Shown: piece after piece, positions 1-64,000 of the stretch
Layout: each line of letters starts with the position of its first letter
How positions within the stretch are numbered: the stretch's first letter is position 1
Assembly: GCA_964479005.1 (NCBI GenBank)
Contig: CAYZJA010000001.1
Span: forward strand, 224,001 to 288,000
Reading direction: 5' to 3'
Origin: an uncultured Candidatus Saccharibacteria bacterium
GTDB lineage: Bacteria > Patescibacteriota > Minisyncoccia > UBA6257
Length of the DNA stretch: 64,000 bases
Made by a program: the position numbers and the translations under genes
Notes under the pieces: generated by a model
Told to the model about the DNA's origin: nothing
Database searches by the model: none
The model's input: only the letters and a program-made list of their open reading frames with translations

Positions 1-2
1 AA

Positions 3-710
3 GGGGAAACTTCTGATGAACAAAAATCAGATATTTTCGATAAATTTAATCGAGGAGATATTAAAATATTAATAGGGACTGAAGCTCTTTTAAACCCTCA
101 ATTAAAAGCTGCCCATTTAGTAATAGTGGCTTCTGTTGATCCTGCGCTTTTCTTACCAGATTATTATAGCGAGGAAAGAGTGTTTTTAAACCTTTTAAAA
201 CTAAAAGCTTTGTCTAAAGAAAGATTAATAATACAGACATTAATTCCTGAGAATAAATTATTCCAATATCTTATAAAAAACGAAGGAAAAAAATTTCTAC
301 AAGAAGAAAAAAGATGGCGAAAAGATTATCTTTGGCCTCCCTATGTTCAATTAATAAAATTGACACTTTCTGACAAAGATCAAAAAAAGGGGGTGAAAGA
401 AGCTGAAGAAACAAAAAGAAATTTAGAGCAAGCCATAAATAAGTTAATTCCAGAAAACCATCAAAAAGATTTTATTATTTTAGGACCTGCGCAAGCCTTT
501 GTTTTTAAAGAAAAAAGCTTTTATAAATGGAATATTTTGGTAAAATATAAGTACTTTGAAAGTAAAATTAAAGAAGAGATTAACTCTTTGTTAGGACTCA
601 ATTTACTTTCACCTGTTTTAACTAAAAAAGAATTAATGCTCAGAAATAAAATTTTAAAATACGTTCCTTTAAACTGGAAAATTGATGTTGATCCAATAAA
701 TATATTGTAA
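3..710 (+). CDS. priA: Primosomal protein N' (PriA), C-terminal fragment running in from the window start
   Basis: The reading frame is open from position 3. The translation GETSDEQ...ILIGTEALLNPQLKAAHLVIVASVD resembles the PriA helicase C-terminal region, and the priA-def-fmt gene order is conserved. Confidence 0.65.
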   Translation, partial: GETSDEQKSDIFDKFNRGDIKILIGTEALLNPQLKAAHLVIVASVDPALFLPDYYSEERVFLNLLKLKALSKERLIIQTLIPENKLFQYLIKNEGKKFLQEEKRWRKDYLWPPYVQLIKLTLSDKDQKKGVKEAEETKRNLEQAINKLIPENHQKDFIILGPAQAFVFKEKSFYKWNILVKYKYFESKIKEEINSLLGLNLLSPVLTKKELMLRNKILKYVPLNWKIDVDPINIL

Positions 711-729
711 GAACCTGCTTTACAGAACC

Positions 730-1224
730 TTGTTTTTCATTTCATTCAAAATAATGGAAATACTTACTGGAGAAAATAATAAAACCTTAAGACAAAAAAG
801 CCTTCCTGTGAAGCATATTAACACAAATGTGCGTAGTTTGATTGAACAGATGAAAGATGTGGTAAGACAAAATAATGGAGTAGGATTAGCGGCAATTCAG
901 ATAGGAGAACCTACTCGCATTATTATTTGTGAAATAGACGATAAGTTTTATACTTTTATTAATCCTGAAATCATAAAGTTTTTTCCAGAAACTTCAGTAA
1001 TGGAAGAAGGCTGTTTAAGCTTGCCAAATATTTATGGTGAGGTAGAAAGACCAAAAAAAATATCTCTAAAAGCCATTAATTTTGACGGCAAAAAGATAAA
1101 AATGAAAGCTTTTGGTTTATTAGCGAGAGTAATTCAACATGAATTAGATCATCTTGATGGTGTGCTCTTTATTGATAAAGCAAAAAATATAACAAAACAA
1201 ATACGAAAAACAGCAGCTCTATAA
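730..1224 (+). CDS. def: Peptide deformylase
   Basis: Motifs GVGLAAIQ, EGCLSLP and HELDHLDG are present. The ORF begins with a TTG start. Confidence 0.9.
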   Translation: MFFISFKIMEILTGENNKTLRQKSLPVKHINTNVRSLIEQMKDVVRQNNGVGLAAIQIGEPTRIIICEIDDKFYTFINPEIIKFFPETSVMEEGCLSLPNIYGEVERPKKISLKAINFDGKKIKMKAFGLLARVIQHELDHLDGVLFIDKAKNITKQIRKTAAL

Positions 1225-1228
1225 AATT

Positions 1229-2167
1229 ATGCGCTTTATATTCTTTGGTTCATCTAAATTTGCAGAAATAATACTTAATAAACTTCTTAAATCTGATATG
1301 AAGCCAGTTTTAGTAGTAACTACTCCACCCAAACCAAAAGGGAGGAAAAAAATTCTTTCCCCTACCCCTGTTTATAATTTAGCTAAACAAAATAATATCC
1401 CTGTACTTACACCAGAAAAATTAGAAGACGAAGAGTTTTTATCAACTTTTAAAGATTATAATCCGGACTTAGTGATTCTTACTGCTTATGGAAAGATTAT
1501 TCCTTCAAAATTGCTATCAATTCCCAAAAAAGGAGTTCTGAATCTTCATCCGTCCCTCCTCCCCAAATGGCGCGGAGCTACTCCTATTCAATCAACTATT
1601 TTAGCAGGTGATAATGAAACAGGCGTTACCTTATTTTTAATGGATGAAGAAATAGATCACGGACCAATAATACAAGATGCAAAATACAAGATACAAGATA
1701 CAAGAATCATTTATCCGGAGTTAAGTAAAGAATTGGCAGAATTAGGAGTAGATCTTATAATCAAAACTGTACCACTGTGGTTTGAAGGAAAAATTAAACC
1801 AATGCCGCAAAATCATTCTTTAACAAGTTATTGCCATAAAATTTTACCTAAAGATGAAAAAATAAATTGGGAAAAATCATCTATAGAAATAGATAGAAAA
1901 GTAAGAGCTTTAAATCCTAAACCAGGCGTTTTTACCATAGCGAATGATATAATTATCAAGATAGTTAAAGGTTATCCAATAGATGATCCAACTCTTTATA
2001 CTGATAAGCCAGTGGGTTCTATTTTTCAATTTCAAGATAAATTGGCAGTTAAATGTGGCAAAGGGATTTATATCATTGAAGAATTAAAACCAGCAGGAAA
2101 AAACACGATGAATAGCGAAAGTTTCTTAAGGGGTAATAAATGGATATTAGAGATTAAATTATTATAA
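1229..2167 (+). CDS. fmt: Methionyl-tRNA formyltransferase
   Basis: An N-terminal formyltransferase domain is present, with LNLHPSLLPKWRG and HGP motifs. Confidence 0.9.
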   Translation: MRFIFFGSSKFAEIILNKLLKSDMKPVLVVTTPPKPKGRKKILSPTPVYNLAKQNNIPVLTPEKLEDEEFLSTFKDYNPDLVILTAYGKIIPSKLLSIPKKGVLNLHPSLLPKWRGATPIQSTILAGDNETGVTLFLMDEEIDHGPIIQDAKYKIQDTRIIYPELSKELAELGVDLIIKTVPLWFEGKIKPMPQNHSLTSYCHKILPKDEKINWEKSSIEIDRKVRALNPKPGVFTIANDIIIKIVKGYPIDDPTLYTDKPVGSIFQFQDKLAVKCGKGIYIIEELKPAGKNTMNSESFLRGNKWILEIKLL

Positions 2168-3189
2168 TGCTTTTATTCTTTAAAAAATATGGTCATATAA
2201 TTTTAAGCCTTTTTTTGCTTATTATTTTTGGGTTTTTTGTCAGTAATGGGCTAATAGAAAAAAAATATTTGACTTCATCGTTAATCCAACCAAATGCGGA
2301 AATAATTATTGATTCCTTTGATAAATCAAATTTAGAGCATTTAAATATTGAAATTCCGCAACATATTAATCTAACTAATTTTTATAGAACATATGGACAG
2401 AGAATGTTAGGTAATGAAAATATAAAAATAATCAGCAGAGAGGAATGGGGCGCTGATAATCGTTATTCTGATCCTCAATTCATAGAAGATTTCTGTCAGA
2501 AAAATTATTGCTATGAAGATAGATATAATCCTGAAGATACGTTTTCTGAAAAAGAATATTGGAGATCTCTTGAATTATTAATTAATTACAACCAAAATTT
2601 TAAATCATACGATAATTTTTTTCTCCAGAGCCTAAAAAAAGAAAATGGTTTTGTCTATTATTATCTGCCGGTAGAGGAAATTGTTGTTCATCATACTGCC
2701 GGAAAATTTACTACAAATTTTGAAGAATCAAAAAAAGAATTGCGAAAAATTCATCTTATGACAGCTGCTCAAAGAAAATGGAGGGATATTGGATATCATT
2801 ATTTAATAGATGGTAATGGCAGGATTTACGAAGGAAGTTTGGGAGGAAAATATTCAGTCGGAATTCATGCTTATGGGCATAACAAAGGAACAGTGTCTAT
2901 TTCTTTAATGGGTGATTTTCGCCCTGACCATGATAAATTAACTAAGGCAATGGAAAAAGCCTTTATTAATCTTGTTGAATATTTGATTACTGAATATGAA
3001 TTAGATATTAACCAAGAAGAATTTTATCTTCGAAAGCCAAACTTATCTGGTCGGGAAATGAACAAAAATATCATAAAAGGACATATGGAATTGGATATTA
3101 GAGAAGAACCGACAGAATGTCCTGGAATAGACCCAGAATATCTCAGAGGATTAATCTATCCTTCTTTAAAAACTTCTGCGCTATATTGA
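2167..3189 (+). CDS. Membrane-anchored N-acetylmuramoyl-L-alanine amidase (Amidase_2/PGRP domain)
   Basis: An N-terminal TM helix is followed by a C-terminal VVHHTAG...GYHYLID...ECPG pattern typical of zinc amidase_2. Confidence 0.7.
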   Translation: MLLFFKKYGHIILSLFLLIIFGFFVSNGLIEKKYLTSSLIQPNAEIIIDSFDKSNLEHLNIEIPQHINLTNFYRTYGQRMLGNENIKIISREEWGADNRYSDPQFIEDFCQKNYCYEDRYNPEDTFSEKEYWRSLELLINYNQNFKSYDNFFLQSLKKENGFVYYYLPVEEIVVHHTAGKFTTNFEESKKELRKIHLMTAAQRKWRDIGYHYLIDGNGRIYEGSLGGKYSVGIHAYGHNKGTVSISLMGDFRPDHDKLTKAMEKAFINLVEYLITEYELDINQEEFYLRKPNLSGREMNKNIIKGHMELDIREEPTECPGIDPEYLRGLIYPSLKTSALY

Positions 3190-3737
3190 TAAACTTCCAA
3201 GTTCATCTTTTTCCATTCATTTTTATCTAATCCTGCTTTTTCGCATAAATGAGAAATAAACAATTCAGCAGAAGTTAAATCTTCCCAGACCTGCGGTAAA
3301 AAGGTGGCTTGATAACCTCCTTTTTTTATTAATAAACCTGGCTTGTATTTATCTAAATATTTAAGAAAAGAATCTGAACTGGTAAAATCTGGGAGTTTTT
3401 TTAATTCTGATAAAACAGAAATTTCTATTTTTATATCATTTAATTCATCATTTTTTAAAGGCGTAAAGCGAGCATCAAGCAAAGCGCTTGCCAAACAATT
3501 ATCAATTACGCTTTGATAAATTGGTTTTTTACTTTCTAGATCGCCTATGCAACCTCTTAATTTATCATTTTTCCATAAGGTGACGAAAGTTCCACTTTTT
3601 TCTTTTAAAGTTTGCGGCAAATCATCTTCATTAATTTGAAGAATTCCTTCGTCTTGAAAGTATTTTTGCATAGCCCTTCTGACTAATTTTAAAAAGTATT
3701 TTTTATGTTCTTTATTCATAATATGCAATACTCGCAT
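3156..3737 (-). CDS. AMMECR1 domain protein (AmmeMemoRadiSam system protein A)
   Basis: The LRGCIG motif of the AMMECR1 fold is present. The ORF overlaps the downstream MEMO1 gene in an operon arrangement. Confidence 0.85.
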   Translation of the reverse strand: MRVLHIMNKEHKKYFLKLVRRAMQKYFQDEGILQINEDDLPQTLKEKSGTFVTLWKNDKLRGCIGDLESKKPIYQSVIDNCLASALLDARFTPLKNDELNDIKIEISVLSELKKLPDFTSSDSFLKYLDKYKPGLLIKKGGYQATFLPQVWEDLTSAELFISHLCEKAGLDKNEWKKMNLEVYQYSAEVFKEG

Positions 3738-4503
3738 ATCCTACAACTTGGTTTTTATCCCCACTAGTTTCTCCGGAATTCATAGCGCATAAGAGTTTAG
3801 GTTTCCATTGTTTTTTATCCGCAATATTTAATAAAATCTCAATTGATGTTTTTCCACAAGCATTACCATATTCATTAAATCGCTCAATATCATTTGCTAA
3901 TATCGCGTCAATTGTTACTTTGTCTATCATCTTTGCTTCATTATATGGTAAATAATGGCTTAAGTCAGAGCTAATCAAAAAAAGAGTTTTCTCGTCATAA
4001 ATTGATAACAAGATATCGCTAACTTTTCTATAATCAACAATATTGCCAGTTAATAAAGGAAAAATCTGAGAATCGTCTAAAACTGTTTGTAAAAATGGCA
4101 ACTGAACTTCTAATGAATGTTCTGGCTGATGAATTTCAGATGATTCAATAATTTCTTTTTTGTTTTTAAGTTTTGGAAAATCGTCTTTTGATAATATTTC
4201 TATCTTTCCTAATGGTGTTTGCCAATATTCTTTAGCGCAAGAAATAAGATTATCAAATGAAAAATGATGGCTAGGTCCCAAGAGAAAAATCTTTTCATAT
4301 GAACAATTTTCTATAAGTTTAAAAGCGTATGCGGCTATTGGACCAGAATATACATATCCTGCATGAGGAACAATAAGGGCTTTGACTGACAACTGATGTT
4401 TTTCTACTGTCGCATTATCCAAAAAACCCTTGATTTGTTGTTTTAAAATATCAGGATCATCAGGATAAAAACTACCAGATACAGTTGGATGTCTTAATTC
4501 CAT
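3712..4503 (-). CDS. MEMO1-family protein (AmmeMemoRadiSam system protein B)
   Basis: The LIVPHAGYVYSGPIAA motif of the MEMO1 family is present. Confidence 0.85.
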   Translation of the reverse strand: MELRHPTVSGSFYPDDPDILKQQIKGFLDNATVEKHQLSVKALIVPHAGYVYSGPIAAYAFKLIENCSYEKIFLLGPSHHFSFDNLISCAKEYWQTPLGKIEILSKDDFPKLKNKKEIIESSEIHQPEHSLEVQLPFLQTVLDDSQIFPLLTGNIVDYRKVSDILLSIYDEKTLFLISSDLSHYLPYNEAKMIDKVTIDAILANDIERFNEYGNACGKTSIEILLNIADKKQWKPKLLCAMNSGETSGDKNQVVGYASIAYYE

Positions 4504-5531
4504 ATTCCTTTTATTTTTGTATTACATTTTGGGCATTTCTCGTTTTTCAAATTATTTTCTAAGACTTCCATACCCCATCGTTCTATGATAAGTGAATTAC
4601 ATTTTGGGCAATAAGTACTTTCATAATCAGAATTTGGTATATTTCCAGTATAAATATATCGTAATCCAGCTTTTTTACCGATTTCACAAGCATTAATTAA
4701 AATTTCTTGGGATGTGGGCGCTTGAGTAAGCATTTTATAGCATGGATAAAAAGCAGAAATATGCCATGGCAAGTCTTTGGAAATTCCTACCAGAAATTTT
4801 GCTATTTGTTTTAGTTCTTTTGTGGAATCATTAAATCCAGGAATTACTAAAGTAGTAACTTCTATCCAAATTCCCATTTTCCAGATTTTTTTAATATTCT
4901 CTTTAACTGGCTCTAATCGTCCCTTACAAGTTTTTCGATAAAACTTTTCTGAAAAACTTTTTAAATCTATGTTAATTGCGTCAAGATAAGGCGCGATAAA
5001 ATTAAGGGTTTTTTCTGTCATAAAACCATTAGAAACCCATATATTTTTAATCCCCTCTTTTTTTGCTAATCTCATTGTATCTAAAGCGTATTCTGCCCAA
5101 ATAGTAGGTTCATTATACGTATAAGCTATAATGGGAATATTGTTTTCTTTGCAATAATTTACTATTTTTTCTGGTCCCCATTCTTCTCCATAATGTTTTA
5201 TGCCCTGAATTTTGTCAAAAGGTTTTGGGGCTTGAGAAATTTCCCAGTTTTGACAAAAATCACAATCAAAATTGCATCCTAAAGTTCCTAAAGAAAAAGC
5301 TTTCTGGCTTGGTAAAAAATGAAAAAGAGGCTTTTTTTCTATGGGATCAATATTTACACTTATAGCTTTCCCGTAAACTAAAAGATAAAGGTCGCCATTT
5401 ATATTTTGACGCACCCCACAAATTCCAATTCTTTTATTGTTAATGAGGCACTGGTTATGACAAGCCAGACATTGAACTTTATTATCCTTTAATTTTTCAT
5501 AAAGAATCGCCTTTTTCATATTTTTATACAT
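4494..5531 (-). CDS. AmmeMemoRadiSam system radical SAM enzyme
   Basis: A GCNFDCDFCQNW radical SAM cysteine motif is present, plus a C-terminal Cys cluster. The gene is translationally coupled to the MEMO1 and AMMECR1 genes. Confidence 0.85.
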   Translation of the reverse strand: MYKNMKKAILYEKLKDNKVQCLACHNQCLINNKRIGICGVRQNINGDLYLLVYGKAISVNIDPIEKKPLFHFLPSQKAFSLGTLGCNFDCDFCQNWEISQAPKPFDKIQGIKHYGEEWGPEKIVNYCKENNIPIIAYTYNEPTIWAEYALDTMRLAKKEGIKNIWVSNGFMTEKTLNFIAPYLDAINIDLKSFSEKFYRKTCKGRLEPVKENIKKIWKMGIWIEVTTLVIPGFNDSTKELKQIAKFLVGISKDLPWHISAFYPCYKMLTQAPTSQEILINACEIGKKAGLRYIYTGNIPNSDYESTYCPKCNSLIIERWGMEVLENNLKNEKCPKCNTKIKGIWN

Positions 5532-5662
5532 TATACCAAAAATTTGAAAAATATTCCTACTATTGATAAATAACCAATAATCTGGTATAATCTAAACACA
5601 TAAAATGGTTCCTTTACAATCTTAATTTTAAAATTCTAATTAATTTTTAGGAGGTAGAATAA

Positions 5663-6004
5663 ATGTATTTATTGGATTTATTTAGAAAAAAGATTTTTCC
5701 TTTTTCTTCTATTTTCTCAAATTCTAGAGAAATAGAAAACAAGTACATAGTTTGTTTCTATCCAGAGACAATACAAAATCTCATGAGAATTAAATGGCTT
5801 TTAGAAAGATCTAAACCAGAAAGTAAAAAATGCTCCGAGAATAATAATGAATCCACGGCAGAACTTTTTAGAAAAGTTGTAGGTGTTGCATATACTATTC
5901 TATTTTATTCATCTAATGGATGCAAGGTAATAATAGAAAAAAGAAAGAAGAAGAATTCGAAAATTTGCTGGCGTAAATACTTCTCTATCTTAAAAAATAA
6001 TTAA
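5663..6004 (+). CDS. Hypothetical protein
   Basis: A strong SD (TTAGGAGGTAG) and an upstream TTGATA...TGGTATAAT promoter precede the ORF. The product has no recognisable domain. Confidence 0.45.
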   Translation: MYLLDLFRKKIFPFSSIFSNSREIENKYIVCFYPETIQNLMRIKWLLERSKPESKKCSENNNESTAELFRKVVGVAYTILFYSSNGCKVIIEKRKKKNSKICWRKYFSILKNN

Positions 6005-6040
6005 TAAGAAATAAATTTTACTTAGATTAGAAGTTTAAAA

Positions 6041-6063
6041 GGGCACTTTAGTTGCCCTTTTTC
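6041..6063. terminator. Bidirectional rho-independent terminator
   Basis: A GGGCACTTTAGTTGCCC hairpin is flanked by an A-run and a T-run, between convergent genes. Confidence 0.6.
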
Positions 6064-6171
6064 ATTTTTTTATTTTAATCTTTTTTACTTTTTTTACTTT
6101 TCGAATTCTAAACGAAGACGGCGTCCGATAAGCTGTTTTATGAGGCTTAAACTGTCTCGCCCAATTTTTCA

Positions 6172-6666
6172 TTAATTCTTTATCCGTTTATTCCAATAGG
6201 CTCGAATTATTTTTCTTGTTCCATTATAAGTCCAATGATGAATCACGGGAAAATTATGATAAGCCCAAATACTTACGGCTTTTTCATAGCCAATATAAAA
6301 TCCAATATGATAATGTTTTTCGCGTTTTTTTACCTGTTTATCAGCAAGTAATTTTCTTTCCCAAATTAAAACACTGCCTTTAGGCATCTTAGGGGAAGTA
6401 GAAATTTTTTCCCAACCTGATTTTTTTAAATCTTTTTCTGTGCCATTTACAGTAAGATGAAGACCTTCAATAAGATCAAAAAGCTTTAAAATAGAGCTGG
6501 CAAAAAAAGCGCATGAAGCTAAGCCATTATGAACAATATCCTTTCTTTTTCCGTTTACCAAAGCATAATAATTACTCCAAATTACTGATCCGCAAGAATT
6601 CTCTACTATCGCTAAATAGGTATCTTTCAAAAGTGTTTTTACTGAAAGTTTTTTAGTTTTAGACAT
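6172..6666 (-). CDS. Hypothetical protein with conserved Cys and His residues (possible NlpC/P60-like hydrolase)
   Basis: Conserved CAFFASS and HYHIGFYIG segments are present. The domain assignment is a guess. Confidence 0.45.
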   Translation of the reverse strand: MSKTKKLSVKTLLKDTYLAIVENSCGSVIWSNYYALVNGKRKDIVHNGLASCAFFASSILKLFDLIEGLHLTVNGTEKDLKKSGWEKISTSPKMPKGSVLIWERKLLADKQVKKREKHYHIGFYIGYEKAVSIWAYHNFPVIHHWTYNGTRKIIRAYWNKRIKN

Positions 6667-6692
6667 GATTTTAATCTATTATATTGTATTTA

Positions 6693-7235
6693 TTATATCA
6701 TAGAAAATTCACACCCGCAGTATCTTTGACGATAAAGGTGATATTTTTTGGAAAGTTTTAAGCCAAGCCCGTATGCTTTATTAAAATCTATATCAAACCT
6801 TTTATATTTAATTTTATATTTATTTGCTAAAGATTTGCCATATTTATTAATAAATTCTGTATTTTTAAAGCGATTTACGTTTAAAGTAGTAGTAAATTCA
6901 TCAAAATTATTTTTTTTGGCAAATTTAACGGTTTCTTCCAAACGAAAACGAAAACAACTTAGACACCTTTCGCTGTTTTCTGAATAAAATTCAGGCAATT
7001 GAGGCAATGATTTTTTAACATAATCTAACCACTTACTGTGTTCATATCCTCCTATAATCAATTTTAACCTATAAATTTCAGATATTTTTTCCACATCTTT
7101 TAATCTTTTTTCATATTCTCCTTGAGGATAAATATTAGGATTATAAAAATACAAAGTAATATCTTTTACTTTTTCTCTTAATAAATATTCAATTATTGGC
7201 AATGCGCACACAGCGCAACAAGTATGAAGAAGCAT
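6693..7235 (-). CDS. queH: Epoxyqueuosine reductase QueH (DUF208)
   Basis: The N-terminal LLHTCCAVC and C-terminal YCGCEFS motifs are characteristic of QueH. The gene is adjacent to tgt and queA. Confidence 0.85.
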   Translation of the reverse strand: MLLHTCCAVCALPIIEYLLREKVKDITLYFYNPNIYPQGEYEKRLKDVEKISEIYRLKLIIGGYEHSKWLDYVKKSLPQLPEFYSENSERCLSCFRFRLEETVKFAKKNNFDEFTTTLNVNRFKNTEFINKYGKSLANKYKIKYKRFDIDFNKAYGLGLKLSKKYHLYRQRYCGCEFSMI

Positions 7236-7288
7236 AAAATCAAATTAACAATTAACACAGAACAATTAATAATTAATTAAGCAATAAT

Positions 7289-7357
7289 AAGGCGAGAAGA
7301 TGTTGTTGAAAAAACGATAACGATTAGCGTGTTTTTGAGATAATATCTTCTCGCCTT
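7289..7357 (-). ncRNA. Conserved hairpin element, copy 1 (variable outer stem, conserved 45-nt core)
   Basis: A 13-bp perfect outer inverted repeat (AAGGCGAGAAGAT / ATCTTCTCGCCTT) encloses the core ATGTTGTTGAAAAAACGATAACGATTAGCGTGTTTTTGAGATAATAT. A second copy lies at 34067-34134 with a different but self-complementary outer stem. Confidence 0.5.
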
Positions 7358-7359
7358 TA

Positions 7360-8481
7360 CTATCTATTTGCCATCCGTAATGTTTCTATTAGTCTCATCA
7401 TAAATCTTAAATTATGAATACTTGCTAAACGCAAATAAAGAGACTCTTTAACTGAATATAAGTGATGAAGGTAGGCTCTGGAAAAATTTTGACAAGTATA
7501 ACAATCACAGTTTTTATCAATAGGATTGTTATCATTCTCAAAGCGGTTGTTAGATATTCTTAAACATCCTTTTTCAAATTCTGACTCAAAACTATAGAGA
7601 GAACCATGCCGAGCTGTTCTTGTTGGTGCAACACAATCAAACATATCAACTCCCCTTTTTACAACTTCGATTATATCATAAGGTGAAGCGCCTAATCCCA
7701 TAGTATAGCGAGGTTTATTTTCTGGTAAAAAATCCTGCAAATAATCTAAAATCTCTAATGTTTTTGGCATATTATAACCAATTGTTTCTCCACCTAATGC
7801 GATTCCATCAAAAGGAAGACTGGTAATAAACTTGGTTGATTCTTTTCTTAAATCTTCAAAAATTCCTCCTTGAATAATTCCGAAAATCAAAGGCGGTTTT
7901 TGTCCTAAGCTTATACATTTTTTACTAAGTTCTTGATGTTTTTTTAATGACCTTTCTGCCCAGCGATGAGTTCTTTCCATTGATTTTTTCGCGTATTCTT
8001 TGTTATCAGAATCAGGACTGCATTCATCAAAAGCCATAATAATATCACAACCTAATTTATGTTGAATTTCTATTGATTTTTCAGGTGTAATTAGATGTTT
8101 TGACCCGTCAATTGGGGATGAAAATTCTACACCATTTTCACTGATTTTAGCTAACTTCTGCCCTTCTTTTGCTCTATTTTTAGCAAAGCTCCATACTTGA
8201 AACCCTCCAGAATCGCTCAGAATAGGCCCAGACCAGCCCATAAATCGATGAATGCCTCCTTGAGCATTAATTAGATCTTCCCCTGGCTGTAAGTGTAAAT
8301 GAAGCGTATTAACCAAGAGTATCTCTATACCAATTTTACTTAAATCATCAGGCCCAACTGCTTTAACAGTTGCTTGAGTTCCAGGCGGCATAAAAATTGG
8401 TGTTTTTACAATATCATGATTTGTTGATATTTCGCCCAAACGAGCTCTATCAACCTTAGATTTTTTAATAATTTTAAACAT
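7360..8481 (-). CDS. tgt: Queuine tRNA-ribosyltransferase
   Basis: The LSDSGGFQ motif and full-length similarity to Tgt are present. Confidence 0.9.
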   Translation of the reverse strand: MFKIIKKSKVDRARLGEISTNHDIVKTPIFMPPGTQATVKAVGPDDLSKIGIEILLVNTLHLHLQPGEDLINAQGGIHRFMGWSGPILSDSGGFQVWSFAKNRAKEGQKLAKISENGVEFSSPIDGSKHLITPEKSIEIQHKLGCDIIMAFDECSPDSDNKEYAKKSMERTHRWAERSLKKHQELSKKCISLGQKPPLIFGIIQGGIFEDLRKESTKFITSLPFDGIALGGETIGYNMPKTLEILDYLQDFLPENKPRYTMGLGASPYDIIEVVKRGVDMFDCVAPTRTARHGSLYSFESEFEKGCLRISNNRFENDNNPIDKNCDCYTCQNFSRAYLHHLYSVKESLYLRLASIHNLRFMMRLIETLRMANR

Positions 8482-8483
8482 AA

Positions 8484-9569
8484 TTATACGATAAACATTG
8501 CGTCTCCAAACGAGAAGAATCTATATTTTTTTACAATAGCTTCTTGATAAACTTTTAAAATTAAATCTCTATCAGCAACCACGTTAAACGTGGTATCAGT
8601 CGCGTTAAACGCGACAAAAGCGGAAACCAACATTAATAAAGTGGACTTAGGAAGGTGAAAATTCGTAATCAAAGAGTCAACAAACTTAAATTTATATCCA
8701 GGATAAATAAATAAATTTGTTTGATCTCGTTTCGGTTTTAATTCTAAGCTTTCATCTACACAACTTTCTAAAACACGAGCTGCAGTAGTTCCAACAGCAA
8801 TAATCCTCTTGCCCTCTGATTTTGACTTATTAAGTATTTTAGCAGTATCTTTAGAAAGTTCAAAAAATTCAGAATGCATTTGATGTTTTGTAATGTCTTG
8901 CGATTTTACTGATAAAAAAGTTCCCAATCCTATATGTAAAGTAATAAATTGCATATCAATCCCCTTTTCTTCAATTTTTTTTAAAAGGTTTTTTGTAAAA
9001 TGAAACCCTGCAGTAGGAGCGGCAATTGAGCCTTCTTTTTCTGCATAAATTGTTTGATACTCTAAAAATGATCTTTCAGTAGGCTCGGTAATATAAGGCG
9101 GTAAGGGAAATTGCCCTAAAGATAAAGCCTCCTGTTTTAAATCCTCACCTTCCATATTAAAACATATGATTCTTTCATAATTTAAAACCTCTTTTATCTC
9201 CCCCTTTAATAATTTACTAAATTCAATAATTTGCCCTTGTTTTAATTGAGGTTTCCCAATAATTACCCATCGTTTAGGCCATGAGATAAAATCAAAAATT
9301 TCTTTATTCTCAGGCCGAATAAGAAGAATTTCCGCTTTTCCATGGCTTGGAATTTTCTTTCCATATAAACGTGCTGGTACTACTTTACTATTATTAAATA
9401 CTAAAACATCATTATCAGACAAATAATCTAATATCTCATAGAATTTTCTATGTTCTATTTTTTTACTTTTTCTATCTAATATTAAAAGACGCGAGTGATC
9501 TCGCGGCTCTATTGGTTCCTGAGCAATAAGCTCTTTTGGTAAATGATAATCAAAAAGCGAAATATCCAT
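8484..9569 (-). CDS. queA: S-adenosylmethionine:tRNA ribosyltransferase-isomerase
   Basis: The N-terminal FDYHLPKELIAQEP...VPARL pattern typical of QueA is present. Confidence 0.9.
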   Translation of the reverse strand: MDISLFDYHLPKELIAQEPIEPRDHSRLLILDRKSKKIEHRKFYEILDYLSDNDVLVFNNSKVVPARLYGKKIPSHGKAEILLIRPENKEIFDFISWPKRWVIIGKPQLKQGQIIEFSKLLKGEIKEVLNYERIICFNMEGEDLKQEALSLGQFPLPPYITEPTERSFLEYQTIYAEKEGSIAAPTAGFHFTKNLLKKIEEKGIDMQFITLHIGLGTFLSVKSQDITKHQMHSEFFELSKDTAKILNKSKSEGKRIIAVGTTAARVLESCVDESLELKPKRDQTNLFIYPGYKFKFVDSLITNFHLPKSTLLMLVSAFVAFNATDTTFNVVADRDLILKVYQEAIVKKYRFFSFGDAMFIV

Positions 9570-9575
9570 AAAAAA

Positions 9576-10118
9576 TCACTCTTTACAACAATCCATTATA
9601 CTTTTAATAATACCGCCTAATTTGTCAAAAACATTAAATTTTTTCCCTTTTGCTATTTCAATATTATTAGTTTCTTCCTCATTTCGTTGTCTAATATCCT
9701 TTACATCTATCAAATTTAAATTTAATCCCCAAAATATATCCCAAAGCGCATAAGCCTTATCAAATAAATCTCTTGCCTCTTTTTCTTCTTTGTTTCCCAG
9801 TTTTTTAGTTCCTACTTCCATTAGCCGCATACTTGCAGATAATAGATGCTTTGAAATACACCAAATTTCTCCATCAGGATTTTTAACAATCTTTGCTAAT
9901 AGCTCTTTTCGAGAATCCCTTGTTTTATTAAGCAAGTCTAAATACTTTTTGTCTTTGGTTTTTTCATAAGTAAAAAAGAAATGTTCTTCCATGGAAATTA
10001 AATTCATAACAGCAATACCTAAATCTTCCTTAGATGATAAATCCAAAGCATTCCCTTCTTCTTTTAATTTCTTTATTTTATTAAATAAGTCTGCGACTTT
10101 TTGTTCTTCAATATTCAT
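9576..10118 (-). CDS. Hypothetical protein
   Basis: A long ORF in the minus-strand operon with no recognisable motifs. Confidence 0.5.
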   Translation of the reverse strand: MNIEEQKVADLFNKIKKLKEEGNALDLSSKEDLGIAVMNLISMEEHFFFTYEKTKDKKYLDLLNKTRDSRKELLAKIVKNPDGEIWCISKHLLSASMRLMEVGTKKLGNKEEKEARDLFDKAYALWDIFWGLNLNLIDVKDIRQRNEEETNNIEIAKGKKFNVFDKLGGIIKSIMDCCKE

Positions 10119-10143
10119 AATTTTTAATAATTAAATGCTTTAA

Positions 10144-18543: not shown

Positions 18544-18990
18544 TTATGGAAATATCCAATTGAGCAATTTGGTTTCTATCTTTTCCCGTAGCACAATGTT
18601 TTGAATTTTACCTATCAGCGAATTTTGAGAAAAAATGCATCCGTCAATCCTGGTTGCCTGACAAATAATTGCTCTCATCGGCTGTCTATAAATCTCCTTT
18701 GGATGTAAAAATTGATAATCGGATAATTTTATTATTTCATTTACTTTATCCTCGTAAAGCTTAGTTTTAGATAAGGGAATAGCAAATGCCATACTCTGAG
18801 ACCAAAAAGATTGATCCAGCCAAAGTATAATCGGTCTTGGTTTACCAATAACATTGCTCACTGTGTTATTTTGTCCGCAATAAGGACAAGAATAATTTGT
18901 AATAGAAAAATCCCTGCAACAGCGCGGATTAGAACATTTAATTGTTTCCGGAAATCTAGATATATAAATAATATCCCATTTGTGAAACAT
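18544..18990 (-). CDS. Uncharacterised Zn-ribbon protein, candidate toxin partner of the Panacea-domain gene
   Basis: A CSNPRCC...CPYC Cys4 cluster is present. The gene lies 4 nt downstream of the DUF4065 gene on the same strand. Confidence 0.45.
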   Translation of the reverse strand: MFHKWDIIYISRFPETIKCSNPRCCRDFSITNYSCPYCGQNNTVSNVIGKPRPIILWLDQSFWSQSMAFAIPLSKTKLYEDKVNEIIKLSDYQFLHPKEIYRQPMRAIICQATRIDGCIFSQNSLIGKIQNIVLREKIETKLLNWIFP

Positions 18991-18993
18991 ATT

Positions 18994-19521
18994 TTAAAAT
19001 GGCAAATCTTCTTTTTCTTCCGGCTCTGATTCCGTTTTTTTTGCAACATCCAAAATATCGTCCCTTTTTGATTCTTGAACAATTGGAAGTTTATAAACTA
19101 TATCAAGCAAATTTTGAAGACTAAGATTACCAAATGAATCAACGACTTCATCAATTATTAATAATTTTTCAGGGCCGAGCGATTTTAATAACTGTTCTTT
19201 TATAGAAACTTCCTTTTTTAAATAATATCTGGTATAGGATTTAGTTTCCTTTCTAGTTAAAGGAAACTTCTTTATTTCAATATACCCAATGTTAGAAAGA
19301 TGATTAGTATAATTGTCTAATTCTACTGTAAACGGGCCGTGTAAATATTTTTTGTATTCCATCACGGTAATTTTTTCTTTTAATCTCCGCATTGCTAAAA
19401 TATCACTCAAAAAAAGTAATTTTTGAAGATGGGTTTTACCGAGAATACCATCTAATCTTGAAATCAAATAAAAAACCACTGCGAGAGTATCTTTATCTAA
19501 CTTAGCTTCGCTTTTGACCAT
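18994..19521 (-). CDS. Panacea domain (DUF4065, SocA/GepA-like) antitoxin-like protein
   Basis: The KTHLQKLLFLSDILAMRR segment matches the conserved Panacea core. The protein is 175 aa. Confidence 0.65.
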   Translation of the reverse strand: MVKSEAKLDKDTLAVVFYLISRLDGILGKTHLQKLLFLSDILAMRRLKEKITVMEYKKYLHGPFTVELDNYTNHLSNIGYIEIKKFPLTRKETKSYTRYYLKKEVSIKEQLLKSLGPEKLLIIDEVVDSFGNLSLQNLLDIVYKLPIVQESKRDDILDVAKKTESEPEEKEDLPF

Positions 19522-19603
19522 AATATTGAACTTTCTTTATTTTAAGTATAGCCTAAAAAGAAAGTCAAGTAAACAAACCAGTAATAACTTTTCTTTCATA
19601 GAT

Positions 19604-19915
19604 TTATTTATTTTGCTCTTTCTTCGCTGAATTAAAAATATTAGCTTCTATCTTTTTCATTATTCTTCCGCCAATAGATATATAAACGATAAAGGCTAAA
19701 ACAATTGTTGTGATTCCAGCTATCCAAGAAAAAATAAAAAACGTAGTAATAATTAATATAATCCCTAAGATAATAAGGGAATTATTCCAAATCAAAACAT
19801 TTGGTTTTTTAGATAGAATCTTCTTGGACCAAGTATTATTAACAGTAATATAGGCAATAATCAATATTGATCCTAACAATAGTAAATAAAAGATATTTCC
19901 AAAAAATTCAAACAT
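19604..19915 (-). CDS. Small membrane protein
   Basis: Three hydrophobic helices are present. No domain was recognised. Confidence 0.45.
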   Translation of the reverse strand: MFEFFGNIFYLLLLGSILIIAYITVNNTWSKKILSKKPNVLIWNNSLIILGIILIITTFFIFSWIAGITTIVLAFIVYISIGGRIMKKIEANIFNSAKKEQNK

Positions 19916-20034
19916 AGATTTATTTTAACTTCTTTCGCCACGCCTAGTACCCATTGTTTATTCTACCAAAAAATCGCCTCTTTGGCGATTTCGATGTATC
20001 TCGGTCCCTCGATAAAAAAACTAGACGGCTGGGG

Positions 20035-20075
20035 GACTAGGATTCGAACCACTCGGGTCGTCCTATTGTCCCAAC
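20035..20075 (-). other. tRNA-like fragment with a T-arm-like sequence and a T-run; no cloverleaf
   Basis: The minus strand reads GGGACAATAGGACGACCCGAGTGGTTCGAATCCTAGTCCCCCAGCC, followed by TTTTTTT. The terminal 5-bp helix GGGAC/GTCCC pairs, but the T-stem does not. Confidence 0.3.
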
Positions 20076-20082
20076 AATATCC

Positions 20083-20676
20083 TCATAATAGATAATCTGG
20101 AATAGGATAATCTTTAAATTCATTTAAAAGTAATTTTCCAAAAATCAATCTTGAAAATGCCTCTGCTTCCACTTTTGCTCCAGTTAAGGCATTATGGGGC
20201 CTTGGTTCATCAGGTAATCCTATATAATTTAAAATTTTATCTGAATTTAGATCTGTTTTATTATCTTTTATTGGAGGTTTGAGCCCTCTTTTAAGATAAT
20301 GGGTGTAGCATAAAGAATGTAAATCAATGGTCCTATAACTAAGAGTCCATTCAATTCCATATTTTTGCATAGAAGATTTAAGAAAATCTCTATCAAATGA
20401 TGGATTTTCGCCAGCCATTGTTTTGTCTTTAATATCTTCTGCCCATTTAAGAAAATCCTTTATTATTTCTTCTAAATTTCTTTTATTAGGATCTATAATT
20501 TCTGCGTTCGAAAAACCATTAATTTTTAATGCTTCTTCTGTCACTTCTGCGCCATCCCAAATTTTGCATTCTTGATAAAATTGATTTTCTGGATTAAAAA
20601 AATCTACAGCTCCAATGCTTACGATTGAATTTTTGTAAGGATCCAGTCCAGTTGTTTCAGTATCAACTACTATCAT
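20083..20676 (-). CDS. DEDDh-family 3'-5' exonuclease (DnaQ/epsilon-like)
   Basis: The motifs VVDTETTGL (Exo I), an FDRDFL-region (Exo II) and HNALTGA (Exo III) are present. Confidence 0.8.
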   Translation of the reverse strand: MIVVDTETTGLDPYKNSIVSIGAVDFFNPENQFYQECKIWDGAEVTEEALKINGFSNAEIIDPNKRNLEEIIKDFLKWAEDIKDKTMAGENPSFDRDFLKSSMQKYGIEWTLSYRTIDLHSLCYTHYLKRGLKPPIKDNKTDLNSDKILNYIGLPDEPRPHNALTGAKVEAEAFSRLIFGKLLLNEFKDYPIPDYLL

Positions 20677-20729
20677 ATGTTTTTATTATTTTTAAAATAT
20701 GATTCAAAATTAACATTTTTTGCTTATTT

Positions 20730-20821
<92 letters not shown>

Positions 20822-20876
20822 ATATTTACCTACCCAAATTTTATAACAAAAACTTGGGTAGATAAATTACTAGTCT

Positions 20877-21266
20877 TTAAATTTTAATCTTGCTAGCGTA
20901 TTTTCCTAAAACAGGTAATTCTTTTGTTTTGTCTCCTAAAACATTAATAATACCCACAATAGATAATATTATCCATAACAAGCTAGCTAAAGGAGCAATA
21001 ATCCAACCAAGAAAAGGAATTGCAGCGACAAAAGCTGTTATTACTTCAGCAATAAAAAGGACTAATCCTTGTTTAGCGTGAAAGAAAACAAATTCGTCAT
21101 CTTTCTTTGTTAAAAGAGGGATAAGGCATAAAACTCCAATATAGCTTAAAATAGCTATTAATTTATTATCCTCAGCTTTTTTAGGAGCTTGTTCTGGTGT
21201 TTCTGGGGTAGATGTTTGTTCTGGGGCTTGTTCTTCTAAAGGTTCTTTTTGAATATCTTCGTCCAT
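20877..21266 (-). CDS. DUF4870-family membrane protein
   Basis: ILSYIGVLCLIPLL and HAKQGL motifs are present. An acidic low-complexity N-terminus precedes them. Confidence 0.65.
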   Translation of the reverse strand: MDEDIQKEPLEEQAPEQTSTPETPEQAPKKAEDNKLIAILSYIGVLCLIPLLTKKDDEFVFFHAKQGLVLFIAEVITAFVAAIPFLGWIIAPLASLLWIILSIVGIINVLGDKTKELPVLGKYASKIKI

Positions 21267-21396
21267 AATTTTAATTAATTTTGTTAAATTTTTTATTTCG
21301 ACCTCATAAACATTTTAGCAAATTTTTCTTATTTTGTCATTAATATTAATTAAATAACAAATAATAACTAACAATTAAAAATATAAAATTTCTCAA

Positions 21397-21590
21397 GAAG
21401 CAAGTATTTGCTCCTGAACGACATTAGTGGAAGCAGAGATACAAACAAATGAAACGAATGATAGGGAAAGCCGAAACTGGAGCGGAGCCACGTTTGACGT
21501 GGCGGAGCGGAATTTCGGAAGGCTTCCAGAGCGAGTGAATATTGTTTGTCTCTGCTGGAATGCAGGAGAGAAGGGGGAAATACTTGCTTC
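21397..21590. repeat. F1 rod-like palindromic repeat element, copy A (~195 nt)
   Basis: The termini GAAGCAAGTATTTG and CAAATACTTGCTTC are complementary. Nested internal pairings include CTCCTG/CAGGAG and GCAGAGATACAAACAA/TTGTTTGTCTCTGC. The apex is a GCCACGT-TTG-ACGTGGC hairpin. The element is about 85 percent identical to 34154-34353. Confidence 0.6.
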
Positions 21591-22474
21591 TACACATCCA
21601 TTTGTCTCAAAGCCTTTACCCTTTCTTCTATAAGAGGATGAGTCATCCAAAGCTTGCTTACTGCTTTTTTTCTAAAAGGATTAGAAATAAAAAGATGGCT
21701 TGTCGCATTTGAAGCAACTCGTAAAGGATTTGGATCCTGAGAAATTTTCTCTAATGCACGTGCTAATCCTTCTGGATAGCGAGTTAAAAGCGCTCCTGAA
21801 GCATCAGCTAAGAACTCCCTTTTTCTTGATATGGCTAGTTTGAGTAAAGTAGCTGCTAAAGGCGCTATAATAGCGGCTACGATGCCAATTACCAGCATAA
21901 TAAGACCTAAATTACCTTTACTATCTCTATTTCTTCTTCCCCAAAACAAAGACCTGAAAAGCCAATCTGATAATAAAGCAATCATACCAACCAAAACCAC
22001 AACTACTGAGGATAAAAGAATATCACGATTGCCAATATGAGCTAATTCATGAGCAATAACTCCTTCTAATTCAGATTTTTCCAATTTATCTAATAATCCT
22101 TGCGTGACACAAACAACCCCGTGTTTAGCATCTCTCCCAGTGGCAAATGCATTAGGAGAAATATCATCAATAATATAAATCTTCGGCATTGGCAATCCAG
22201 CTGTAATAGAAAGATTTTCCACTATCCTGTATAATTCTGGATTATCCTCTTTTTTTATTGGTTTTGATTTAGTTAAAGCAAGAATAATTTTATCAGAATG
22301 CCAATAACTGGAAAAACTCCAAAATACACTAAAAATAACAGCAATATATAAAATCAACAACGATTCAAAAATATAACTAAAAACCCATCCTAAGGCAATA
22401 ATTAATATCAAAAAAACCGTGATTAAAAACCACGTTTTCCGAATATTAGAATCGACTTGTGTGTAAAGAGTCAC
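21590..22474 (-). CDS. htpX: Zn-dependent protease HtpX (M48)
   Basis: An HELAHIGNRD zinc motif is present, with multiple TM helices and an M48 layout. Confidence 0.9.
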   Translation of the reverse strand: MTLYTQVDSNIRKTWFLITVFLILIIALGWVFSYIFESLLILYIAVIFSVFWSFSSYWHSDKIILALTKSKPIKKEDNPELYRIVENLSITAGLPMPKIYIIDDISPNAFATGRDAKHGVVCVTQGLLDKLEKSELEGVIAHELAHIGNRDILLSSVVVVLVGMIALLSDWLFRSLFWGRRNRDSKGNLGLIMLVIGIVAAIIAPLAATLLKLAISRKREFLADASGALLTRYPEGLARALEKISQDPNPLRVASNATSHLFISNPFRKKAVSKLWMTHPLIEERVKALRQMDV

Positions 22475-22493
22475 AAATTAGTAGCGCAGCAAT

Positions 22494-23039
22494 TTAAAAT
22501 TTGACCTTTACTGCTTTGCGTTCTTCAGCTTCAGTAATTTCAAATAATGGCTCCGCTTTAAAGCTAAAAAGTTGAGCAAGCATATTTCTTGGAAAAACTT
22601 TTATGGCAATATTGTAATCCCGTACATTAGAATTATAGAATCGGCGAGAAGCTTGAATTTTATCTTCTGTGTCTACTAATTCTTTTTGTAATTCAATAAA
22701 GCTCTGATTAGCTTTTAATTCCGGATAATTCTCAGCAACAGCAAAAAGGGTTTTTAATGTTTGAGTAAATTGATTTTCCGCTTTTATCTTTTCTTCGCCA
22801 TCAGGAGTACCCATAGCTCGCGTTCGTGCTTGAGTTACCTTTTCAAACACTTCTTTCTCATGAGCCATATATCCTTTTACCGCTTCAATCAAATTAGGAA
22901 CTAAATCATAACGACGTTTTAATTGAACATCAATATCTGCCCAAGCTTCTTTTACCCGTTGGCTTTTTCTAATAAGAGAATTGTAAGCTAAAACAACGAA
23001 CAAAGCGATTACGATTAAAGCGAACCAAAATATACTCAT
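22494..23039 (-). CDS. lemA: LemA family protein
   Basis: An N-terminal TM helix plus the LemA fold is present. The conserved lemA-htpX gene pair is intact. Confidence 0.85.
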   Translation of the reverse strand: MSIFWFALIVIALFVVLAYNSLIRKSQRVKEAWADIDVQLKRRYDLVPNLIEAVKGYMAHEKEVFEKVTQARTRAMGTPDGEEKIKAENQFTQTLKTLFAVAENYPELKANQSFIELQKELVDTEDKIQASRRFYNSNVRDYNIAIKVFPRNMLAQLFSFKAEPLFEITEAEERKAVKVKF

Positions 23040-23058
23040 GTTTTTAATTTTTAATTTT

Positions 23059-24705
<1,647 letters not shown>

Positions 24706-24716
24706 TTATTTGTTTT

Positions 24717-25007
24717 TTACTCAATAATGGCGAGCACATCATCTTCACGAATAACAAGATATTCTTTTTCATCTACTTTCACTTCATTAGGTGTATATTT
24801 AGTAAATAGAACTTTATCCCCTACTTTTACATTCAAAGAAATTAATTTTCCTTGATCAGTTGTTTTTCCAGGACCAATAGCAATTACTTTCCCCATCATT
24901 GGTTTTTCTTCAGATGAAGCAGGAATAAAAATACCACTCTTGGTAGTTTTTTCTTCATTAAAAGTTTCTACAAAAATATGATCAGATAACGGTTTTATAT
25001 TCATTGT
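24717..25007 (-). CDS. groS: Co-chaperonin GroES
   Basis: MNIKPLSDHIFV...IIE matches GroES. The ORF-track N-terminal extension runs through the CIRCE site and is probably not translated. Confidence 0.9.
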   Translation of the reverse strand, partial: TMNIKPLSDHIFVETFNEEKTTKSGIFIPASSEEKPMMGKVIAIGPGKTTDQGKLISLNVKVGDKVLFTKYTPNEVKVDEKEYLVIREDDVLAIIE

Positions 25008-25027
25008 TATTTTTTTAATCTTTTTAA

Positions 25028-25054
25028 TTGGCAATCCCCGACTTTAATTGCTAA
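25028..25054 (-). promoter_or_regulatory. Degenerate CIRCE-like inverted repeat upstream of groES
   Basis: The minus strand reads TTAGCAATT-N9-GATTGCCAA, matching the CIRCE consensus TTAGCACTC-N9-GAGTGCTAA at 14 of 18 positions. Confidence 0.5.
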
Positions 25055-25074
25055 TCTTATATTTTACTTAAAAA

Positions 25075-26136
25075 TTATTTTTTGTCAATTTCTTCTTGCC
25101 TTGGTTTTTCTATTTCTAATGGCTCTGCCCCAATTTTTTTCCCTGAAACCTTATAAACATCTTTGTCTATCTTGCCAAACTCTTTATAAGCAGAATTGTA
25201 CATATTTACTGTAGTACCTAAATGATTGCCCATTTTTTGCATATAGGTCTCATAACTAGTTAAATGACGAGCTAAATTTTCTACTCCTTTTTTAATTTCT
25301 TTAGCAGACTCCTCTATTTGTAAAGCTCTTAATCCTTGAAGAACAGTCTGTAAATACGCCAAAAAAGAAGTTGGCGAAACAATAATTACTTTCTTCTGTC
25401 CCATGGCATATTCTACTAAATCACGGGTATTGGCTTTTACAGTACCAATTTTGTTAATTAACAAATCATAATAAATCGCTTCGGATGGAATAAACATAAA
25501 AGCAAATTCCATTGTTCCCTCTTCTGGCTTTATATATTTAGCTGTTTCATCAATTCTGCTTTTTAAATCATTTTTAAAAATTTCTTCCAATTTCTTTTTT
25601 TCATTCTTATCGTTTGTCTCCAATATCCGATTATAATTTTCCAAACTAAACTTGGAGTCAATAGGAATAATTTTATCTTTAATGAATATTACAGCGTCAA
25701 CCTTTGTACCATCTTTAAATTCATATTGCGTCTGATAACTTCCTGGAGGAAGAACGTTTTTTAGCACTGTCTCTAGATAATACTCCCCTAATACCCCTCT
25801 TTGTTTTGGATTTTTTAAAATATCCTGAAGATTTTTAAGCTGGTCAGCAAAATTAACTACCTGTTTATTTGTTTCGTCTAATTTTGTTAATTTTTCAGTT
25901 ACCTCCCTAATAATTTTAGCGCTTTCTCCAAATTGATTACGAATTACATTAGGAATTTCTCCAAGTTTAGCATCAAGTGTGCGCGTAATTTCTTGTATTT
26001 GATTCTGTAATAAAAGAAACGATTGATTGTCATCTTTTTTGGCTTTTTCTTTCTTTATTACAAAAACATAAAAAATACCAGCTAAAAAAATACCTGCTAA
26101 TACTCCTAATAAAATATAAAGATATAAAAAGTTCAT
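25075..26136 (-). CDS. rmuC: DNA recombination protein RmuC homologue
   Basis: An N-terminal TM helix, a coiled-coil region and a C-terminal RmuC nuclease-like region are present. Confidence 0.75.
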   Translation of the reverse strand: MNFLYLYILLGVLAGIFLAGIFYVFVIKKEKAKKDDNQSFLLLQNQIQEITRTLDAKLGEIPNVIRNQFGESAKIIREVTEKLTKLDETNKQVVNFADQLKNLQDILKNPKQRGVLGEYYLETVLKNVLPPGSYQTQYEFKDGTKVDAVIFIKDKIIPIDSKFSLENYNRILETNDKNEKKKLEEIFKNDLKSRIDETAKYIKPEEGTMEFAFMFIPSEAIYYDLLINKIGTVKANTRDLVEYAMGQKKVIIVSPTSFLAYLQTVLQGLRALQIEESAKEIKKGVENLARHLTSYETYMQKMGNHLGTTVNMYNSAYKEFGKIDKDVYKVSGKKIGAEPLEIEKPRQEEIDKK

Positions 26137-26852
26137 TATATTTCTGCTTGTGTTTGTGCTTGTATTTGTATTTCTTTAGATTTCTTTAATTCCAAATAAA
26201 TTAGATATAAGAACATGATACCAAACGGCATATAGAAAAGCTGAAAAACAGAACCTAATAAATTATTAACCGAGTCTAAAATAAAAAATATAAGACTAAA
26301 AACAATATTTAGTGAGATTAATCTACCAAATACTTTCCACCAATTACCTTCTACTAATTTCCAACTATGTTTTAATGCTTTCATGCCCCTTTTCCCTTCA
26401 ACAATAAAAATATAAGAATAAAGGGTTAAATAGGTTCCCACTATAATACCTGGAATAACGAAAAAAAGACTGGATAAAACAACAAAAAAACCTACTAATA
26501 TTACAAGCCAAAGATACTGGCCAAATTTTTTCCAGGCCTCCTGAAAAATCTCTTTTAATTTAGTTCCAACAGGTTTTACTGTCAATATTATAAAGGTAAG
26601 TCCGATAAATATTGTCCACAATACTATAGCTGAGAACATTCCAATAACTAATGGTGAGAAAAATAAAGCTTTCGCAGTTTCTGTAGCAGCGACGTCTTTT
26701 AATTTCAAAACCGAAAACATCATACTTCCTCCTAAGGACACTCCAAGAATTGTCATTACGACTCCAGAGATAAGCAAGATAAGTAAAATTGGTATTATCT
26801 TTTGCTTATAAACTCCAAAACTTTCTTTTATTAACGTAGTAAAATTTTTCAT
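26136..26852 (-). CDS. Polytopic membrane protein
   Basis: Five to six TM helices are predicted. No domain was recognised. Confidence 0.5.
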   Translation of the reverse strand: MKNFTTLIKESFGVYKQKIIPILLILLISGVVMTILGVSLGGSMMFSVLKLKDVAATETAKALFFSPLVIGMFSAIVLWTIFIGLTFIILTVKPVGTKLKEIFQEAWKKFGQYLWLVILVGFFVVLSSLFFVIPGIIVGTYLTLYSYIFIVEGKRGMKALKHSWKLVEGNWWKVFGRLISLNIVFSLIFFILDSVNNLLGSVFQLFYMPFGIMFLYLIYLELKKSKEIQIQAQTQAEI

Positions 26853-26931
26853 TATTTTATTATTTTTAATCTTTTTTGTATTCTCTTGACCTTGTTTAGA
26901 GAATAATTACTAATTACTTATTATAACAAAA

Positions 26932-28674
26932 TTATGATTCATTTTGAAGAGCAGATTGTAATTCCCAAAATTCCCTATATACTCCATTCGGTTTTTTAAT
27001 TAGCTCTTCGTGTTTTCCCATTTCAACTATTCTCCCTTTTTTCAAAACCAAAATCTTATCTGCATTTTTAATAGTACTAAGACGATGAGCAATAATAAAA
27101 CATGTTCTATCTTTCATTAAATTATTTAATCCTCCCTGAATCAACTTTTCTGAAACTGAATCTAAAGCTGATGTAGCCTCATCTAAAATTAAAATTTTTG
27201 GATTTCTCAACAAAGCCCTAGCAATAGCTACTCTTTGTTTTTGACCAGTGGAAAGTTTAATCCCTCTTTCCCCTACTAGTTGATTATATTTTCCAGGAAA
27301 TTTTTCTATAAACTCTGACGCATTAGCTATTTCTGCAGCTTTTTTAATTTCTTCATCAGTAGCATTAAATTTACCATAACGAATATTCTGTTTAATAGTA
27401 TTATTAAATAAAACCACTTCTTGAGGAACAATTGATATCTGGCTACGTAAACTCTTTAATTTTATCTTTTTAATATTTACTCCGTTAATAAAAATCCCGC
27501 CCCGTCGAGGTAGATAGAATCGCTCTATTAAATCAATCAAGGTAGTCTTTCCTACCCCACTCTCACCAACAAGGGCAATCTTTTCTCCATCCTTAGCCTC
27601 AAACGAAATGTCTTTTAATATTGGCGTGGTTTTTTTGTAATAAAAATCAACATTACGAAATTCTACATTTCCTTTGATATCTAAATCTTTAGCTCCAAAA
27701 AAATCTTTCTCCTCCCCTATTTTATAGTAACCTATAGCCCTCCGAAAAGCAGTTAAAGATGTACGCAATTGACGGTATTGAGATGCAAGCCTATTAAGAG
27801 GCCTTGAAAGAAGTGAAATATACCCTATAAACATTACTAATTTACCTGGTGATAATTGTCCATTTCTTAACATTATTATTCCTAATCCTAAAACAGAACT
27901 AAAACTTAATACATTAATAACTTTTTGCCAAAAACCCATTCTAATCCAAATAGAACGCCAGTTTTTATCAATACGACCAGCTGAATTAAACCTTCTCGTA
28001 TTATCCTTCCTTTCTAAGTCTTCACTGGTATTTGATTTAATTGTATGAGCATTAACTATTGAATCATATAAATAACCATACGCTCGTTCATAAGCTTGAT
28101 GAACTGATATTTGAGCTTTAATAATCTTTTTTGTATAAGCAATGGTTACTATGATGAAAATTACCATAGCAACTAATAAAATTGTACTTAACCGCCATTC
28201 TGCCCAGAAAAGAATTGATAGAGCAAGAAAAAAGGAAATGATAGTAGGGGCAAAAGAAAACAAAACATTCTCAATTAAGTTGTAAAGGCTTGAAACACCT
28301 CTGTTAATTTTCCGTAAAACCTTTCCTGTCTTTTGTTCTTTATGAAAAGAGATTGGTAAATTAATAATGTAAGCATAAAGATCAGTAGTCAAATAATTAG
28401 CTAAATCAACAGTGATTTCATAGCTATTTTTTGTACTATACCTTTCTAAAACATTTGCTATTAAATTAATGCCTGTCCAAAGAAAAATTAATTGTATTAT
28501 AAAAACAAGTGAAGAATTAGGATCAATTGCCAAGTCAACCAAACTTCCATAAATATAAGGAACAATTGTAATTAAAATACTTGATATTAAGATAGCAAAA
28601 ATTCCCCAATAAAATTTTGAAGGATGTTTTATTCGGCTTAAAATAAATTTTAAATCCTGTTTAATTTGAGTCAT
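26932..28674 (-). CDS. ABC transporter, fused permease/ATPase (MsbA-like exporter)
   Basis: Six TM helices are followed by Walker A GESGVGKTT, the LSTGQKQRVAIARAL signature and Walker B ILILDEATS. Confidence 0.85.
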   Translation of the reverse strand: MTQIKQDLKFILSRIKHPSKFYWGIFAILISSILITIVPYIYGSLVDLAIDPNSSLVFIIQLIFLWTGINLIANVLERYSTKNSYEITVDLANYLTTDLYAYIINLPISFHKEQKTGKVLRKINRGVSSLYNLIENVLFSFAPTIISFFLALSILFWAEWRLSTILLVAMVIFIIVTIAYTKKIIKAQISVHQAYERAYGYLYDSIVNAHTIKSNTSEDLERKDNTRRFNSAGRIDKNWRSIWIRMGFWQKVINVLSFSSVLGLGIIMLRNGQLSPGKLVMFIGYISLLSRPLNRLASQYRQLRTSLTAFRRAIGYYKIGEEKDFFGAKDLDIKGNVEFRNVDFYYKKTTPILKDISFEAKDGEKIALVGESGVGKTTLIDLIERFYLPRRGGIFINGVNIKKIKLKSLRSQISIVPQEVVLFNNTIKQNIRYGKFNATDEEIKKAAEIANASEFIEKFPGKYNQLVGERGIKLSTGQKQRVAIARALLRNPKILILDEATSALDSVSEKLIQGGLNNLMKDRTCFIIAHRLSTIKNADKILVLKKGRIVEMGKHEELIKKPNGVYREFWELQSALQNES

Positions 28675-28680
28675 TAAAAA

Positions 28681-29808
28681 TTACTCCTCGATTTCCTTTT
28701 GCAGTTTTTCCAAAAGTTCTTTTGCCTGCGCAGAAACTTTCTTAGGAGTCCTAATCCTTATTTTAACATATAAATCCCCTTGGCCTGGAGCGTCAAAATG
28801 TTTAACCCCGTTTCCTCTGATACGAAAGATTTCTCCAGATTCTGTTCCAGAAGGAATTTTTAAAAGAATCTTTTTCTCTCTATCTTTTAATGAACTAAGA
28901 ATTTTTACCTCTTTTTTAGTTCCAAGCACTGCCTCGGTAAAACTTATGTACAAAGTCGTATGCAAATCATCGCCCTTTCTTTCAAATGCCAAGTGTCGCC
29001 TAATTATTATTCTAATGTATAAATCCCCGCTTAATCCATCCAATATCCCAACTTCCCCTTCTTTTCTTATCCTGATTGTTTCTCCATCTCTTATTCCAAC
29101 AGGAATATCCACTTTGATCTCTTTGTTGCCATAATAACGGCCATCACCTCCGCAAGTTTTACATGGCTTTTCTGGAATTTTTCCTCTTCCTTTACATTTT
29201 GGGCATTCAATTATTTGAGTAAACTCTCCTAAAAAGGTCCTGCGTAATTCTCTAATCACCCCTTCTCCTTTACAATTTGAACATTCTTTTAACTTGGAAT
29301 TTGGTTCATATCCTTTGCCATTACAATGTTCGCAAACAAGATAAGTTTTAAAGGAAATATCCTGTCTTGCTCCAAAAGCCGCTTCTTCTAAATCTATTTC
29401 TAGATTAACCTCAATGTCTCTCCCCTTATTTTGATATGCGCTTTTCCTTTTTCTTGTAGAAGTAGCTGCTTCTTTGAAAAAATCAGAAAAAATGTCCCCA
29501 ATATCAAAGTTTCCAGAAAAACCAAATGGCGATTGGGATCCGCCTTCTTGCCATTCAAATCCGGGAAATCCCTGTTGAAATCCAGCTCCTGCTCCCTCAA
29601 ATACACGGCCAAATTTATCATACTGGGTTCTTTTCTCTTTATTAGATAAAACCTGATATGCTTCGTTTATCTCTTTAAATTTTTCTGAACTACCTCCTTT
29701 ATCTGGATGATGCTTATGAGCTAATTTATAAAAAGCTTTTTTGATTTCTTCTGGAGAAGCTGAGCGCGAAACACCTAAAATATCATAATAATCTTTCATA
29801 TTTATCAA
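28681..29808 (-). CDS. dnaJ: Molecular chaperone DnaJ
   Basis: A J-domain with the HPD motif and four CxxCxGxG zinc-finger repeats are present. Confidence 0.9.
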
Positions 29809-30776
29809 CTAATAATAATTTCTTGTTTTTCTACTCCAATACGTTTAATTTTTAAGTATTTAAGAGATAAAAGAATTTGAAGAAAAATCCAACTAACTGC
29901 AATTAAAATAATAGAGAATATAATATTAAAAAATCTTAAGAAACTTATCATAAATAAAAATACCAAAGCGCCAACTCCAATTTTTAATAAAGGAGAAAAA
30001 GTTTGCCAACGGGATTTTAATACTTCTATTATCAAAGACGACAATTTTTCCTTACCAGAGACAGGATATTTTAAAAATTCAGAAAGCTTTGATTTCGTTT
30101 GTTGTAAAAGAGGTTGATTAACTATTGAATTAAAAACTCCTAAATCTGGCGTTTGTTGTTCAATATATTTTCCTAAGATATCATCAATTGTTCCAGATAG
30201 CTGTAAATTAGAAAAAGGTTGTATAGCTCCTGCTTGAGAAAACATAGAATCCAAAGCTTTAGTTCCTTCTTGTTCTATTAATGTCGTATTTTTCTGAAAA
30301 TAAGCCAAACTAGATAAAGATATTACCAAAACTAAAAGAATATAAAAAGAACTTTTACCAACTATACGCATCCATTGAAGATTTATTAAGGAGTTATATT
30401 CAGTTTTTATTCTTATTCTTGATAATAAAAAGAGGACAAAAATACCTCCCCAAATAAGCCAGATAATTTTACCAAATTGATGGCTAAGAAATAATGGAAT
30501 GAATGCGCTTGCGCTAATAATTAAATTCCAAAACAGAAAATCTTTAATCGGAAGTATTAAAAAGAATATTGGAAGTATACCTAACCCCATAATCCAAAAA
30601 ACACAAAATCCAATTAAATTAGCGTTGCTAACCCCTTGTAATAATCCAATAAAAAAAAGAGACCCTAAAGCAAAACAAGCTACAATTAAAATACCTATGA
30701 TAGAATTTTTAAAGAAAATTGTTCTATCTTGATAAGCTAATTTGTAACTGTTTAAAAAATTAGGGTTCTTAGCCAT
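29805..30776 (-). CDS. Polytopic membrane protein inserted between dnaK and dnaJ
   Basis: Multiple TM helices are present, and the stop overlaps the dnaJ start by 4 nt. Confidence 0.5.
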
Positions 30777-30811
30777 TGAAATTAAAATTTTCTTGCTTCA
30801 ATCATACCATA

Positions 30812-32725
30812 TCATTGTTTCTCCTCAAAATCAGCATCTTTAGCATCTTTATCTTCCTTATCATCCTTGTCATTCTTATCTGTTTCTTTTTCTTCTGATT
30901 TAGTTTTTTCCTCTTCTTGCTTTTGTTGTTGGTAAAGATGAGTTCCTACTTCTTGTAATGATTGCGACAATTCTTCGGTTTTTGTCTTTATAACATCAAA
31001 GTCATCATTTTTCAGCACTTCTTTTAATTCTTTGGCTTTATCTTCTATTTTAGCTTTTAAATCTGCTGGAACTTTTTTACCTGCGTCTTTTAAGGTTTTT
31101 TCTGTAGTATAAACCAATGATTCTGCATTATTTCTTATTTCAATATTTCCCTTTTTCTTTTCATCTTCTTCTCTATGTAATTCTGCTTCTTTTTTTAGTT
31201 TTTCTACTTCTTCTTTTGACAAACCTGAAGATCCCTCAATGTGAATGGATTGCTCTTTTCCAGTAGCTTTATCTTTAGCAGTAACATTTAAAATACCATT
31301 AGCATCAATATCAAAAGTTACTTCAATTTGAGGAATACCGCGAGGAGCAGGAGGAATGCCATCTAATATAAATCGCCCAAGAGATTTGTTATCAGCAGAC
31401 ATTGGTCTTTCTCCTTGAAGCACGTGGATTTCTACTGATGTTTGATTTTCTGCTGCAGTGGAAAATATCTGGCTTTTAGCAACCGGAACAGTAGTATTTT
31501 TGGAAATTAAAACAGTATTCACTCCACCCAACGTTTCTATGCCCAAAGAAAGAGGAGTAACATCTAAAAGTAAAACGTCCTTCATTTCGCCACCTATAAT
31601 GCCGGCTTGAACAGCTGCCCCAATTGCAACTACTTCATCTGGATTAATTTCTTTATTTGGTTCTTTGTCAAATAATTTTTTCACTTCTTCTTGAATTTTA
31701 GGCATTCTTGTTTGCCCACCAACTAAAACTATCTCTTCTATATCAGAAACCTTCAGTTTACACTCTTTCATCGTTTTTTTAGTTAAATCAATTGATTTTT
31801 TAATATAATCATCAACTAATTCTTCTAATTTGGAACGGCTTAGACTATAAGAGAGGTGCTTTGGACCAGAAACGCCAGAAGTGATAAACGGCAAGTTAAT
31901 TTCCACTTGCATTGTTGAAGATAATTCTTTCTTTGCTTTTTCAGCCGCTTCTTTAATTCTTTGTAAAGCCAAAGGGTCTTTATGTAAATCTATATTTTCA
32001 TCACGTTTAAAACTTTCTATAACCCAATCCATTATTTTTTGGTCAAAATCATCTCCCCCTAAATGCGTATCTCCACCCGTTCCTTTAACTTCAATGGTCT
32101 CAGGAGTAACATCAAGAATAGAGATATCAAAAGTTCCTCCTCCAAAGTCATAAACAACTATCTGATGATCTTTCTTTTTATCCAAGCCATAAGCTAAAGC
32201 AGCTGCTGTTGGCTCATTTATTACTCTCTTTACATTAAAACCAGCTATTTCTCCAGCGTCCTTTGTCGCTTTTCTTTGGCTATCATCAAAATAAGCGGGA
32301 CATGTTATTACTGCGTCTGTAATTTTTTCTCCTAATTTTGCTTCAGCGTCTGTCTTTAATTTCTGTAAAATCATAGCTGAAATTTCCTGAGGTTTATACC
32401 AACGTTCGCCCATTTTTATTTCTACTCCGTTATTGGCACCTTCTTTAATTTCGTAGGAAAGAAGATCCTTGTCTTTTTGAACAATTGAATCAGAAAACTT
32501 CCTTCCAATTAATCTTTTAACAGAATAAACCGTATTTTGAGGATTTGTAATAGCTTGGCGGCGAGCCAATATCCCAGTTAATCTTTCACCTGTCTTAGAA
32601 AAAGCTGCTACTGATGGAGTAGTTCTTTCACCTTCAGCATTTTCAATAATTTTGGGTTGGCCACCTTCTATAGTAGCCATTGCTGAAAAAGTTGTTCCTA
32701 AGTCTATACCTAATACTTTTGCCAT
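30812..32725 (-). CDS. dnaK: Molecular chaperone DnaK (Hsp70)
   Basis: IDLGTTFS and DLGGGTFD motifs are present. Confidence 0.95.
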
Positions 32726-32768
32726 AATATTTGTTTATTATTTATTATTAATTATTAATTGTTACTTA

Positions 32769-33263
32769 TTATTTATTCTTTGCCTTTGCCACTATCACCC
32801 GACAAGGGCGAATTACTTTACCATTAAGAATGTATCCTTTTTCTAAAATTTCTGTAATTGTATCAGGAGAAAATTTCTTATTTTCTGTTACTGCTACCAC
32901 TTCGTGAAAAGCTGGATTTAATGAATCGCCTAATTTAACTTTAATTTTCTCAATACCCTCCTTATCTAAAATATCCTCTAATTGACTTTTTATTAAATAA
33001 ATTCCTTTAAGATAATGTTCATTTTCTTTTTTATCTTTTTTTTGTTTTAAAAAACTTTCAATGGCTAAATCAAATCCATCCAAGACAGCAATTAATGATT
33101 TGATAATTCTCTCATTAGAGAACCTTACAATCTCTTTAAATCTTTCTTTTTCGTCTTTCTTATAATTAATAAAATTAGCTCTTTCTTTTTGCCATCCTTT
33201 TAAATACTCGCCTTTTTCTTTTTTTAATTTTTCAAATTCTTTTTGTTTTTTGTCATCAGTCAT
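32769..33263 (-). CDS. grpE: Nucleotide exchange factor GrpE
   Basis: The GrpE fold pattern is present, and the gene sits between hrcA and dnaK. Confidence 0.85.
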   Translation of the reverse strand: MTDDKKQKEFEKLKKEKGEYLKGWQKERANFINYKKDEKERFKEIVRFSNERIIKSLIAVLDGFDLAIESFLKQKKDKKENEHYLKGIYLIKSQLEDILDKEGIEKIKVKLGDSLNPAFHEVVAVTENKKFSPDTITEILEKGYILNGKVIRPCRVIVAKAKNK

Positions 33264-33274
33264 ATTTTTTAAAA

Positions 33275-34006
33275 TTATGATGTTAAATTAGTAATTGCCC
33301 TTAAAATAGCTATATTTCTTTTATAAGGCATCCTTTTAGGGCCTAATATTCCTAAAATCGCCCTTGGTCTGGAAACAACGCTAAGTAAAGAACTGAATTG
33401 ATCAGACCGCACAAAAGGATTCTCTTTCCCTATTAGGATAAGCGGATTTTCATCAATCTTTATGTTTTTTAACTTTTCATCCAATTTTTCCAAAGATTCG
33501 GCTATCTGTTGAAAAAATCTACAAGTTAATAATTCTTCTTCAAGCATTTCCGCAAACATATACTTAAACCCTTGTTTGATTATTTCATCTTCTTCAAATA
33601 AATAACAAAAACAAAACGAATGGCTCTCTTCTGATATCACATCTAATAATTTCTTTATTTCTTTTATAAAATCGATATGCTCTTTTGGCTTAGGTTTAAT
33701 TTTTAATACCTGACTCTTTAATTTTTCTTCCCATTCTTCTAAAGAATCGTTTTCGTCCTCAAAGACATTATCAATAAAAAATTTCCAGGCCTTGTCTGTT
33801 GGTATACGCCCGCTTGAAATATAAGGTTTATATAAATAACCTTCTTGAGTAAGTATTACAAAATCATTTCTAATTGTTGCTGAACTTACGCCGAGACGAT
33901 ATTTAGCATTCAAAATTTCAGAAGCAACAGGTTCACCAGTACGGGTATATTCTTTAATTAAAACTTTTAGAATATAACTGTTTCTATCTTTTAATTTTAT
34001 TACCAT
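33275..34006 (-). CDS. hrcA: Heat-inducible transcription repressor HrcA
   Basis: The N-terminal winged helix ILKVLIKEYTRTGEPVASEIL is present. The ORF-track start (TTG at 34039) overlaps the CIRCE site. The true start is probably the internal MVIKLK or the MSKIEN ATG at 34033. Confidence 0.8.
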   Translation of the reverse strand: MVIKLKDRNSYILKVLIKEYTRTGEPVASEILNAKYRLGVSSATIRNDFVILTQEGYLYKPYISSGRIPTDKAWKFFIDNVFEDENDSLEEWEEKLKSQVLKIKPKPKEHIDFIKEIKKLLDVISEESHSFCFCYLFEEDEIIKQGFKYMFAEMLEEELLTCRFFQQIAESLEKLDEKLKNIKIDENPLILIGKENPFVRSDQFSSLLSVVSRPRAILGILGPKRMPYKRNIAILRAITNLTS

Positions 34007-34032
34007 ATTATTTTCATTCTCTATTTTACTCA

Positions 34033-34059
34033 TTAGCAATCAAATGTCAAGAGTGCTAA
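34033..34059 (-). promoter_or_regulatory. CIRCE operator (HrcA binding site)
   Basis: The minus strand reads TTAGCACTC-TTGACATTT-GATTGCTAA, matching the CIRCE consensus at 17 of 18 positions. Confidence 0.8.
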
Positions 34060-34066
34060 GCGAGAT

Positions 34067-34134
34067 AAAGGTTCGGAATATTGTTTCAAAAACACGCTAA
34101 TCGCTATCGTTTTTTTCCACAACATTCCGAACCT
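34067..34134 (+). ncRNA. Conserved hairpin element, copy 2 (same family as 7289-7357, opposite orientation)
   Basis: The outer stem AAGGTTCGGAAT / ATTCCGAACCTT encloses the core ATTGTTTCAAAAACACGCTAATCGCTATCGTTTTTTTCCACAACAT. This is the reverse complement of the copy-1 core with 3 or 4 substitutions. Confidence 0.5.
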
Positions 34135-34153
34135 TCTTTTATATTTATTAAGA

Positions 34154-34353
34154 AGCAAGTATTTGTTCCTGAACGACATTAATGGAAGCAGAAGTACAAA
34201 CAAATGAAACGAACGAAAAGGAAAGCCGGAACGAGCGAAGCCACGTTAGAAGTAAACTTCTAACGTGGCGAAGCGGATTCCGGAAGGCTTCCAGAGTGAG
34301 TGAATATTGTTTGTCTCTGTTGGAATGTAGGAGTGAAGGAAAAATACTTGCTG
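34154..34353. repeat. F1 rod-like palindromic repeat element, copy B, immediately upstream of corA
   Basis: The termini and nested stems match copy A. The apex hairpin is extended to CCACGTTAGAAG-TAAA-CTTCTAACGTGG. The ORF-track start of corA (MEAEVQTNE...) lies inside this element. Confidence 0.6.
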
Positions 34354-34413
34354 AATTGTTGTCCCCTGTTTTTCCACGATTGAGTTTGCCTGACTTTATA
34401 CGTCATGATAAAA

Positions 34414-35348
34414 TGAAGCTGTTGAATAATTTAAAACATATGAGACAAATATTTAAAGGAAAAATTACTTGGGTAGATATTACCTGCCCTGTTCAAGAAG
34501 ACATTGAATATCTTCGCAAAAACTATCGTTTTCACCCTATTATCTTGGAGGAGCTTAAAACGCCTTCCCAGAGAAATAAAACCGAAGCGCACGATGGCTA
34601 TATTTTTTTAGTAACTCATTTCCCATGTTGGAACGCTGTTGAAAAAAAATCTTCCCCATGGGAACTGGATATTATATTAGATAAAAATACTCTTATTACG
34701 ATTTGTTATGAAAAAAGCACGACGATGCGTGAAGAACTTATGGAAAAAGTTTATACAAAAGATTTTGAGAATTTATATCTTAGCGACACTATAAAACTTC
34801 TTTATTTTATTATTGAATATTTTTTGGATTTTGCCATACGGCAAATTTATCACATTCAGAAAAAGATTAATGATGTGGAAAAAGACATATTCCAAGGAAA
34901 AGCAGAAGACGCAATTCCTAATATCTCCTTCGTAAAAAGAGATGTTCTGAATTTTCAAAGAATATTTAGGTATTTAAAAGAAACTCTATGTTCTTTATCC
35001 AGGCAAGGACCACGAATTTTTGGAGAAAATAAACGTATTTATTTTGACGATTTAGTCGGTGATAGCACTAAAGTAGAAAATCTTATTGATAATTTCAAGG
35101 ACACTATAGAATCATTGGAAAATACAAATAATTCCTTGATGGAACATAAAATCAATCTCTTAACCAGAATTTATACAATTCTTTCTCTTGTAACCTGGCC
35201 TACTATATTAGTCACTAGTATTTATCAAATGAATACTAGTTATTTACCTTTTACGGGTTATCCTTATGATTTTTGGCTTATCCTATTAATTGCTTTTATA
35301 CCATCAATATTAATCTTTTCTTACCTTAAAAAAAGAAAGTTTCTATAA
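34414..35348 (+). CDS. corA: CorA-family divalent cation transporter with a QMN motif in place of GMN
   Basis: The C-terminal two-TM region reads TILVTSIYQMNTSYLPF, at the position of the canonical YGMNF. The true start is probably MKLLNNL. The upstream 232 nt of the annotated ORF is the F1 repeat. Confidence 0.75.
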
Positions 35349-35402
35349 GAACCTGCCTTGTTTCACTCGGCAGAACCTTGTTTTTCACTACACTCAAAAT
35401 AA

Positions 35403-36866
35403 ATGATTTATTTTTACAATACCCTCACTAAAAAGAAGCAGGTTTTTAAACCAATAAAAAATAAGCAAGTTGGGCTTTATACTTGCGGTCCCACTGTTTA
35501 TTCAACAGCGCATATTGGGAATTTAAGAACATACATCTTTGGGGATATTTTAAAAAGAGTTTTATTGTATCAAGGGTACAAAGTTAAACACGTAATGAAC
35601 ATTACTGATGTCGGACATTTAACTTCTGACGCTGATACAGGTGAAGACAAAATAGAAAAAGCGGCAAAAAAAACAAAAAAATCCGCTTTTGAAATAGCCG
35701 AATTTTATACTAAATCTTTCTTTGTTGATTGTAAAAAATTAAACATTCTCACTCCAGATATAATAGCCAAGGCAACAGATCATATTAAAGAAGACATTGA
35801 GCTCATTAAATCTTTAGAAAAAAATAACTTCACTTATCAAACTAGTGACGGAATCTATTTTGATACTTCTAAATTGAAAGATTATGGAAAGTTAACCGGA
35901 ATGAATTTTAAAAAACTTAATAAAACATTAAAGGCTGGCGCAAGAATAGAATTATCTCCAGAGAAAAAGAATATTACTGATTTTTCCCTTTGGAAATTCT
36001 CTCCTAAAAATTCCAAAAGACAAATGGAATGGGAATCACCTTGGGGACGTGGTTTTCCAGGATGGCATATTGAATGCTCTGTCATTAATTTAAAATATTT
36101 AGGCAAAGCTTTTAAAGGAAAAAAACTTTTTCCAAAAAAAGCACAAACAATTGATATACATACTGGAGGAACAGATTTAATACCAATTCATCATACAAAT
36201 GAAATAGCCCAAGTAGAGGCTGTAACAAATAAAAAATTTGTAAATTTCTGGCTTCATGGAGAATTCCTTGTTTTAAAAGACGCACGAATGGGAAAATCTG
36301 AAAGTAATGCAATTTTAATTAAAAACATTGAAGAATCCGTTTTTTCTCCCCTAGCATTTCGTTATTTAGCTCTAAATAGCCATTACAGAACATTATTGGA
36401 ATTTTCTCAAAAAGCATTGGAAAATGCCCAAGAAAGTCTGAATAATATTCATAATTTTATTCTAGATTGCTTAATTGATAAGAAAAGAATTCAAAAAAAG
36501 AAAACGCCAACTTTTTCATTAAATCAAATCAAAAAAGAATTTGAAAAATCAATTAATGACGATCTTAATACTCCAAGGGCTTTGGCTGCTTTCTGGAAAC
36601 TAATAAAAGATTATTATCAAATTAGAAGCAATCCAAAAGAAATCTACCAAATAGCCCTGAGTTTTGATAAAGTATTAGGGTTAGGATTAGATAAAATCAA
36701 ACTCGTTATTCCGCCAAAAAAGATAAAAGAATTAGCAAAAAAAAGGGAACAATTAAGAGAAATGAGAAAATGGGCAGAAGCCGATAAAATAAGAAAAATT
36801 ATAGAAAAAGCTGGATTTTTGCTAGAAGACACAAAAAAAGGTACAATTATAAAACCAAAACTTTAA
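35403..36866 (+). CDS. cysS: Cysteine--tRNA ligase
   Basis: [12 protein letters not shown] and RMGKS motifs are present. Confidence 0.9.
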
Positions 36867-36876
36867 TATCTAATAT

Positions 36877-38253
36877 ATGGCCGAGAAAAATATTACTGAA
36901 GGAAAACTTCCACCTCAAAATATAGAGGCAGAAGAATCAACATTAGGATCTCTTATGATAGATAAGGACGCGATTGTTAAAATTGCTGATGTTTTATTCC
37001 CTGAAGACTTTTATCAACCCCAACATCGCATTATCTATAAAGCCATTTTAAACTTATACCAACAAAATGCCCCAATTGATGTTCTTTCATTGTCTAATCG
37101 CCTAAAAGAAAAAAAACAATTGGGTGAAATAGGAGGAGCAAGTTTTTTAACGTCTTTGGTCAATAAAACGCCTACAAGCGCCCATGTGGTTCATTATGCA
37201 AATATTGTTCACGAAAAAAGAGTATTGCGTGATTTAATCGCCGCTTCTTATAAAATTGCTGAGTTAGGATGGCAAGAATCAGAAAATATAAATGAGGTTT
37301 TAGACAACGCAGAACAAATCATTTTCTCTATTTCTGAAAAATCTATAGCGCATGAATTTGTGGCTTTAAAAGGAGAACTGGTTAAAGCTTTTGAGAGAAT
37401 AGACCAATTGCATAAAGGTGGTGATAAATTACGGGGAATAGCTACAGGATTTCATGATTTAGATCATTATCTTGGAGGTTTACAAAAATCTGATTTAATT
37501 ATTTTGGGAGGAAGACCTTCTTTAGGAAAAACATCTCTCGCTTTAGATATTGCGCGTCATGTAGCTTTAAAAGAAAAAGTTCCCGTAGGAATATTCAGTA
37601 TAGAAATGTCAAAAGATCAAGTAGTTGACAGATTAATAGCAGCTGAATCTACAGTTGGTTTATGGAAAATAAGGACGGGGCGCCTTTCTACTGATGAAGA
37701 TATTAATGATTTTACCCTTATTCAGGATTCTTTATCTCGCTTGTCCGAAGCCCCAATATTTATTGATGACGCTGCTTCACCCACAGTAATGCAAATTCGA
37801 ACAATGGCGCGTCGACTACAGGCAGAAACAAATTTAGGATTAATCATTGTGGACTATATCCAACTAATTAGCCCTTCACTTTCTCGTGAAAGCACCGTCC
37901 AGCAATATTCTGAAATTTCGCGTTCCTTAAAAGCTTTATCAAGGGAATTAAAAATACCTGTATTAGCCATTTCACAGCTTAATCGTGCTGTTGAAGCAAG
38001 GCCATTATGTATTCCCAAACTCTCTGACTTAAGGGAAACTGGTAGTTTAGAACAAGATGCTGATGTAGTCCTTTTTGTCTACCGTGAAGACCGTTATAAA
38101 GAAGATTCTGAGAATAAAAATATTGCTAAAATTATAATTGCAAAACATCGTAATGGTCCTTTAGGTCATGCAAATCTGTTCTTTAATGAACAATTGGCAA
38201 GTTTCCGCAACCTGGAAAAAGATGAAAAGTTTCCTGGCCTAGAAGGAGAATAA
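36877..38253 (+). CDS. dnaB: Replicative DNA helicase DnaB
   Basis: The N-terminal PPQNIEAEESTLGSL, Walker A GGRPSLGKTS and a RecA-like C-terminal domain are present. Confidence 0.9.
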   Translation: MAEKNITEGKLPPQNIEAEESTLGSLMIDKDAIVKIADVLFPEDFYQPQHRIIYKAILNLYQQNAPIDVLSLSNRLKEKKQLGEIGGASFLTSLVNKTPTSAHVVHYANIVHEKRVLRDLIAASYKIAELGWQESENINEVLDNAEQIIFSISEKSIAHEFVALKGELVKAFERIDQLHKGGDKLRGIATGFHDLDHYLGGLQKSDLIILGGRPSLGKTSLALDIARHVALKEKVPVGIFSIEMSKDQVVDRLIAAESTVGLWKIRTGRLSTDEDINDFTLIQDSLSRLSEAPIFIDDAASPTVMQIRTMARRLQAETNLGLIIVDYIQLISPSLSRESTVQQYSEISRSLKALSRELKIPVLAISQLNRAVEARPLCIPKLSDLRETGSLEQDADVVLFVYREDRYKEDSENKNIAKIIIAKHRNGPLGHANLFFNEQLASFRNLEKDEKFPGLEGE

Positions 38254-38258
38254 CAAAA

Positions 38259-38897
38259 ATGGATTTACCAAAACCAATAAAAGATTTTGTAAATATATTT
38301 TCAAAACTCCCGGGCATGGGACCACGCCAGACTGCGCGTTTGGCTTTTTGGTTATTGCATCAAAAAAAAGAATCGCAAAATAATTTTTATCATGCATTTA
38401 TTGATTTATTTTCTAAAACGCAGGTATGCCCAAATTGTTTTTTCATCACAGAAATAGAACAAGGAAAAAAATCTTTAAGTAATAAATTATGTAAAATTTG
38501 TAATAATCCACGAAGAGACAAATCAGTTATATGTGTTGTGGAGAAAGAAACTGATCTTTTGTCTATAGAAAAAACAAACAAATATCATGGCCTTTATCAC
38601 GTCTTGGGAAGATTGTTATCAGAAATTGATGAAAATAAAAAACTGAGGATAACTATTCCTCAGCTTTTACTTCGTATTAAAAACGCTCAATCCTCGAATA
38701 ATCCAGTAAAAGAAATAATCCTAGCCCTCAGCCCCACATCAGAAGGTAATTTAACCACCTACTCTTTGGAAAAATCTATTAAAGATTTGGATGACAAAAT
38801 TAAAATAACAAGATTGGCTCGCGGACTTCCACAGGGAGGGGAAGTGGAATTTGCCGATGCAGAAACTTTAATAAATGCTTTGGAAGGAAGAAAATAA
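38259..38897 (+). CDS. recR: Recombination protein RecR
   Basis: An LPGMGPRQTARLAFWLL HhH motif, a C4 zinc finger CPNC...CKIC and a Toprim domain are present. Confidence 0.85.
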   Translation: MDLPKPIKDFVNIFSKLPGMGPRQTARLAFWLLHQKKESQNNFYHAFIDLFSKTQVCPNCFFITEIEQGKKSLSNKLCKICNNPRRDKSVICVVEKETDLLSIEKTNKYHGLYHVLGRLLSEIDENKKLRITIPQLLLRIKNAQSSNNPVKEIILALSPTSEGNLTTYSLEKSIKDLDDKIKITRLARGLPQGGEVEFADAETLINALEGRK

Positions 38898-38899
38898 AA

Positions 38900-39214
38900 C
38901 TATTTAGTTTTTTTAATCAATACTTTCATAAAGGGCTGTCTATGTCCTTTTTTCTTTTTGTAGCGGGTTTTATGGCGATAGCGGAAAACAATAATCTTTT
39001 TAGACCTTCCTGATTCTTCACATTTTGCAATAATTTTTGTGCCTGAAATATAGGGCTGACCTATTTTTACATTGCCTTTATCATCAATCATAAGAAGAAC
39101 TTTATCAAAAATTATTTCATCTCCTTCTTTTACGTCTTTTATTTTTTCTATTTTAATTTTTTGTTTCGGAGAAATTAAATATTGTTTTCCTCCTGTCTCA
39201 ATAACTGCCAACAT
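38900..39214 (-). CDS. rplU: 50S ribosomal protein L21
   Basis: MLAVIETGGKQY...KKGHRQ matches bL21. Confidence 0.9.
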   Translation of the reverse strand: MLAVIETGGKQYLISPKQKIKIEKIKDVKEGDEIIFDKVLLMIDDKGNVKIGQPYISGTKIIAKCEESGRSKKIIVFRYRHKTRYKKKKGHRQPFMKVLIKKTK

Positions 39215-39233
39215 AATAATATGATTTTAGATT

Positions 39234-39563
39234 TTATCGGTTTAAAAAATAAATTTGCGCGCTAATTAAAAATACTAGAACAGCAACTCCTATATTAGCA
39301 AAAAAAAGTAATTTACTCAAGTTTTTATGAGAACTTTGGAATAGTTGTGAAAGCCAATAATTTATATAAACAAAAATGATACCCAAAACCGGAATTTGCC
39401 AAAGCAGATTTCTATTACCTAAAAAATTAATGCCAAAATCATTAGAACGAAAAATTACTGGAAAATTAGGTCCGGTTTTCCTATAGACCAGCCAATTTAA
39501 AAAGATTGATATAATAAAGCCCGTACCCAATAATAGCCAACTTTTTTGCGATATCTTTTTCAT
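39234..39563 (-). CDS. Small membrane protein
   Basis: The likely start is MKKISQ. The ORF-track N-terminal extension overlaps tRNA-Glu and is rejected. Confidence 0.45.
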   Translation of the reverse strand: MKKISQKSWLLLGTGFIISIFLNWLVYRKTGPNFPVIFRSNDFGINFLGNRNLLWQIPVLGIIFVYINYWLSQLFQSSHKNLSKLLFFANIGVAVLVFLISAQIYFLNR

Positions 39564-39566
39564 ATG

Positions 39567-39641
39567 TGCCGTCACCGGGATTTGAACCCGGGTTACATGG
39601 ATGAGAACCATGCGTCCTAAGCCGAACTAGACGATGACGGC
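39567..39641 (-). tRNA. tRNA-Glu (anticodon CTC), CCA not encoded
   Basis: The minus strand reads GCCGTCATCGTCTAGTTCGGCTTAGGACGCATGGTTCTCATCCATGTAACCCGGGTTCAAATCCCGGTGACGGCA. The acceptor, anticodon stem CATGG/CCATG and T-arm CCGGG-TTCAAAT-CCCGG all pair. Confidence 0.8.
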
Positions 39642-39682
39642 AAGTAGAAAAAATATAACATAAAGCCAAATTTTGGGCAAAT

Positions 39683-40906
39683 CTACTTTCTTAATTCCTC
39701 GGTAATCTTCTCCATTTCCATTGAATGAGAACCTTTAATCAATACCAAATCACCTTTTTTTATTATTTTTTTAATTGATGTTTTTGCTTCTTGGCTATCT
39801 TTAAACCAAAAAGTTTCTATATTAGAATATTCATCATCAATTATTTGCTTTGCAAAAACCATTTCTTCCCCAACAGCAATAAAAACTTGAGCTATATTTG
39901 CTATGTCTTTTCCAATTTCTATATGAGCCTGATTTGAATTTACTCCTAATTCTTTCATATCCCCTAAAATAACGATTTTTCTTTTTGCAGGAACTTCTTT
40001 AAGTAAATCAAGCGCAACACGAACTGAATCTGGACAAGCGTTATAAGAATCATCTAATAGCCAGCTGTTATTTATCCCACGCATAAATTTTGTTCTGCCT
40101 TTCATTATTTTATAATTTTTCATTGCTTCGCTAATCTCTACCAAATTCATGTCTAAAGATAGCCCCACAGTAGCGGCGGCGGCTAAAGCATAAATTTGTC
40201 CTTTTCCAAAAACACCTTCAATCCTCACTGGCACAAAACTACCACTAGATTCTAAGCGAAAATTCATTCCTATATTTTCTAAATCCTCTGTGTTAATTAA
40301 TTTATATTCTGTTATTTTAACATCAGAATTTTCAGAAAAACCGTAAGAAAAAACTTTAGCAACGGTTTTGTCTTTTAAATTTAAAACTAACGGGTTATCG
40401 GCGTTTAAAACAATCGCATCATCCAAAGATAAACTTTGGGGCAAATAACTTATTTCTTCAATCAACTGATTAATATTTCTATAATACTCTAAATGAACAG
40501 GCGGATCTCCAATACTAGTAACTACACCTATTTTAGGCTGAGCTAAATTAACTAAATATTTTATCATGCCAGGAGCATCTTCAGACATCTCAAGAATTAA
40601 TATTTCTGGATATGTTTTTGTTTTAAAAATAAACAGCCAAAAAGTATGAAAAAAATTATAAAACCAAAGCAAAATATTTCGTTTAGCATCTTTGCCCCTA
40701 ATTATAGTAAGAGGCATTCCTATCTCTGTATTTAAATTAAAAATATTTCTTTCGACTCTAAATCTTTTTCTCAGAACAGTATAAATTGTTTCTTTTGTGG
40801 AAGTTTTTCCAACGCTTCCTGTTACGCCAATAATAAGAGGCTTATAGCGCCACAAAATAAGCTTTGCAAGATATTTAAGTATGTATTGAATAAATTTTCT
40901 TTTCAT
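39683..40906 (-). CDS. murF: UDP-N-acetylmuramoyl-tripeptide--D-alanyl-D-alanine ligase
   Basis: The IGVTGSVGKTSTKE P-loop and the Mur ligase domain order are present. Confidence 0.85.
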   Translation of the reverse strand: MKRKFIQYILKYLAKLILWRYKPLIIGVTGSVGKTSTKETIYTVLRKRFRVERNIFNLNTEIGMPLTIIRGKDAKRNILLWFYNFFHTFWLFIFKTKTYPEILILEMSEDAPGMIKYLVNLAQPKIGVVTSIGDPPVHLEYYRNINQLIEEISYLPQSLSLDDAIVLNADNPLVLNLKDKTVAKVFSYGFSENSDVKITEYKLINTEDLENIGMNFRLESSGSFVPVRIEGVFGKGQIYALAAAATVGLSLDMNLVEISEAMKNYKIMKGRTKFMRGINNSWLLDDSYNACPDSVRVALDLLKEVPAKRKIVILGDMKELGVNSNQAHIEIGKDIANIAQVFIAVGEEMVFAKQIIDDEYSNIETFWFKDSQEAKTSIKKIIKKGDLVLIKGSHSMEMEKITEELRK

Positions 40907-40920
40907 AATCTATAGCTCGT

Positions 40921-41045
40921 CTGATGGAATATTATATTAATTTATTGTTCCTCATCTGGAGGAACATTATATTAATTTATCAAAATTTGATAAATTAATT
41001 ATTATTCCTCGTCCGGAGGAATATTATAATAATTTATTAAAAATT
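40921..41045. repeat. Intergenic tandem repeats (about 35-40 bp) with a hairpin and a 20-bp palindrome, between ftsI and murF
   Basis: Three degenerate units each end in ATTATATTAATTTAT. Two contain a TTCCTC-N5-GAGGAA hairpin. A central near-perfect palindrome TTATCAAAATTTGATAA is also present. Confidence 0.5.
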
Positions 41046-42780
41046 GTTCAACTTCTCTAAAAGCTAAAGTTACTGTATAACTAGCAGCTTCTTTGCCCCA
41101 TTGTGGTCTATCCATTTTTACTAAAACAATATATTTGGGATTTGAAGCTGGAAAGAACCCCACAAAGGTGTGAATAACATCATCAGAATACCCTTTTTTA
41201 TCTTTTAGAGCCACAAAAGAAGTCCCTGTCTTGCCAGCAAGGCTATAGCCTTTAACTTTAGCATTCCCACCAAAACCATTTTCAATTACTCCGATTAACA
41301 TTGAGGTTAAGGTTTCTGCGGTTTCCTGTTTTATTACTTGAGGAAAATCTGATAAAGATTCAGTTAACATTAGAGTAGTGCGATTACCGGCTTTGTCTCT
41401 TGTACTTTCCACTAAATATGGAGTAACTAAATGTCCTTTATTCGCTATTGCCGTATAAGCTTTAAGTAATTCCATAGGCGTAACAGATATTCCAACTCCA
41501 TAAGAAGCAGTTGCAGAATATGTGGGATTGGATTTTGGATATTCTAAATTAGATAAATCACCACTGACTTCTAAAGGTAAATCTATTCCCGTTGTATCTG
41601 CAAAACCAAATTTTTTAAAATATTTTCTTAAATTCTCACTTCCTACTTTCTCAGATACAAAAATTGCTCCGGTATTTATAGAACGCTCTAAAACATCGCG
41701 CATTGTAGACTTTCCATGAACTTCATTTCGATAATTAGTCAAATGAAAACCACCCACTTCATAATACCCTTTATCAATATAAGTAGTATCTGGAGTAACT
41801 TTATCAATATCAAGACCAACTGCCATAGTAAAAGGTTTTATCACTGAGCCAGGTTCGTATCTTTCTTCTGTAGCAAAATTTCTAAAAATTGAATAATTCT
41901 CTATATCAGAAAAATCATTAAGATTAAATGTTGGTATATTGGCTAACGCTAAAATTCTTCCTGTTTTTACTTCCATTACAATAATTGTACCTTTACTTGC
42001 TTCCCTGTACTTTATCAAATCCTCCAAAATTCTGTCAGTAGCAAATTGAATATTTTTATCTATAGTGGTTTCAATTGAAAGTCCTTGAATAGTTTTTTCT
42101 TCTTCAGAAAAGTTGGAACGAACTAAACGCCCCAAGGCATCTTTAATGCCCATAAAAATGCCTTTCTTGCCAGAAAGAATAGTATCATAATAAGATTCCA
42201 ATCCATAACGCCCTTTAATTAATCCGTCGTCCGTCTCTCCTACAAATCCAATTACTTGGGCAGCAGAAGAACCTAATGGATAATAGCGATAACTCTCCTC
42301 TTCAAGATAAATACCTTTTATCTGCGCGTTCTGAATATTATCAATCAAATCATCGTCTTCAATTTTTTTAAGAAGTGGCTCATATGGATCATCTGCTTTA
42401 TTTAAACGTGAAAATATCTGCTCATAAGACAAAGGAATTATTTTTGATAAAAGCTCACTTGCTTCTTCTGGGTTTTCTATTTCTTTTGGAATGGCGTAAA
42501 GAGAATCATATTTTTTATTAATGGCAACAGGAATATATTCCTTATTTTTATCCTGAAAATAAATTAAACCCCTATTAGGGGGTAAAATTGTAGTTGTATC
42601 ATGAAGAGCTTCTGCCTGATTTACAAACTTTAAATTCTCTTTTACCTGAATGTTATAAAGCCGATAACCTAAAAATAGAAAAAGAATAATAAATAAAAAA
42701 TGAATAACGGAAATTTTTCCTTGAAAAGATTGGCTATTTCTACGAGTCCTTTTAAAAAAATTCTTATTTTTTCTTCTCAT
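41002..42780 (-). CDS. ftsI: Peptidoglycan D,D-transpeptidase (FtsI/PBP2 class B PBP)
   Basis: An N-terminal TM helix and the motifs SVIKPF (SxxK), SIN (SxN) and KTGT are present. Confidence 0.9.
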   Translation of the reverse strand: MRRKNKNFFKRTRRNSQSFQGKISVIHFLFIILFLFLGYRLYNIQVKENLKFVNQAEALHDTTTILPPNRGLIYFQDKNKEYIPVAINKKYDSLYAIPKEIENPEEASELLSKIIPLSYEQIFSRLNKADDPYEPLLKKIEDDDLIDNIQNAQIKGIYLEEESYRYYPLGSSAAQVIGFVGETDDGLIKGRYGLESYYDTILSGKKGIFMGIKDALGRLVRSNFSEEEKTIQGLSIETTIDKNIQFATDRILEDLIKYREASKGTIIVMEVKTGRILALANIPTFNLNDFSDIENYSIFRNFATEERYEPGSVIKPFTMAVGLDIDKVTPDTTYIDKGYYEVGGFHLTNYRNEVHGKSTMRDVLERSINTGAIFVSEKVGSENLRKYFKKFGFADTTGIDLPLEVSGDLSNLEYPKSNPTYSATASYGVGISVTPMELLKAYTAIANKGHLVTPYLVESTRDKAGNRTTLMLTESLSDFPQVIKQETAETLTSMLIGVIENGFGGNAKVKGYSLAGKTGTSFVALKDKKGYSDDVIHTFVGFFPASNPKYIVLVKMDRPQWGKEAASYTVTLAFREVEQFLINYYNIPPDEE

Positions 42781-42839
42781 AGAAAACTTATTATGAGTAA
42801 AACGAATAACAAGGTTCTGCGAGCAAAGCGAGTAGGTTC

Positions 42840-43307
42840 TTATTTTTGGGCTAAATTATCATTCATCAGATTTAAGTAAGAAATATGCCCTACTTTTATA
42901 AAACCATTGTCTTTAGCCCATTCTTCTATTTCTTGAGAAGAAGTGATAAATGCAGATTTTTCTGTTAAATAATCAAGTTCTTCTTGATTCTGGCTGATCT
43001 CATTTTTTAAATTATGAATCATGTAATTAAGAGAGATATTTTTCCCAAAAAGCACTAGCCAACAACTTCCAATCATTAAAAATGGAATTAAAAGAAGAAT
43101 AACTAATTTAATATGTCCTATATACTCCCCTGCTTCATTTATAAAACATTGCAATTTTCTTTTTTTGCGAGAGCTATACTTTCTAGCAGAGCGCAAAACA
43201 ATTGCATGTTTTCTATTATTTTTGTTGCAATTATAGATAGTTGTCATGAATGAGATTAAATAATTAATAGTAATTAAGTAATTTTGTAACTCATAATTTA
43301 CAATCAT
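42840..43307 (-). CDS. ftsL: FtsL-like cell division protein
   Basis: A single TM helix plus a coiled coil is present, positioned between rsmH and ftsI. The true start is probably internal. Confidence 0.5.
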   Translation of the reverse strand: MIVNYELQNYLITINYLISFMTTIYNCNKNNRKHAIVLRSARKYSSRKKRKLQCFINEAGEYIGHIKLVILLLIPFLMIGSCWLVLFGKNISLNYMIHNLKNEISQNQEELDYLTEKSAFITSSQEIEEWAKDNGFIKVGHISYLNLMNDNLAQK

Positions 43308-44201
43308 TCATAATCTTTCAGCAACGCGCAGTTTAGCAGAACGAGAACGTGGATTATTTCTAATTTCTTCTGGGCAAGGATTTATTGGTTTTTTAGTGAG
43401 TATACTCAATTCTCCAATTTTAGCTTTTTCTCTAAAGATATTTTTTATAATTCTATCTTCTAAAGAATGAAATGAAATTACTGCAATTCTTCCTCCTGGT
43501 TCTAATATTTTAATAGCCTGCTTAATTCCACTTTCTATTATTTGCAATTCATTATTTACAGCAATACGCAAAGCTTGAAATGTACGTGTGGCAAAATGTA
43601 TTCTTTTCTTGTCATAATTCTTTGGGAGGGTTCTTTTTAAAATATCTACCAACTGTTGAGTTCCAACAATCCTTTCTTTTTTCCTCACTTCTTTAATCGC
43701 TAAAGAAATACGACGCGCATACCTTTCTTCTCCAAATTCTTTTAAAATTTCTTCTATTTTCTCTATATCCCAAAAATTTATAATCTCTGCAGCTGTTAAA
43801 TCATTCTTAGGATTAAAGCGCATATCCAATGGTTCATCTTTCAAATAAGAAAATCCCTTTCCTGATGCTTCTAAGTGCCATGAACACATTCCTAAATCAA
43901 ATAAAATTCCGTGAACTGGCTTAAAATCATTTTCCTTAACAATCTTTTCCAAATTAGCGTAAGAATCATTTACTAAAATCAATCTATCTTTTAATTTTTC
44001 ATTTTTACTTTTTATTTCAGCGATTTTTCCTATAACTTCTTTTGATAAATCTATGCCTAATAATTTTCCATCTGGTTCGATCAATTTAAGAATAGTTAAC
44101 GCATGCCCTCCTTGACCTACTGTCGTATCAATAAAATTTTCGTTTGCTTGCGGGTCCAGATAATCAATTACTTCTTTTAGAAGGACTGGAACATGCGCCA
44201 T
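43308..44201 (-). CDS. rsmH: 16S rRNA (cytosine1402-N4)-methyltransferase RsmH
   Basis: MAHVPVLLKEV...DTTVGQGGH matches the RsmH N-terminus. Confidence 0.9.
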   Translation of the reverse strand: MAHVPVLLKEVIDYLDPQANENFIDTTVGQGGHALTILKLIEPDGKLLGIDLSKEVIGKIAEIKSKNEKLKDRLILVNDSYANLEKIVKENDFKPVHGILFDLGMCSWHLEASGKGFSYLKDEPLDMRFNPKNDLTAAEIINFWDIEKIEEILKEFGEERYARRISLAIKEVRKKERIVGTQQLVDILKRTLPKNYDKKRIHFATRTFQALRIAVNNELQIIESGIKQAIKILEPGGRIAVISFHSLEDRIIKNIFREKAKIGELSILTKKPINPCPEEIRNNPRSRSAKLRVAERL

Positions 44202-44205
44202 AATT

Positions 44206-44637
44206 TTATATTCCTAAATCTCCTAATTTTTCCGCTATATCACCAGATTCTTTTTCTGTTCTCTTTTTGTATTTTTCCCATTCTTTTTCATCCCAAACTT
44301 CTAAACGATTATAAACACCTGCCAAAACAATTTTCTTTTTTAACCCCACATATCTTCTTAAATAATCTGGAACAAGAATCCTCCCTTGGCTGTCTAACTT
44401 AATACCCATTGCACCAGCAAGCATTAGCCTGGAAAAAGCCCGAGAATTAGATTGGCTCAAAGGTAATCCTTTAATTTTTTCTGCCATTTGTTGCCAATCT
44501 TTTGAAGAGAAAATAAAAAGACAATTATCTAATCCTTTTGTAATAACTCCCCCTCTAGAAAGAACCTTCCTCAGCTTAGAGGGAATAGCTATTCTTCCTT
44601 TTGGATCTATTGTGTAATAATATTCTCCAATAAACAT
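44206..44637 (-). CDS. mraZ: Transcriptional regulator MraZ
   Basis: MFIGEYYYTIDPKGRIAIP is a typical MraZ N-terminus. The ORF-track extension MDKCGDKY is translated from the MraZ-box repeats. Confidence 0.85.
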   Translation of the reverse strand: MFIGEYYYTIDPKGRIAIPSKLRKVLSRGGVITKGLDNCLFIFSSKDWQQMAEKIKGLPLSQSNSRAFSRLMLAGAMGIKLDSQGRILVPDYLRRYVGLKKKIVLAGVYNRLEVWDEKEWEKYKKRTEKESGDIAEKLGDLGI

Positions 44638-44675
44638 AATAAATAAATTCAAAAGTTTTCCACAAAAAACATATT

Positions 44676-44706
44676 TATCCCCACACTTATCCACATCTAT
44701 CCACTT
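44676..44706 (-). promoter_or_regulatory. MraZ-box direct repeats (GTGG with 10-bp periodicity)
   Basis: The minus strand reads GTGGATAGAT GTGGATAAGT GTGGGGATAA immediately upstream of mraZ. A further TGTGGATAATATGGGG occurs about 120 bp upstream. Confidence 0.65.
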
Positions 44707-44844
44707 TCTTCCATTTTACTCCCCATTGACCCATAAAGTCAAGGAGGAAAAATAAAAAATCCTCTATTTTTAATAGAAGATTTTTCCGCTTAAATAAAGC
44801 AAAAGCTACAATATATTAATTAAAACCTAAAAACTATCCCCATA

Positions 44845-45189
44845 TTATCCACAAATTATTTTTATAGCTTTACCATTTATCAAAGCATCTGATATTTTCT
44901 TATATGCTGATAATAATATTCTTTGAAAAGTGCTTTGTGATGTATTCATCTTTTTAGCTGCTCCATGTTGGTCTAGATCTTTTATATTTTTCAATCTTAA
45001 AGCTTCTACTTCTTCAGCAGTTAATTCTACGATTTCTAAAAACCTCATTGGTATACCTTGGGGTTTAAAATAAGTTATATTTGTATTAAATCTAATTCTT
45101 CGACAAAGTCTTGGTCTTGGCATAGTTAAATTATTAAAATAATTGAGTAAGGCTATTCCAGCCCTTTTCAGTAAAAAGGGCTGGATCAT
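44845..45189 (-). CDS. DUF134/UPF0251 family DNA-binding protein
   Basis: FKPQGIP and an HTH-like C-terminus are present. The start is probably at MPRPRL. Confidence 0.55.
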   Translation of the reverse strand: MIQPFLLKRAGIALLNYFNNLTMPRPRLCRRIRFNTNITYFKPQGIPMRFLEIVELTAEEVEALRLKNIKDLDQHGAAKKMNTSQSTFQRILLSAYKKISDALINGKAIKIICG

Positions 45190-45203
45190 AACCTTTTTTG
45201 TCC

Positions 45204-45467
45204 TTATTTTTGGCTCTTTAGTTCAGCGAGGCGTTCTTTAATAGCCTTTAATTCATCTTCTAAAGCTTCGGTTTCATCAATCAACATCTCAGTTTCTTCT
45301 TTTTTTGTAATACGGGTTGAATATGGTGAATTATAGCCCCAGGATCTACCAAATCCACGTCCAAATCCGCGACCTCTTCCCCATCCCATTCCAGCGCCAC
45401 ATGGACCCATACCCCAGCCAGTTCCAGGACCGAAGCCTGAAGGACCAGTTCCATCAAATCTTGGCAT
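45204..45467 (-). CDS. DUF5320-like glycine-rich / coiled-coil protein
   Basis: A Gly/Trp-rich N-terminus (GWGMGPCGAGMGWGRGRG) is followed by a coiled coil (LEDELKAIKERLAELK). Confidence 0.55.
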   Translation of the reverse strand: MPRFDGTGPSGFGPGTGWGMGPCGAGMGWGRGRGFGRGFGRSWGYNSPYSTRITKKEETEMLIDETEALEDELKAIKERLAELKSQK

Positions 45468-45630
45468 ATTTTTATCTTTTAATTTTAATTTATCGTTATA
45501 AGATAGTCCGACCTTTGTACTAACTATCTGTTATGAGTATATACCCATAATTATCAAAAGTCAAGGGCTAATCTCTATAATAAAAATACAAGGAATTACT
45601 CCCTGTATTTTTAACTTTTTATAATTGATT

Positions 45631-45942
45631 CTAAAATTTTACTGCTGTTCCATAAACAAGAAGTTCAGCTGACCCTGCCATAATTGCAGAAGTTGTAAAA
45701 CGCACACCAATAATTGCATCAGCGCCTATTTCCTCAGCGCTTTTTACCATCCGCCTTAAAGCTTCTTCTCTCGCTTCATTAAGCGCTTCGGTATATTCTT
45801 TTATCTCTCCGCCAACAATGTTTCTTAAACCAGCAAGAATGTCTTTACCTATATGTTTAGCTCTAATAGTATTACCTTTTACTAAACCAAGAGTTTCTTT
45901 AATCTCTTGGCCAAAAATTTGATCAGAAGTAACAATAATCAT
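45631..45942 (-). CDS. YbjQ/UPF0145 family protein
   Basis: GADAIIGVRF and the overall size match the UPF0145 family. Confidence 0.8.
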   Translation of the reverse strand: MIIVTSDQIFGQEIKETLGLVKGNTIRAKHIGKDILAGLRNIVGGEIKEYTEALNEAREEALRRMVKSAEEIGADAIIGVRFTTSAIMAGSAELLVYGTAVKF

Positions 45943-45949
45943 GCTTTTA

Positions 45950-46156
45950 TTATATTTTATTATTTTTATTATCTTTAACCTTTTCTATAATTAAAGAAAC
46001 TATCATCATAACCATTCCTAAAATTAAACCAATTATCCCCCATTTTATTAAAAAAGGAACAGTAGAATCTTCTATAAATTTATACATACCAAATCCTATT
46101 AATACTAAGAAGCATAAACAAAAAATTGATAATCCTAAAATTTTTAATATTTTCAT
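45950..46156 (-). CDS. Small membrane protein
   Basis: Two TM helices are present in a 68-aa product. Confidence 0.4.
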   Translation of the reverse strand: MKILKILGLSIFCLCFLVLIGFGMYKFIEDSTVPFLIKWGIIGLILGMVMMIVSLIIEKVKDNKNNKI

Positions 46157-46218
46157 TCTTATACAGTTTTATTTTTACTGTAATAATTATAACACATAAA
46201 TAATTATAACGCATAGCA

Positions 46219-46262
46219 GTCTGAATACAAAAAGAGCCTTTTCGGGCTCTTTTCGTATTCAG
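46219..46262 (-). terminator. Rho-independent terminator downstream of the RRM gene
   Basis: The minus strand carries a TCTGAATACGAAAAGAGCCC-GAAAA-GGGCTCTTTTTGTATTCAGA hairpin, about 20 bp long with a T-rich 3' arm. Confidence 0.6.
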
Positions 46263-46274
46263 AAGAAAATTTAA

Positions 46275-46535
46275 TTAAAAACTTTTCTTCATTGGCTTTG
46301 CTTCATCAACTATGATAGTTCTTCCGTCTAATTCTTTACCATTGAACATTTCAACGGCTTTTTTTGCATCTGCTTCAGATGACATTTCTACAAAACCAAA
46401 ACCTTTTGATCTTCCAGAAAATTTATCTGTGATAACAGCTGCGGATTCTACTTTTCCAGCTTCAGAAAATAATTTCTCTAAGCTCTCTTGAGTAGTATCA
46501 TAGGAAAGACTGCCTACATAAAGTTTGTTACTCAT
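46275..46535 (-). CDS. RRM-domain RNA-binding protein
   Basis: RNP-2 LYVGSL and RNP-1 KGFGFVEM motifs are present. Confidence 0.85.
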   Translation of the reverse strand: MSNKLYVGSLSYDTTQESLEKLFSEAGKVESAAVITDKFSGRSKGFGFVEMSSEADAKKAVEMFNGKELDGRTIIVDEAKPMKKSF

Positions 46536-46709
46536 CTTTTGAACTTTTACTTAGCTTAACTTAATTTACGACCTCTTAAAGTATACATCCAATATCCTAA
46601 TATGTCAAATCAATGCCAAATAAAAGAGATGCCATTATCCCTGAAAATTAGTAATATTTTCGAATAACAGCACCCCCATTATAAAACATCTGGTTCTTTA
46701 TTTCACACT

Positions 46710-46949
46710 CTAACCCTTATGCTCCCTTGGGTCATCTCCATAGGTATATTCTGTTTGAATCTGACCGTCTTCCCGATGAATTATTATCTGACTGGGTTCA
46801 TTTGCTTTCGCTATTTCCTTTGCTCTCTCAATTGCTTCTTCTTTATTGCTAAATAAGCCCACGGGTTCGTCTATATTTTCTTCTTTGATTTTCCAATCCT
46901 TTTCTTGTCCAGGATTGGGAACTATGTGATAGACTTTTCTTGCAGCCAT
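46710..46949 (-). CDS. DUF2188 family protein
   Basis: YHIVPNPGQEKDWKIKEEN is present. Confidence 0.55.
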   Translation of the reverse strand: MAARKVYHIVPNPGQEKDWKIKEENIDEPVGLFSNKEEAIERAKEIAKANEPSQIIIHREDGQIQTEYTYGDDPREHKG

Positions 46950-47040
46950 AAATAATATTTAAATTATTAAGATTTTTAATTTAATTAATTAGCTCTCAGT
47001 CGACCTATTGAAAGAAATAAGAGCTCTTGGTCTATTTTTA

Positions 47041-47535
47041 TTATAACATATCAAGCCCCTCTCTGACACCAAAACGGAGTAATTGAGAAAAAATAGTCGG
47101 ATCTAAGGCGTATACAACGGCAAGAGCGGTAACAAAGATAATTATTGCTAACCATTTAGTATAGCGACCCCTGGTGCGAACAAATAATATTAACGCCAAA
47201 ACAGCCATAAGACCCGAGCCAACGACTTTAATATCGCCAAGTGGAATAGTATACCCAGCCACACTCTCTTGTGTAGTCCCTAAAAATGCTGCCAAATCAA
47301 AATTAATGTTAAAAGCAATAAAAATTACCTCAGCAATAAAAACGATTAAAAGCCCCCAAGAAGCCCATTTGGTTGACTTCCCCTCTGTTCGATAAACCTC
47401 ATAAATCACTGCGGGTAATAAGAATAGAATTGTTATAAGGGGATTTGATTTAATAATCCCAATTATAATCCCTAATAAAGCAAAAGCGCTAAGGATAAGA
47501 CAAATTAAGGTAGCATGTTTGTAAGCTTTAGCCAT
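47041..47535 (-). CDS. Integral membrane protein
   Basis: Four TM helices are predicted. Confidence 0.5.
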   Translation of the reverse strand: MAKAYKHATLICLILSAFALLGIIIGIIKSNPLITILFLLPAVIYEVYRTEGKSTKWASWGLLIVFIAEVIFIAFNINFDLAAFLGTTQESVAGYTIPLGDIKVVGSGLMAVLALILFVRTRGRYTKWLAIIIFVTALAVVYALDPTIFSQLLRFGVREGLDML

Positions 47536-47661
47536 TTTATTGATATTTTAAAAAATTAATTTATCTCGACCTTTCAATTATTCTAATTATAGCAAATTTT
47601 TAATCAATAAGAAAACAAAAGAGAGATCCAATTTGAACCTCTCTTCTCTTATATGCCTGAA

Positions 47662-48045
47662 TTAAATATCTAATCTAAATTCAATTCCATGATCTTCGAA
47701 ACCAAGGTATTTATACAATCTATGGACTTCGGGCCTGGAATGTCTACTTGTTGCAATTATTTTATAACATCCCTTTTTCTTTGCCTCATTAATCACTTCA
47801 TTAAGTAATTGAGTGCCTATACCTTGCCTTCTTAAACTTTCATTAATATACACATCTTCCAAAAAACCAAATGGTTCTTCATGAAGATTGTTTGAAAGAA
47901 TGAATAAAGAAGCCCTTCCTATTTCCTTACCATCAACTTCTGTAGAAAATCTTATGCCTTTAACCTTAATTTCTTTCTTTCTAACTTTCGTATTAACTTT
48001 CATAATCTCACCTTCTTTCTTCAGTATTTTATACAATGTTTTCAA
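47662..48045 (-). CDS. GNAT family N-acetyltransferase
   Basis: A RRQGIGTQLL acetyl-CoA-binding motif is present. Confidence 0.75.
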   Translation of the reverse strand: MKTLYKILKKEGEIMKVNTKVRKKEIKVKGIRFSTEVDGKEIGRASLFILSNNLHEEPFGFLEDVYINESLRRQGIGTQLLNEVINEAKKKGCYKIIATSRHSRPEVHRLYKYLGFEDHGIEFRLDI

Positions 48046-48482
48046 AGAACAAAATCTCCTTTTTTCTTTTTAATAAATATTACAATAGTCCCTATGATAC
48101 CAATTACAAACCCTAAAGGACAAACAAAAATTGCAATAATGAAAAATGCTATATGAAGAATTTCCATAAGCAAACTTAAAACACTAATTTGGCTAGTTAT
48201 GATAGCTAAAGCATAAAAAACATTATGTAAAAAAACAAAAACAAAAAACCCTGTCGCTGAAATTCCTGTTAGCATTAAAAACCTTTTAAGCACTCCGCCT
48301 ACCTTTTGTTTTAAGGTCAAAAATATCAAAGCAATACCCAACAAAGAAAAGATAATAAACGGCAATAAAAAAATAATGGAACCACTAATTAATTCTCCAA
48401 CTACTGGAATAAAAAATTGACTTACTATTAAAAGGAAAACTCCTATTAATGCCCAAAATGTTAATACTATAGATTTTTTCAT
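48042..48482 (-). CDS. Integral membrane protein
   Basis: Four TM helices are predicted, and the stop overlaps the GNAT start. Confidence 0.5.
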   Translation of the reverse strand: MKKSIVLTFWALIGVFLLIVSQFFIPVVGELISGSIIFLLPFIIFSLLGIALIFLTLKQKVGGVLKRFLMLTGISATGFFVFVFLHNVFYALAIITSQISVLSLLMEILHIAFFIIAIFVCPLGFVIGIIGTIVIFIKKKKGDFVL

Positions 48483-48496
48483 TCTGTATTCTGTTT

Positions 48497-49000
48497 TTAT
48501 AATTTTTCTTTTATTAGCTTATTTATTATAACACCTTGGCTAATAGATGCCATAATCATAATTAAAGCCAAGATTAAAATATATTTCCAGCCAAAATAAT
48601 AAATAGCAGCCGGCAAAATAGGTAATTTGATAGCCCGGTTATATAAAAAACAAGCAACAAAACCATAATCAAACCCTTTCTTCCTTAAATCTGCCAATAA
48701 AGGATACCATATATAAATTGGGCCCTCTGATAGAATTCCCCCTATAACAGCAAAAAACCATTTGTTTACACCCCTTTTATCAAAATACTTAAAAACAAAT
48801 TTTGGAGTAATAAAATAATTTGTTAGCACCATTAAAATCCAAACAAGGAAAAATATAGGAATAATCTTTATTAAAATCTGGCGAAAGAAAATTAAGCTGG
48901 AAATATATAGGTTTGGATTAACAAAAAATAAAAGGAGATAAAGCATCACCATAAACATAAAGAAAAACCAAGTTCCTGAAATCTTTTTAAATTGCAACAT
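48497..49000 (-). CDS. Putative permease, C-terminal half-like subunit
   Basis: A polytopic membrane protein translationally coupled to 49000..49410. Confidence 0.45.
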   Translation of the reverse strand: MLQFKKISGTWFFFMFMVMLYLLLFFVNPNLYISSLIFFRQILIKIIPIFFLVWILMVLTNYFITPKFVFKYFDKRGVNKWFFAVIGGILSEGPIYIWYPLLADLRKKGFDYGFVACFLYNRAIKLPILPAAIYYFGWKYILILALIMIMASISQGVIINKLIKEKL

Positions 49001-49410
49001 CAGACCAGATTTAATATTAAAACCGTAGTAAAAGCTACAATTATTGATAAAACAAAAGCGCTAAGATTGCGCCAAATAGCGAATCTTCTTCCTAAAATTA
49101 TAGATTCAGCAGGAATTTGAATAAAACCGACAGTTACCCATGCAACTAAGAAAGCAGTAACTGCAATTAAACTAATCCCCTGTTTAAGCATTTCCCCTCC
49201 TAAAATATAGCTAATAATAGGAGTGCCAGCAGAAATACTACCAATAATACTGCCGATAAAAGAATCAAAAATAATATTTTTGTTAAAAAATTTTGTATAA
49301 AATGATTCAGGCACAACTGTTGTTAATAGGCTAACAAGTAAAATTGTCCCTAAAATTAAGGGTAAAACTTTTCCTAATGATTCAGTTGCTTTAATAATAG
49401 ATTTTTTCAT
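49000..49410 (-). CDS. Putative permease, N-terminal half-like subunit (DUF318-like)
   Basis: Four TM helices are predicted, with a GxxxG-rich sequence. Confidence 0.45.
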   Translation of the reverse strand: MKKSIIKATESLGKVLPLILGTILLVSLLTTVVPESFYTKFFNKNIIFDSFIGSIIGSISAGTPIISYILGGEMLKQGISLIAVTAFLVAWVTVGFIQIPAESIILGRRFAIWRNLSAFVLSIIVAFTTVLILNLV

Positions 49411-49432
49411 TTTACCTAAATTATACTTTAAT

Positions 49433-50875
49433 CTATACCCATCCTAACACCATTGCCAATCCCAAAACAAATATAATTAAACCAGTAATTAAGTGCAAAT
49501 ACCTTATGTTTTTATCTTTCCACCCACTAACATCTTCAATTTTTGCAAAACCAACATATATTATTAATGTTATCAGAATCATAGGTAAGATAAAAATCAA
49601 ATTATACAAAAGTAAGAAAGGTATTGTTTTAATTAACTCTAAAGTAGATAAAATACCACCTGCTATAACATAAGGACCTATTGTGCAAGGCAAAAGAAAA
49701 ACAGTTACGAAAAGACCAGTAATAAAAGCTCCCTTGGGACTAGTTATACCTGAAATTATTTTTTTAACTTTTGGTCTTATGCTAAGAGGCATTTCTGTTA
49801 AAAAACTACCAGCCTTGTATCTTATAGCATCTTTTATGTTTAAAATTCCTAAAATAATAGCGGCATAACCAAGAATCTTGTACAACAATACCCTAACATT
49901 AGTTAACGCTTCAATAAGTTGAAAAGATTTTATAATAACTAATCCATAAAATAAATACATAATAAAAACTGAACAAGCAAAGGCAAATCCAGCAAGTAGT
50001 ACATCTCTTTTTTTCTTTGGATTATAGGTTAAAATCGCTACTAACATTAAAGCCAAAACAGCCAAAGCGCAAGGATTTATCGCATCAACAACCGCAAGAG
50101 AAAGAATTTTTGTTAATGTGAGCTTTTTCCCCGGGACACTTTTGGAAGATATATCTATAACTGTAGATGTAGTATCTTTTTGTATATTCGCTTGTTGCAC
50201 ATCTCTATCTATCTCTTCTCCATTCCATTGAAAAATCCAACCATCTAATTGAATAGCATTATCAAAATATATCTTTTTTCCAGAAAGAAGAACTGGCCTT
50301 GGTTCTATAATCTCATAATTAATCTCTTCTGTATCTATAACAGAAGTAATATCGTCTATCGTTAATAATTCTTTTAATATCTCACTATCACCTTTTCCAC
50401 TAATCTTTATCAAAATCTTCTGATTTTTCCATATTTTTGGTTGGCCCTCCAAAGAAGTTATATCAAGATTATTAAAATCAACCGAAGAACCGTCTATTAA
50501 AGGACAGTTATTATTATCAAATTTATTAATTGTTCCGTTTATATTTTCAATAATTGGAGCGCCTCCAATAAGATAGTTGTCCTGATTAAATATTATTAAA
50601 GGTATACCTAGCCCAGAATGATATTCAGAATCGTATTCAAAAAGTAAAGGCGCATTTACTTGTTGCTGATAAATTTCATATTCTATTATAACTAAGTCAG
50701 GATATTCCCTTAATAAATCAATAAGAACAACTGGATCTGTTTTAGCGCAATACGAGCATCCAATCCCTGTAAAATAAACAGCGCAAATAGCGTTTTGCTC
50801 ATCTTTTGCTAAAGCAACTGGCAATAAGCTGCCAATAAATAATAACGTAAATACAATAAATAATAACTTCCTCAT
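49433..50875 (-). CDS. Thiol:disulfide interchange protein, thioredoxin-like domain fused to a DsbD/CcdA transmembrane domain
   Basis: A signal peptide, an N-terminal GCSYC CxxC motif, and C-terminal TM cysteines (NPCALAVLAL and LLPCTIGPY) are present. Confidence 0.65.
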   Translation of the reverse strand: MRKLLFIVFTLLFIGSLLPVALAKDEQNAICAVYFTGIGCSYCAKTDPVVLIDLLREYPDLVIIEYEIYQQQVNAPLLFEYDSEYHSGLGIPLIIFNQDNYLIGGAPIIENINGTINKFDNNNCPLIDGSSVDFNNLDITSLEGQPKIWKNQKILIKISGKGDSEILKELLTIDDITSVIDTEEINYEIIEPRPVLLSGKKIYFDNAIQLDGWIFQWNGEEIDRDVQQANIQKDTTSTVIDISSKSVPGKKLTLTKILSLAVVDAINPCALAVLALMLVAILTYNPKKKRDVLLAGFAFACSVFIMYLFYGLVIIKSFQLIEALTNVRVLLYKILGYAAIILGILNIKDAIRYKAGSFLTEMPLSIRPKVKKIISGITSPKGAFITGLFVTVFLLPCTIGPYVIAGGILSTLELIKTIPFLLLYNLIFILPMILITLIIYVGFAKIEDVSGWKDKNIRYLHLITGLIIFVLGLAMVLGWV

Positions 50876-50879
50876 TTTT

Positions 50880-51122
50880 TTAATTTCTTCTGTTAGAAAA
50901 TATTAATTTATAAACTGCAAAAGATATCCAAATAGCTTGAAGAATTAAAAAAGGAATACTGTTTAAAGCATAAGCATAATAAGCTAAAAGCCCTGCGCCA
51001 ATAATATTAAAGATGTTATAAATCAACGAATCTTGCGTAACTTTCTTAAATAAGTTTAGGGCAAAAGCAGTTAACAAAAATATCATTCCAATGGCTCCAA
51101 CTATGACAGCAAAATTAATCAT
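50880..51122 (-). CDS. Small membrane protein
   Basis: Three TM helices are present in an 80-aa product. Confidence 0.4.
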   Translation of the reverse strand: MINFAVIVGAIGMIFLLTAFALNLFKKVTQDSLIYNIFNIIGAGLLAYYAYALNSIPFLILQAIWISFAVYKLIFSNRRN

Positions 51123-51127
51123 CCAAA

Positions 51128-51586
51128 TTAATCTTCATCTTCATTAACTTTTTCTTTTTCCTTTTCCTCGGTTTCCTTCTTTATAATCCGCCAGTGAAAA
51201 AGGTACAATGGTAAACCAATTAAAATCAGGGATAAGTTCAAAGACGCATCTCGATGTCTTCGTGCCGTAATTGGATCAACTTTTGATCTACTTTCCTTCC
51301 AAGTATTATAATCAGCTAACCAACTTTCAATACCAGTCTTCTCTTCCTCAGAAAGACAGATATCTTTTCCTTCTTCTATATCCTGTTGTATATTTTCAAT
51401 TTTTAGAACTGAAAAAGGAGCTGGCATTTGTTTACTAAGAATTCTACTTTCTTCATCGGCTTGAGTAAAAATAAAAGCCTTAAGGCCCATGTTAAGAAAA
51501 TTAACACTACCAATAATCAAAAGGACTAAACCCAATAAAGCAAAAATATAAAGATAAATTGTTCTAACCAAGGTATATTTTTTCAT
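51128..51586 (-). CDS. Membrane-anchored hypothetical protein
   Basis: Two TM helices and an acidic C-terminus are present. Confidence 0.45.
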   Translation of the reverse strand: MKKYTLVRTIYLYIFALLGLVLLIIGSVNFLNMGLKAFIFTQADEESRILSKQMPAPFSVLKIENIQQDIEEGKDICLSEEEKTGIESWLADYNTWKESRSKVDPITARRHRDASLNLSLILIGLPLYLFHWRIIKKETEEKEKEKVNEDED

Positions 51587-51590
51587 ATAT

Positions 51591-52082
51591 TTAATCTATC
51601 GCCCCCATGCATCTCCAATTTATTGATGCTTCTTTTGTTATAACATCAATAACACACGCAGGATTACAACCTTCTTTTTCAATATCCAAATCTATCCACC
51701 AAGTCCCAGTATCTTGATTACATATACTAGGTTCTTTAAGCCTATCGCCGCATTCACTATTTATAGCAATTTGTTTGGCATCAGCCAAAGTTAATAATTC
51801 TTGTGTGTCTTTTTTGCTGCAAAATTCTTCTATGAATGTCCTGCCGCCAGATGTTTCACATTGGCGAGGATAAGATTCAAGAATAGGATTACCGGCCTCT
51901 ACACATTCTTTAAAAGTAATTAATTCGTCCACAGTATGATCATCATTAATAACAGAATCATTATTTCCTTCTGGTACTGTCCCAACATCAGGTGTTGATG
52001 TTGAATTATAAACCCAATAACCTAATATTGCGATTATTATTATGGCAAGAACCATGATTATTGTTTTATATGTTTTAGGCAT
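51591..52082 (-). CDS. Secreted cysteine-rich hypothetical protein
   Basis: An N-terminal anchor and about eight Cys residues are present. Confidence 0.45.
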   Translation of the reverse strand: MPKTYKTIIMVLAIIIIAILGYWVYNSTSTPDVGTVPEGNNDSVINDDHTVDELITFKECVEAGNPILESYPRQCETSGGRTFIEEFCSKKDTQELLTLADAKQIAINSECGDRLKEPSICNQDTGTWWIDLDIEKEGCNPACVIDVITKEASINWRCMGAID

Positions 52083-52117
52083 AGTATTTTAGTTTATTAA
52101 TTTTAACCCTTTATCTA

Positions 52118-52882
52118 TTATTTATCTTTTTCTCCTCTTAGTAAACTTTTACCAAATCCCTCAAAAGATCTCAAAATTTCTAAAGGTACGGCAAAAATAA
52201 TGGTATTTGACTGATCAGAGCTCAAATCATTAATTGATTGAAGGGTTCTTAAATGAAGAGCGCCATTAGCTGATGATAATACGCCAGCAGCTTTAGCCAT
52301 ATTGTTTGCGGCAATTACCTCCCCTTCTGCTTTAATAATTATCGCCCTTTTCTCTCTTTCTGCTTCAGCTTGTTTACCAATTACTCTCTTCATTTCTTCT
52401 GGTAAGGTTATGTCTTTTAACTCAACGTTATTAACTTGAATCCCCCAAGGATCAGAAGCTTTATCAATAATACTTCTTATGTTTTCTGAAACTCTATCTC
52501 TTTGAGAAAGAAGTCCGTCTAAATCCACTTGACCTACAGCATCCCGCATTGTTGTTTGAGCTAATTGAGAAATAGCATAGTAAAAATTCTCTACCTCTAA
52601 AATTGCTTTATCAGCTTCTCTAACTTTATAATAAATAACTGCGTTTACACTAACTGAAATATTGTCTTTTGTAATCGCCTCTTGATTTGGCACATCCACT
52701 GCTTTTACTCTTAAATCTACTTTCTTGTAAGACTGAACAATTGGCCAAACCAATCTCCAACCAGGATTCATTAAACCAGCATATTTTCCGAACATAAACC
52801 TAATCCCTCTTTCATATTGGTTTATCTGCCTAATTGAAGATAAAAAGATAATAACGATTGCTACAATAATTATATTTGCCAT
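52118..52882 (-). CDS. SPFH/Band 7 (stomatin-like) protein
   Basis: An N-terminal TM helix plus the SPFH domain pattern is present. Confidence 0.8.
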   Translation of the reverse strand: MANIIIVAIVIIFLSSIRQINQYERGIRFMFGKYAGLMNPGWRLVWPIVQSYKKVDLRVKAVDVPNQEAITKDNISVSVNAVIYYKVREADKAILEVENFYYAISQLAQTTMRDAVGQVDLDGLLSQRDRVSENIRSIIDKASDPWGIQVNNVELKDITLPEEMKRVIGKQAEAEREKRAIIIKAEGEVIAANNMAKAAGVLSSANGALHLRTLQSINDLSSDQSNTIIFAVPLEILRSFEGFGKSLLRGEKDK

Positions 52883-53091
52883 ATTTTTTAAATTAATTTA
52901 ATGTTTAGACCTTTCATATATTCTACCCCTTCGGCAGGCTCAGGGCAAGCAAAAAATCTATGTTTATGGAAATTAAAAATCTTAAATAGTATTAGTCCTA
53001 TCCAAGAACTCGGTCCCCAATGGAATGGTGTAAATGGCATACTTTTTCCTTTATTTTATTAAATGCTACCAAAAAAAAACTGGTAGATAAT

Positions 53092-53772
53092 TTAATCTGT
53101 GTATCGTTTTTTAATATAACTTAAAATCTCTAAAGCCCCATGACGATTGCCTCTCCCAACTGGAAAGTAACAAGGCAAAACTTTGTATATCTTACCTAAA
53201 ACATTAACTGATTGAATGGGCTGATAAGAATTACCTCTGATTCTTTCCAAACAATCTTTTAGACGAATGTCTTTGCCTGCTATCATCCTTACAGGAAGCT
53301 TTCCAAAGGCAATAATATATTTTGGCAGAACTATATTTATTTCTTTTTGTAATAAGAGAAAATCTTGCTTCATTATATCTTTACTGGGGCTATCTGGATT
53401 ATATTTAGTACATTTAACTAAATTAGTGATATAGACATTATTATTTATCAAACTTTGCTCAATCCTACTTTCATCATGAATCTGCCATCCTTTTTTGTAA
53501 ATATCATCTATTATTTTTTTATCTAAAAAACCTGCTTCTGATAAAAAACGGTAGAAATAACGAACTCCTATAAAAGGATATCTTCTCTTTCCTTTATAAT
53601 CTTTATGACTTGATAGATTAAGATGGGTTGGATTAATAAAAAGAAAAAGAAATTGGGGATTTTGGAATTTACCACCACCTAAAATATGTAAAAGTGGATT
53701 ATTTTCCTTTTTACACCTCTTACAATTATCAAATTCCTTATAAATCTTTGATAACTTTTGTGGAATTTTCAT
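53092..53772 (-). CDS. Divergent uracil-DNA glycosylase superfamily protein
   Basis: CKRCKK, FLFINPT and NVYITNLVKC parallel the family 4/5 UDG motifs (GEAPG, ITNxVKC). Confidence 0.5.
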   Translation of the reverse strand: MKIPQKLSKIYKEFDNCKRCKKENNPLLHILGGGKFQNPQFLFLFINPTHLNLSSHKDYKGKRRYPFIGVRYFYRFLSEAGFLDKKIIDDIYKKGWQIHDESRIEQSLINNNVYITNLVKCTKYNPDSPSKDIMKQDFLLLQKEINIVLPKYIIAFGKLPVRMIAGKDIRLKDCLERIRGNSYQPIQSVNVLGKIYKVLPCYFPVGRGNRHGALEILSYIKKRYTD

Positions 53773-53790
53773 ATTATTTGTATTCTATCA

Positions 53791-53816
53791 AAAAATCGCC
53801 TTTAAGGCGATTTTTG
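53791..53816 (-). terminator. Terminator-like palindrome overlapping a downstream TGATAGAAT promoter
   Basis: An AAAAATCGCC-TTTAA-GGCGATTTTT perfect palindrome sits between relE-like and UDG-like genes. Confidence 0.5.
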
Positions 53817-53833
53817 TTAACTTGAGTTACTAT

Positions 53834-54076
53834 CTATCTCTTTTTATAAATTTTACTGCTTCTATGTTCTATGCTTAAAATCTTTATAGAGTCATCTGTT
53901 TTGTAAATAATAATACGCATATCGCCTTTACGAATACGAAAAATATCCTTTCTTCCTTTTAATTTTTTCAAGTCTAAATTGCGAAAGTTATTTCTTTCTA
54001 TCCGAAGAAGAATACTCTTGAGTTTTTGTCTTTCTTTAAACCCTAATTTATTTAATGCTTTCTCAATCTTATCCAT
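53834..54076 (-). CDS. RelE/ParE-family toxin
   Basis: DIFRIRKGDMRIIIYKTDDSIKILSIEHR matches the YRIIY-type RelE/ParE core. Confidence 0.7.
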   Translation of the reverse strand: MDKIEKALNKLGFKERQKLKSILLRIERNNFRNLDLKKLKGRKDIFRIRKGDMRIIIYKTDDSIKILSIEHRSSKIYKKR

Positions 54077-54085
54077 GAAGTATAG

Positions 54086-54298
54086 TTATAGGCGTTGAAG
54101 CAATTCTTTCAGACTAATTCCTCCTTTTTTAATTTTAGTAAAGTCTATCACTTCTTCCCAATACTCTTCGTCAATTGGAGAAATTTTAAATAATGGTTTT
54201 GACTTTTTAAAAACCATAAAAGAGTGCCCTCTTTTAACTTTTTGGGCATATTCTTGCATATTTTCTCTCAAACTTTTAAGATTAATGATATTTTCCAT
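54086..54298 (-). CDS. Cognate antitoxin (Phd/YefM-like)
   Basis: A 70-aa ORF 9 nt upstream of the toxin gene on the same strand. Confidence 0.55.
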   Translation of the reverse strand: MENIINLKSLRENMQEYAQKVKRGHSFMVFKKSKPLFKISPIDEEYWEEVIDFTKIKKGGISLKELLQRL

Positions 54299-54410
54299 AA
54301 TTATAAGTTAAACTTAAACTTACCTTAAGTTTACCTTATTAAAATGCTTTGTCAAGTTTTTATTATTAAGTGTATTGAACTATAAAATGTACAAATTAAA
54401 TTGTCTGGCA

Positions 54411-55007
54411 TTATTTAAATTTTTTTAAAATTTGAAAATCCTTTTGTAAAACTTCTTTCATATTTGGATTGTAAGTTGCTACAGCTGGATGGTAGAATGG
54501 AATAATTTTTATACTTTGGAAAAGAATTTTTGCTTCAAAAACTTTTCCGTGAATTTTGCTAATTGGTTCAATTACATCCTTCAAGCCAAACTTCTCCATT
54601 AAAAATTCCATTGAATATCTACCCAAAGAACAAATAACTTTTGGCTTAATCATTTCAATTTGTCTTTCTATATAAGGAACACAAGCTTCAATTTCTTCTT
54701 TCTGAGGGTCACGATTTTCAGGAGGTCTGTCTTTTAAAATATTGGTAATGTAAACATTTCCTCTTTTGATACTGACTGAATCCAAAAGGTCATCCAAAAT
54801 TCTTCCTGCTGCTCCACAGAAAGGTCGGCCAGTTTTAGCCTCCTGGAGTCCTGGCGCTTCACCAATAAATATTATTTTTGCTTGATGATTTCCTTCCCCA
54901 ATTACTGGATAGAATCCACTTTTAATCCGTTCTTCATAAAGAGAGCATTTTTTGCAATTTATAACCTCGTCCCTAATTTTTCTAAGCTCTGTTTCTAAAT
55001 CTTTCAT
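54411..55007 (-). CDS. Family 4 uracil-DNA glycosylase
   Basis: CKKC, GEAPG, PFCGAAG, YITNILK and HPA motifs are present. Confidence 0.85.
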   Translation of the reverse strand: MKDLETELRKIRDEVINCKKCSLYEERIKSGFYPVIGEGNHQAKIIFIGEAPGLQEAKTGRPFCGAAGRILDDLLDSVSIKRGNVYITNILKDRPPENRDPQKEEIEACVPYIERQIEMIKPKVICSLGRYSMEFLMEKFGLKDVIEPISKIHGKVFEAKILFQSIKIIPFYHPAVATYNPNMKEVLQKDFQILKKFK

Positions 55008-55042
55008 AATTTAATTAAACTTTAATTGTTTCTCCTGCTTTT

Positions 55043-55231
55043 TTATTGACTCCTCTTTTTGCCAATAGAAATGCCTAACCAGATACCAAGACCAAATAGT
55101 TCAATACCACCTAATATGGCATCGATTGTTGGTGAAAAAAAGTAACCTGTGTCGGACATTAAAAATCCAATTAATTGGACAATAACTATAACCACTATAA
55201 TTGCTATTATGATGCATGTTTGTTTTTTCAT
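55043..55231 (-). CDS. Small membrane protein
   Basis: Two TM helices are present. An upstream extended -10 TGATATAAT is also present. Confidence 0.4.
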   Translation of the reverse strand: MKKQTCIIIAIIVVIVIVQLIGFLMSDTGYFFSPTIDAILGGIELFGLGIWLGISIGKKRSQ

Positions 55232-55280
55232 AACTAAATTATATCACAAATTTGGGTCGGCGACCGAATTAGATAGCTCC

Positions 55281-55308
55281 GGGAACTGGACGATGTTAGA
55301 ACCTGTTT
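55281..55308 (-). promoter_or_regulatory. Conserved upstream motif (GGTTCTAACATCGTCCAGTTCCC on the minus strand)
   Basis: The motif is shared with 57613-57640 and partially with 57011-57027. It has the same core as the GTTCCAACATCGTTCC sites near 17-18 kb. Confidence 0.5.
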
Positions 55309-55375
55309 TATGTAGAAAAACGGGACCACCAAATTTCGTGCCAGCGAAACTAGCACGCTGCAGTTCCCCACTAAA

Positions 55376-56152
55376 TCACTTAATTATAAGAGGACCAATT
55401 TCTTCAGTAATGAACGGCGTTGACTCACTGAAATTATCTCTATTTATTAAAAGGAATGAGTTAGCAACTCTTTTACTTTCTCTGTCAAACTCAATTACTA
55501 TCAAATTTTGACTGTAAATTCTGATAACAGTTTTATTTGAGTTTAGTCCCAATAAAACGAAGGATTTCTGATTTAATGCTTCGCTCCTCCCCATATTGAA
55601 CGCAATTGAAAGTAAAACAAGAGATAGAAATAAGAATTGAAAAATTGAACGACCTATTTTTTCAATTATTCTACTGAACAAATCATTGGATATAACTTCT
55701 CTTTCAATTTTTTCTTGTGCTAAAAATTTTTCTTCCAATGTTTTTTTATCTTTTTGGAAAATAAATGGCCACAAAAACTCAATCATTAAAAGAACTGCTG
55801 CCACAATTAAAAGCCATAACGATTGTTTCCATGCTGTTTTGTAGATTAAAACCATAATAACTGCGTACGCCGTATACATTAAAGCAAAATTTCTACTTCT
55901 GCCAAGAGCCGTTTTAGTATTTAATAATCCCATTTGTGAAAAGATATTAAGCACAGTCAATAATAAAAACATCATTCCTAAGGTTGCTACCGCAGCAATT
56001 AAGATATTTGTTAAATTTAACTCTATTAATTGTGTAGGAATATGAAAATAACTTAAATATCCATACTCATAAAAGAAGGCCATCAAATAACCAAGTAATG
56101 AAGAGATTGCGACTAAGACAGCACCTGAAATAAAATTATAATTTTTATTCAT
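55376..56152 (-). CDS. Polytopic membrane protein
   Basis: Six TM helices are predicted. Confidence 0.5.
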   Translation of the reverse strand: MNKNYNFISGAVLVAISSLLGYLMAFFYEYGYLSYFHIPTQLIELNLTNILIAAVATLGMMFLLLTVLNIFSQMGLLNTKTALGRSRNFALMYTAYAVIMVLIYKTAWKQSLWLLIVAAVLLMIEFLWPFIFQKDKKTLEEKFLAQEKIEREVISNDLFSRIIEKIGRSIFQFLFLSLVLLSIAFNMGRSEALNQKSFVLLGLNSNKTVIRIYSQNLIVIEFDRESKRVANSFLLINRDNFSESTPFITEEIGPLIIK

Positions 56153-56240
56153 TGTCTAAGATTGAATATTGGATAATTTTTTAACTAGCCTATCATTTAA
56201 TAAAAATCTTCAAATTATAGTTATGTATTTAACCAATTAA

Positions 56241-56945
56241 CTATATAAATAGAATTCCGGATAAATATTGAGCTAGCATGAACAATAAACAAGAGATCAA
56301 AATCATTATATTTAATACCTTAATCGTTTTTATTATATTCAGACTAAATAATATACTAAGAAAAGTATAATAAGACATGTAAAGCATGACTAATAGAGAA
56401 TAAAAAGGTTTACCGAGTATAAGGATTGTAAATATGTAGCCTAAGACGCCAGCCATTATGTCTAAAAGTATCAAAATTAGTTTTTTCTTTTGTGGATACG
56501 CTAGTTGTAATTTAAGAGCGAAGTATACAAGAAAATAAACAGTTATAATAGCTATAGCAACTGAATTATAAAGGAAAATTAATCTTAATTCATTAGCAAA
56601 AACACTCTTTATAAATGAAAACAAACTACCTAAGAATATAATAATTCCAATACTTAATATTATGCCACCGATTGCATTCTCAAAAAGATTATCGACTGAG
56701 GTTTTGGCATATCTAATCCAGAAATCAATAATGCAGTAGCCAATAAGTAACCCAAAAATTAACAGCAACAGGCATTGCAACATTCTCAGCGATTCAGTTT
56801 GATACTGATTTATTTGTAGAAATAAACTAGCTATGATGCCTGTAAATCCAATTATATCTATTAGCCATTTTCTATCAGAATAATATAATTTGAAGATTTC
56901 TTTTGGTCTAGATATTATTTCTCCCATTTTCTCATCACGTCTCAT
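56241..56945 (-). CDS. Polytopic membrane protein
   Basis: Six TM helices are predicted. Confidence 0.5.
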   Translation of the reverse strand: MRRDEKMGEIISRPKEIFKLYYSDRKWLIDIIGFTGIIASLFLQINQYQTESLRMLQCLLLLIFGLLIGYCIIDFWIRYAKTSVDNLFENAIGGIILSIGIIIFLGSLFSFIKSVFANELRLIFLYNSVAIAIITVYFLVYFALKLQLAYPQKKKLILILLDIMAGVLGYIFTILILGKPFYSLLVMLYMSYYTFLSILFSLNIIKTIKVLNIMILISCLLFMLAQYLSGILFI

Positions 56946-57034
56946 ATAATTTATATTAATTGATTAAAATCATTCTAATTTCTTATTTATAATCACCTAT
57001 TGGAATAAACAATGTTAGAACCTGTTTAGTGGAT

Positions 57035-57565
57035 TCAATTTAAAATTTGTCCTAAACCTTTCCAGGCTTTCAGTAAAAAATTAATTAATCCTAAATAATA
57101 TTCACTCAAAAGAAAACCAAAAAGAACACTGAGAATTGCGACTTTAATTATTAAGTGAATATTCTTAAGTTCTTGCTCTTGTTTTTCTGTCTTATATCCT
57201 CTTTTTTTATAATCAAATAACTCCGGCTTCACTTTTAACATTAGTCCGTAAATTTTTTCAAATTCTTCTTCTATCCAGTTAAACCTATCAATATCTTTCT
57301 GCACTTCTCCAAAATCAGGTATAGCTACTGAATGTTTAGTTATTTTTTCCACTAATTCCTGGTCAATAAGAAACTTAACTGTATAAACAACATCCTCTAA
57401 TGGCTCTAACGAATTTTTATTATATTTGTGAAGAGGAAGTCCCTCTTTTAATTCTTTTTCTACAAAATAATTTAAACCTTCTTCATTCAATAAACGATAA
57501 ACAAGGGCTTCTCTTTTTTCTAATAATAAATTAATAAAATCTTCGTTTATCTTCATATTATCCAT
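57035..57565 (-). CDS. Hypothetical protein with a C-terminal TM anchor
   Basis: The start ATG is directly abutted by a GGTAGAAT extended -10-like motif. Confidence 0.5.
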   Translation of the reverse strand: MDNMKINEDFINLLLEKREALVYRLLNEEGLNYFVEKELKEGLPLHKYNKNSLEPLEDVVYTVKFLIDQELVEKITKHSVAIPDFGEVQKDIDRFNWIEEEFEKIYGLMLKVKPELFDYKKRGYKTEKQEQELKNIHLIIKVAILSVLFGFLLSEYYLGLINFLLKAWKGLGQILN

Positions 57566-57684
57566 ATTCTACCAAAAAACCGCCTCTTTTACGAGACGAT
57601 TCTTCTTAAAAAAATCCGCTCTGGGAACTGGACGATGTTAGAACCTGTTTTGGATAATAAAAATCTACAACATATAGTAAATCT

Positions 57685-58002
57685 TCAATTATCTTTGGGA
57701 ATTTTTATTGTCTTTTTCCCTCTTTCCTTTCTCTTTTTTTTTGACTTTCTTCCACTCAATGCCCATTCAAGCCATTCTTTTTTCTCTATTCCAGACTGCC
57801 TGATCATTGTTCTAAGAGTTAATTCTGGATAAGACTTCGCATTTGTATTAAAATTTATTTCTACTATTTTATCATCTCCACTACTAATCCAAACCTTCCA
57901 ATCATCATGAGAACCATCTTTAGATTTAAAAAAACTAAAACCGTGAGATTTTAGAAAATTAATAACATCTTTATATGACCAATTACGAAATCTTCTTGGC
58001 AT
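57685..58002 (-). CDS. HicA-like toxin (YcfA family)
   Basis: KDVINFLKSHGFSF...DGSHDDW and the C-terminal TLRTMIRQSGI parallel the HicA consensus. Confidence 0.55.
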   Translation of the reverse strand: MPRRFRNWSYKDVINFLKSHGFSFFKSKDGSHDDWKVWISSGDDKIVEINFNTNAKSYPELTLRTMIRQSGIEKKEWLEWALSGRKSKKKRKERGKKTIKIPKDN

Positions 58003-58011
58003 AACTTAAAA

Positions 58012-58374
58012 TTAAGCCAAACAACCAACCAAAGCAGGAATGGAGTTAGGGTTGTATTTAAGTTGCTTAGCCGATTCCAACCTGACTCGTGTAAGCTTTT
58101 GTTCTTTAATCTTTTTCTGAAATTCAAAATATTTATCCCAAAACTCTTGGGGTGCATAACGATTTAGTAAATCATCAGAAAGTTGTTTTCTGCAAACAGT
58201 TTTAAGATGAAGAATAGCTGCCTCTTCTACACTTTTCATTACTTCAATTGAGTTGTCACCTTCTTCAATAATATCAAAAGTAAGACAGACTCCAACGAAT
58301 TTATCTCCACTTGAATAACCAAAAAATTCCATTAAACCTCTTCGTTTAGTGTTTTTAGGTCTCAATATTTTCAT
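58012..58374 (-). CDS. HicB-like antitoxin (UPF0150-like)
   Basis: YSSGDKFVGVCLTFDIIEEGDNSIEVMKSVEEAAILHL resembles the HicB N-terminal fold. It sits immediately upstream of the HicA-like gene. Confidence 0.5.
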   Translation of the reverse strand: MKILRPKNTKRRGLMEFFGYSSGDKFVGVCLTFDIIEEGDNSIEVMKSVEEAAILHLKTVCRKQLSDDLLNRYAPQEFWDKYFEFQKKIKEQKLTRVRLESAKQLKYNPNSIPALVGCLA

Positions 58375-58547
58375 TTTTAAAAATTAATTAAAATAGATTG
58401 TTTAAAGTATAACAATACAAGTCAATAAGTCAATATCTGATAAATCGTCAGAAAATGTCCTTAAGAAGGTATGGCTGGACGAAGTTAGAATTCATATTTC
58501 TTTAGGATTCCAATTTCCATCTTTATCGAAATCACTTGTTCAAATAT

Positions 58548-59789
58548 TTACAAAATGGGATTTTTCTTTTCTAGTAAATCCTTAACTGTGATTAGCCTTA
58601 TTTCTAACTCCTTCTTATTTTTAATCCTTGCTACTTCCTCGTAAGCACCCTTAGTAAAACTAAAAGCTACAATATAACCCTTTTTATAATTTGCCCTTTT
58701 TAGGGCAGTCTCAAAATTATCTATAACATTACGCCCTACTTTATCAGACTGCTTTACCTGTATTCCTGCTTCTTCAGTTAAAACACTCCTTGGGTAATAA
58801 CCATCTAGCCCCATATCCCCAACTTTCTTTCTGCTCGCATTAGCCCTCATTTTGTCTATCACTACCCAGTTTTGAAACTCAAAAGGTTCTAATTTTTTTA
58901 CTTCCTCTATTGTAGTCGGCATACCAATCACTTCATAATCAATACCCTCTATCGTTCCTAAAGTTTTTCCTAATCTTCGTTGCATTATCTTGATTGCTGT
59001 TGGTGAAATATCTATTCCTATCCACCTTCTACCCAATCGTTGAGCTACAGCTACTGTTGTTCCGCAACCACAAAAAGCGTCTAAAACTATATCATTTTTG
59101 TTTGAGGACGCCTCTATTATTCTTTTTAAAAGTGCTTCTGGTTTTTGGGTGGGATAACCTACTCGCTCTTCTGCCATTGGATTTATTACGGGTATATTCC
59201 ATACATCTTCCACCATTTTCCCTAACGGATTACCTTCCCACTTATAGACTTTCTTTTTTCCACCTGGTCTTCTAATAGCGACTTCGTCTTTTAGTTCTCG
59301 GCAGTATTCTTCCTTAAGACTCGGTTCATTATAATTAAAAGTCCAATTATCTCCTTTTGTATAAAAATAAATTGTATCGTGTTTTCTTGGAAACCTTGTT
59401 TTACTTTGTCCGCCGCCCTTATAAGCCCAAATAATCTCATTTCTAAAATTTTCTACCCCAAATATCTCATCTAACATAATTCTTATATGAGCGTTGGCAT
59501 GCCAATCGCAATGTATGTAAAAAGAGCCTGTAGATTTCAATATCTCATACAATGCTTGAACTCTTGGTTTAAGCCAACTAATATAATTTTCTGTTCCGCC
59601 CTCCCATCTATCTTTAAAACTTCTAATCTCCGCCTCATCGCCAAATACAACTTCATACTGTTTATGAGTAAAAAATGGCGGGTCAATATAAATCAGATCT
59701 ATACTCTCTTTAGGAAGTTTAGCTAACTCTTCTAAATTATCGCCGCAAATAAGTTTGTTAATCTGCCAAAGTTTATTCTGATTAGACAT
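58548..59789 (-). CDS. DNA methyltransferase (DPPF-motif N6-adenine/N4-cytosine class) with a ~130-aa C-terminal extension
   Basis: DPPF (motif IV) and FCGCGTT (motif I) are present in beta-class order. The C-terminus carries D...E.K-like residues (GDMGLDGYY...IQVKQ). Confidence 0.8.
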   Translation of the reverse strand: MSNQNKLWQINKLICGDNLEELAKLPKESIDLIYIDPPFFTHKQYEVVFGDEAEIRSFKDRWEGGTENYISWLKPRVQALYEILKSTGSFYIHCDWHANAHIRIMLDEIFGVENFRNEIIWAYKGGGQSKTRFPRKHDTIYFYTKGDNWTFNYNEPSLKEEYCRELKDEVAIRRPGGKKKVYKWEGNPLGKMVEDVWNIPVINPMAEERVGYPTQKPEALLKRIIEASSNKNDIVLDAFCGCGTTVAVAQRLGRRWIGIDISPTAIKIMQRRLGKTLGTIEGIDYEVIGMPTTIEEVKKLEPFEFQNWVVIDKMRANASRKKVGDMGLDGYYPRSVLTEEAGIQVKQSDKVGRNVIDNFETALKRANYKKGYIVAFSFTKGAYEEVARIKNKKELEIRLITVKDLLEKKNPIL

Positions 59790-59794
59790 AGTAG

Positions 59795-59940
59795 GGATGG
59801 GTTTTAATTTTTATGCTTATATTTACTGGCTGGAAACACAAAGCTCCCCGCCAACGACAACCTTTCGGTCGCCCTATACCTTTCGGTATAGACCCATCCC
59901 TGAGCTCTGACGAGGAGCTTAATATCAGGGATGGGTTTTT
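59795..59940 (-). promoter_or_regulatory. Structured leader upstream of the methyltransferase with three AGGGATGGGT sites
   Basis: Two direct copies (59797, 59927) and one inverted copy (59891) of AGGGATGGGT are present. Minus-strand hairpins include CTATACC-GAAA-GGTATAG and a long stem ACCCATCCCTGA/TCAGGGATGGGT. Confidence 0.45.
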
Positions 59941-60134
59941 TATGCCATATCCTATATTAGAACTTAGGCAACTTTGATTATTTAGTTTTTACAATTAAAG
60001 AATAACATAAATTGATAAAAAGGGAAGCAGAATTGTACCCTCGTTAATTATATTAATCAATCACCATTTTAGCTTTATTTAGTCATATTTTATTGCTAAA
60101 ATAGGGTTGAATAAGACATAATTATATTATTTAT

Positions 60135-60968
60135 ATGACTGACAAAAAAATGCAAGGATGGCTCTCAGAGGCTAAAAATCCTAAAATAGAGCAAACAATA
60201 AGACTTCTAAAAATTAATAAAGAATTTTTAAAGGATGTAGCTGTTTTACGAAAAAAATGGCCTAGTTTTATAGAAAAACATAAAACAGCAATAGATAAAA
60301 TTATAATAGAACTAATAAAAATGGCTTATCAAGGATTCTTGAAGAAAGAAAAACCTTCCGATGTCGTTGAAAAAGCAAAAAAAAAGAATTTATTTCGCTC
60401 TGAAGAGCCAACTAAAGAAAATCTCTTTACCGCCAACACTAAATTTAATCAAGATATATTAGATCTATGTGAAAAATACAAACTCTATCCTATTAGTCTT
60501 TGGCGATATAGGGTAGCTATTTTTATTGTAACTAATGATTTTTCTATTTCTAATAAATTAGCAGGAATGGATTTAGCAAAATATTTATCTCCAGAAGAAA
60601 TAAGCCAAATTCCTGAAGATATGAATTTTAGTCTTAAAATCGAAAAAAATAAAGATACCAAGGAACTAGAGTTATTCATTCAAGTATATGAAACTACATC
60701 TTTACGAGATTTGAAAAAATATTGGCATATGGTAAAACATTCTCAAGATAAGCTAAAAAAGGCCAAAAAGATAGACAAAAGATACTATCCTAAAAAAGGT
60801 CTAGAAACTGCAGAAAAGTTATTCACATTAGATAAAACTAAATCAAAGTCTGATTGGGAAAAACATGATGCTATATATGGAGAACCTACTTCTTCTAGTA
60901 AAAAAGACGGGGAAAAAGAAACCAAAAAAACTAAAAATTTAAAAAGAATTAGGTATCGATATAAATAG
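60135..60968 (+). CDS. Hypothetical protein (lysine-rich)
   Basis: A long ORF with no recognised domain. Confidence 0.45.
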   Translation: MTDKKMQGWLSEAKNPKIEQTIRLLKINKEFLKDVAVLRKKWPSFIEKHKTAIDKIIIELIKMAYQGFLKKEKPSDVVEKAKKKNLFRSEEPTKENLFTANTKFNQDILDLCEKYKLYPISLWRYRVAIFIVTNDFSISNKLAGMDLAKYLSPEEISQIPEDMNFSLKIEKNKDTKELELFIQVYETTSLRDLKKYWHMVKHSQDKLKKAKKIDKRYYPKKGLETAEKLFTLDKTKSKSDWEKHDAIYGEPTSSSKKDGEKETKKTKNLKRIRYRYK

Positions 60969-61127
60969 ATTTTTAAATTCGTAATTTGGGCTCATATCTT
61001 GAGACCAGTTTAAATTAGCAATTTTGTATAATAACTCCAGAGATAATCTGGAGTTTTATGTTATTAAGCAAAAAAGCAATTAAGGAATTTAAAACGATCT
61101 ATACCCGAAAATTTCATCAGGATATAG

Positions 61128-61514
61128 ATGACAAAACTGCTCAGGAAATGGCTAAAAGGCTCCTCCTGCTCTTTAAAATTGTCTATAAGCCCCCAACTAA
61201 TAAACAATCAACTAAATATGACTAACGATAAATCTTATAATAATCTTAAAAAATGCCCTCGTTTTGATAGGTGCAATCAAAATTTATGTCCTCTTGATAT
61301 AAGGCTTTCATTAAGAATCGGAGGATCTGCTGAAAAATGTCGCTGGATGAGACCCCCTTCGAAGAAAACTATTCATGGTAAGGTCTTTATATCAGGAGGG
61401 CAGGTTATGCCAGATGGTTTATTGAATTTTGTGCCTGAGAGCAATTTAGAGTGGCTTAATACCCCCTCTAAAAAAAGATGGTTAGAAATTAAAAAAAATG
61501 AAACAAAATCCTAA
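61128..61514 (+). CDS. Hypothetical Cys-containing protein
   Basis: A CPRFDRCNQNLCPLD cluster is present. Confidence 0.4.
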   Translation: MTKLLRKWLKGSSCSLKLSISPQLINNQLNMTNDKSYNNLKKCPRFDRCNQNLCPLDIRLSLRIGGSAEKCRWMRPPSKKTIHGKVFISGGQVMPDGLLNFVPESNLEWLNTPSKKRWLEIKKNETKS

Positions 61515-62019
61515 TACTAAATTGAAGCTTAGACCTTTACGTCTCAGGGGTGTCCCTTTTGCTTGGCAGGATACTAGATTAATCCCAAAAATCCGAGAGC
61601 ATTTTCATAAAGAAAAGCTTACAACTGCCCTTGCTTTATACTTTGTTTTAACAGAACTTGCTAGTATTGAAGGAAAAGGACAAGGAAAACATATAAATTG
61701 TTTAAAGGCATATCTAAAAACAATAGCAGATCGTTGTGGTAAATCGGTATCAACAACCAAAAGATATCTCAAGGATTTTAAAAAATACAAAATTATATCC
61801 TGGAACAATCGTCGTAAAGGATTGATGAATTTATCAAATGAATGGTTATTACTTCATTATTACCAGCCCACTAATGAACGTACCTCTATTCATAATGATA
61901 AACCTGTTATAAAGAATTATATAAAAAGAAGTTTTATTAATAATAAAAGGAATTATAAAAATGATAAAGATAAAGGGTTCGTTCCTATTAAGGAAATCAT
62001 TGGCCGGAAGTATAAATAA
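61498..62019 (+). CDS. Winged-helix DNA-binding protein (replication initiator / replisome organiser-like)
   Basis: LALYFVLTELAS...SVSTTKRYLKDFKKYKIISW resembles HTH regions of plasmid or phage Rep and DnaD-like proteins. Confidence 0.4.
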   Translation: MKQNPNTKLKLRPLRLRGVPFAWQDTRLIPKIREHFHKEKLTTALALYFVLTELASIEGKGQGKHINCLKAYLKTIADRCGKSVSTTKRYLKDFKKYKIISWNNRRKGLMNLSNEWLLLHYYQPTNERTSIHNDKPVIKNYIKRSFINNKRNYKNDKDKGFVPIKEIIGRKYK

Positions 62020-62030
62020 GCTTGTAAATT

Positions 62031-62058
62031 TAAGGGGGGGTATAGGGGGGTTCGCGCG
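62031..62058. repeat. G-run / alternating CG tract (GGGGGGGTATAGGGGGGTTCGCGCGCGCGAGG)
   Basis: A very GC-rich 28-mer in a window that is roughly 30 percent GC. Confidence 0.5.
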
Positions 62059-62264
62059 CGCGAGGAATAATAAAAGATTTGCATAACAGTTGCAGTTGAT
62101 TTTCATAAAGCAAAAGAGATATAATAAAATATTGACCCAGATACCTCACAGGGAATCAATCTAGCGATAATGTCCTTAAAGGGGCGGTCTATACCAGTAT
62201 TGCTGGATCCTTGTGAAACAGTGGGGCTGGGTCAATTATAGGCCGTCCCTTTAATTCTAAATTT

Positions 62265-63860
62265 ATGGAACAAATAACATCAAAAATTAAATATTTTCTT
62301 TATGCAAGAAAATCATCTGAATCTGAAGATAGACAGGTAGCTTCAATTGATTCACAAATAAAAGAATTAACTGGGGTAGCTAAGAAAGAAAAGCTAAAAA
62401 TCATTGATGTTCTCACTGAATCTCAGTCAGCAAAGGCACCAGGAAGAAGCCAGTTTAATGATATGATCCAGAGAATCTCCAAAGGAGAAGCCCAGGGAAT
62501 TTTATGTTGGAAGCTGGATAGATTAGCCAGAAACCCTATCGATGGCGGAAATATCATGTGGTTACTTCAGAGTAATACAATAAAACATATCAAAACATAC
62601 AATAGGGATTATTATCCTACTGATAATGTTTTGATGATGAGTGTAGAATTTGGCATGGCAAATCAGTTTATAAGAGATCTGAGTGAAAATACAAAGAGAG
62701 GGCTAAGAGCAAAGGCAGAAAAAGGATGGTATCCTACCTATGCCTCTTTAGGTTATATGCATAATCCTTTAAAAAGAAAAGGAGAAAAAGAAATTATTAA
62801 AGACCCGGAAAGGTTTGATCTTATAAGAAAGATATTTGATTTAATGCTTACTGGTTGCTATACACCGCCTAAAATTTTAAAAATCGCTACTGAGAAATGG
62901 GGATTAAAAAATAAGCAAGGAGGAAAAGTTGCCAGAAGTACTGTTTATAGAATACTAACTGATCCATTTTATTATGGTCAATTTGAATATCCAAAAGAAA
63001 GTGGAAATTGGTATAAGGGCAAACATAAACTTATGATAACTCTAGAAGAATATGACAAAATTCAAATTTTACTTGGGAGAAAAGGTAAACCTCGATCTAA
63101 AACGCATACTTTCGCTTTTACCGGAATGATTAGATGTAGCGAATGCGAAGCAATGATTACAGCCGAAGAAAAAATTAAAATACAAAAAAACGGAAATATT
63201 CATAAATATATTTATTATCATTGCACCAAGAAAAAAGATTCTCATTGCTCCCAAAAATCTATAGAACAAAAAGAATTAGAAAAACAAATCCTGGATATTT
63301 TGGGTGGAATTGAAATTCCTCCAGAATTTCATCAATGGGCAATGAAGTGGATACAAATTGAAAATAAAAAAGAAAGTAAAGCAAGGAACCAAATTATAGT
63401 AAACCATCAAGAAAGCTATAAAAAATGTTTAAAGAGAATTGATAATCTTATTGATATGAGATCTGCTGAGGATATAACGAAAAAAGAATTTCTGAGAAAA
63501 AAATCGGAGTTAAGTCAGGAAAAGATTCGATTAGAAGAATTACTCGCGGATACAGGAAACAGAATTAATAAACAATTAGAGAAAGCTGAGGAAGCATTTT
63601 TATTTGCTGAAAAAGCTAAAGAAAGATTTGAAAATGGAGACATCAAAGACAAAAAAGAAATTCTAACAGCCCTAGGTTCGAACCTCATTTTAAAAGATAA
63701 AAAGCTAAGTATAACAATACAAAAACCACTTTTCCTTATTGAAAAAGTGGCCAAACAGGTTAAAGCAATTAATCAAAGGTTAGAACCTCTGAAAAACCGC
63801 ATAACAAATAACGAATTGGAGGAAATCTATCTTCAAAATCCTACGTTGCTCCGCGGGTAG
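62265..63860 (+). CDS. Large serine recombinase (integrase)
   Basis: The N-terminal resolvase catalytic motif YARKSSESEDRQVASIDSQ is present. A recombinase domain, a zinc ribbon CSECEA...YYHCTKKKDSHC and a C-terminal coiled coil follow. Confidence 0.85.
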   Translation: MEQITSKIKYFLYARKSSESEDRQVASIDSQIKELTGVAKKEKLKIIDVLTESQSAKAPGRSQFNDMIQRISKGEAQGILCWKLDRLARNPIDGGNIMWLLQSNTIKHIKTYNRDYYPTDNVLMMSVEFGMANQFIRDLSENTKRGLRAKAEKGWYPTYASLGYMHNPLKRKGEKEIIKDPERFDLIRKIFDLMLTGCYTPPKILKIATEKWGLKNKQGGKVARSTVYRILTDPFYYGQFEYPKESGNWYKGKHKLMITLEEYDKIQILLGRKGKPRSKTHTFAFTGMIRCSECEAMITAEEKIKIQKNGNIHKYIYYHCTKKKDSHCSQKSIEQKELEKQILDILGGIEIPPEFHQWAMKWIQIENKKESKARNQIIVNHQESYKKCLKRIDNLIDMRSAEDITKKEFLRKKSELSQEKIRLEELLADTGNRINKQLEKAEEAFLFAEKAKERFENGDIKDKKEILTALGSNLILKDKKLSITIQKPLFLIEKVAKQVKAINQRLEPLKNRITNNELEEIYLQNPTLLRG

Positions 63861-63878
63861 GATTCGAACCTACAACCT
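63851..63878 (-). other. tRNA 3'-fragment (T-arm GTAGG-TTCGAAT-CCTAC plus acceptor strand) overlapping the recombinase stop codon
   Basis: The minus strand reads GGTTGTAGGTTCGAATCCTACCCGCGGAG. No complementary 5' acceptor strand is found within the next 90 nt. Confidence 0.45.
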
Positions 63879-64000
63879 ACTGGTTACACCTAATCTCTAA
63901 GTTTCCTTAAAGGGTGGACTATATCTTCACCTTGTCTGTTTAAAACAGATTTAGGTGTCTCGGTATCTAGTCTCTACGGCGCCCCCGTGTTATAACACAA

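Follow-up and report, generated by a model that had tools for sequence, protein, structure and literature searches.

The window, that is, the whole stretch of 64,000 nucleotides from an uncultured Candidatus Saccharibacteria bacterium that was analysed, contains a DNA methyltransferase gene whose leader raises the question why AGGGATGGGT occurs there three times. Exactly three copies are present in the 64 kb window, all of them within this leader, at 59793-59802 (+), 59892-59901 (-) and 59927-59936 (+); with respect to the ATG, the two direct copies lie 4-13 nt and 138-147 nt upstream and the inverted copy 103-112 nt upstream. A first-pass annotation had noticed this arrangement, in which all three copies proved to be exact, and had offered a C-protein-style operator, a recombinase site or a small RNA as explanations. 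The chance estimate refers to matches with one mismatch across the whole window, about 2 on average, and three exact copies inside 150 bp are not due to chance.

Pfam analyses of the encoded 413-aa protein revealed an N6_N4_Mtase domain (PF01555; 192.9 bits, cutoff 26.7) and, at the C-terminus, an Mrr_cat domain (PF04471; 36.1 bits, cutoff 21). In the alignment of homologues, motif IV (D36-P-P-F, residues 36-39, within IYIDPPFF) and motif I (F239-C-G-C-G-T, residues 239-244) are invariant, and based on the PF01555 match above cutoff and on motif IV preceding motif I, the methyltransferase domain is assigned to the beta class. Its nearest solved structures are the beta-class enzymes CcrM, M.MboIIA and M.RsrI (E 1e-21 to 1e-26), which it resembles. 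Among leader-bearing orthologues, identity in the target-recognition region amounts to 27-47%, compared to 67-86% elsewhere in the protein, with at least four or five unrelated target-recognition cassettes, and the Mrr_cat domain is more conserved than this variable region. The first-pass annotation had described an extra C-terminal domain with a PD-(D/E)xK-like spacing, and this description is borne out: PFEFQNW, D325-x-G-x-D329-G and Q344-V-K346 are invariant in the domain, and D325, D329 and Q344-V-K346 are unchanged across 19 homologues with identities down to 47%, in the D...D...QxK arrangement of Mrr-type PD-(D/E)xK nucleases. An AlphaFold model of the C-terminal domain (pLDDT 90) gave the N-terminal domains of RPB5 as best structural matches and FokI and EndoMS lower down, all of them weak (E ≥ 1e-3), and a profile search of the PDB gave one weak match only, to the nuclease region of LlaBIII (E 0.5). 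The N-terminal domain of RPB5 has a PD-(D/E)XK fold (PMC3424549). From profile, invariant residues and model, we assign the C-terminal domain to the PD-(D/E)xK fold, with a putative nuclease activity; it is not a target-recognition domain, the possibility raised at first pass, and it lies apart from the variable region at about residues 122-200.

As had been stated, no recognisable restriction enzyme adjoins the gene in the window, where a weak HicA-like pair and ORFs that could not be annotated lie next to it. To call the methyltransferase solitary is nevertheless misleading, as the protein itself includes a conserved nuclease domain of the Mrr type. Across the loci, no conserved partner gene was found beside the leader; the sole candidate for a conserved partner restriction enzyme, a divergent ORF of 430-606 aa that occurs in 5 of 16 clustered loci, is absent from the window, has no match in Pfam, NCBIfam or PADLOC, and was rejected. 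The N6_N4_Mtase plus Mrr_cat architecture is common to more than 8000 homologues, and we know of no characterised member in which a C-terminal nuclease-like domain is fused to a beta-class methyltransferase. In classical Type IIG/IIC fusions the nuclease is N-terminal and the methyltransferase is of the gamma class, whereas here a beta-class methyltransferase and an Mrr-type nuclease-like domain are joined in one polypeptide with the nuclease-like part at the C-terminus.

Table 1. Features of the methyltransferase gene and its leader, in window positions.
Feature	Positions	Strand	Basis or remark
Methyltransferase–Mrr fusion gene	58548..59789	(-)	ORF; 413 aa; Pfam N6_N4_Mtase + Mrr_cat
N6/N4 methyltransferase domain, beta-class, residues 30-270	58980..59702	(-)	PF01555, E 1e-56
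Target-recognition region, variable, about residues 122-200	59190..59426	(-)	identity among orthologues
Mrr_cat / PD-(D/E)xK domain, C-terminal, residues 299-407	58569..58895	(-)	PF04471 above cutoff; invariant columns
X2, second copy of P3 5' arm (ACCCAUCCCU)	59793..59802	(-)	3 nt upstream of AUG; outside Rfam model
L' + P6 hairpin (UUGGCGGGGAGCUUUGUGUUUCCAGCCA)	59827..59854	(-)	beyond Rfam model
LOOT RNA core (P1-P5, Rfam model)	59856..59970	(-)	RF03000, model positions 1-121 of 121
P5 hairpin, GNRA tetraloop	59856..59873	(-)	GGCGACC-GAAA-GGUUGUC in window
P4 hairpin, GAAA tetraloop	59874..59891	(-)	CUAUACC-GAAA-GGUAUAG; GAAA in 21/22 leaders
X', P3 3' arm (UCAGGGAUGGGU)	59892..59903	(-)	can pair with X or X2
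L, P3 loop (UAUUAAGCUCCUCGUCAGAGC)	59904..59924	(-)	complementary to L'
X, P3 5' arm (ACCCAUCCCUGA)	59925..59936	(-)	RF03000 fold; P3 covariation
P1/P2 with internal loop CCUAAG...UAUGG	59943..59970	(-)	sequence; CCUAA in 22/22 leaders
Promoter-like block (TTTATGTTATTCTTTAATTGTAAAAACTAAATA)	59977..60011	(-)	conserved; ends about 10 nt before P1

An Rfam scan of the leader, as suggested at first pass, identified it as LOOT RNA: the covariance model RF03000 matched over its full length on the minus strand with 72.1 bits (gathering score 46.4). The LOOT motif stems from the screen of Weinberg et al. 2017 (PMC5737381) and is typed as "Gene; sRNA" in Rfam. In the literature library that was searched, we found no description of a LOOT function, and the one other paper there that mentions LOOT RNA concerns covariation methods. 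No tRNA or tmRNA was found at the leader site, and the scan of positions 59000-60800 on both strands (E ≤ 10) gave LOOT and noise only. A hammerhead or other ribozyme was thus rejected, in agreement with the earlier observation that a hammerhead core is not completed: CUGACGAG is the complement of loop L, and the plus-strand sequence CTGACGAG is complementary to CUCGUCAG, which is conserved in the P3 loop. The minus-strand GAAA hairpins seen at first pass are P4 and P5. The leader folds with -69.1 kcal/mol (z -5.7) on the minus strand and with -57.6 kcal/mol (z -3.5) on the plus strand, and the fold belongs specifically to the strand of the methyltransferase gene.

The leader is conserved in relatives, and in 22 loci LOOT was found directly ahead of an orthologous methyltransferase gene, in each case on the same strand as the gene and 25-50 nt upstream of the ATG (22/22); every copy was located by a search starting from the methyltransferase, so these counts describe LOOT RNAs at methyltransferase genes only. 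In all 15 relatives tested LOOT scored above the Rfam threshold, and seven more leaders were found with purpose-built models. According to the Rfam model or the purpose-built ones, LOOT was absent upstream of distant methyltransferase relatives (30-64% identity) and from nine close ones. Comparison of LOOT DNA with phage and plasmid records gave no match, and in viral contigs none of at least 120 matches to a loose LOOT pattern was LOOT according to the purpose-built model R2, none of six matches to a 19-base pattern was LOOT according to nhmmer or R2, and a 24-base pattern had no matches. The block 5' of LOOT is conserved in the window, in L290 (as a variant), L294, L295 and the A2 alignment (L numbers denote individual loci), and its sequence is that of a putative promoter. 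Between LOOT and the ATG of the window gene no intrinsic terminator was found. A serine recombinase gene is located 2.3 kb from the leader in the window, and in L300, too, a serine recombinase gene adjoins LOOT; an HTH gene flanks the leader in L291 only, and none does in the window.

When 16 leaders were aligned, the LOOT fold was 95.5% paired, both sides had changed in 27 of 40 pairs and none of 500 shuffles was as good, in an alignment that had been fitted to the LOOT model and is biased toward structure to that extent. Covariation was seen for P1 to P6, and in P3 10 of 12 pairs showed compensatory changes. The outer 12 bp of P3 are formed as in the Rfam consensus. The inner 8-bp stem of the consensus is absent, with four mismatched pairs, and is replaced by a 21-nt loop with a 4-bp mini-helix only, which is broken in L121 and L166. 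G-U pairs are present in P2, P4, P5, P6 and L:L' and absent from P3. In relatives, the P5 tetraloop is mostly GAAA, and GUAA, GCAA, GUGA and one AAAA also occur. The internal loop of P1/P2 (59968..59963 and 59949..59945) has the sequence CCUAAG...UAUGG, which is that of the 11-nt GAAA-tetraloop receptor (PMC11381326). In L300, the P4 GAAA and the receptor UAUGG are both lost.

Two elements outside the Rfam model offer alternative partners to the core. The 5' half of the L' + P6 segment can pair either with loop L or with the 3' half of the same segment. The L:L' duplex has an energy of -20 to -28 kcal/mol in all 16 leaders and is 98.4% paired; four pairs show compensatory changes (seen in L121, L122 and L227). 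In L123, L294 and L301, L and L' differ entirely in sequence and are still complementary, and in the two leaders with a broken mini-helix, L:L' is complete (L121) or has one mismatch (L166). The other element is X2. Two of the AGGGATGGGT copies correspond to the P3 arms X and X', and the third is X2. That X2, on the start codon, offers the 3' arm of the LOOT stem a second pairing partner had been missed at first pass and is our main point. X, X' and X2 co-vary: 19 of 22 leaders, with 12 different matched arm sequences among them, have an X2 that changes in step with X and X', and in 19 of 22 at least 10 contiguous pairs are possible between X' and the segment abutting the ATG. When arm types were permuted among the first 20 leaders, matches averaged 1.2 and never exceeded 6 of 12, compared to 10 observed, and none of 20,000 permutations reached 10 matches (P<5e-5). 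Even the single C-to-U difference between L294 and L123 is present in X, X' and X2 alike. A matching X2 is absent in L205, L214 and L122, where the genes are intact, which means that the switch proposed below is dispensable or that those contigs are chimeric.

Two pairs of mutually exclusive helices, X:X' versus X':X2 and P6 versus L:L', form an expression platform that takes in the translation start. Since a co-evolving spare stem arm can cover the start codon, we consider it probable that the LOOT leader is a bistable, cis-acting on/off switch for translation of the methyltransferase–Mrr mRNA, of which LOOT would be the 5' untranslated region with two alternative folds. In fold A, the catalogued LOOT fold, P3 (X:X') would be closed and P6 formed downstream. 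The P4 GAAA tetraloop probably docks into the CCUAAG/UAUGG receptor of P1/P2 and so locks this structure, as suggested by the co-occurrence of both sequences in the RNA. In fold A, X2 beside the start codon would be single-stranded, so that the gene could be translated, and fold A would be the ON state. In fold B, L would pair with L', and the freed X' would pair with X2 in a helix of 10-12 bp that ends 0-3 nt before the AUG. In the window, a Shine-Dalgarno-like sequence precedes only 4 of 52 long ORFs, and because this genome almost never uses such sequences, the X':X2 helix should block initiation and is expected to repress translation. Fold A (-69.9 kcal/mol) and the fold in which X':X2 was forced (-68.6 kcal/mol) are nearly isoenergetic; with both helices, fold B is a pseudoknot, the stability of which was estimated from its parts. 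As P3 is local and forms first in transcription, something must open it; the balance could be shifted by a ligand, by Mg2+, by the enzyme or by co-transcriptional timing alone. That the gene product is SAM-dependent is only a hint as to a LOOT ligand. More speculatively, LOOT might be the sensor domain of a kind of cis-regulatory RNA not recognised before, be it a riboswitch for a ligand or Mg2+ or a site of enzyme feedback, which gates the translation of mobile-DNA methyltransferase–nuclease fusions in Patescibacteria-like bacteria by a double strand exchange of P3/P6 for L:L' + X':X2; we regard this wider proposal as possible and rather doubtful.

The identification of the leader as LOOT makes the small RNA the nearest of the explanations offered at first pass, although the cis-acting 5' untranslated region is favoured here. 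An independent, trans-acting sRNA that happens to lie ahead of the methyltransferase gene, with X2 as a target for its X' in the methyltransferase mRNA or without function, would suit the Rfam typing and the compact, self-contained core fold. Such an RNA seems quite unlikely, however, given the missing terminator in the window and the promoter-like block directly 5' of LOOT, the conserved L' + P6 extension that continues toward the gene and the position and strand kept in all 22 loci; moreover, X' would sit locked in a 12-bp stem. It is also conceivable that the alternative pairing is real but governs mRNA stability, 5' processing or coupling to a short upstream ORF, a reading to which we give a small chance. 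The start of a candidate ORF lies within L' (GGGGAG-N4-AUG/GUG), and its stop lies just ahead of X2. In about 14 of 20 leaders AUG, GUG or UUG is found at the same place after the Shine-Dalgarno-like GGGGAG, and in about half of the leaders UAA lies 2-4 nt ahead of X2, yet the remaining leaders have AUA, ACG or CUG in place of a start codon, the A/G variation is equally explained by U-A or U-G pairing in L:L', Shine-Dalgarno use is rare in the genome and the encoded peptide is unconserved.

A function of the three copies as DNA, be it as C-protein-like operators, as recognition sites through which the methyltransferase regulates itself by methylation, or as recombinase sites or target duplications, is very improbable. 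The arrangement of the copies, two direct and one inverted, in a promoter-proximal region would fit this, as would the recombinase genes near the leader in the window and in L300. But no conserved HTH or C gene lies near the leader and the repeats change as RNA pairing partners, which speaks against the C-protein-style operator, and a nearby recombinase is missing at most loci. Arm types and target-recognition cassettes are combined independently of each other, as one cassette is found beside five or six arm types and five cassettes share one arm type, and the arms are therefore ruled out as methyltransferase targets. A target-site duplication is ruled out because the arms differ between loci with homologous flanks on both sides; the recombinase site proposed at first pass falls on the same grounds. 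G-U pairs and strand asymmetry, in addition, are the mark of an RNA on the gene's strand.

The P1-P5 architecture with its two tetraloop hairpins is the same here as in RF03000 and covaries in relatives, whereas the distal part of P3 is a conserved loop pairing with a segment 3' of the model rather than an 8-bp stem, and the Rfam entry has neither the L'/P6 extension nor X2 at the start codon nor the constant methyltransferase gene. The proposed translational switch can be compared with translational riboswitches such as the adenine 'add' riboswitch, which have bistable expression platforms. There, as here, a structured 5' domain lends one strand to a start-covering helix and the folds have similar energies, but the LOOT leader has no known ligand or obvious pocket, the Shine-Dalgarno sequence is not involved and two strands (L:L', X':X2) are exchanged instead of one. 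Fold-back inhibition is known from the IS10 transposase mRNA, the hok mRNA (tac/fbi elements) and the maturation gene of phage MS2, in which duplicated or complementary leader segments likewise compete for one partner and the start of a potentially harmful gene is open in one fold only. There is no sequence relationship to these systems, however, no antisense partner is known here, and an elaborate RNA with tertiary structure provides the competing fold. With C-protein restriction-modification systems the common point would be the control of a restriction-modification-type gene on mobile DNA, but here neither a C gene nor a C-box is present, and the repeats co-vary as RNA helices.

The RNA family and the protein family were already known, and what is new is the gene association and the 3' expression platform. 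LOOT, which belongs to a large set of orphan RNA structures known from metagenomic catalogues, is now tied to one gene family and one strand, with a start-codon-masking partner that co-evolves with its stem, and an "unknown sRNA" is turned into a hypothesis that can be tested with a handful of mutants. The methyltransferase–Mrr fusion is itself abundant, with thousands of members, and uncharacterised. In a host lineage with small genomes and little use of Shine-Dalgarno sequences in translation, initiation is expected to be regulated mainly through mRNA structure. If the switch is true, it would represent an RNA-based control of a restriction-modification-type gene, a kind of gene that is usually controlled by proteins, be it C-proteins or the methyltransferase itself.

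The leader of the methyltransferase gene matches the RNA family LOOT (RF03000) over the whole length of the Rfam model. A small RNA was one of the identities that the first-pass annotation had offered for this leader, and its statements on the sequence all proved correct when the ORF, the three repeats, the GAAA hairpins and CTGACGAG were each checked. The window contains exactly three copies of the repeat AGGGATGGGT (59793-59802, plus strand; 59892-59901, minus strand; 59927-59936, plus strand), all of them in front of the ATG and no more than 150 nt from it. In the RF03000 fold, two copies form the arms, X and X', of the long stem P3, and the two minus-strand GAAA hairpins are P4 and P5. CTGACGAG, as had been claimed, lies outside any hammerhead, the Rfam scan giving no ribozyme match. 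The minus-strand leader folds to -69.1 kcal/mol (z -5.7), more stably than the plus strand at -57.6 kcal/mol (z -3.5).

Features of the methyltransferase locus and its surroundings (window positions unless residues are stated)
Feature	Position	Strand	Remarks
LOOT RNA (RF03000)	59856..59970	(-)	Rfam type Gene; sRNA; 72.1 bits, gathering score 46.4
X, 5' arm of P3	59936..59925	(-)	RF03000 fold
X', 3' arm of P3	59903..59892	(-)	RF03000 fold
X2, third copy	59802..59793	(-)	outside Rfam model, 3 nt before AUG
Possible upstream ORF, 11 codons	59838-59803	(-)	GUG UUU CCA GCC AGU AAA UAU AAG CAU AAA AAU UAA
Methyltransferase-Mrr ORF, 413 aa	58548..59789	(-)	ATG at 59789
N6_N4_Mtase domain	residues 30-270		Pfam, E 1e-56
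Mrr_cat domain	residues 299-407		Pfam, 36.1 bits, cutoff 21
Hypervariable segment	59190-59426	(-)	residues about 122-200
Hairpin followed by TTTTTT	59892-59942	(+)	12 bp
Two small genes	57685-58374	(-)	one HicA_toxin-like
Two PF03167 genes	54411-55007, 53092-53772	(-)	uracil-DNA glycosylase family
Small ORF pair	53834-54298		toxin-antitoxin-like
Small unannotatable ORFs	60135-62019		between LOOT and recombinase
277-aa ORF	60135-60968
Large serine recombinase	62265-63860	(+)	Resolvase, Recombinase, Zn_ribbon_recom

Conservation of the leader in relatives, whose absence the first-pass annotation would have taken as a refutation, was studied in methyltransferase-bearing loci (L121, L123 and so on) drawn from genome and metagenome collections and exact-protein look-ups. 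With nhmmer, Rfam and two covariance models of our own (R1, R2), LOOT was located in 22 distinct loci, where the methyltransferases are 67-84% identical and the RNA immediately precedes the gene in the same orientation; as loci were sampled via the methyltransferase, this shows that such genes often have LOOT, not that every LOOT has such a gene. By Rfam or by our own models, LOOT is absent upstream of nine equally close relatives and of all more distant ones. Pairing in the fold amounts to 95.5% over 16 leaders, and 27 of 40 pairs have changed on both sides. About 10 nt separate helix P1 from a conserved, promoter-like AT-rich block on its 5' side (TTTATGTTATTCTTTAATTGTAAAAAYTAAATA; elsewhere TTAACAATTAAA or TTTACAATTAAAT). 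A terminator scan of the window's leader found none, so the methyltransferase mRNA apparently begins with LOOT.

The third copy, X2, lies between the end of the Rfam model and the AUG. The P3 arms are wholly different among loci (CCCAUCCCUGA, CCGUUCAGAGU, CCUACCACAGG, UCCACUGCGACA; further examples are CCGUGCAAGGU, ACCUCUGCGAGA, CCCGCUACAGG and CCUCAGCGAC), and in 19 of the 22 leaders the 5' arm recurs as a segment of 10-12 nt that stops 0-3 nt short of the ATG and is thus complementary to X'; L122 has no X2. The first 20 leaders have 12 arm types, 10 of which match when a match is taken as at least 10 pairs; permuting X' among these types gave 1.2 matches on average and 6 at most, and none of 20,000 permutations reached 10. 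L294 differs from L123 by one C-to-U change that X, X' and X2 all share. The leaders L205:2326-2512 and L214:79-274 have one common P3 arm type, CCTTCGCAGG; X2 is of the L204 type in L205, a leader that from P6 on does not differ from L204, and of the L295/L300 type in L214. These two are mosaics that arose either by natural recombination, with the switch disabled, or through chimeric assembly.

A second exchange involves the P3 loop L (UAUUAAGCUCCUCGUCAG), which is complementary to L' (CUGGCGGGGAGCUUUAUGU), a segment just 3' of the Rfam model. The duplex has an energy of -20 to -28 kcal/mol in 16/16 leaders; its pairing is kept at 98.4%, four of its pairs show compensatory changes, and even the divergent L and L' of L123, L294 and L301 are mutually complementary. 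Its several conserved G-U wobbles mark, once again, the RNA strand. Alternatively, L' can fold back on GCCAG as hairpin P6, with some covariation support (helix 6, 16-leader alignment). With L situated in the P3 loop and X' directly after it, a full L:L' helix would be sterically incompatible with closed P3, as we infer from the loop lengths.

We consider it fairly probable that LOOT here acts in cis to switch translation of the methyltransferase-Mrr gene on and off. In state A, presumably ON, P3 and P6 would be formed and X2 free; in state B, L:L' and X':X2 would be formed. The leader is close to bistable, since the P3-closed and X':X2-forced folds differ little in nearest-neighbour energy (-69.9 and -68.6 kcal/mol). 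The window is part of a 551,616-bp metagenomic contig from a genome of about 30% G+C. This genome is poor in Shine-Dalgarno sequences, as only 4 of the 52 window ORFs of at least 150 aa are preceded within 20 nt by GGAG, GAGG or AGGA and start regions in the window are A/T-rich. Initiation here depends on the start region being open and A/U-rich, not on a Shine-Dalgarno sequence, and a 10-12 bp G+C-rich helix at the AUG should therefore shut off translation. Candidate triggers are a small ligand, Mg2+-dependent tertiary folding, enzyme feedback or a purely kinetic window on nascent transcripts.

That LOOT acts instead as a separate trans-acting sRNA is unlikely, given the promoter position, the absent terminator, the conserved extension continuous with LOOT and a locked X'. 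A short upstream ORF starting inside L', as an alternative or an addition, is rather doubtful: in the window, 4 nt separate it from a preceding Shine-Dalgarno-like GGGGAG and 1 nt from X2 downstream, and the start position is AUG, GUG or UUG in about 14 of 20 leaders but AUA, ACG or CUG in the others, which is not convincing. The first-pass annotation had also considered a C-protein-style operator or a recombinase site. Function of the repeats at the DNA level, whether as such sites, in methylation autoregulation or as target duplications, is highly improbable, because no regulator gene is conserved near the leader, the leader has strand-specific G-U pairs, the arms differ although their flanks are homologous, and arm types assort independently of target-recognition cassettes.

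Within the leader, a tetraloop-receptor lock is plausible. The sequence CCUAAG...UAUGG in the internal loop of P1/P2 is that of the classical 11-nt receptor for GAAA tetraloops (PMC11381326), and the P4 loop is GAAA in 21 of 22 leaders; the P5 loop is mostly GNRA and less constrained. The sole leader with UUCG in P4 (L300:1313-1465) has UAGGG as receptor strand instead of UAUGG, a joint loss that fits such a contact, though in a single case. On the plus strand, the complements of P3 and of an A-rich linker form a hairpin followed by TTTTTT, which could be terminator-like for transcripts antisense to the gene; the terminator scan did not flag it, its loop being 21 nt.

The methyltransferase domain is of the beta class, the closest solved structures being CcrM, M.MboIIA and M.RsrI (E 1e-21 to 1e-26), and its DPPF and FCGCGT motifs are invariant in the homologue alignment. 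In beta-class enzymes the target-recognition region usually lies at the position matching the hypervariable segment. Outside this segment, orthologues (L121-L295) are 67-86% identical; within it, at least four or five unrelated cassettes are shuffled independently of leader type, which suggests that target specificity is often swapped. The C-terminal domain is the most conserved part of the protein, with PFEFQNW, D325-x-G-x-D329-G, Q344-V-K346, GRN..DNF and AFSF invariant down to 47% identity. Its AlphaFold model is confident (pLDDT 90); structural matches are all weak (E>=1e-3), with RPB5 N-terminal domains, which belong to the PD-(D/E)XK fold class (PMC3424549), on top and FokI and EndoMS lower, and the profile matches the LlaBIII nuclease region weakly (E 0.5). 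As the PD-(D/E)xK-like spacing noted at first pass had indicated, it is an Mrr-type nuclease-like domain, which may cut DNA, and not a target-recognition domain. The fusion is very common (>8000 matches, nearly all with both Pfam domains, many from Patescibacteria), and a REBASE-derived PADLOC model of Type II methyltransferases spans residues 9-375.

The two small genes directly downstream may be a toxin-antitoxin pair, the HicA_toxin match (E 6e-4) falling under the Pfam cutoff. Farther on, two PF03167 genes lie within 2 kb of each other, and the ORF pair between them has no Pfam match on record. On the other side, the serine recombinase is 2.3 kb from LOOT, and in L300 (1-1274) one lies immediately upstream of LOOT; integrative elements are probably the carriers of the methyltransferase module. 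L123, L138, L204, L205, L215, L291, L294 and L301 have upstream of LOOT, on the opposite strand, a divergent ORF of about 300-600 aa, with no Pfam, NCBIfam or PADLOC match where tested; L123, L204, L205, L291, L294 and L301 carry a DUF5659 gene on its far side. The window has the unrelated 277-aa ORF in place of this divergent ORF.

Neither RF03000 nor either of the two protein domains is new. Compared with the Rfam entry and the searchable literature, what appears to be novel is the covariation-backed start-masking alternative, the 3' extension comprising L', P6 and X2, and the constant tie of LOOT to this gene family, though the original LOOT description may cover part of this.

What the first reader, a model, noticed from the sequence alone, without database searches (positions are those of the whole stretch)
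60135..64000. Probable integrated element at the right edge: large serine recombinase ending inside a tRNA 3'-fragment
The recombinase stop codon TAG lies inside the sequence CCGCGGGTAGGATTCGAACCTAC. On the minus strand this reads as a tRNA T-arm plus 3' acceptor strand, with no 5' half. That is the classic signature of an att site regenerated by integration.

Upstream are a winged-helix Rep or organiser-like gene, two hypotheticals, an imperfect inverted repeat (TTAAAGGGGCGG ... CCGTCCCTTTAA at 62177-62254) just before the recombinase start, and an unusual G-run/CG tract (62031-62058). The block from about 53 kb to the window end contains RelE/antitoxin, HicAB, a methyltransferase and many small membrane proteins. 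It reads as an accessory island.
Basis: partly seen in the sequence, partly recalled or inferred. Interest (0 to 1): 0.6.

Follow-up and report, generated by a model that had tools for sequence, protein, structure and literature searches.

The report
Serine-recombinase island at intact tRNA-Asn
A roughly 6 kb mobile element, driven by a large serine recombinase and carrying a restriction-modification gene, sits at the very 3' end of a tRNA-Asn gene that is complete (it is split by a self-splicing intron and runs off the window), and hundreds of related recombinases in tiny-genome bacteria target tRNA ends in the same way, which is unusual for this enzyme class.

Summary
The recombinase is real: 62265-63860, with Resolvase, Recombinase and Zn-ribbon domains. 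Its stop codon does lie inside tRNA-like sequence.

"No 5' half" is wrong. The piece is the 3' exon (63849-63886, minus strand) of an intact tRNA-Asn(GUU). A 224-nt group I intron splits the gene at position 35/36, and the 5' exon lies 111 nt beyond the window end.

The integrated-element reading still holds, by a serine rather than a tyrosine mechanism:
- **Empty site.** A close relative (L182) has tRNA-Asn directly next to the UDG gene.
- **Filled site.** Another relative (L181) has the same flank joined, exactly at GGAGC, to a conserved 27-nt arm.
- **Window.** That arm occurs at 57618 and 55276.
- **Spacing.** The arm places a T-loop-like TTAGAAC 15 nt from the core, against 10 nt in the tRNA. 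That is the attP/attB offset typical of large serine recombinases.

Predicted element: about 57618-63852. It holds a HicA-like pair, an MTase-Mrr fusion, LOOT RNA, four small ORFs and the recombinase. The variable island spans 55008-63848.

About 100 of 135 related loci with enough downstream sequence show the same recombinase/tRNA overlap. The flagged inverted repeat is one helix of a conserved, covarying pseudoknotted leader. No excised form was seen.

The parts
62265..63860 (+). Large serine recombinase (531 aa). Its last codons (CTC CGC GGG TAG) are read from the antisense of the tRNA acceptor and T-stem.
   Evidence: Pfam Resolvase, Recombinase and Zn_ribbon_recom. PHROG integrase 2.4e-67. 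Relatives 89-91% identical at the same site.
63849..63886 (-). 3' exon of tRNA-Asn(GUU): position 36 to discriminator G73. CCA is not encoded (GAG-CAA).
   Evidence: In-silico splice gives ARAGORN tRNA-Asn(gtt). Intron-less alleles with identical T-arm and acceptor occur in L089 and L094-97.
63887..64000 (-). 3' part of a 224-nt group I intron inserted at tRNA position 35/36. It continues to window-equivalent 64110. The 5' exon lies at 64111-64144, outside the window.
   Evidence: Rfam RF00028: 30.4 bits truncated and 64.4 bits complete in L001. The P1 U·G wobble and terminal G fit the 35/36 site described in PMC13011429.
63848..63852 (+). Common core GCTCC (tRNA-sense GGAGC, positions 70-74). 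Inferred crossover region of the tRNA-proximal junction (B arm | P' arm).
   Evidence: The empty site in L182 and the filled site in L181 diverge exactly at GGAGC. The same core stands at the distal arms.
63853..63869 (+). B-type arm: 10 nt (GCGGGTAGGA) then TTCGAAC, the reverse complement of the T-loop.
   Evidence: Spacing is 10 nt at every tRNA-adjacent relative and 15 nt at the P-type arms.
57618..57650 (+). Distal junction: core GCTCT, 15 nt, then TTAGAAC (P-type arm). It would encode the recombinase tail ELDDVRTCFG. Predicted left end of the current element.
   Evidence: PWM score 30 bits, against 13.7 for the best reverse-strand hit. The same arm is joined to the B' flank in L181. It sits directly after the recombinase in L139 and others.
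57685..58374 (-). HicA-like 105-aa ORF (57685-58002) and a 120-aa partner (58012-58374): cargo.
   Evidence: HicA_toxin E 5.9e-4, below the cutoff; PHROG toxin 1.9e-6. No hit for the partner.
58548..59789 (-). N6/N4 DNA methyltransferase fused to an Mrr-type nuclease domain (413 aa): restriction-modification cargo.
   Evidence: Pfam N6_N4_Mtase 1e-56 and Mrr_cat 8e-9. Sister elements carry other R-M systems in the same slot. MTase homologues lie upstream of 11 related recombinases.
59856..59970 (-). LOOT RNA (Rfam RF03000), 66 nt upstream of the methyltransferase start on the same strand.
   Evidence: 72.1 bits against a gathering score of 46.4. The same RNA is present in 6 of 12 related loci scanned with Rfam and in 16 loci by nhmmer.
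60030..62019 (+). Start of the conserved core module, which runs on to the tRNA. It holds a promoter/inverted-repeat region and ORFs of 277 aa (60135-60968), 55 aa (61058-61225), 98 aa (61218-61514) and 173 aa (61498-62019, weak winged-helix/Rep-like).
   Evidence: blastn homology (~82%) to sister elements L099, L100 and L101 starts at 60030-60049. tblastn finds homologues next to other relatives. PHROG replication-initiation hits at about 1e-4.
62034..62062 (+). G7-TATA-G6-TT-(CG)5 tract between the 173-aa ORF and the recombinase promoter.
   Evidence: Invariant in four sister elements whose coding DNA is ~82% identical. Function unknown.
62140..62264 (+). Conserved structured leader of the recombinase. 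Helix A pairs 62146-62154 and 62160-62168 with 62199-62216. P2 pairs 62194-62197 with 62227-62230. A crosses P1 and P2, which gives a pseudoknot.
   Evidence: 17 loci found by the covariance model. Helix A is 92.6% paired, with 17 of 18 pairs compensatory and 0 of 500 shuffles as high. P1 is 98% paired with 5 compensatory pairs. No Rfam match.
55276..57617 (+). Older cassette bounded by a second P-type arm (55276-55302, GCTCC + 15 nt + TTAGAAC). It holds three membrane-protein ORFs (55376-56152, 56241-56945, 57035-57565; minus strand) and no recombinase.
   Evidence: PWM score 36 bits. Arrays of the same arm occur in L094, L099, L100, L143 and L181.
54411..55007 (-). Family-4 uracil-DNA glycosylase: the first conserved (core) gene on the far side of the island.
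   Evidence: 87-89% identical in relatives. It lies adjacent to tRNA-Asn in L182 and 4.5 kb from dcd in L179.

Best explanation
Window ~57618-63852 is a small integrative element of a Patescibacteria (CPR) genome. It is inserted at the extreme 3' end of the chromosomal tRNA-Asn(GUU) gene by its own large serine recombinase (LSR).

**Site anatomy (inferred from sequence)**
- attB is the tRNA T-arm and acceptor (B arm, with the T-loop TTCGAAC 10 nt from the core) plus the tRNA's 3' flank (B').
- attP lies inside the 3' end of the recombinase ORF.
- P' is the codons for ...NPTLL.
- P is the following ~27 nt (GGGAACTGGACGATGTTAGAAC), with a T-loop-like TTAGAAC 15 nt from the core.
- Strand exchange occurs within the 5-bp core GCTCC (tRNA positions 70-74).

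**Consequences**
- The tRNA body stays host-derived and intact. Only its 3' trailer changes: the encoded CCA becomes CAA.
- The recombinase loses its last ~10 codons. They end up at the far end of the element (57618).
- Repeated integration followed by decay leaves a row of P arms. This builds a variable island between tRNA-Asn and the core UDG gene (55008-63848).
- The cargo slot carries a restriction-modification gene, a HicA-like pair and LOOT RNA.
- A conserved pseudoknotted 5' leader probably controls recombinase expression.
- The group I intron in the tRNA is an independent, already described feature.

**Shown**
- Domain content of the recombinase.
- Completeness of the tRNA.
- Empty and filled sites in relatives.
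- The family-wide overlap with tRNA 3' ends.
- The 10 versus 15 nt spacing.
- Covariation in the leader.

**Inferred**
- The exact crossover point.
- The left boundary of the element.
- Current mobility.
- The role of the leader.
For: **1. The recombinase.** LSR domain set is present and the ORF is intact.

**2. The tRNA.** It is complete across a group I intron. The same locus in relatives holds an intron-less tRNA-Asn with identical T-arm and acceptor.

**3. Family-wide pattern.** A convergent, complete tRNA overlaps or abuts the recombinase stop in:
- 48 of 66 genome loci with at least 90 nt downstream;
- 52 of 69 such metagenome loci.

The tRNAs are Asn, Gln, His, Trp, Ser, Glu, Ala, Val, Arg, Tyr, Lys and Gly. 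The geometry is fixed.

**4. Natural empty and filled pair.**
- L182: ...CCTACCCGCGGAGC|AGAGTTTTATAATTATCCC..., then UDG.
- L181...AAACAGGTTCTAACATTGTCCAGTTCCCGGAGC|AGAGTTTTATAATTATCCC..., with an identical flank.

**5. P-type arms.**
- The same arm follows the recombinase end directly in at least 11 distinct relatives. The spacing is always 15 nt, against 10 nt at tRNAs.
- In those relatives the ORF continues 10-45 aa, with a conserved (D/N)(D/A)(V/F)RT tail.
- The spacing-15 pattern is enriched upstream of recombinases: 23 forward hits, 8 reverse, and 0-7 at other spacings.
- In the window all strong PWM hits are on the plus strand. None scores above 10 bits between 57650 and 62265.

**6. 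Flanks in relatives.** Relatives with ~85-90% identical flanks carry other DNA or nothing between tRNA-Asn and UDG.

**7. Sister elements.** L099, L100 and L101 share the 3.85-kb core module. Each carries a different R-M system in the cargo slot.

**8. A classic direct-repeat case.** L054 (39% identical recombinase) is a 6.8-kb element bounded by a 19-bp repeat of the tRNA-Asn 3' end.

**9. Literature.** Serine integrases had not been known to use tRNA genes: 14 of 297 computational cases (PMC7192596). 27 of 937 tRNA-associated Prochlorococcus elements carry an LSR (bioRxiv 10.1101/2020.12.28.424599).
Against: - No excised circle and no attP junction for this element was found. There were no circular contigs. 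The predicted junction is absent from IMG/VR. All contigs carrying the identical proteins show the integrated arrangement.
- The distal core is GCTCT, not GCTCC.
- The element's nucleotide divergence from its sister elements (~82%) is similar to the divergence of the host flanks (85-89%). Long vertical residence cannot be excluded.
- GC content does not differ from the rest of the genome.
- Homology between sister elements stops at 60030, so the left 2.4 kb is assigned to the element only through the position of the P arm.
- Some relatives have the unrecombined P'|P arrangement inside long, apparently chromosomal contigs (L010, L037, L139). The model does not explain this.
- The 5-bp half-site offset rule is recalled from published LSR structures, not tested here.
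- No recombination directionality factor was identified.
Confidence: 0.8

Rival explanations
1. Only the conserved 3.85-4.0 kb core module (~59.85/60.03-63.85 kb: four small ORFs plus the recombinase) is the mobile unit. The methyltransferase, the HicA-like pair and LOOT RNA would be leftovers of earlier insertions.
For: - Homology among the window, L099 and L100 begins at 60030-60049.
- A 4,020-bp Logan contig covers exactly 59855-63874.
- A weak core-plus-15 match lies at 59843 (7.7 bits).
Against: - The 59843 match scores no better than random top hits, and its 'T-loop' is the terminal hairpin of LOOT RNA.
- None of the three sister elements has a P arm at the core module's left edge. Each has a strong P arm beyond its R-M genes.
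- R-M or methyltransferase genes recur upstream of related recombinases.
- The Logan contig ends do not coincide with the att core.
Confidence: 0.12
2. The block is a fossil: an ancient insertion now fixed and immobile. The recombinase would be retained for another role, for example inversion or resolution within the island.
For: - Element and flank divergence are similar.
- There is a core mismatch, GCTCT against GCTCC.
- No excised form was seen.
- L179 has the tRNA-Asn inverted relative to dcd, which suggests inversions occur at this locus.
Against: - The 531-aa ORF is intact, and its leader RNA is under strong purifying and compensatory selection.
- Presence and absence do not follow host relatedness. 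L089 (flanks 88-90% identical) lacks the block, while L100 (85-87%) has it.
- The cargo slot differs between sister elements.
Confidence: 0.2
3. One reading: a classic duplication-type insertion. The tRNA-like piece would be a regenerated, orphan 3' fragment, and an intact tRNA plus a second long att copy would lie elsewhere.
For: - The T-arm/acceptor sequence overlaps the recombinase stop.
- ARAGORN finds no tRNA there by default.
- One distant relative (L054) does have a 19-bp direct repeat.
Against: - The piece is the 3' exon of a complete tRNA-Asn with a group I intron.
- No second copy of the tRNA 3' end exists in 64 kb.
- The junctions share only 5 bp.
Confidence: 0.03

Closest known systems
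Phage-type large serine integrases (phiC31, Bxb1, A118/LI integrase)
   Same: - Resolvase, recombinase and zinc-ribbon architecture.
- Short att sites with a tiny common core.
- P-type half-sites 5 bp longer than B-type half-sites. The 15 versus 10 nt spacing is; the rule itself is from published LI integrase structural work, recalled from memory.
   Different: - The target is the 3' end of a tRNA gene, with the T-loop as the outer recognition motif. PMC7192596 states that serine integrases were not known for tRNA targets.
- attP lies inside the recombinase ORF.
- The carrier is a 6-8 kb non-phage element with no capsid or terminase genes seen.
- The hosts are Patescibacteria.
Tycheposons of Prochlorococcus (bioRxiv 10.1101/2020.12.28.424599)
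   Same: - Small cargo-carrying elements with the integrase at the tRNA-proximal end.
- Islands grow next to the tRNA and keep att remnants from earlier insertions.
- A minority (27 of 937) carry an LSR.
   Different: - No tycheposon-type tyrosine recombinase and no primase/helicase replication module was detected. There is only a weak winged-helix/Rep-like ORF.
- The remnants here are recombinase-tail (P-arm) fragments, not partial tRNAs.
- The cargo is restriction-modification rather than nutrient uptake.
SCC elements of staphylococci (CcrAB/CcrC large serine recombinases; own knowledge)
   Same: An LSR-driven insertion at the 3' end of a conserved housekeeping gene that leaves the gene functional. 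Composite arrays are bounded by repeated short att sequences.
   Different: - The target here is a tRNA, not rlmH.
- There is a single recombinase gene.
- The element is much smaller.
- The recombinase gene itself spans attP.
tRNA-inserted islands and prophages with tyrosine integrases (P4/Islander-type)
   Same: The integrase gene abuts the 3' end of an intact tRNA, and relatives show presence/absence of the insert.
   Different: The enzyme belongs to an unrelated family. The shared core is 5 bp rather than a 15-60 bp duplicated tRNA segment.
Fusellovirus SSV1-type integrases (own knowledge)
   Same: attP lies within the integrase ORF, so integration into a tRNA gene partitions the gene.
   Different: SSV1 uses a tyrosine recombinase and splits the gene into two large parts. 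Here only the last ~10-45 codons are swapped.
Group I introns at position 35/36 of tRNA-Asn/Asp in Patescibacteria (PMC13011429)
   Same: Same tRNA, same insertion site and same phylum. Standard tRNA finders miss the gene, as happened here.
   Different: Nothing material. This is another instance. That paper does not mention recombinases.

Membership tests
Large serine recombinase (serine integrase) | N-terminal resolvase-type catalytic domain with the nucleophilic serine | tested here: met
   PF00239 E 3.9e-21, residues 11-154. The YARKSS motif is near the N-terminus. phmmer hits PDB 3g13 and 3guv.
Large serine recombinase (serine integrase) | C-terminal recombinase domain plus zinc-ribbon domain | tested here: met
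   PF07508 (residues 182-269) and PF13408 (residues 285-344) are both above the curated cutoffs.
Large serine recombinase (serine integrase) | Coiled-coil motif embedded in the zinc-ribbon domain | not tested
   No structure prediction was run. About 185 residues follow the zinc ribbon.
Large serine recombinase (serine integrase) | attP and attB share only a short core, and attP half-sites place the outer motif ~5 bp further out than attB | tested here: met
   The core is GCTCC. Spacing is 10 nt at tRNA arms and exactly 15 nt at 11 or more P-type arms. This is inferred from sequence, not from binding data.
Large serine recombinase (serine integrase) | Catalyses attP x attB integration | not testable with these tools
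   Needs an in vitro or in vivo recombination assay.
Integrative genetic element / genomic island at a tRNA gene | Integrase gene at the element end abutting the tRNA 3' end | tested here: met
   The overlap is 12 nt in the window. The same layout holds in about 100 of 135 related loci with enough downstream sequence.
Integrative genetic element / genomic island at a tRNA gene | Empty site in close relatives | tested here: met
   In L182 tRNA-Asn is followed 170 nt later by UDG. L181 has the same flank joined to a P arm.
Integrative genetic element / genomic island at a tRNA gene | Direct repeat of a tRNA 3' segment at the distal end | tested here: not met
   There is no second copy in 64 kb. 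Only the 5-bp core is shared, as expected for serine chemistry. The distant relative L054 does have a 19-bp repeat.
Integrative genetic element / genomic island at a tRNA gene | Excised circular form or attP junction observable | tested here: inconclusive
   No circular contigs were found and there is no junction in IMG/VR. Raw reads could not be searched.
tRNA interrupted by a group I intron at 35/36 (Patescibacteria type) | Group I intron covariance-model match above the gathering score | tested here: met
   64.4 bits against 50 in L001:11631-11856. The window holds only the 3' 114 nt (30.4 bits).
tRNA interrupted by a group I intron at 35/36 (Patescibacteria type) | Exons join to a canonical tRNA with the intron between anticodon positions 35 and 36 | tested here: met
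   The spliced sequence gives tRNA-Asn(gtt) with U1-A72 and G73. A U·G wobble at the P1 splice site is visible in the cmscan alignment. A 2-nt shifted register would read Thr(tgt), which is ARAGORN's intron-mode call.
tRNA interrupted by a group I intron at 35/36 (Patescibacteria type) | Self-splicing activity | not testable with these tools
   Shown in vitro for other members in PMC13011429.
Tycheposon | Lineage-specific tyrosine recombinase (or LSR) plus shared hallmark replication genes (primase/helicase) | tested here: not met
   No tyrosine recombinase and no primase or helicase hits were found. The element works like a tycheposon but is not filed as one.
LOOT RNA (Rfam RF03000) | Covariance-model score at or above the gathering threshold over the full model | tested here: met
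   72.1 bits against 46.4, model positions 1-121.

The most novel reading that the evidence does not exclude
A large, previously undescribed clade of large serine recombinases exists, with at least 155 species-level genome hits and more than 456 metagenome hits, mostly from Patescibacteria. Five features would set it apart:
- The clade is specialised for tRNA 3' ends.
- It reads the universal T-loop as the outer half-site motif and the acceptor end as the core.
- It carries attP inside its own ORF, so integration swaps the enzyme's C-terminal tail.
- Serial insertions build restriction-modification-rich islands next to tRNAs in genomes of about 0.5 Mb.
- Expression is controlled by a new pseudoknotted leader RNA, and LOOT RNA (function unknown until now) is a recurrent passenger.
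Probability: 0.4. Interest if true: 0.7.

Novelty: new variant of a known kind. Interest (0 to 1): 0.55.

Why it matters
- **An exception to a stated rule.** Serine integrases are the main enzymes used for large-DNA genome engineering and are thought to avoid tRNA targets. Here is a whole clade with a predictable rule: T-loop at +10 (attB) or +15 (attP), and a core at the acceptor end.
- **A possible toolbox.** The clade could supply enzymes aimed at near-universal sites.
- **Gene flux in tiny genomes.** It shows how ultra-small CPR genomes gain and lose defence genes.
- **Context for an orphan RNA.** LOOT RNA, a family with no known role, gets a concrete genomic setting.
- **A new RNA candidate.** The recombinase leader is a well-supported candidate structured RNA.
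- **An annotation warning.** A 'tRNA fragment next to an integrase' can be an intron-split, fully functional tRNA.

Tried and rejected
- **Second tRNA copy.** I searched the window for a second copy of the tRNA 3' end, using a 23-mer with up to 3 mismatches and blastn-short. None was found. The 13-mer at 20038 is a different, Gln-type orphan fragment.
- **tmRNA.** I first considered a tmRNA 3' end. The group I intron match rejected that.
- **Circular contigs.** None was found among 62 whole short contigs.
- **IMG/VR.** No relative was retrieved with the protein. The predicted attP junction is absent. The single P-arm hit (L183) has no recombinase nearby.
- **Contigs with identical proteins.** Those carrying the identical recombinase or methyltransferase all show the same arrangement. 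Two Logan contigs end at 63874. That does not coincide with the att core, so I do not use it as evidence.
- **Base composition.** GC content and skew show no compositional island. The skew flip only reflects gene orientation.
- **Direct repeats in relatives.** A scan of tRNA against 6 kb upstream found only L054. That led me to abandon the long-repeat model.
- **Small ORFs.** Pfam and PHROG gave no hits for the 277-, 55- and 98-aa ORFs.
- **LOOT literature.** The Weinberg 2017 main text has no description of LOOT, and its supplements are not held.
- **P3 hairpin.** RNAalifold predicted a small P3 hairpin in the leader. I replaced it with the long-range helix A, which covaries far better.

Full report
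**1. What is at the coordinates**

The ORF at 62265-63860(+) encodes a 531-aa protein. Pfam finds a Resolvase catalytic domain (E 3.9e-21), a Recombinase domain and a Zn_ribbon_recom domain. PHROG family 95, 'integrase', matches at 2.4e-67. This is a large serine recombinase (LSR).

Its TAG stop lies inside CCGCGGGTAGGATTCGAACCTAC (63851-63873). That string is unique in the window, with none expected by chance. ARAGORN finds no tRNA there.

**2. The tRNA is complete**

An Rfam scan of 62000-64000 finds the 3' part of a group I intron at 63895-64000(-), cut by the window end.

The recombinase protein is found on a 551,616-bp JGI contig. Locus L001 of that contig matches the window over 11,736 bases with one mismatch. 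There the intron is complete: 64.4 bits against a gathering score of 50. It is preceded by TCCGCGGTAGCTCAATGGTAGAGCGTCTGGCTGT.

Joining that 5' exon to 63886-63849 gives a canonical tRNA-Asn(GTT) in ARAGORN, with U1-A72 and G73. The intron is 224 nt and lies between anticodon positions 35 and 36. The cmscan alignment shows the P1 U·G wobble at that site.

The 5' exon sits at window-equivalent 64111-64144.

**3. A family-wide association with tRNA 3' ends**

The recombinase has 155 relatives among species-representative genomes, mostly Patescibacteria MAGs, at 38-76% identity. It has more than 456 relatives in metagenome contigs.

- In 48 of 66 genome loci with at least 90 nt beyond the ORF, a complete tRNA gene on the opposite strand overlaps or abuts the recombinase stop.
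- In the metagenome set the figure is 52 of 69.
- A further 26 contigs end within 90 nt of the ORF.
- The tRNAs are Asn (most common, with or without intron), Gln, His, Trp, Ser, Glu, Ala, Val, Arg, Tyr, Lys and Gly.
- The conserved C-terminal ...(S/N)PT(L/M)L codons always stop a fixed few bases before the tRNA's discriminator.

**4. The block is not core: empty and filled sites**

I found host relatives through the flanking dCTP deaminase and through the UDG gene at 54411-55007.

- **L089.** Its flanks are 88-90% identical at the nucleotide level. It has an intron-less tRNA-Asn with the same T-arm and acceptor, followed by thiolase-ACP-ackA-pta genes.
- **L094-97.** These have an LCM methyltransferase and small-ORF cassettes at that position.
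- **L179.** It has 4.5 kb of other genes between dcd and UDG.
- **L182.** This is an empty site: tRNA-Asn ...CCTACCCGCGGAGC|AGAGTTTTATAATTATCCC..., with UDG 170 nt later.
- **L181.** It encodes the same UDG protein and has the identical flank. It is preceded by ...AAACAGGTTCTAACATTGTCCAGTTCCCGGAGC| rather than by the tRNA.

The breakpoint is therefore within GGAGC (GCTCC on the window's plus strand, 63848-63852).

The conserved flanks are dcd plus tRNA-Asn on one side and UDG-UDG-Band_7 on the other. The window's variable island is 55008-63848. The ParE/Phd-like pair at 53834-54298 (weak Pfam hits) is a separate insertion between the two UDG genes, which are adjacent in L179-L182.

**5. The att-site model**

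The 27-33-nt sequence joined to the flank in L181 occurs twice in the window, at 57618 and 55276. Both copies are in the same orientation and to the left of the recombinase.

It reads core (GCTCC, or GCTCT at 57618), then exactly 15 nt, then TTAGAAC. The tRNA junction reads GCTCC, then 10 nt, then TTCGAAC, which is the T-loop.

In at least 11 distinct relatives the recombinase end is followed by this 15-nt-spaced arm rather than by a tRNA. These are L008, L015, L037, L112/114/118, L123, L133, L139, L148, L174 and L177, with L010 uncertain. In those loci the ORF runs on for 10-45 more residues, with a conserved (D/N)(D/A)(V/F)RT tail.

I read these loci as unrecombined attP (P'|P) lying inside the recombinase ORF. 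I read the stand-alone copies as distal junctions (B'|P).

A 5-bp longer half-site in attP than in attB is the published hallmark of large serine integrases. This is from my own knowledge of the LI integrase structural work and was not tested here.

- **Enrichment.** In 53 loci (371 kb), core plus 15 nt plus a T-loop-like motif occurs 23 times on the forward strand. It occurs 8 times on the reverse strand and 0-7 times at other spacings.
- **PWM scan.** In the window all strong hits are on the plus strand: 55276 at 36 bits and 57618 at 30 bits. The best reverse-strand hit is 13.7 bits. Nothing above 10 bits lies between 57650 and 62265.

The current element is therefore predicted as 57618-63852 (6.2 kb). 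An older, recombinase-less cassette (55276-57617) holds three membrane proteins.

- **Recombinase tail.** The integrated recombinase ends ...NPTLLRG*. The predicted excised form ends ...NPTLLRELDDVRTCFG*.
- **tRNA trailer.** The empty-site tRNA encodes CCA (GAGCCACG in L094). The occupied one reads GAGCAACG.

**6. Content of the element**

Three sister elements are L099, L100 and L101, whose recombinases are 89-91% identical to the window's. They sit at tRNA-Asn in related hosts. They share about 82% nucleotide identity with the window from 60030 to the tRNA and nothing further left.

Their left parts, up to the nearest P arm, carry different restriction-modification systems:
- L099 has Vsr plus a C5 methylase.
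- L100 has a C5 plus N6 methylase fusion and an HNH nuclease.
- The window has an N6/N4 methylase-Mrr fusion plus a HicA-like pair.

Methylase homologues lie upstream of 11 other relatives.

LOOT RNA (RF03000, 72 bits) lies at 59856-59970(-), inside the element. Rfam finds it at gathering level in 6 of 12 related loci, always antisense to the recombinase and 2.2-4.8 kb upstream. nhmmer finds it in 16 loci.

The 173-aa ORF is only weakly winged-helix/Rep-like. The 277-, 55- and 98-aa ORFs have no family but recur next to relatives.

**7. The inverted repeat is part of a structured leader**

The 245-nt spacer before the recombinase is 90% identical among four sister elements. That is higher than the identity of their coding DNA. 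The G-run/(CG)n tract is invariant.

- nhmmer, and then a covariance model, find the leader directly upstream of the recombinase start in 17 loci.
It is 98% paired, and 5 pairs show compensatory change.
- A long-range helix A pairs 62146-62154 and 62160-62168 with 62199-62216. It is 92.6% paired, against 66% in shuffles (0 of 500 as high). 17 of 18 pairs show changes on both sides, and slid controls give 35-47%.
- That alignment was fitted to the model, so the counts lean towards it. The duplex was also seen independently in every sequence.
- Helix A crosses P1, giving an H-type pseudoknot.
- Rfam has no match.

I infer a cis-regulatory role for recombinase expression. This is not shown.

**8. 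Comparison with what is known**

The enzyme is a member of the large serine recombinases. The element works like a tRNA-inserted island. It is most like the tycheposons (bioRxiv 10.1101/2020.12.28.424599) and, in logic, like SCC elements. It lacks the tycheposon hallmark genes.

Mageeney et al. 2020 (PMC7192596) state that serine integrases were 'not known for targeting tRNA genes'. They found only 14 of 297 computational cases. My searches found no paper describing such elements in Patescibacteria, and PMC13011429 does not mention recombinases. I therefore rate this a new variant of a known kind.

**9. Limits**

- No excised form was observed.
- The distal core has one mismatch.
- Element and host divergence are similar.
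- The left boundary rests on the P-arm model.
- The unrecombined arrangement inside long contigs (L010, L037, L139) is unexplained.

Noticed in passing
window 17303-20052: A second island without a recombinase. Three P-type arms lie on the plus strand at 17303, 17749 and 18423 (22-24 bits; cores GCTGG or GCTAC). A true orphan tRNA 3' fragment lies at 20027-20052: GGCTGGGGGACTAGGATTCGAACC, which is T-loop, T-stem 3' strand and acceptor UCCCCCA-G-CC, of tRNA-Gln(UUG) type, with no 5' part. It looks like the decayed trace of a Gln-targeting element of the same family.
   Followed up: partly
window 59786-59940: The LOOT RNA hairpin strand ACCCAUCCCU is repeated immediately before the methyltransferase start codon (direct repeat AGGGATGGGTTTT at 59791 and 59929 on the plus strand). 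LOOT's 3' strand could therefore pair alternatively with the methylase ribosome-binding region. That suggests a cis role in this copy.
   Followed up: no
L001:11585-11880; L100:11584-12176; L179:5529-6121; L182:243-839; L089:10597-10669; L101:3291-3363: The same tRNA-Asn locus is polymorphic for the intron among close relatives. It is absent in L089, L094-97 and L101. It is 224 nt without an ORF in the window. It is 520-524 nt with a 105-aa ORF in L100, L179 and L182 (HNH, E 0.0018). Both strands of the anticodon stem differ between intron-containing and intron-less alleles (TCTGG/CCAGT against GCACG/CGTGA), as if flanking exon sequence moved with the intron.
   Followed up: partly
L179:5490-6121: In this relative the tRNA-Asn is inverted relative to dcd, with its 3' end (GCTCC core) facing the dcd terminator. 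This suggests an inversion at the att core.
   Followed up: no
L010, L037, L139 (match ends near 7545, 7584, 11593): Full-length recombinase genes with an unrecombined P'|P site lie inside contigs of 54-409 kb and have no adjacent tRNA. L139 has a second P arm 9.8 kb downstream. I could not tell whether these are episomes, tandem arrays or another mode of residence.
   Followed up: no
window 62034-62062: The tract GGGGGGGTATAGGGGGGTTCGCGCGCGCG is 100% conserved in four sister elements whose coding DNA is ~82% identical. It lies between the 173-aa ORF's stop and the recombinase promoter. It could be an origin, a protein-binding site or a terminator.
   Followed up: partly
window 53834-54298: A ParE-like (E 0.009) and Phd/YefM-like (E 0.085) gene pair is inserted between the two family-4 UDG genes. 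Those genes are adjacent in relatives L179-L182.
   Followed up: partly
window 63874 (ends of L002 and L003); L002 start = window 59855: Two Logan assemblies from different runs both break at 63874, 22 nt beyond the att core, and one starts at 59855. This may reflect strain variants in the tRNA variable loop rather than recombination. It remains unexplained.
   Followed up: no
L099:7816-7861, L100:7815-7860; window 60085-60127: A 13-bp perfect inverted repeat, GCTTTATTTAGTC...GACTAAATAAAGC, lies upstream of the 277-aa ORF at the left edge of the conserved core module. It is degenerate in the window. It may be an operator or a divergent promoter.
   Followed up: no
L054:650-7500: A distant relative (39% identical recombinase, GC-rich host) is a 6.8-kb element bounded by a 19-bp direct repeat of the tRNA-Asn 3' end. 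Its cargo includes a 452-aa ORF that looks by eye like a copper-containing nitrite reductase, plus oxidoreductase-like ORFs. I did not run these against any protein family library.
   Followed up: partly
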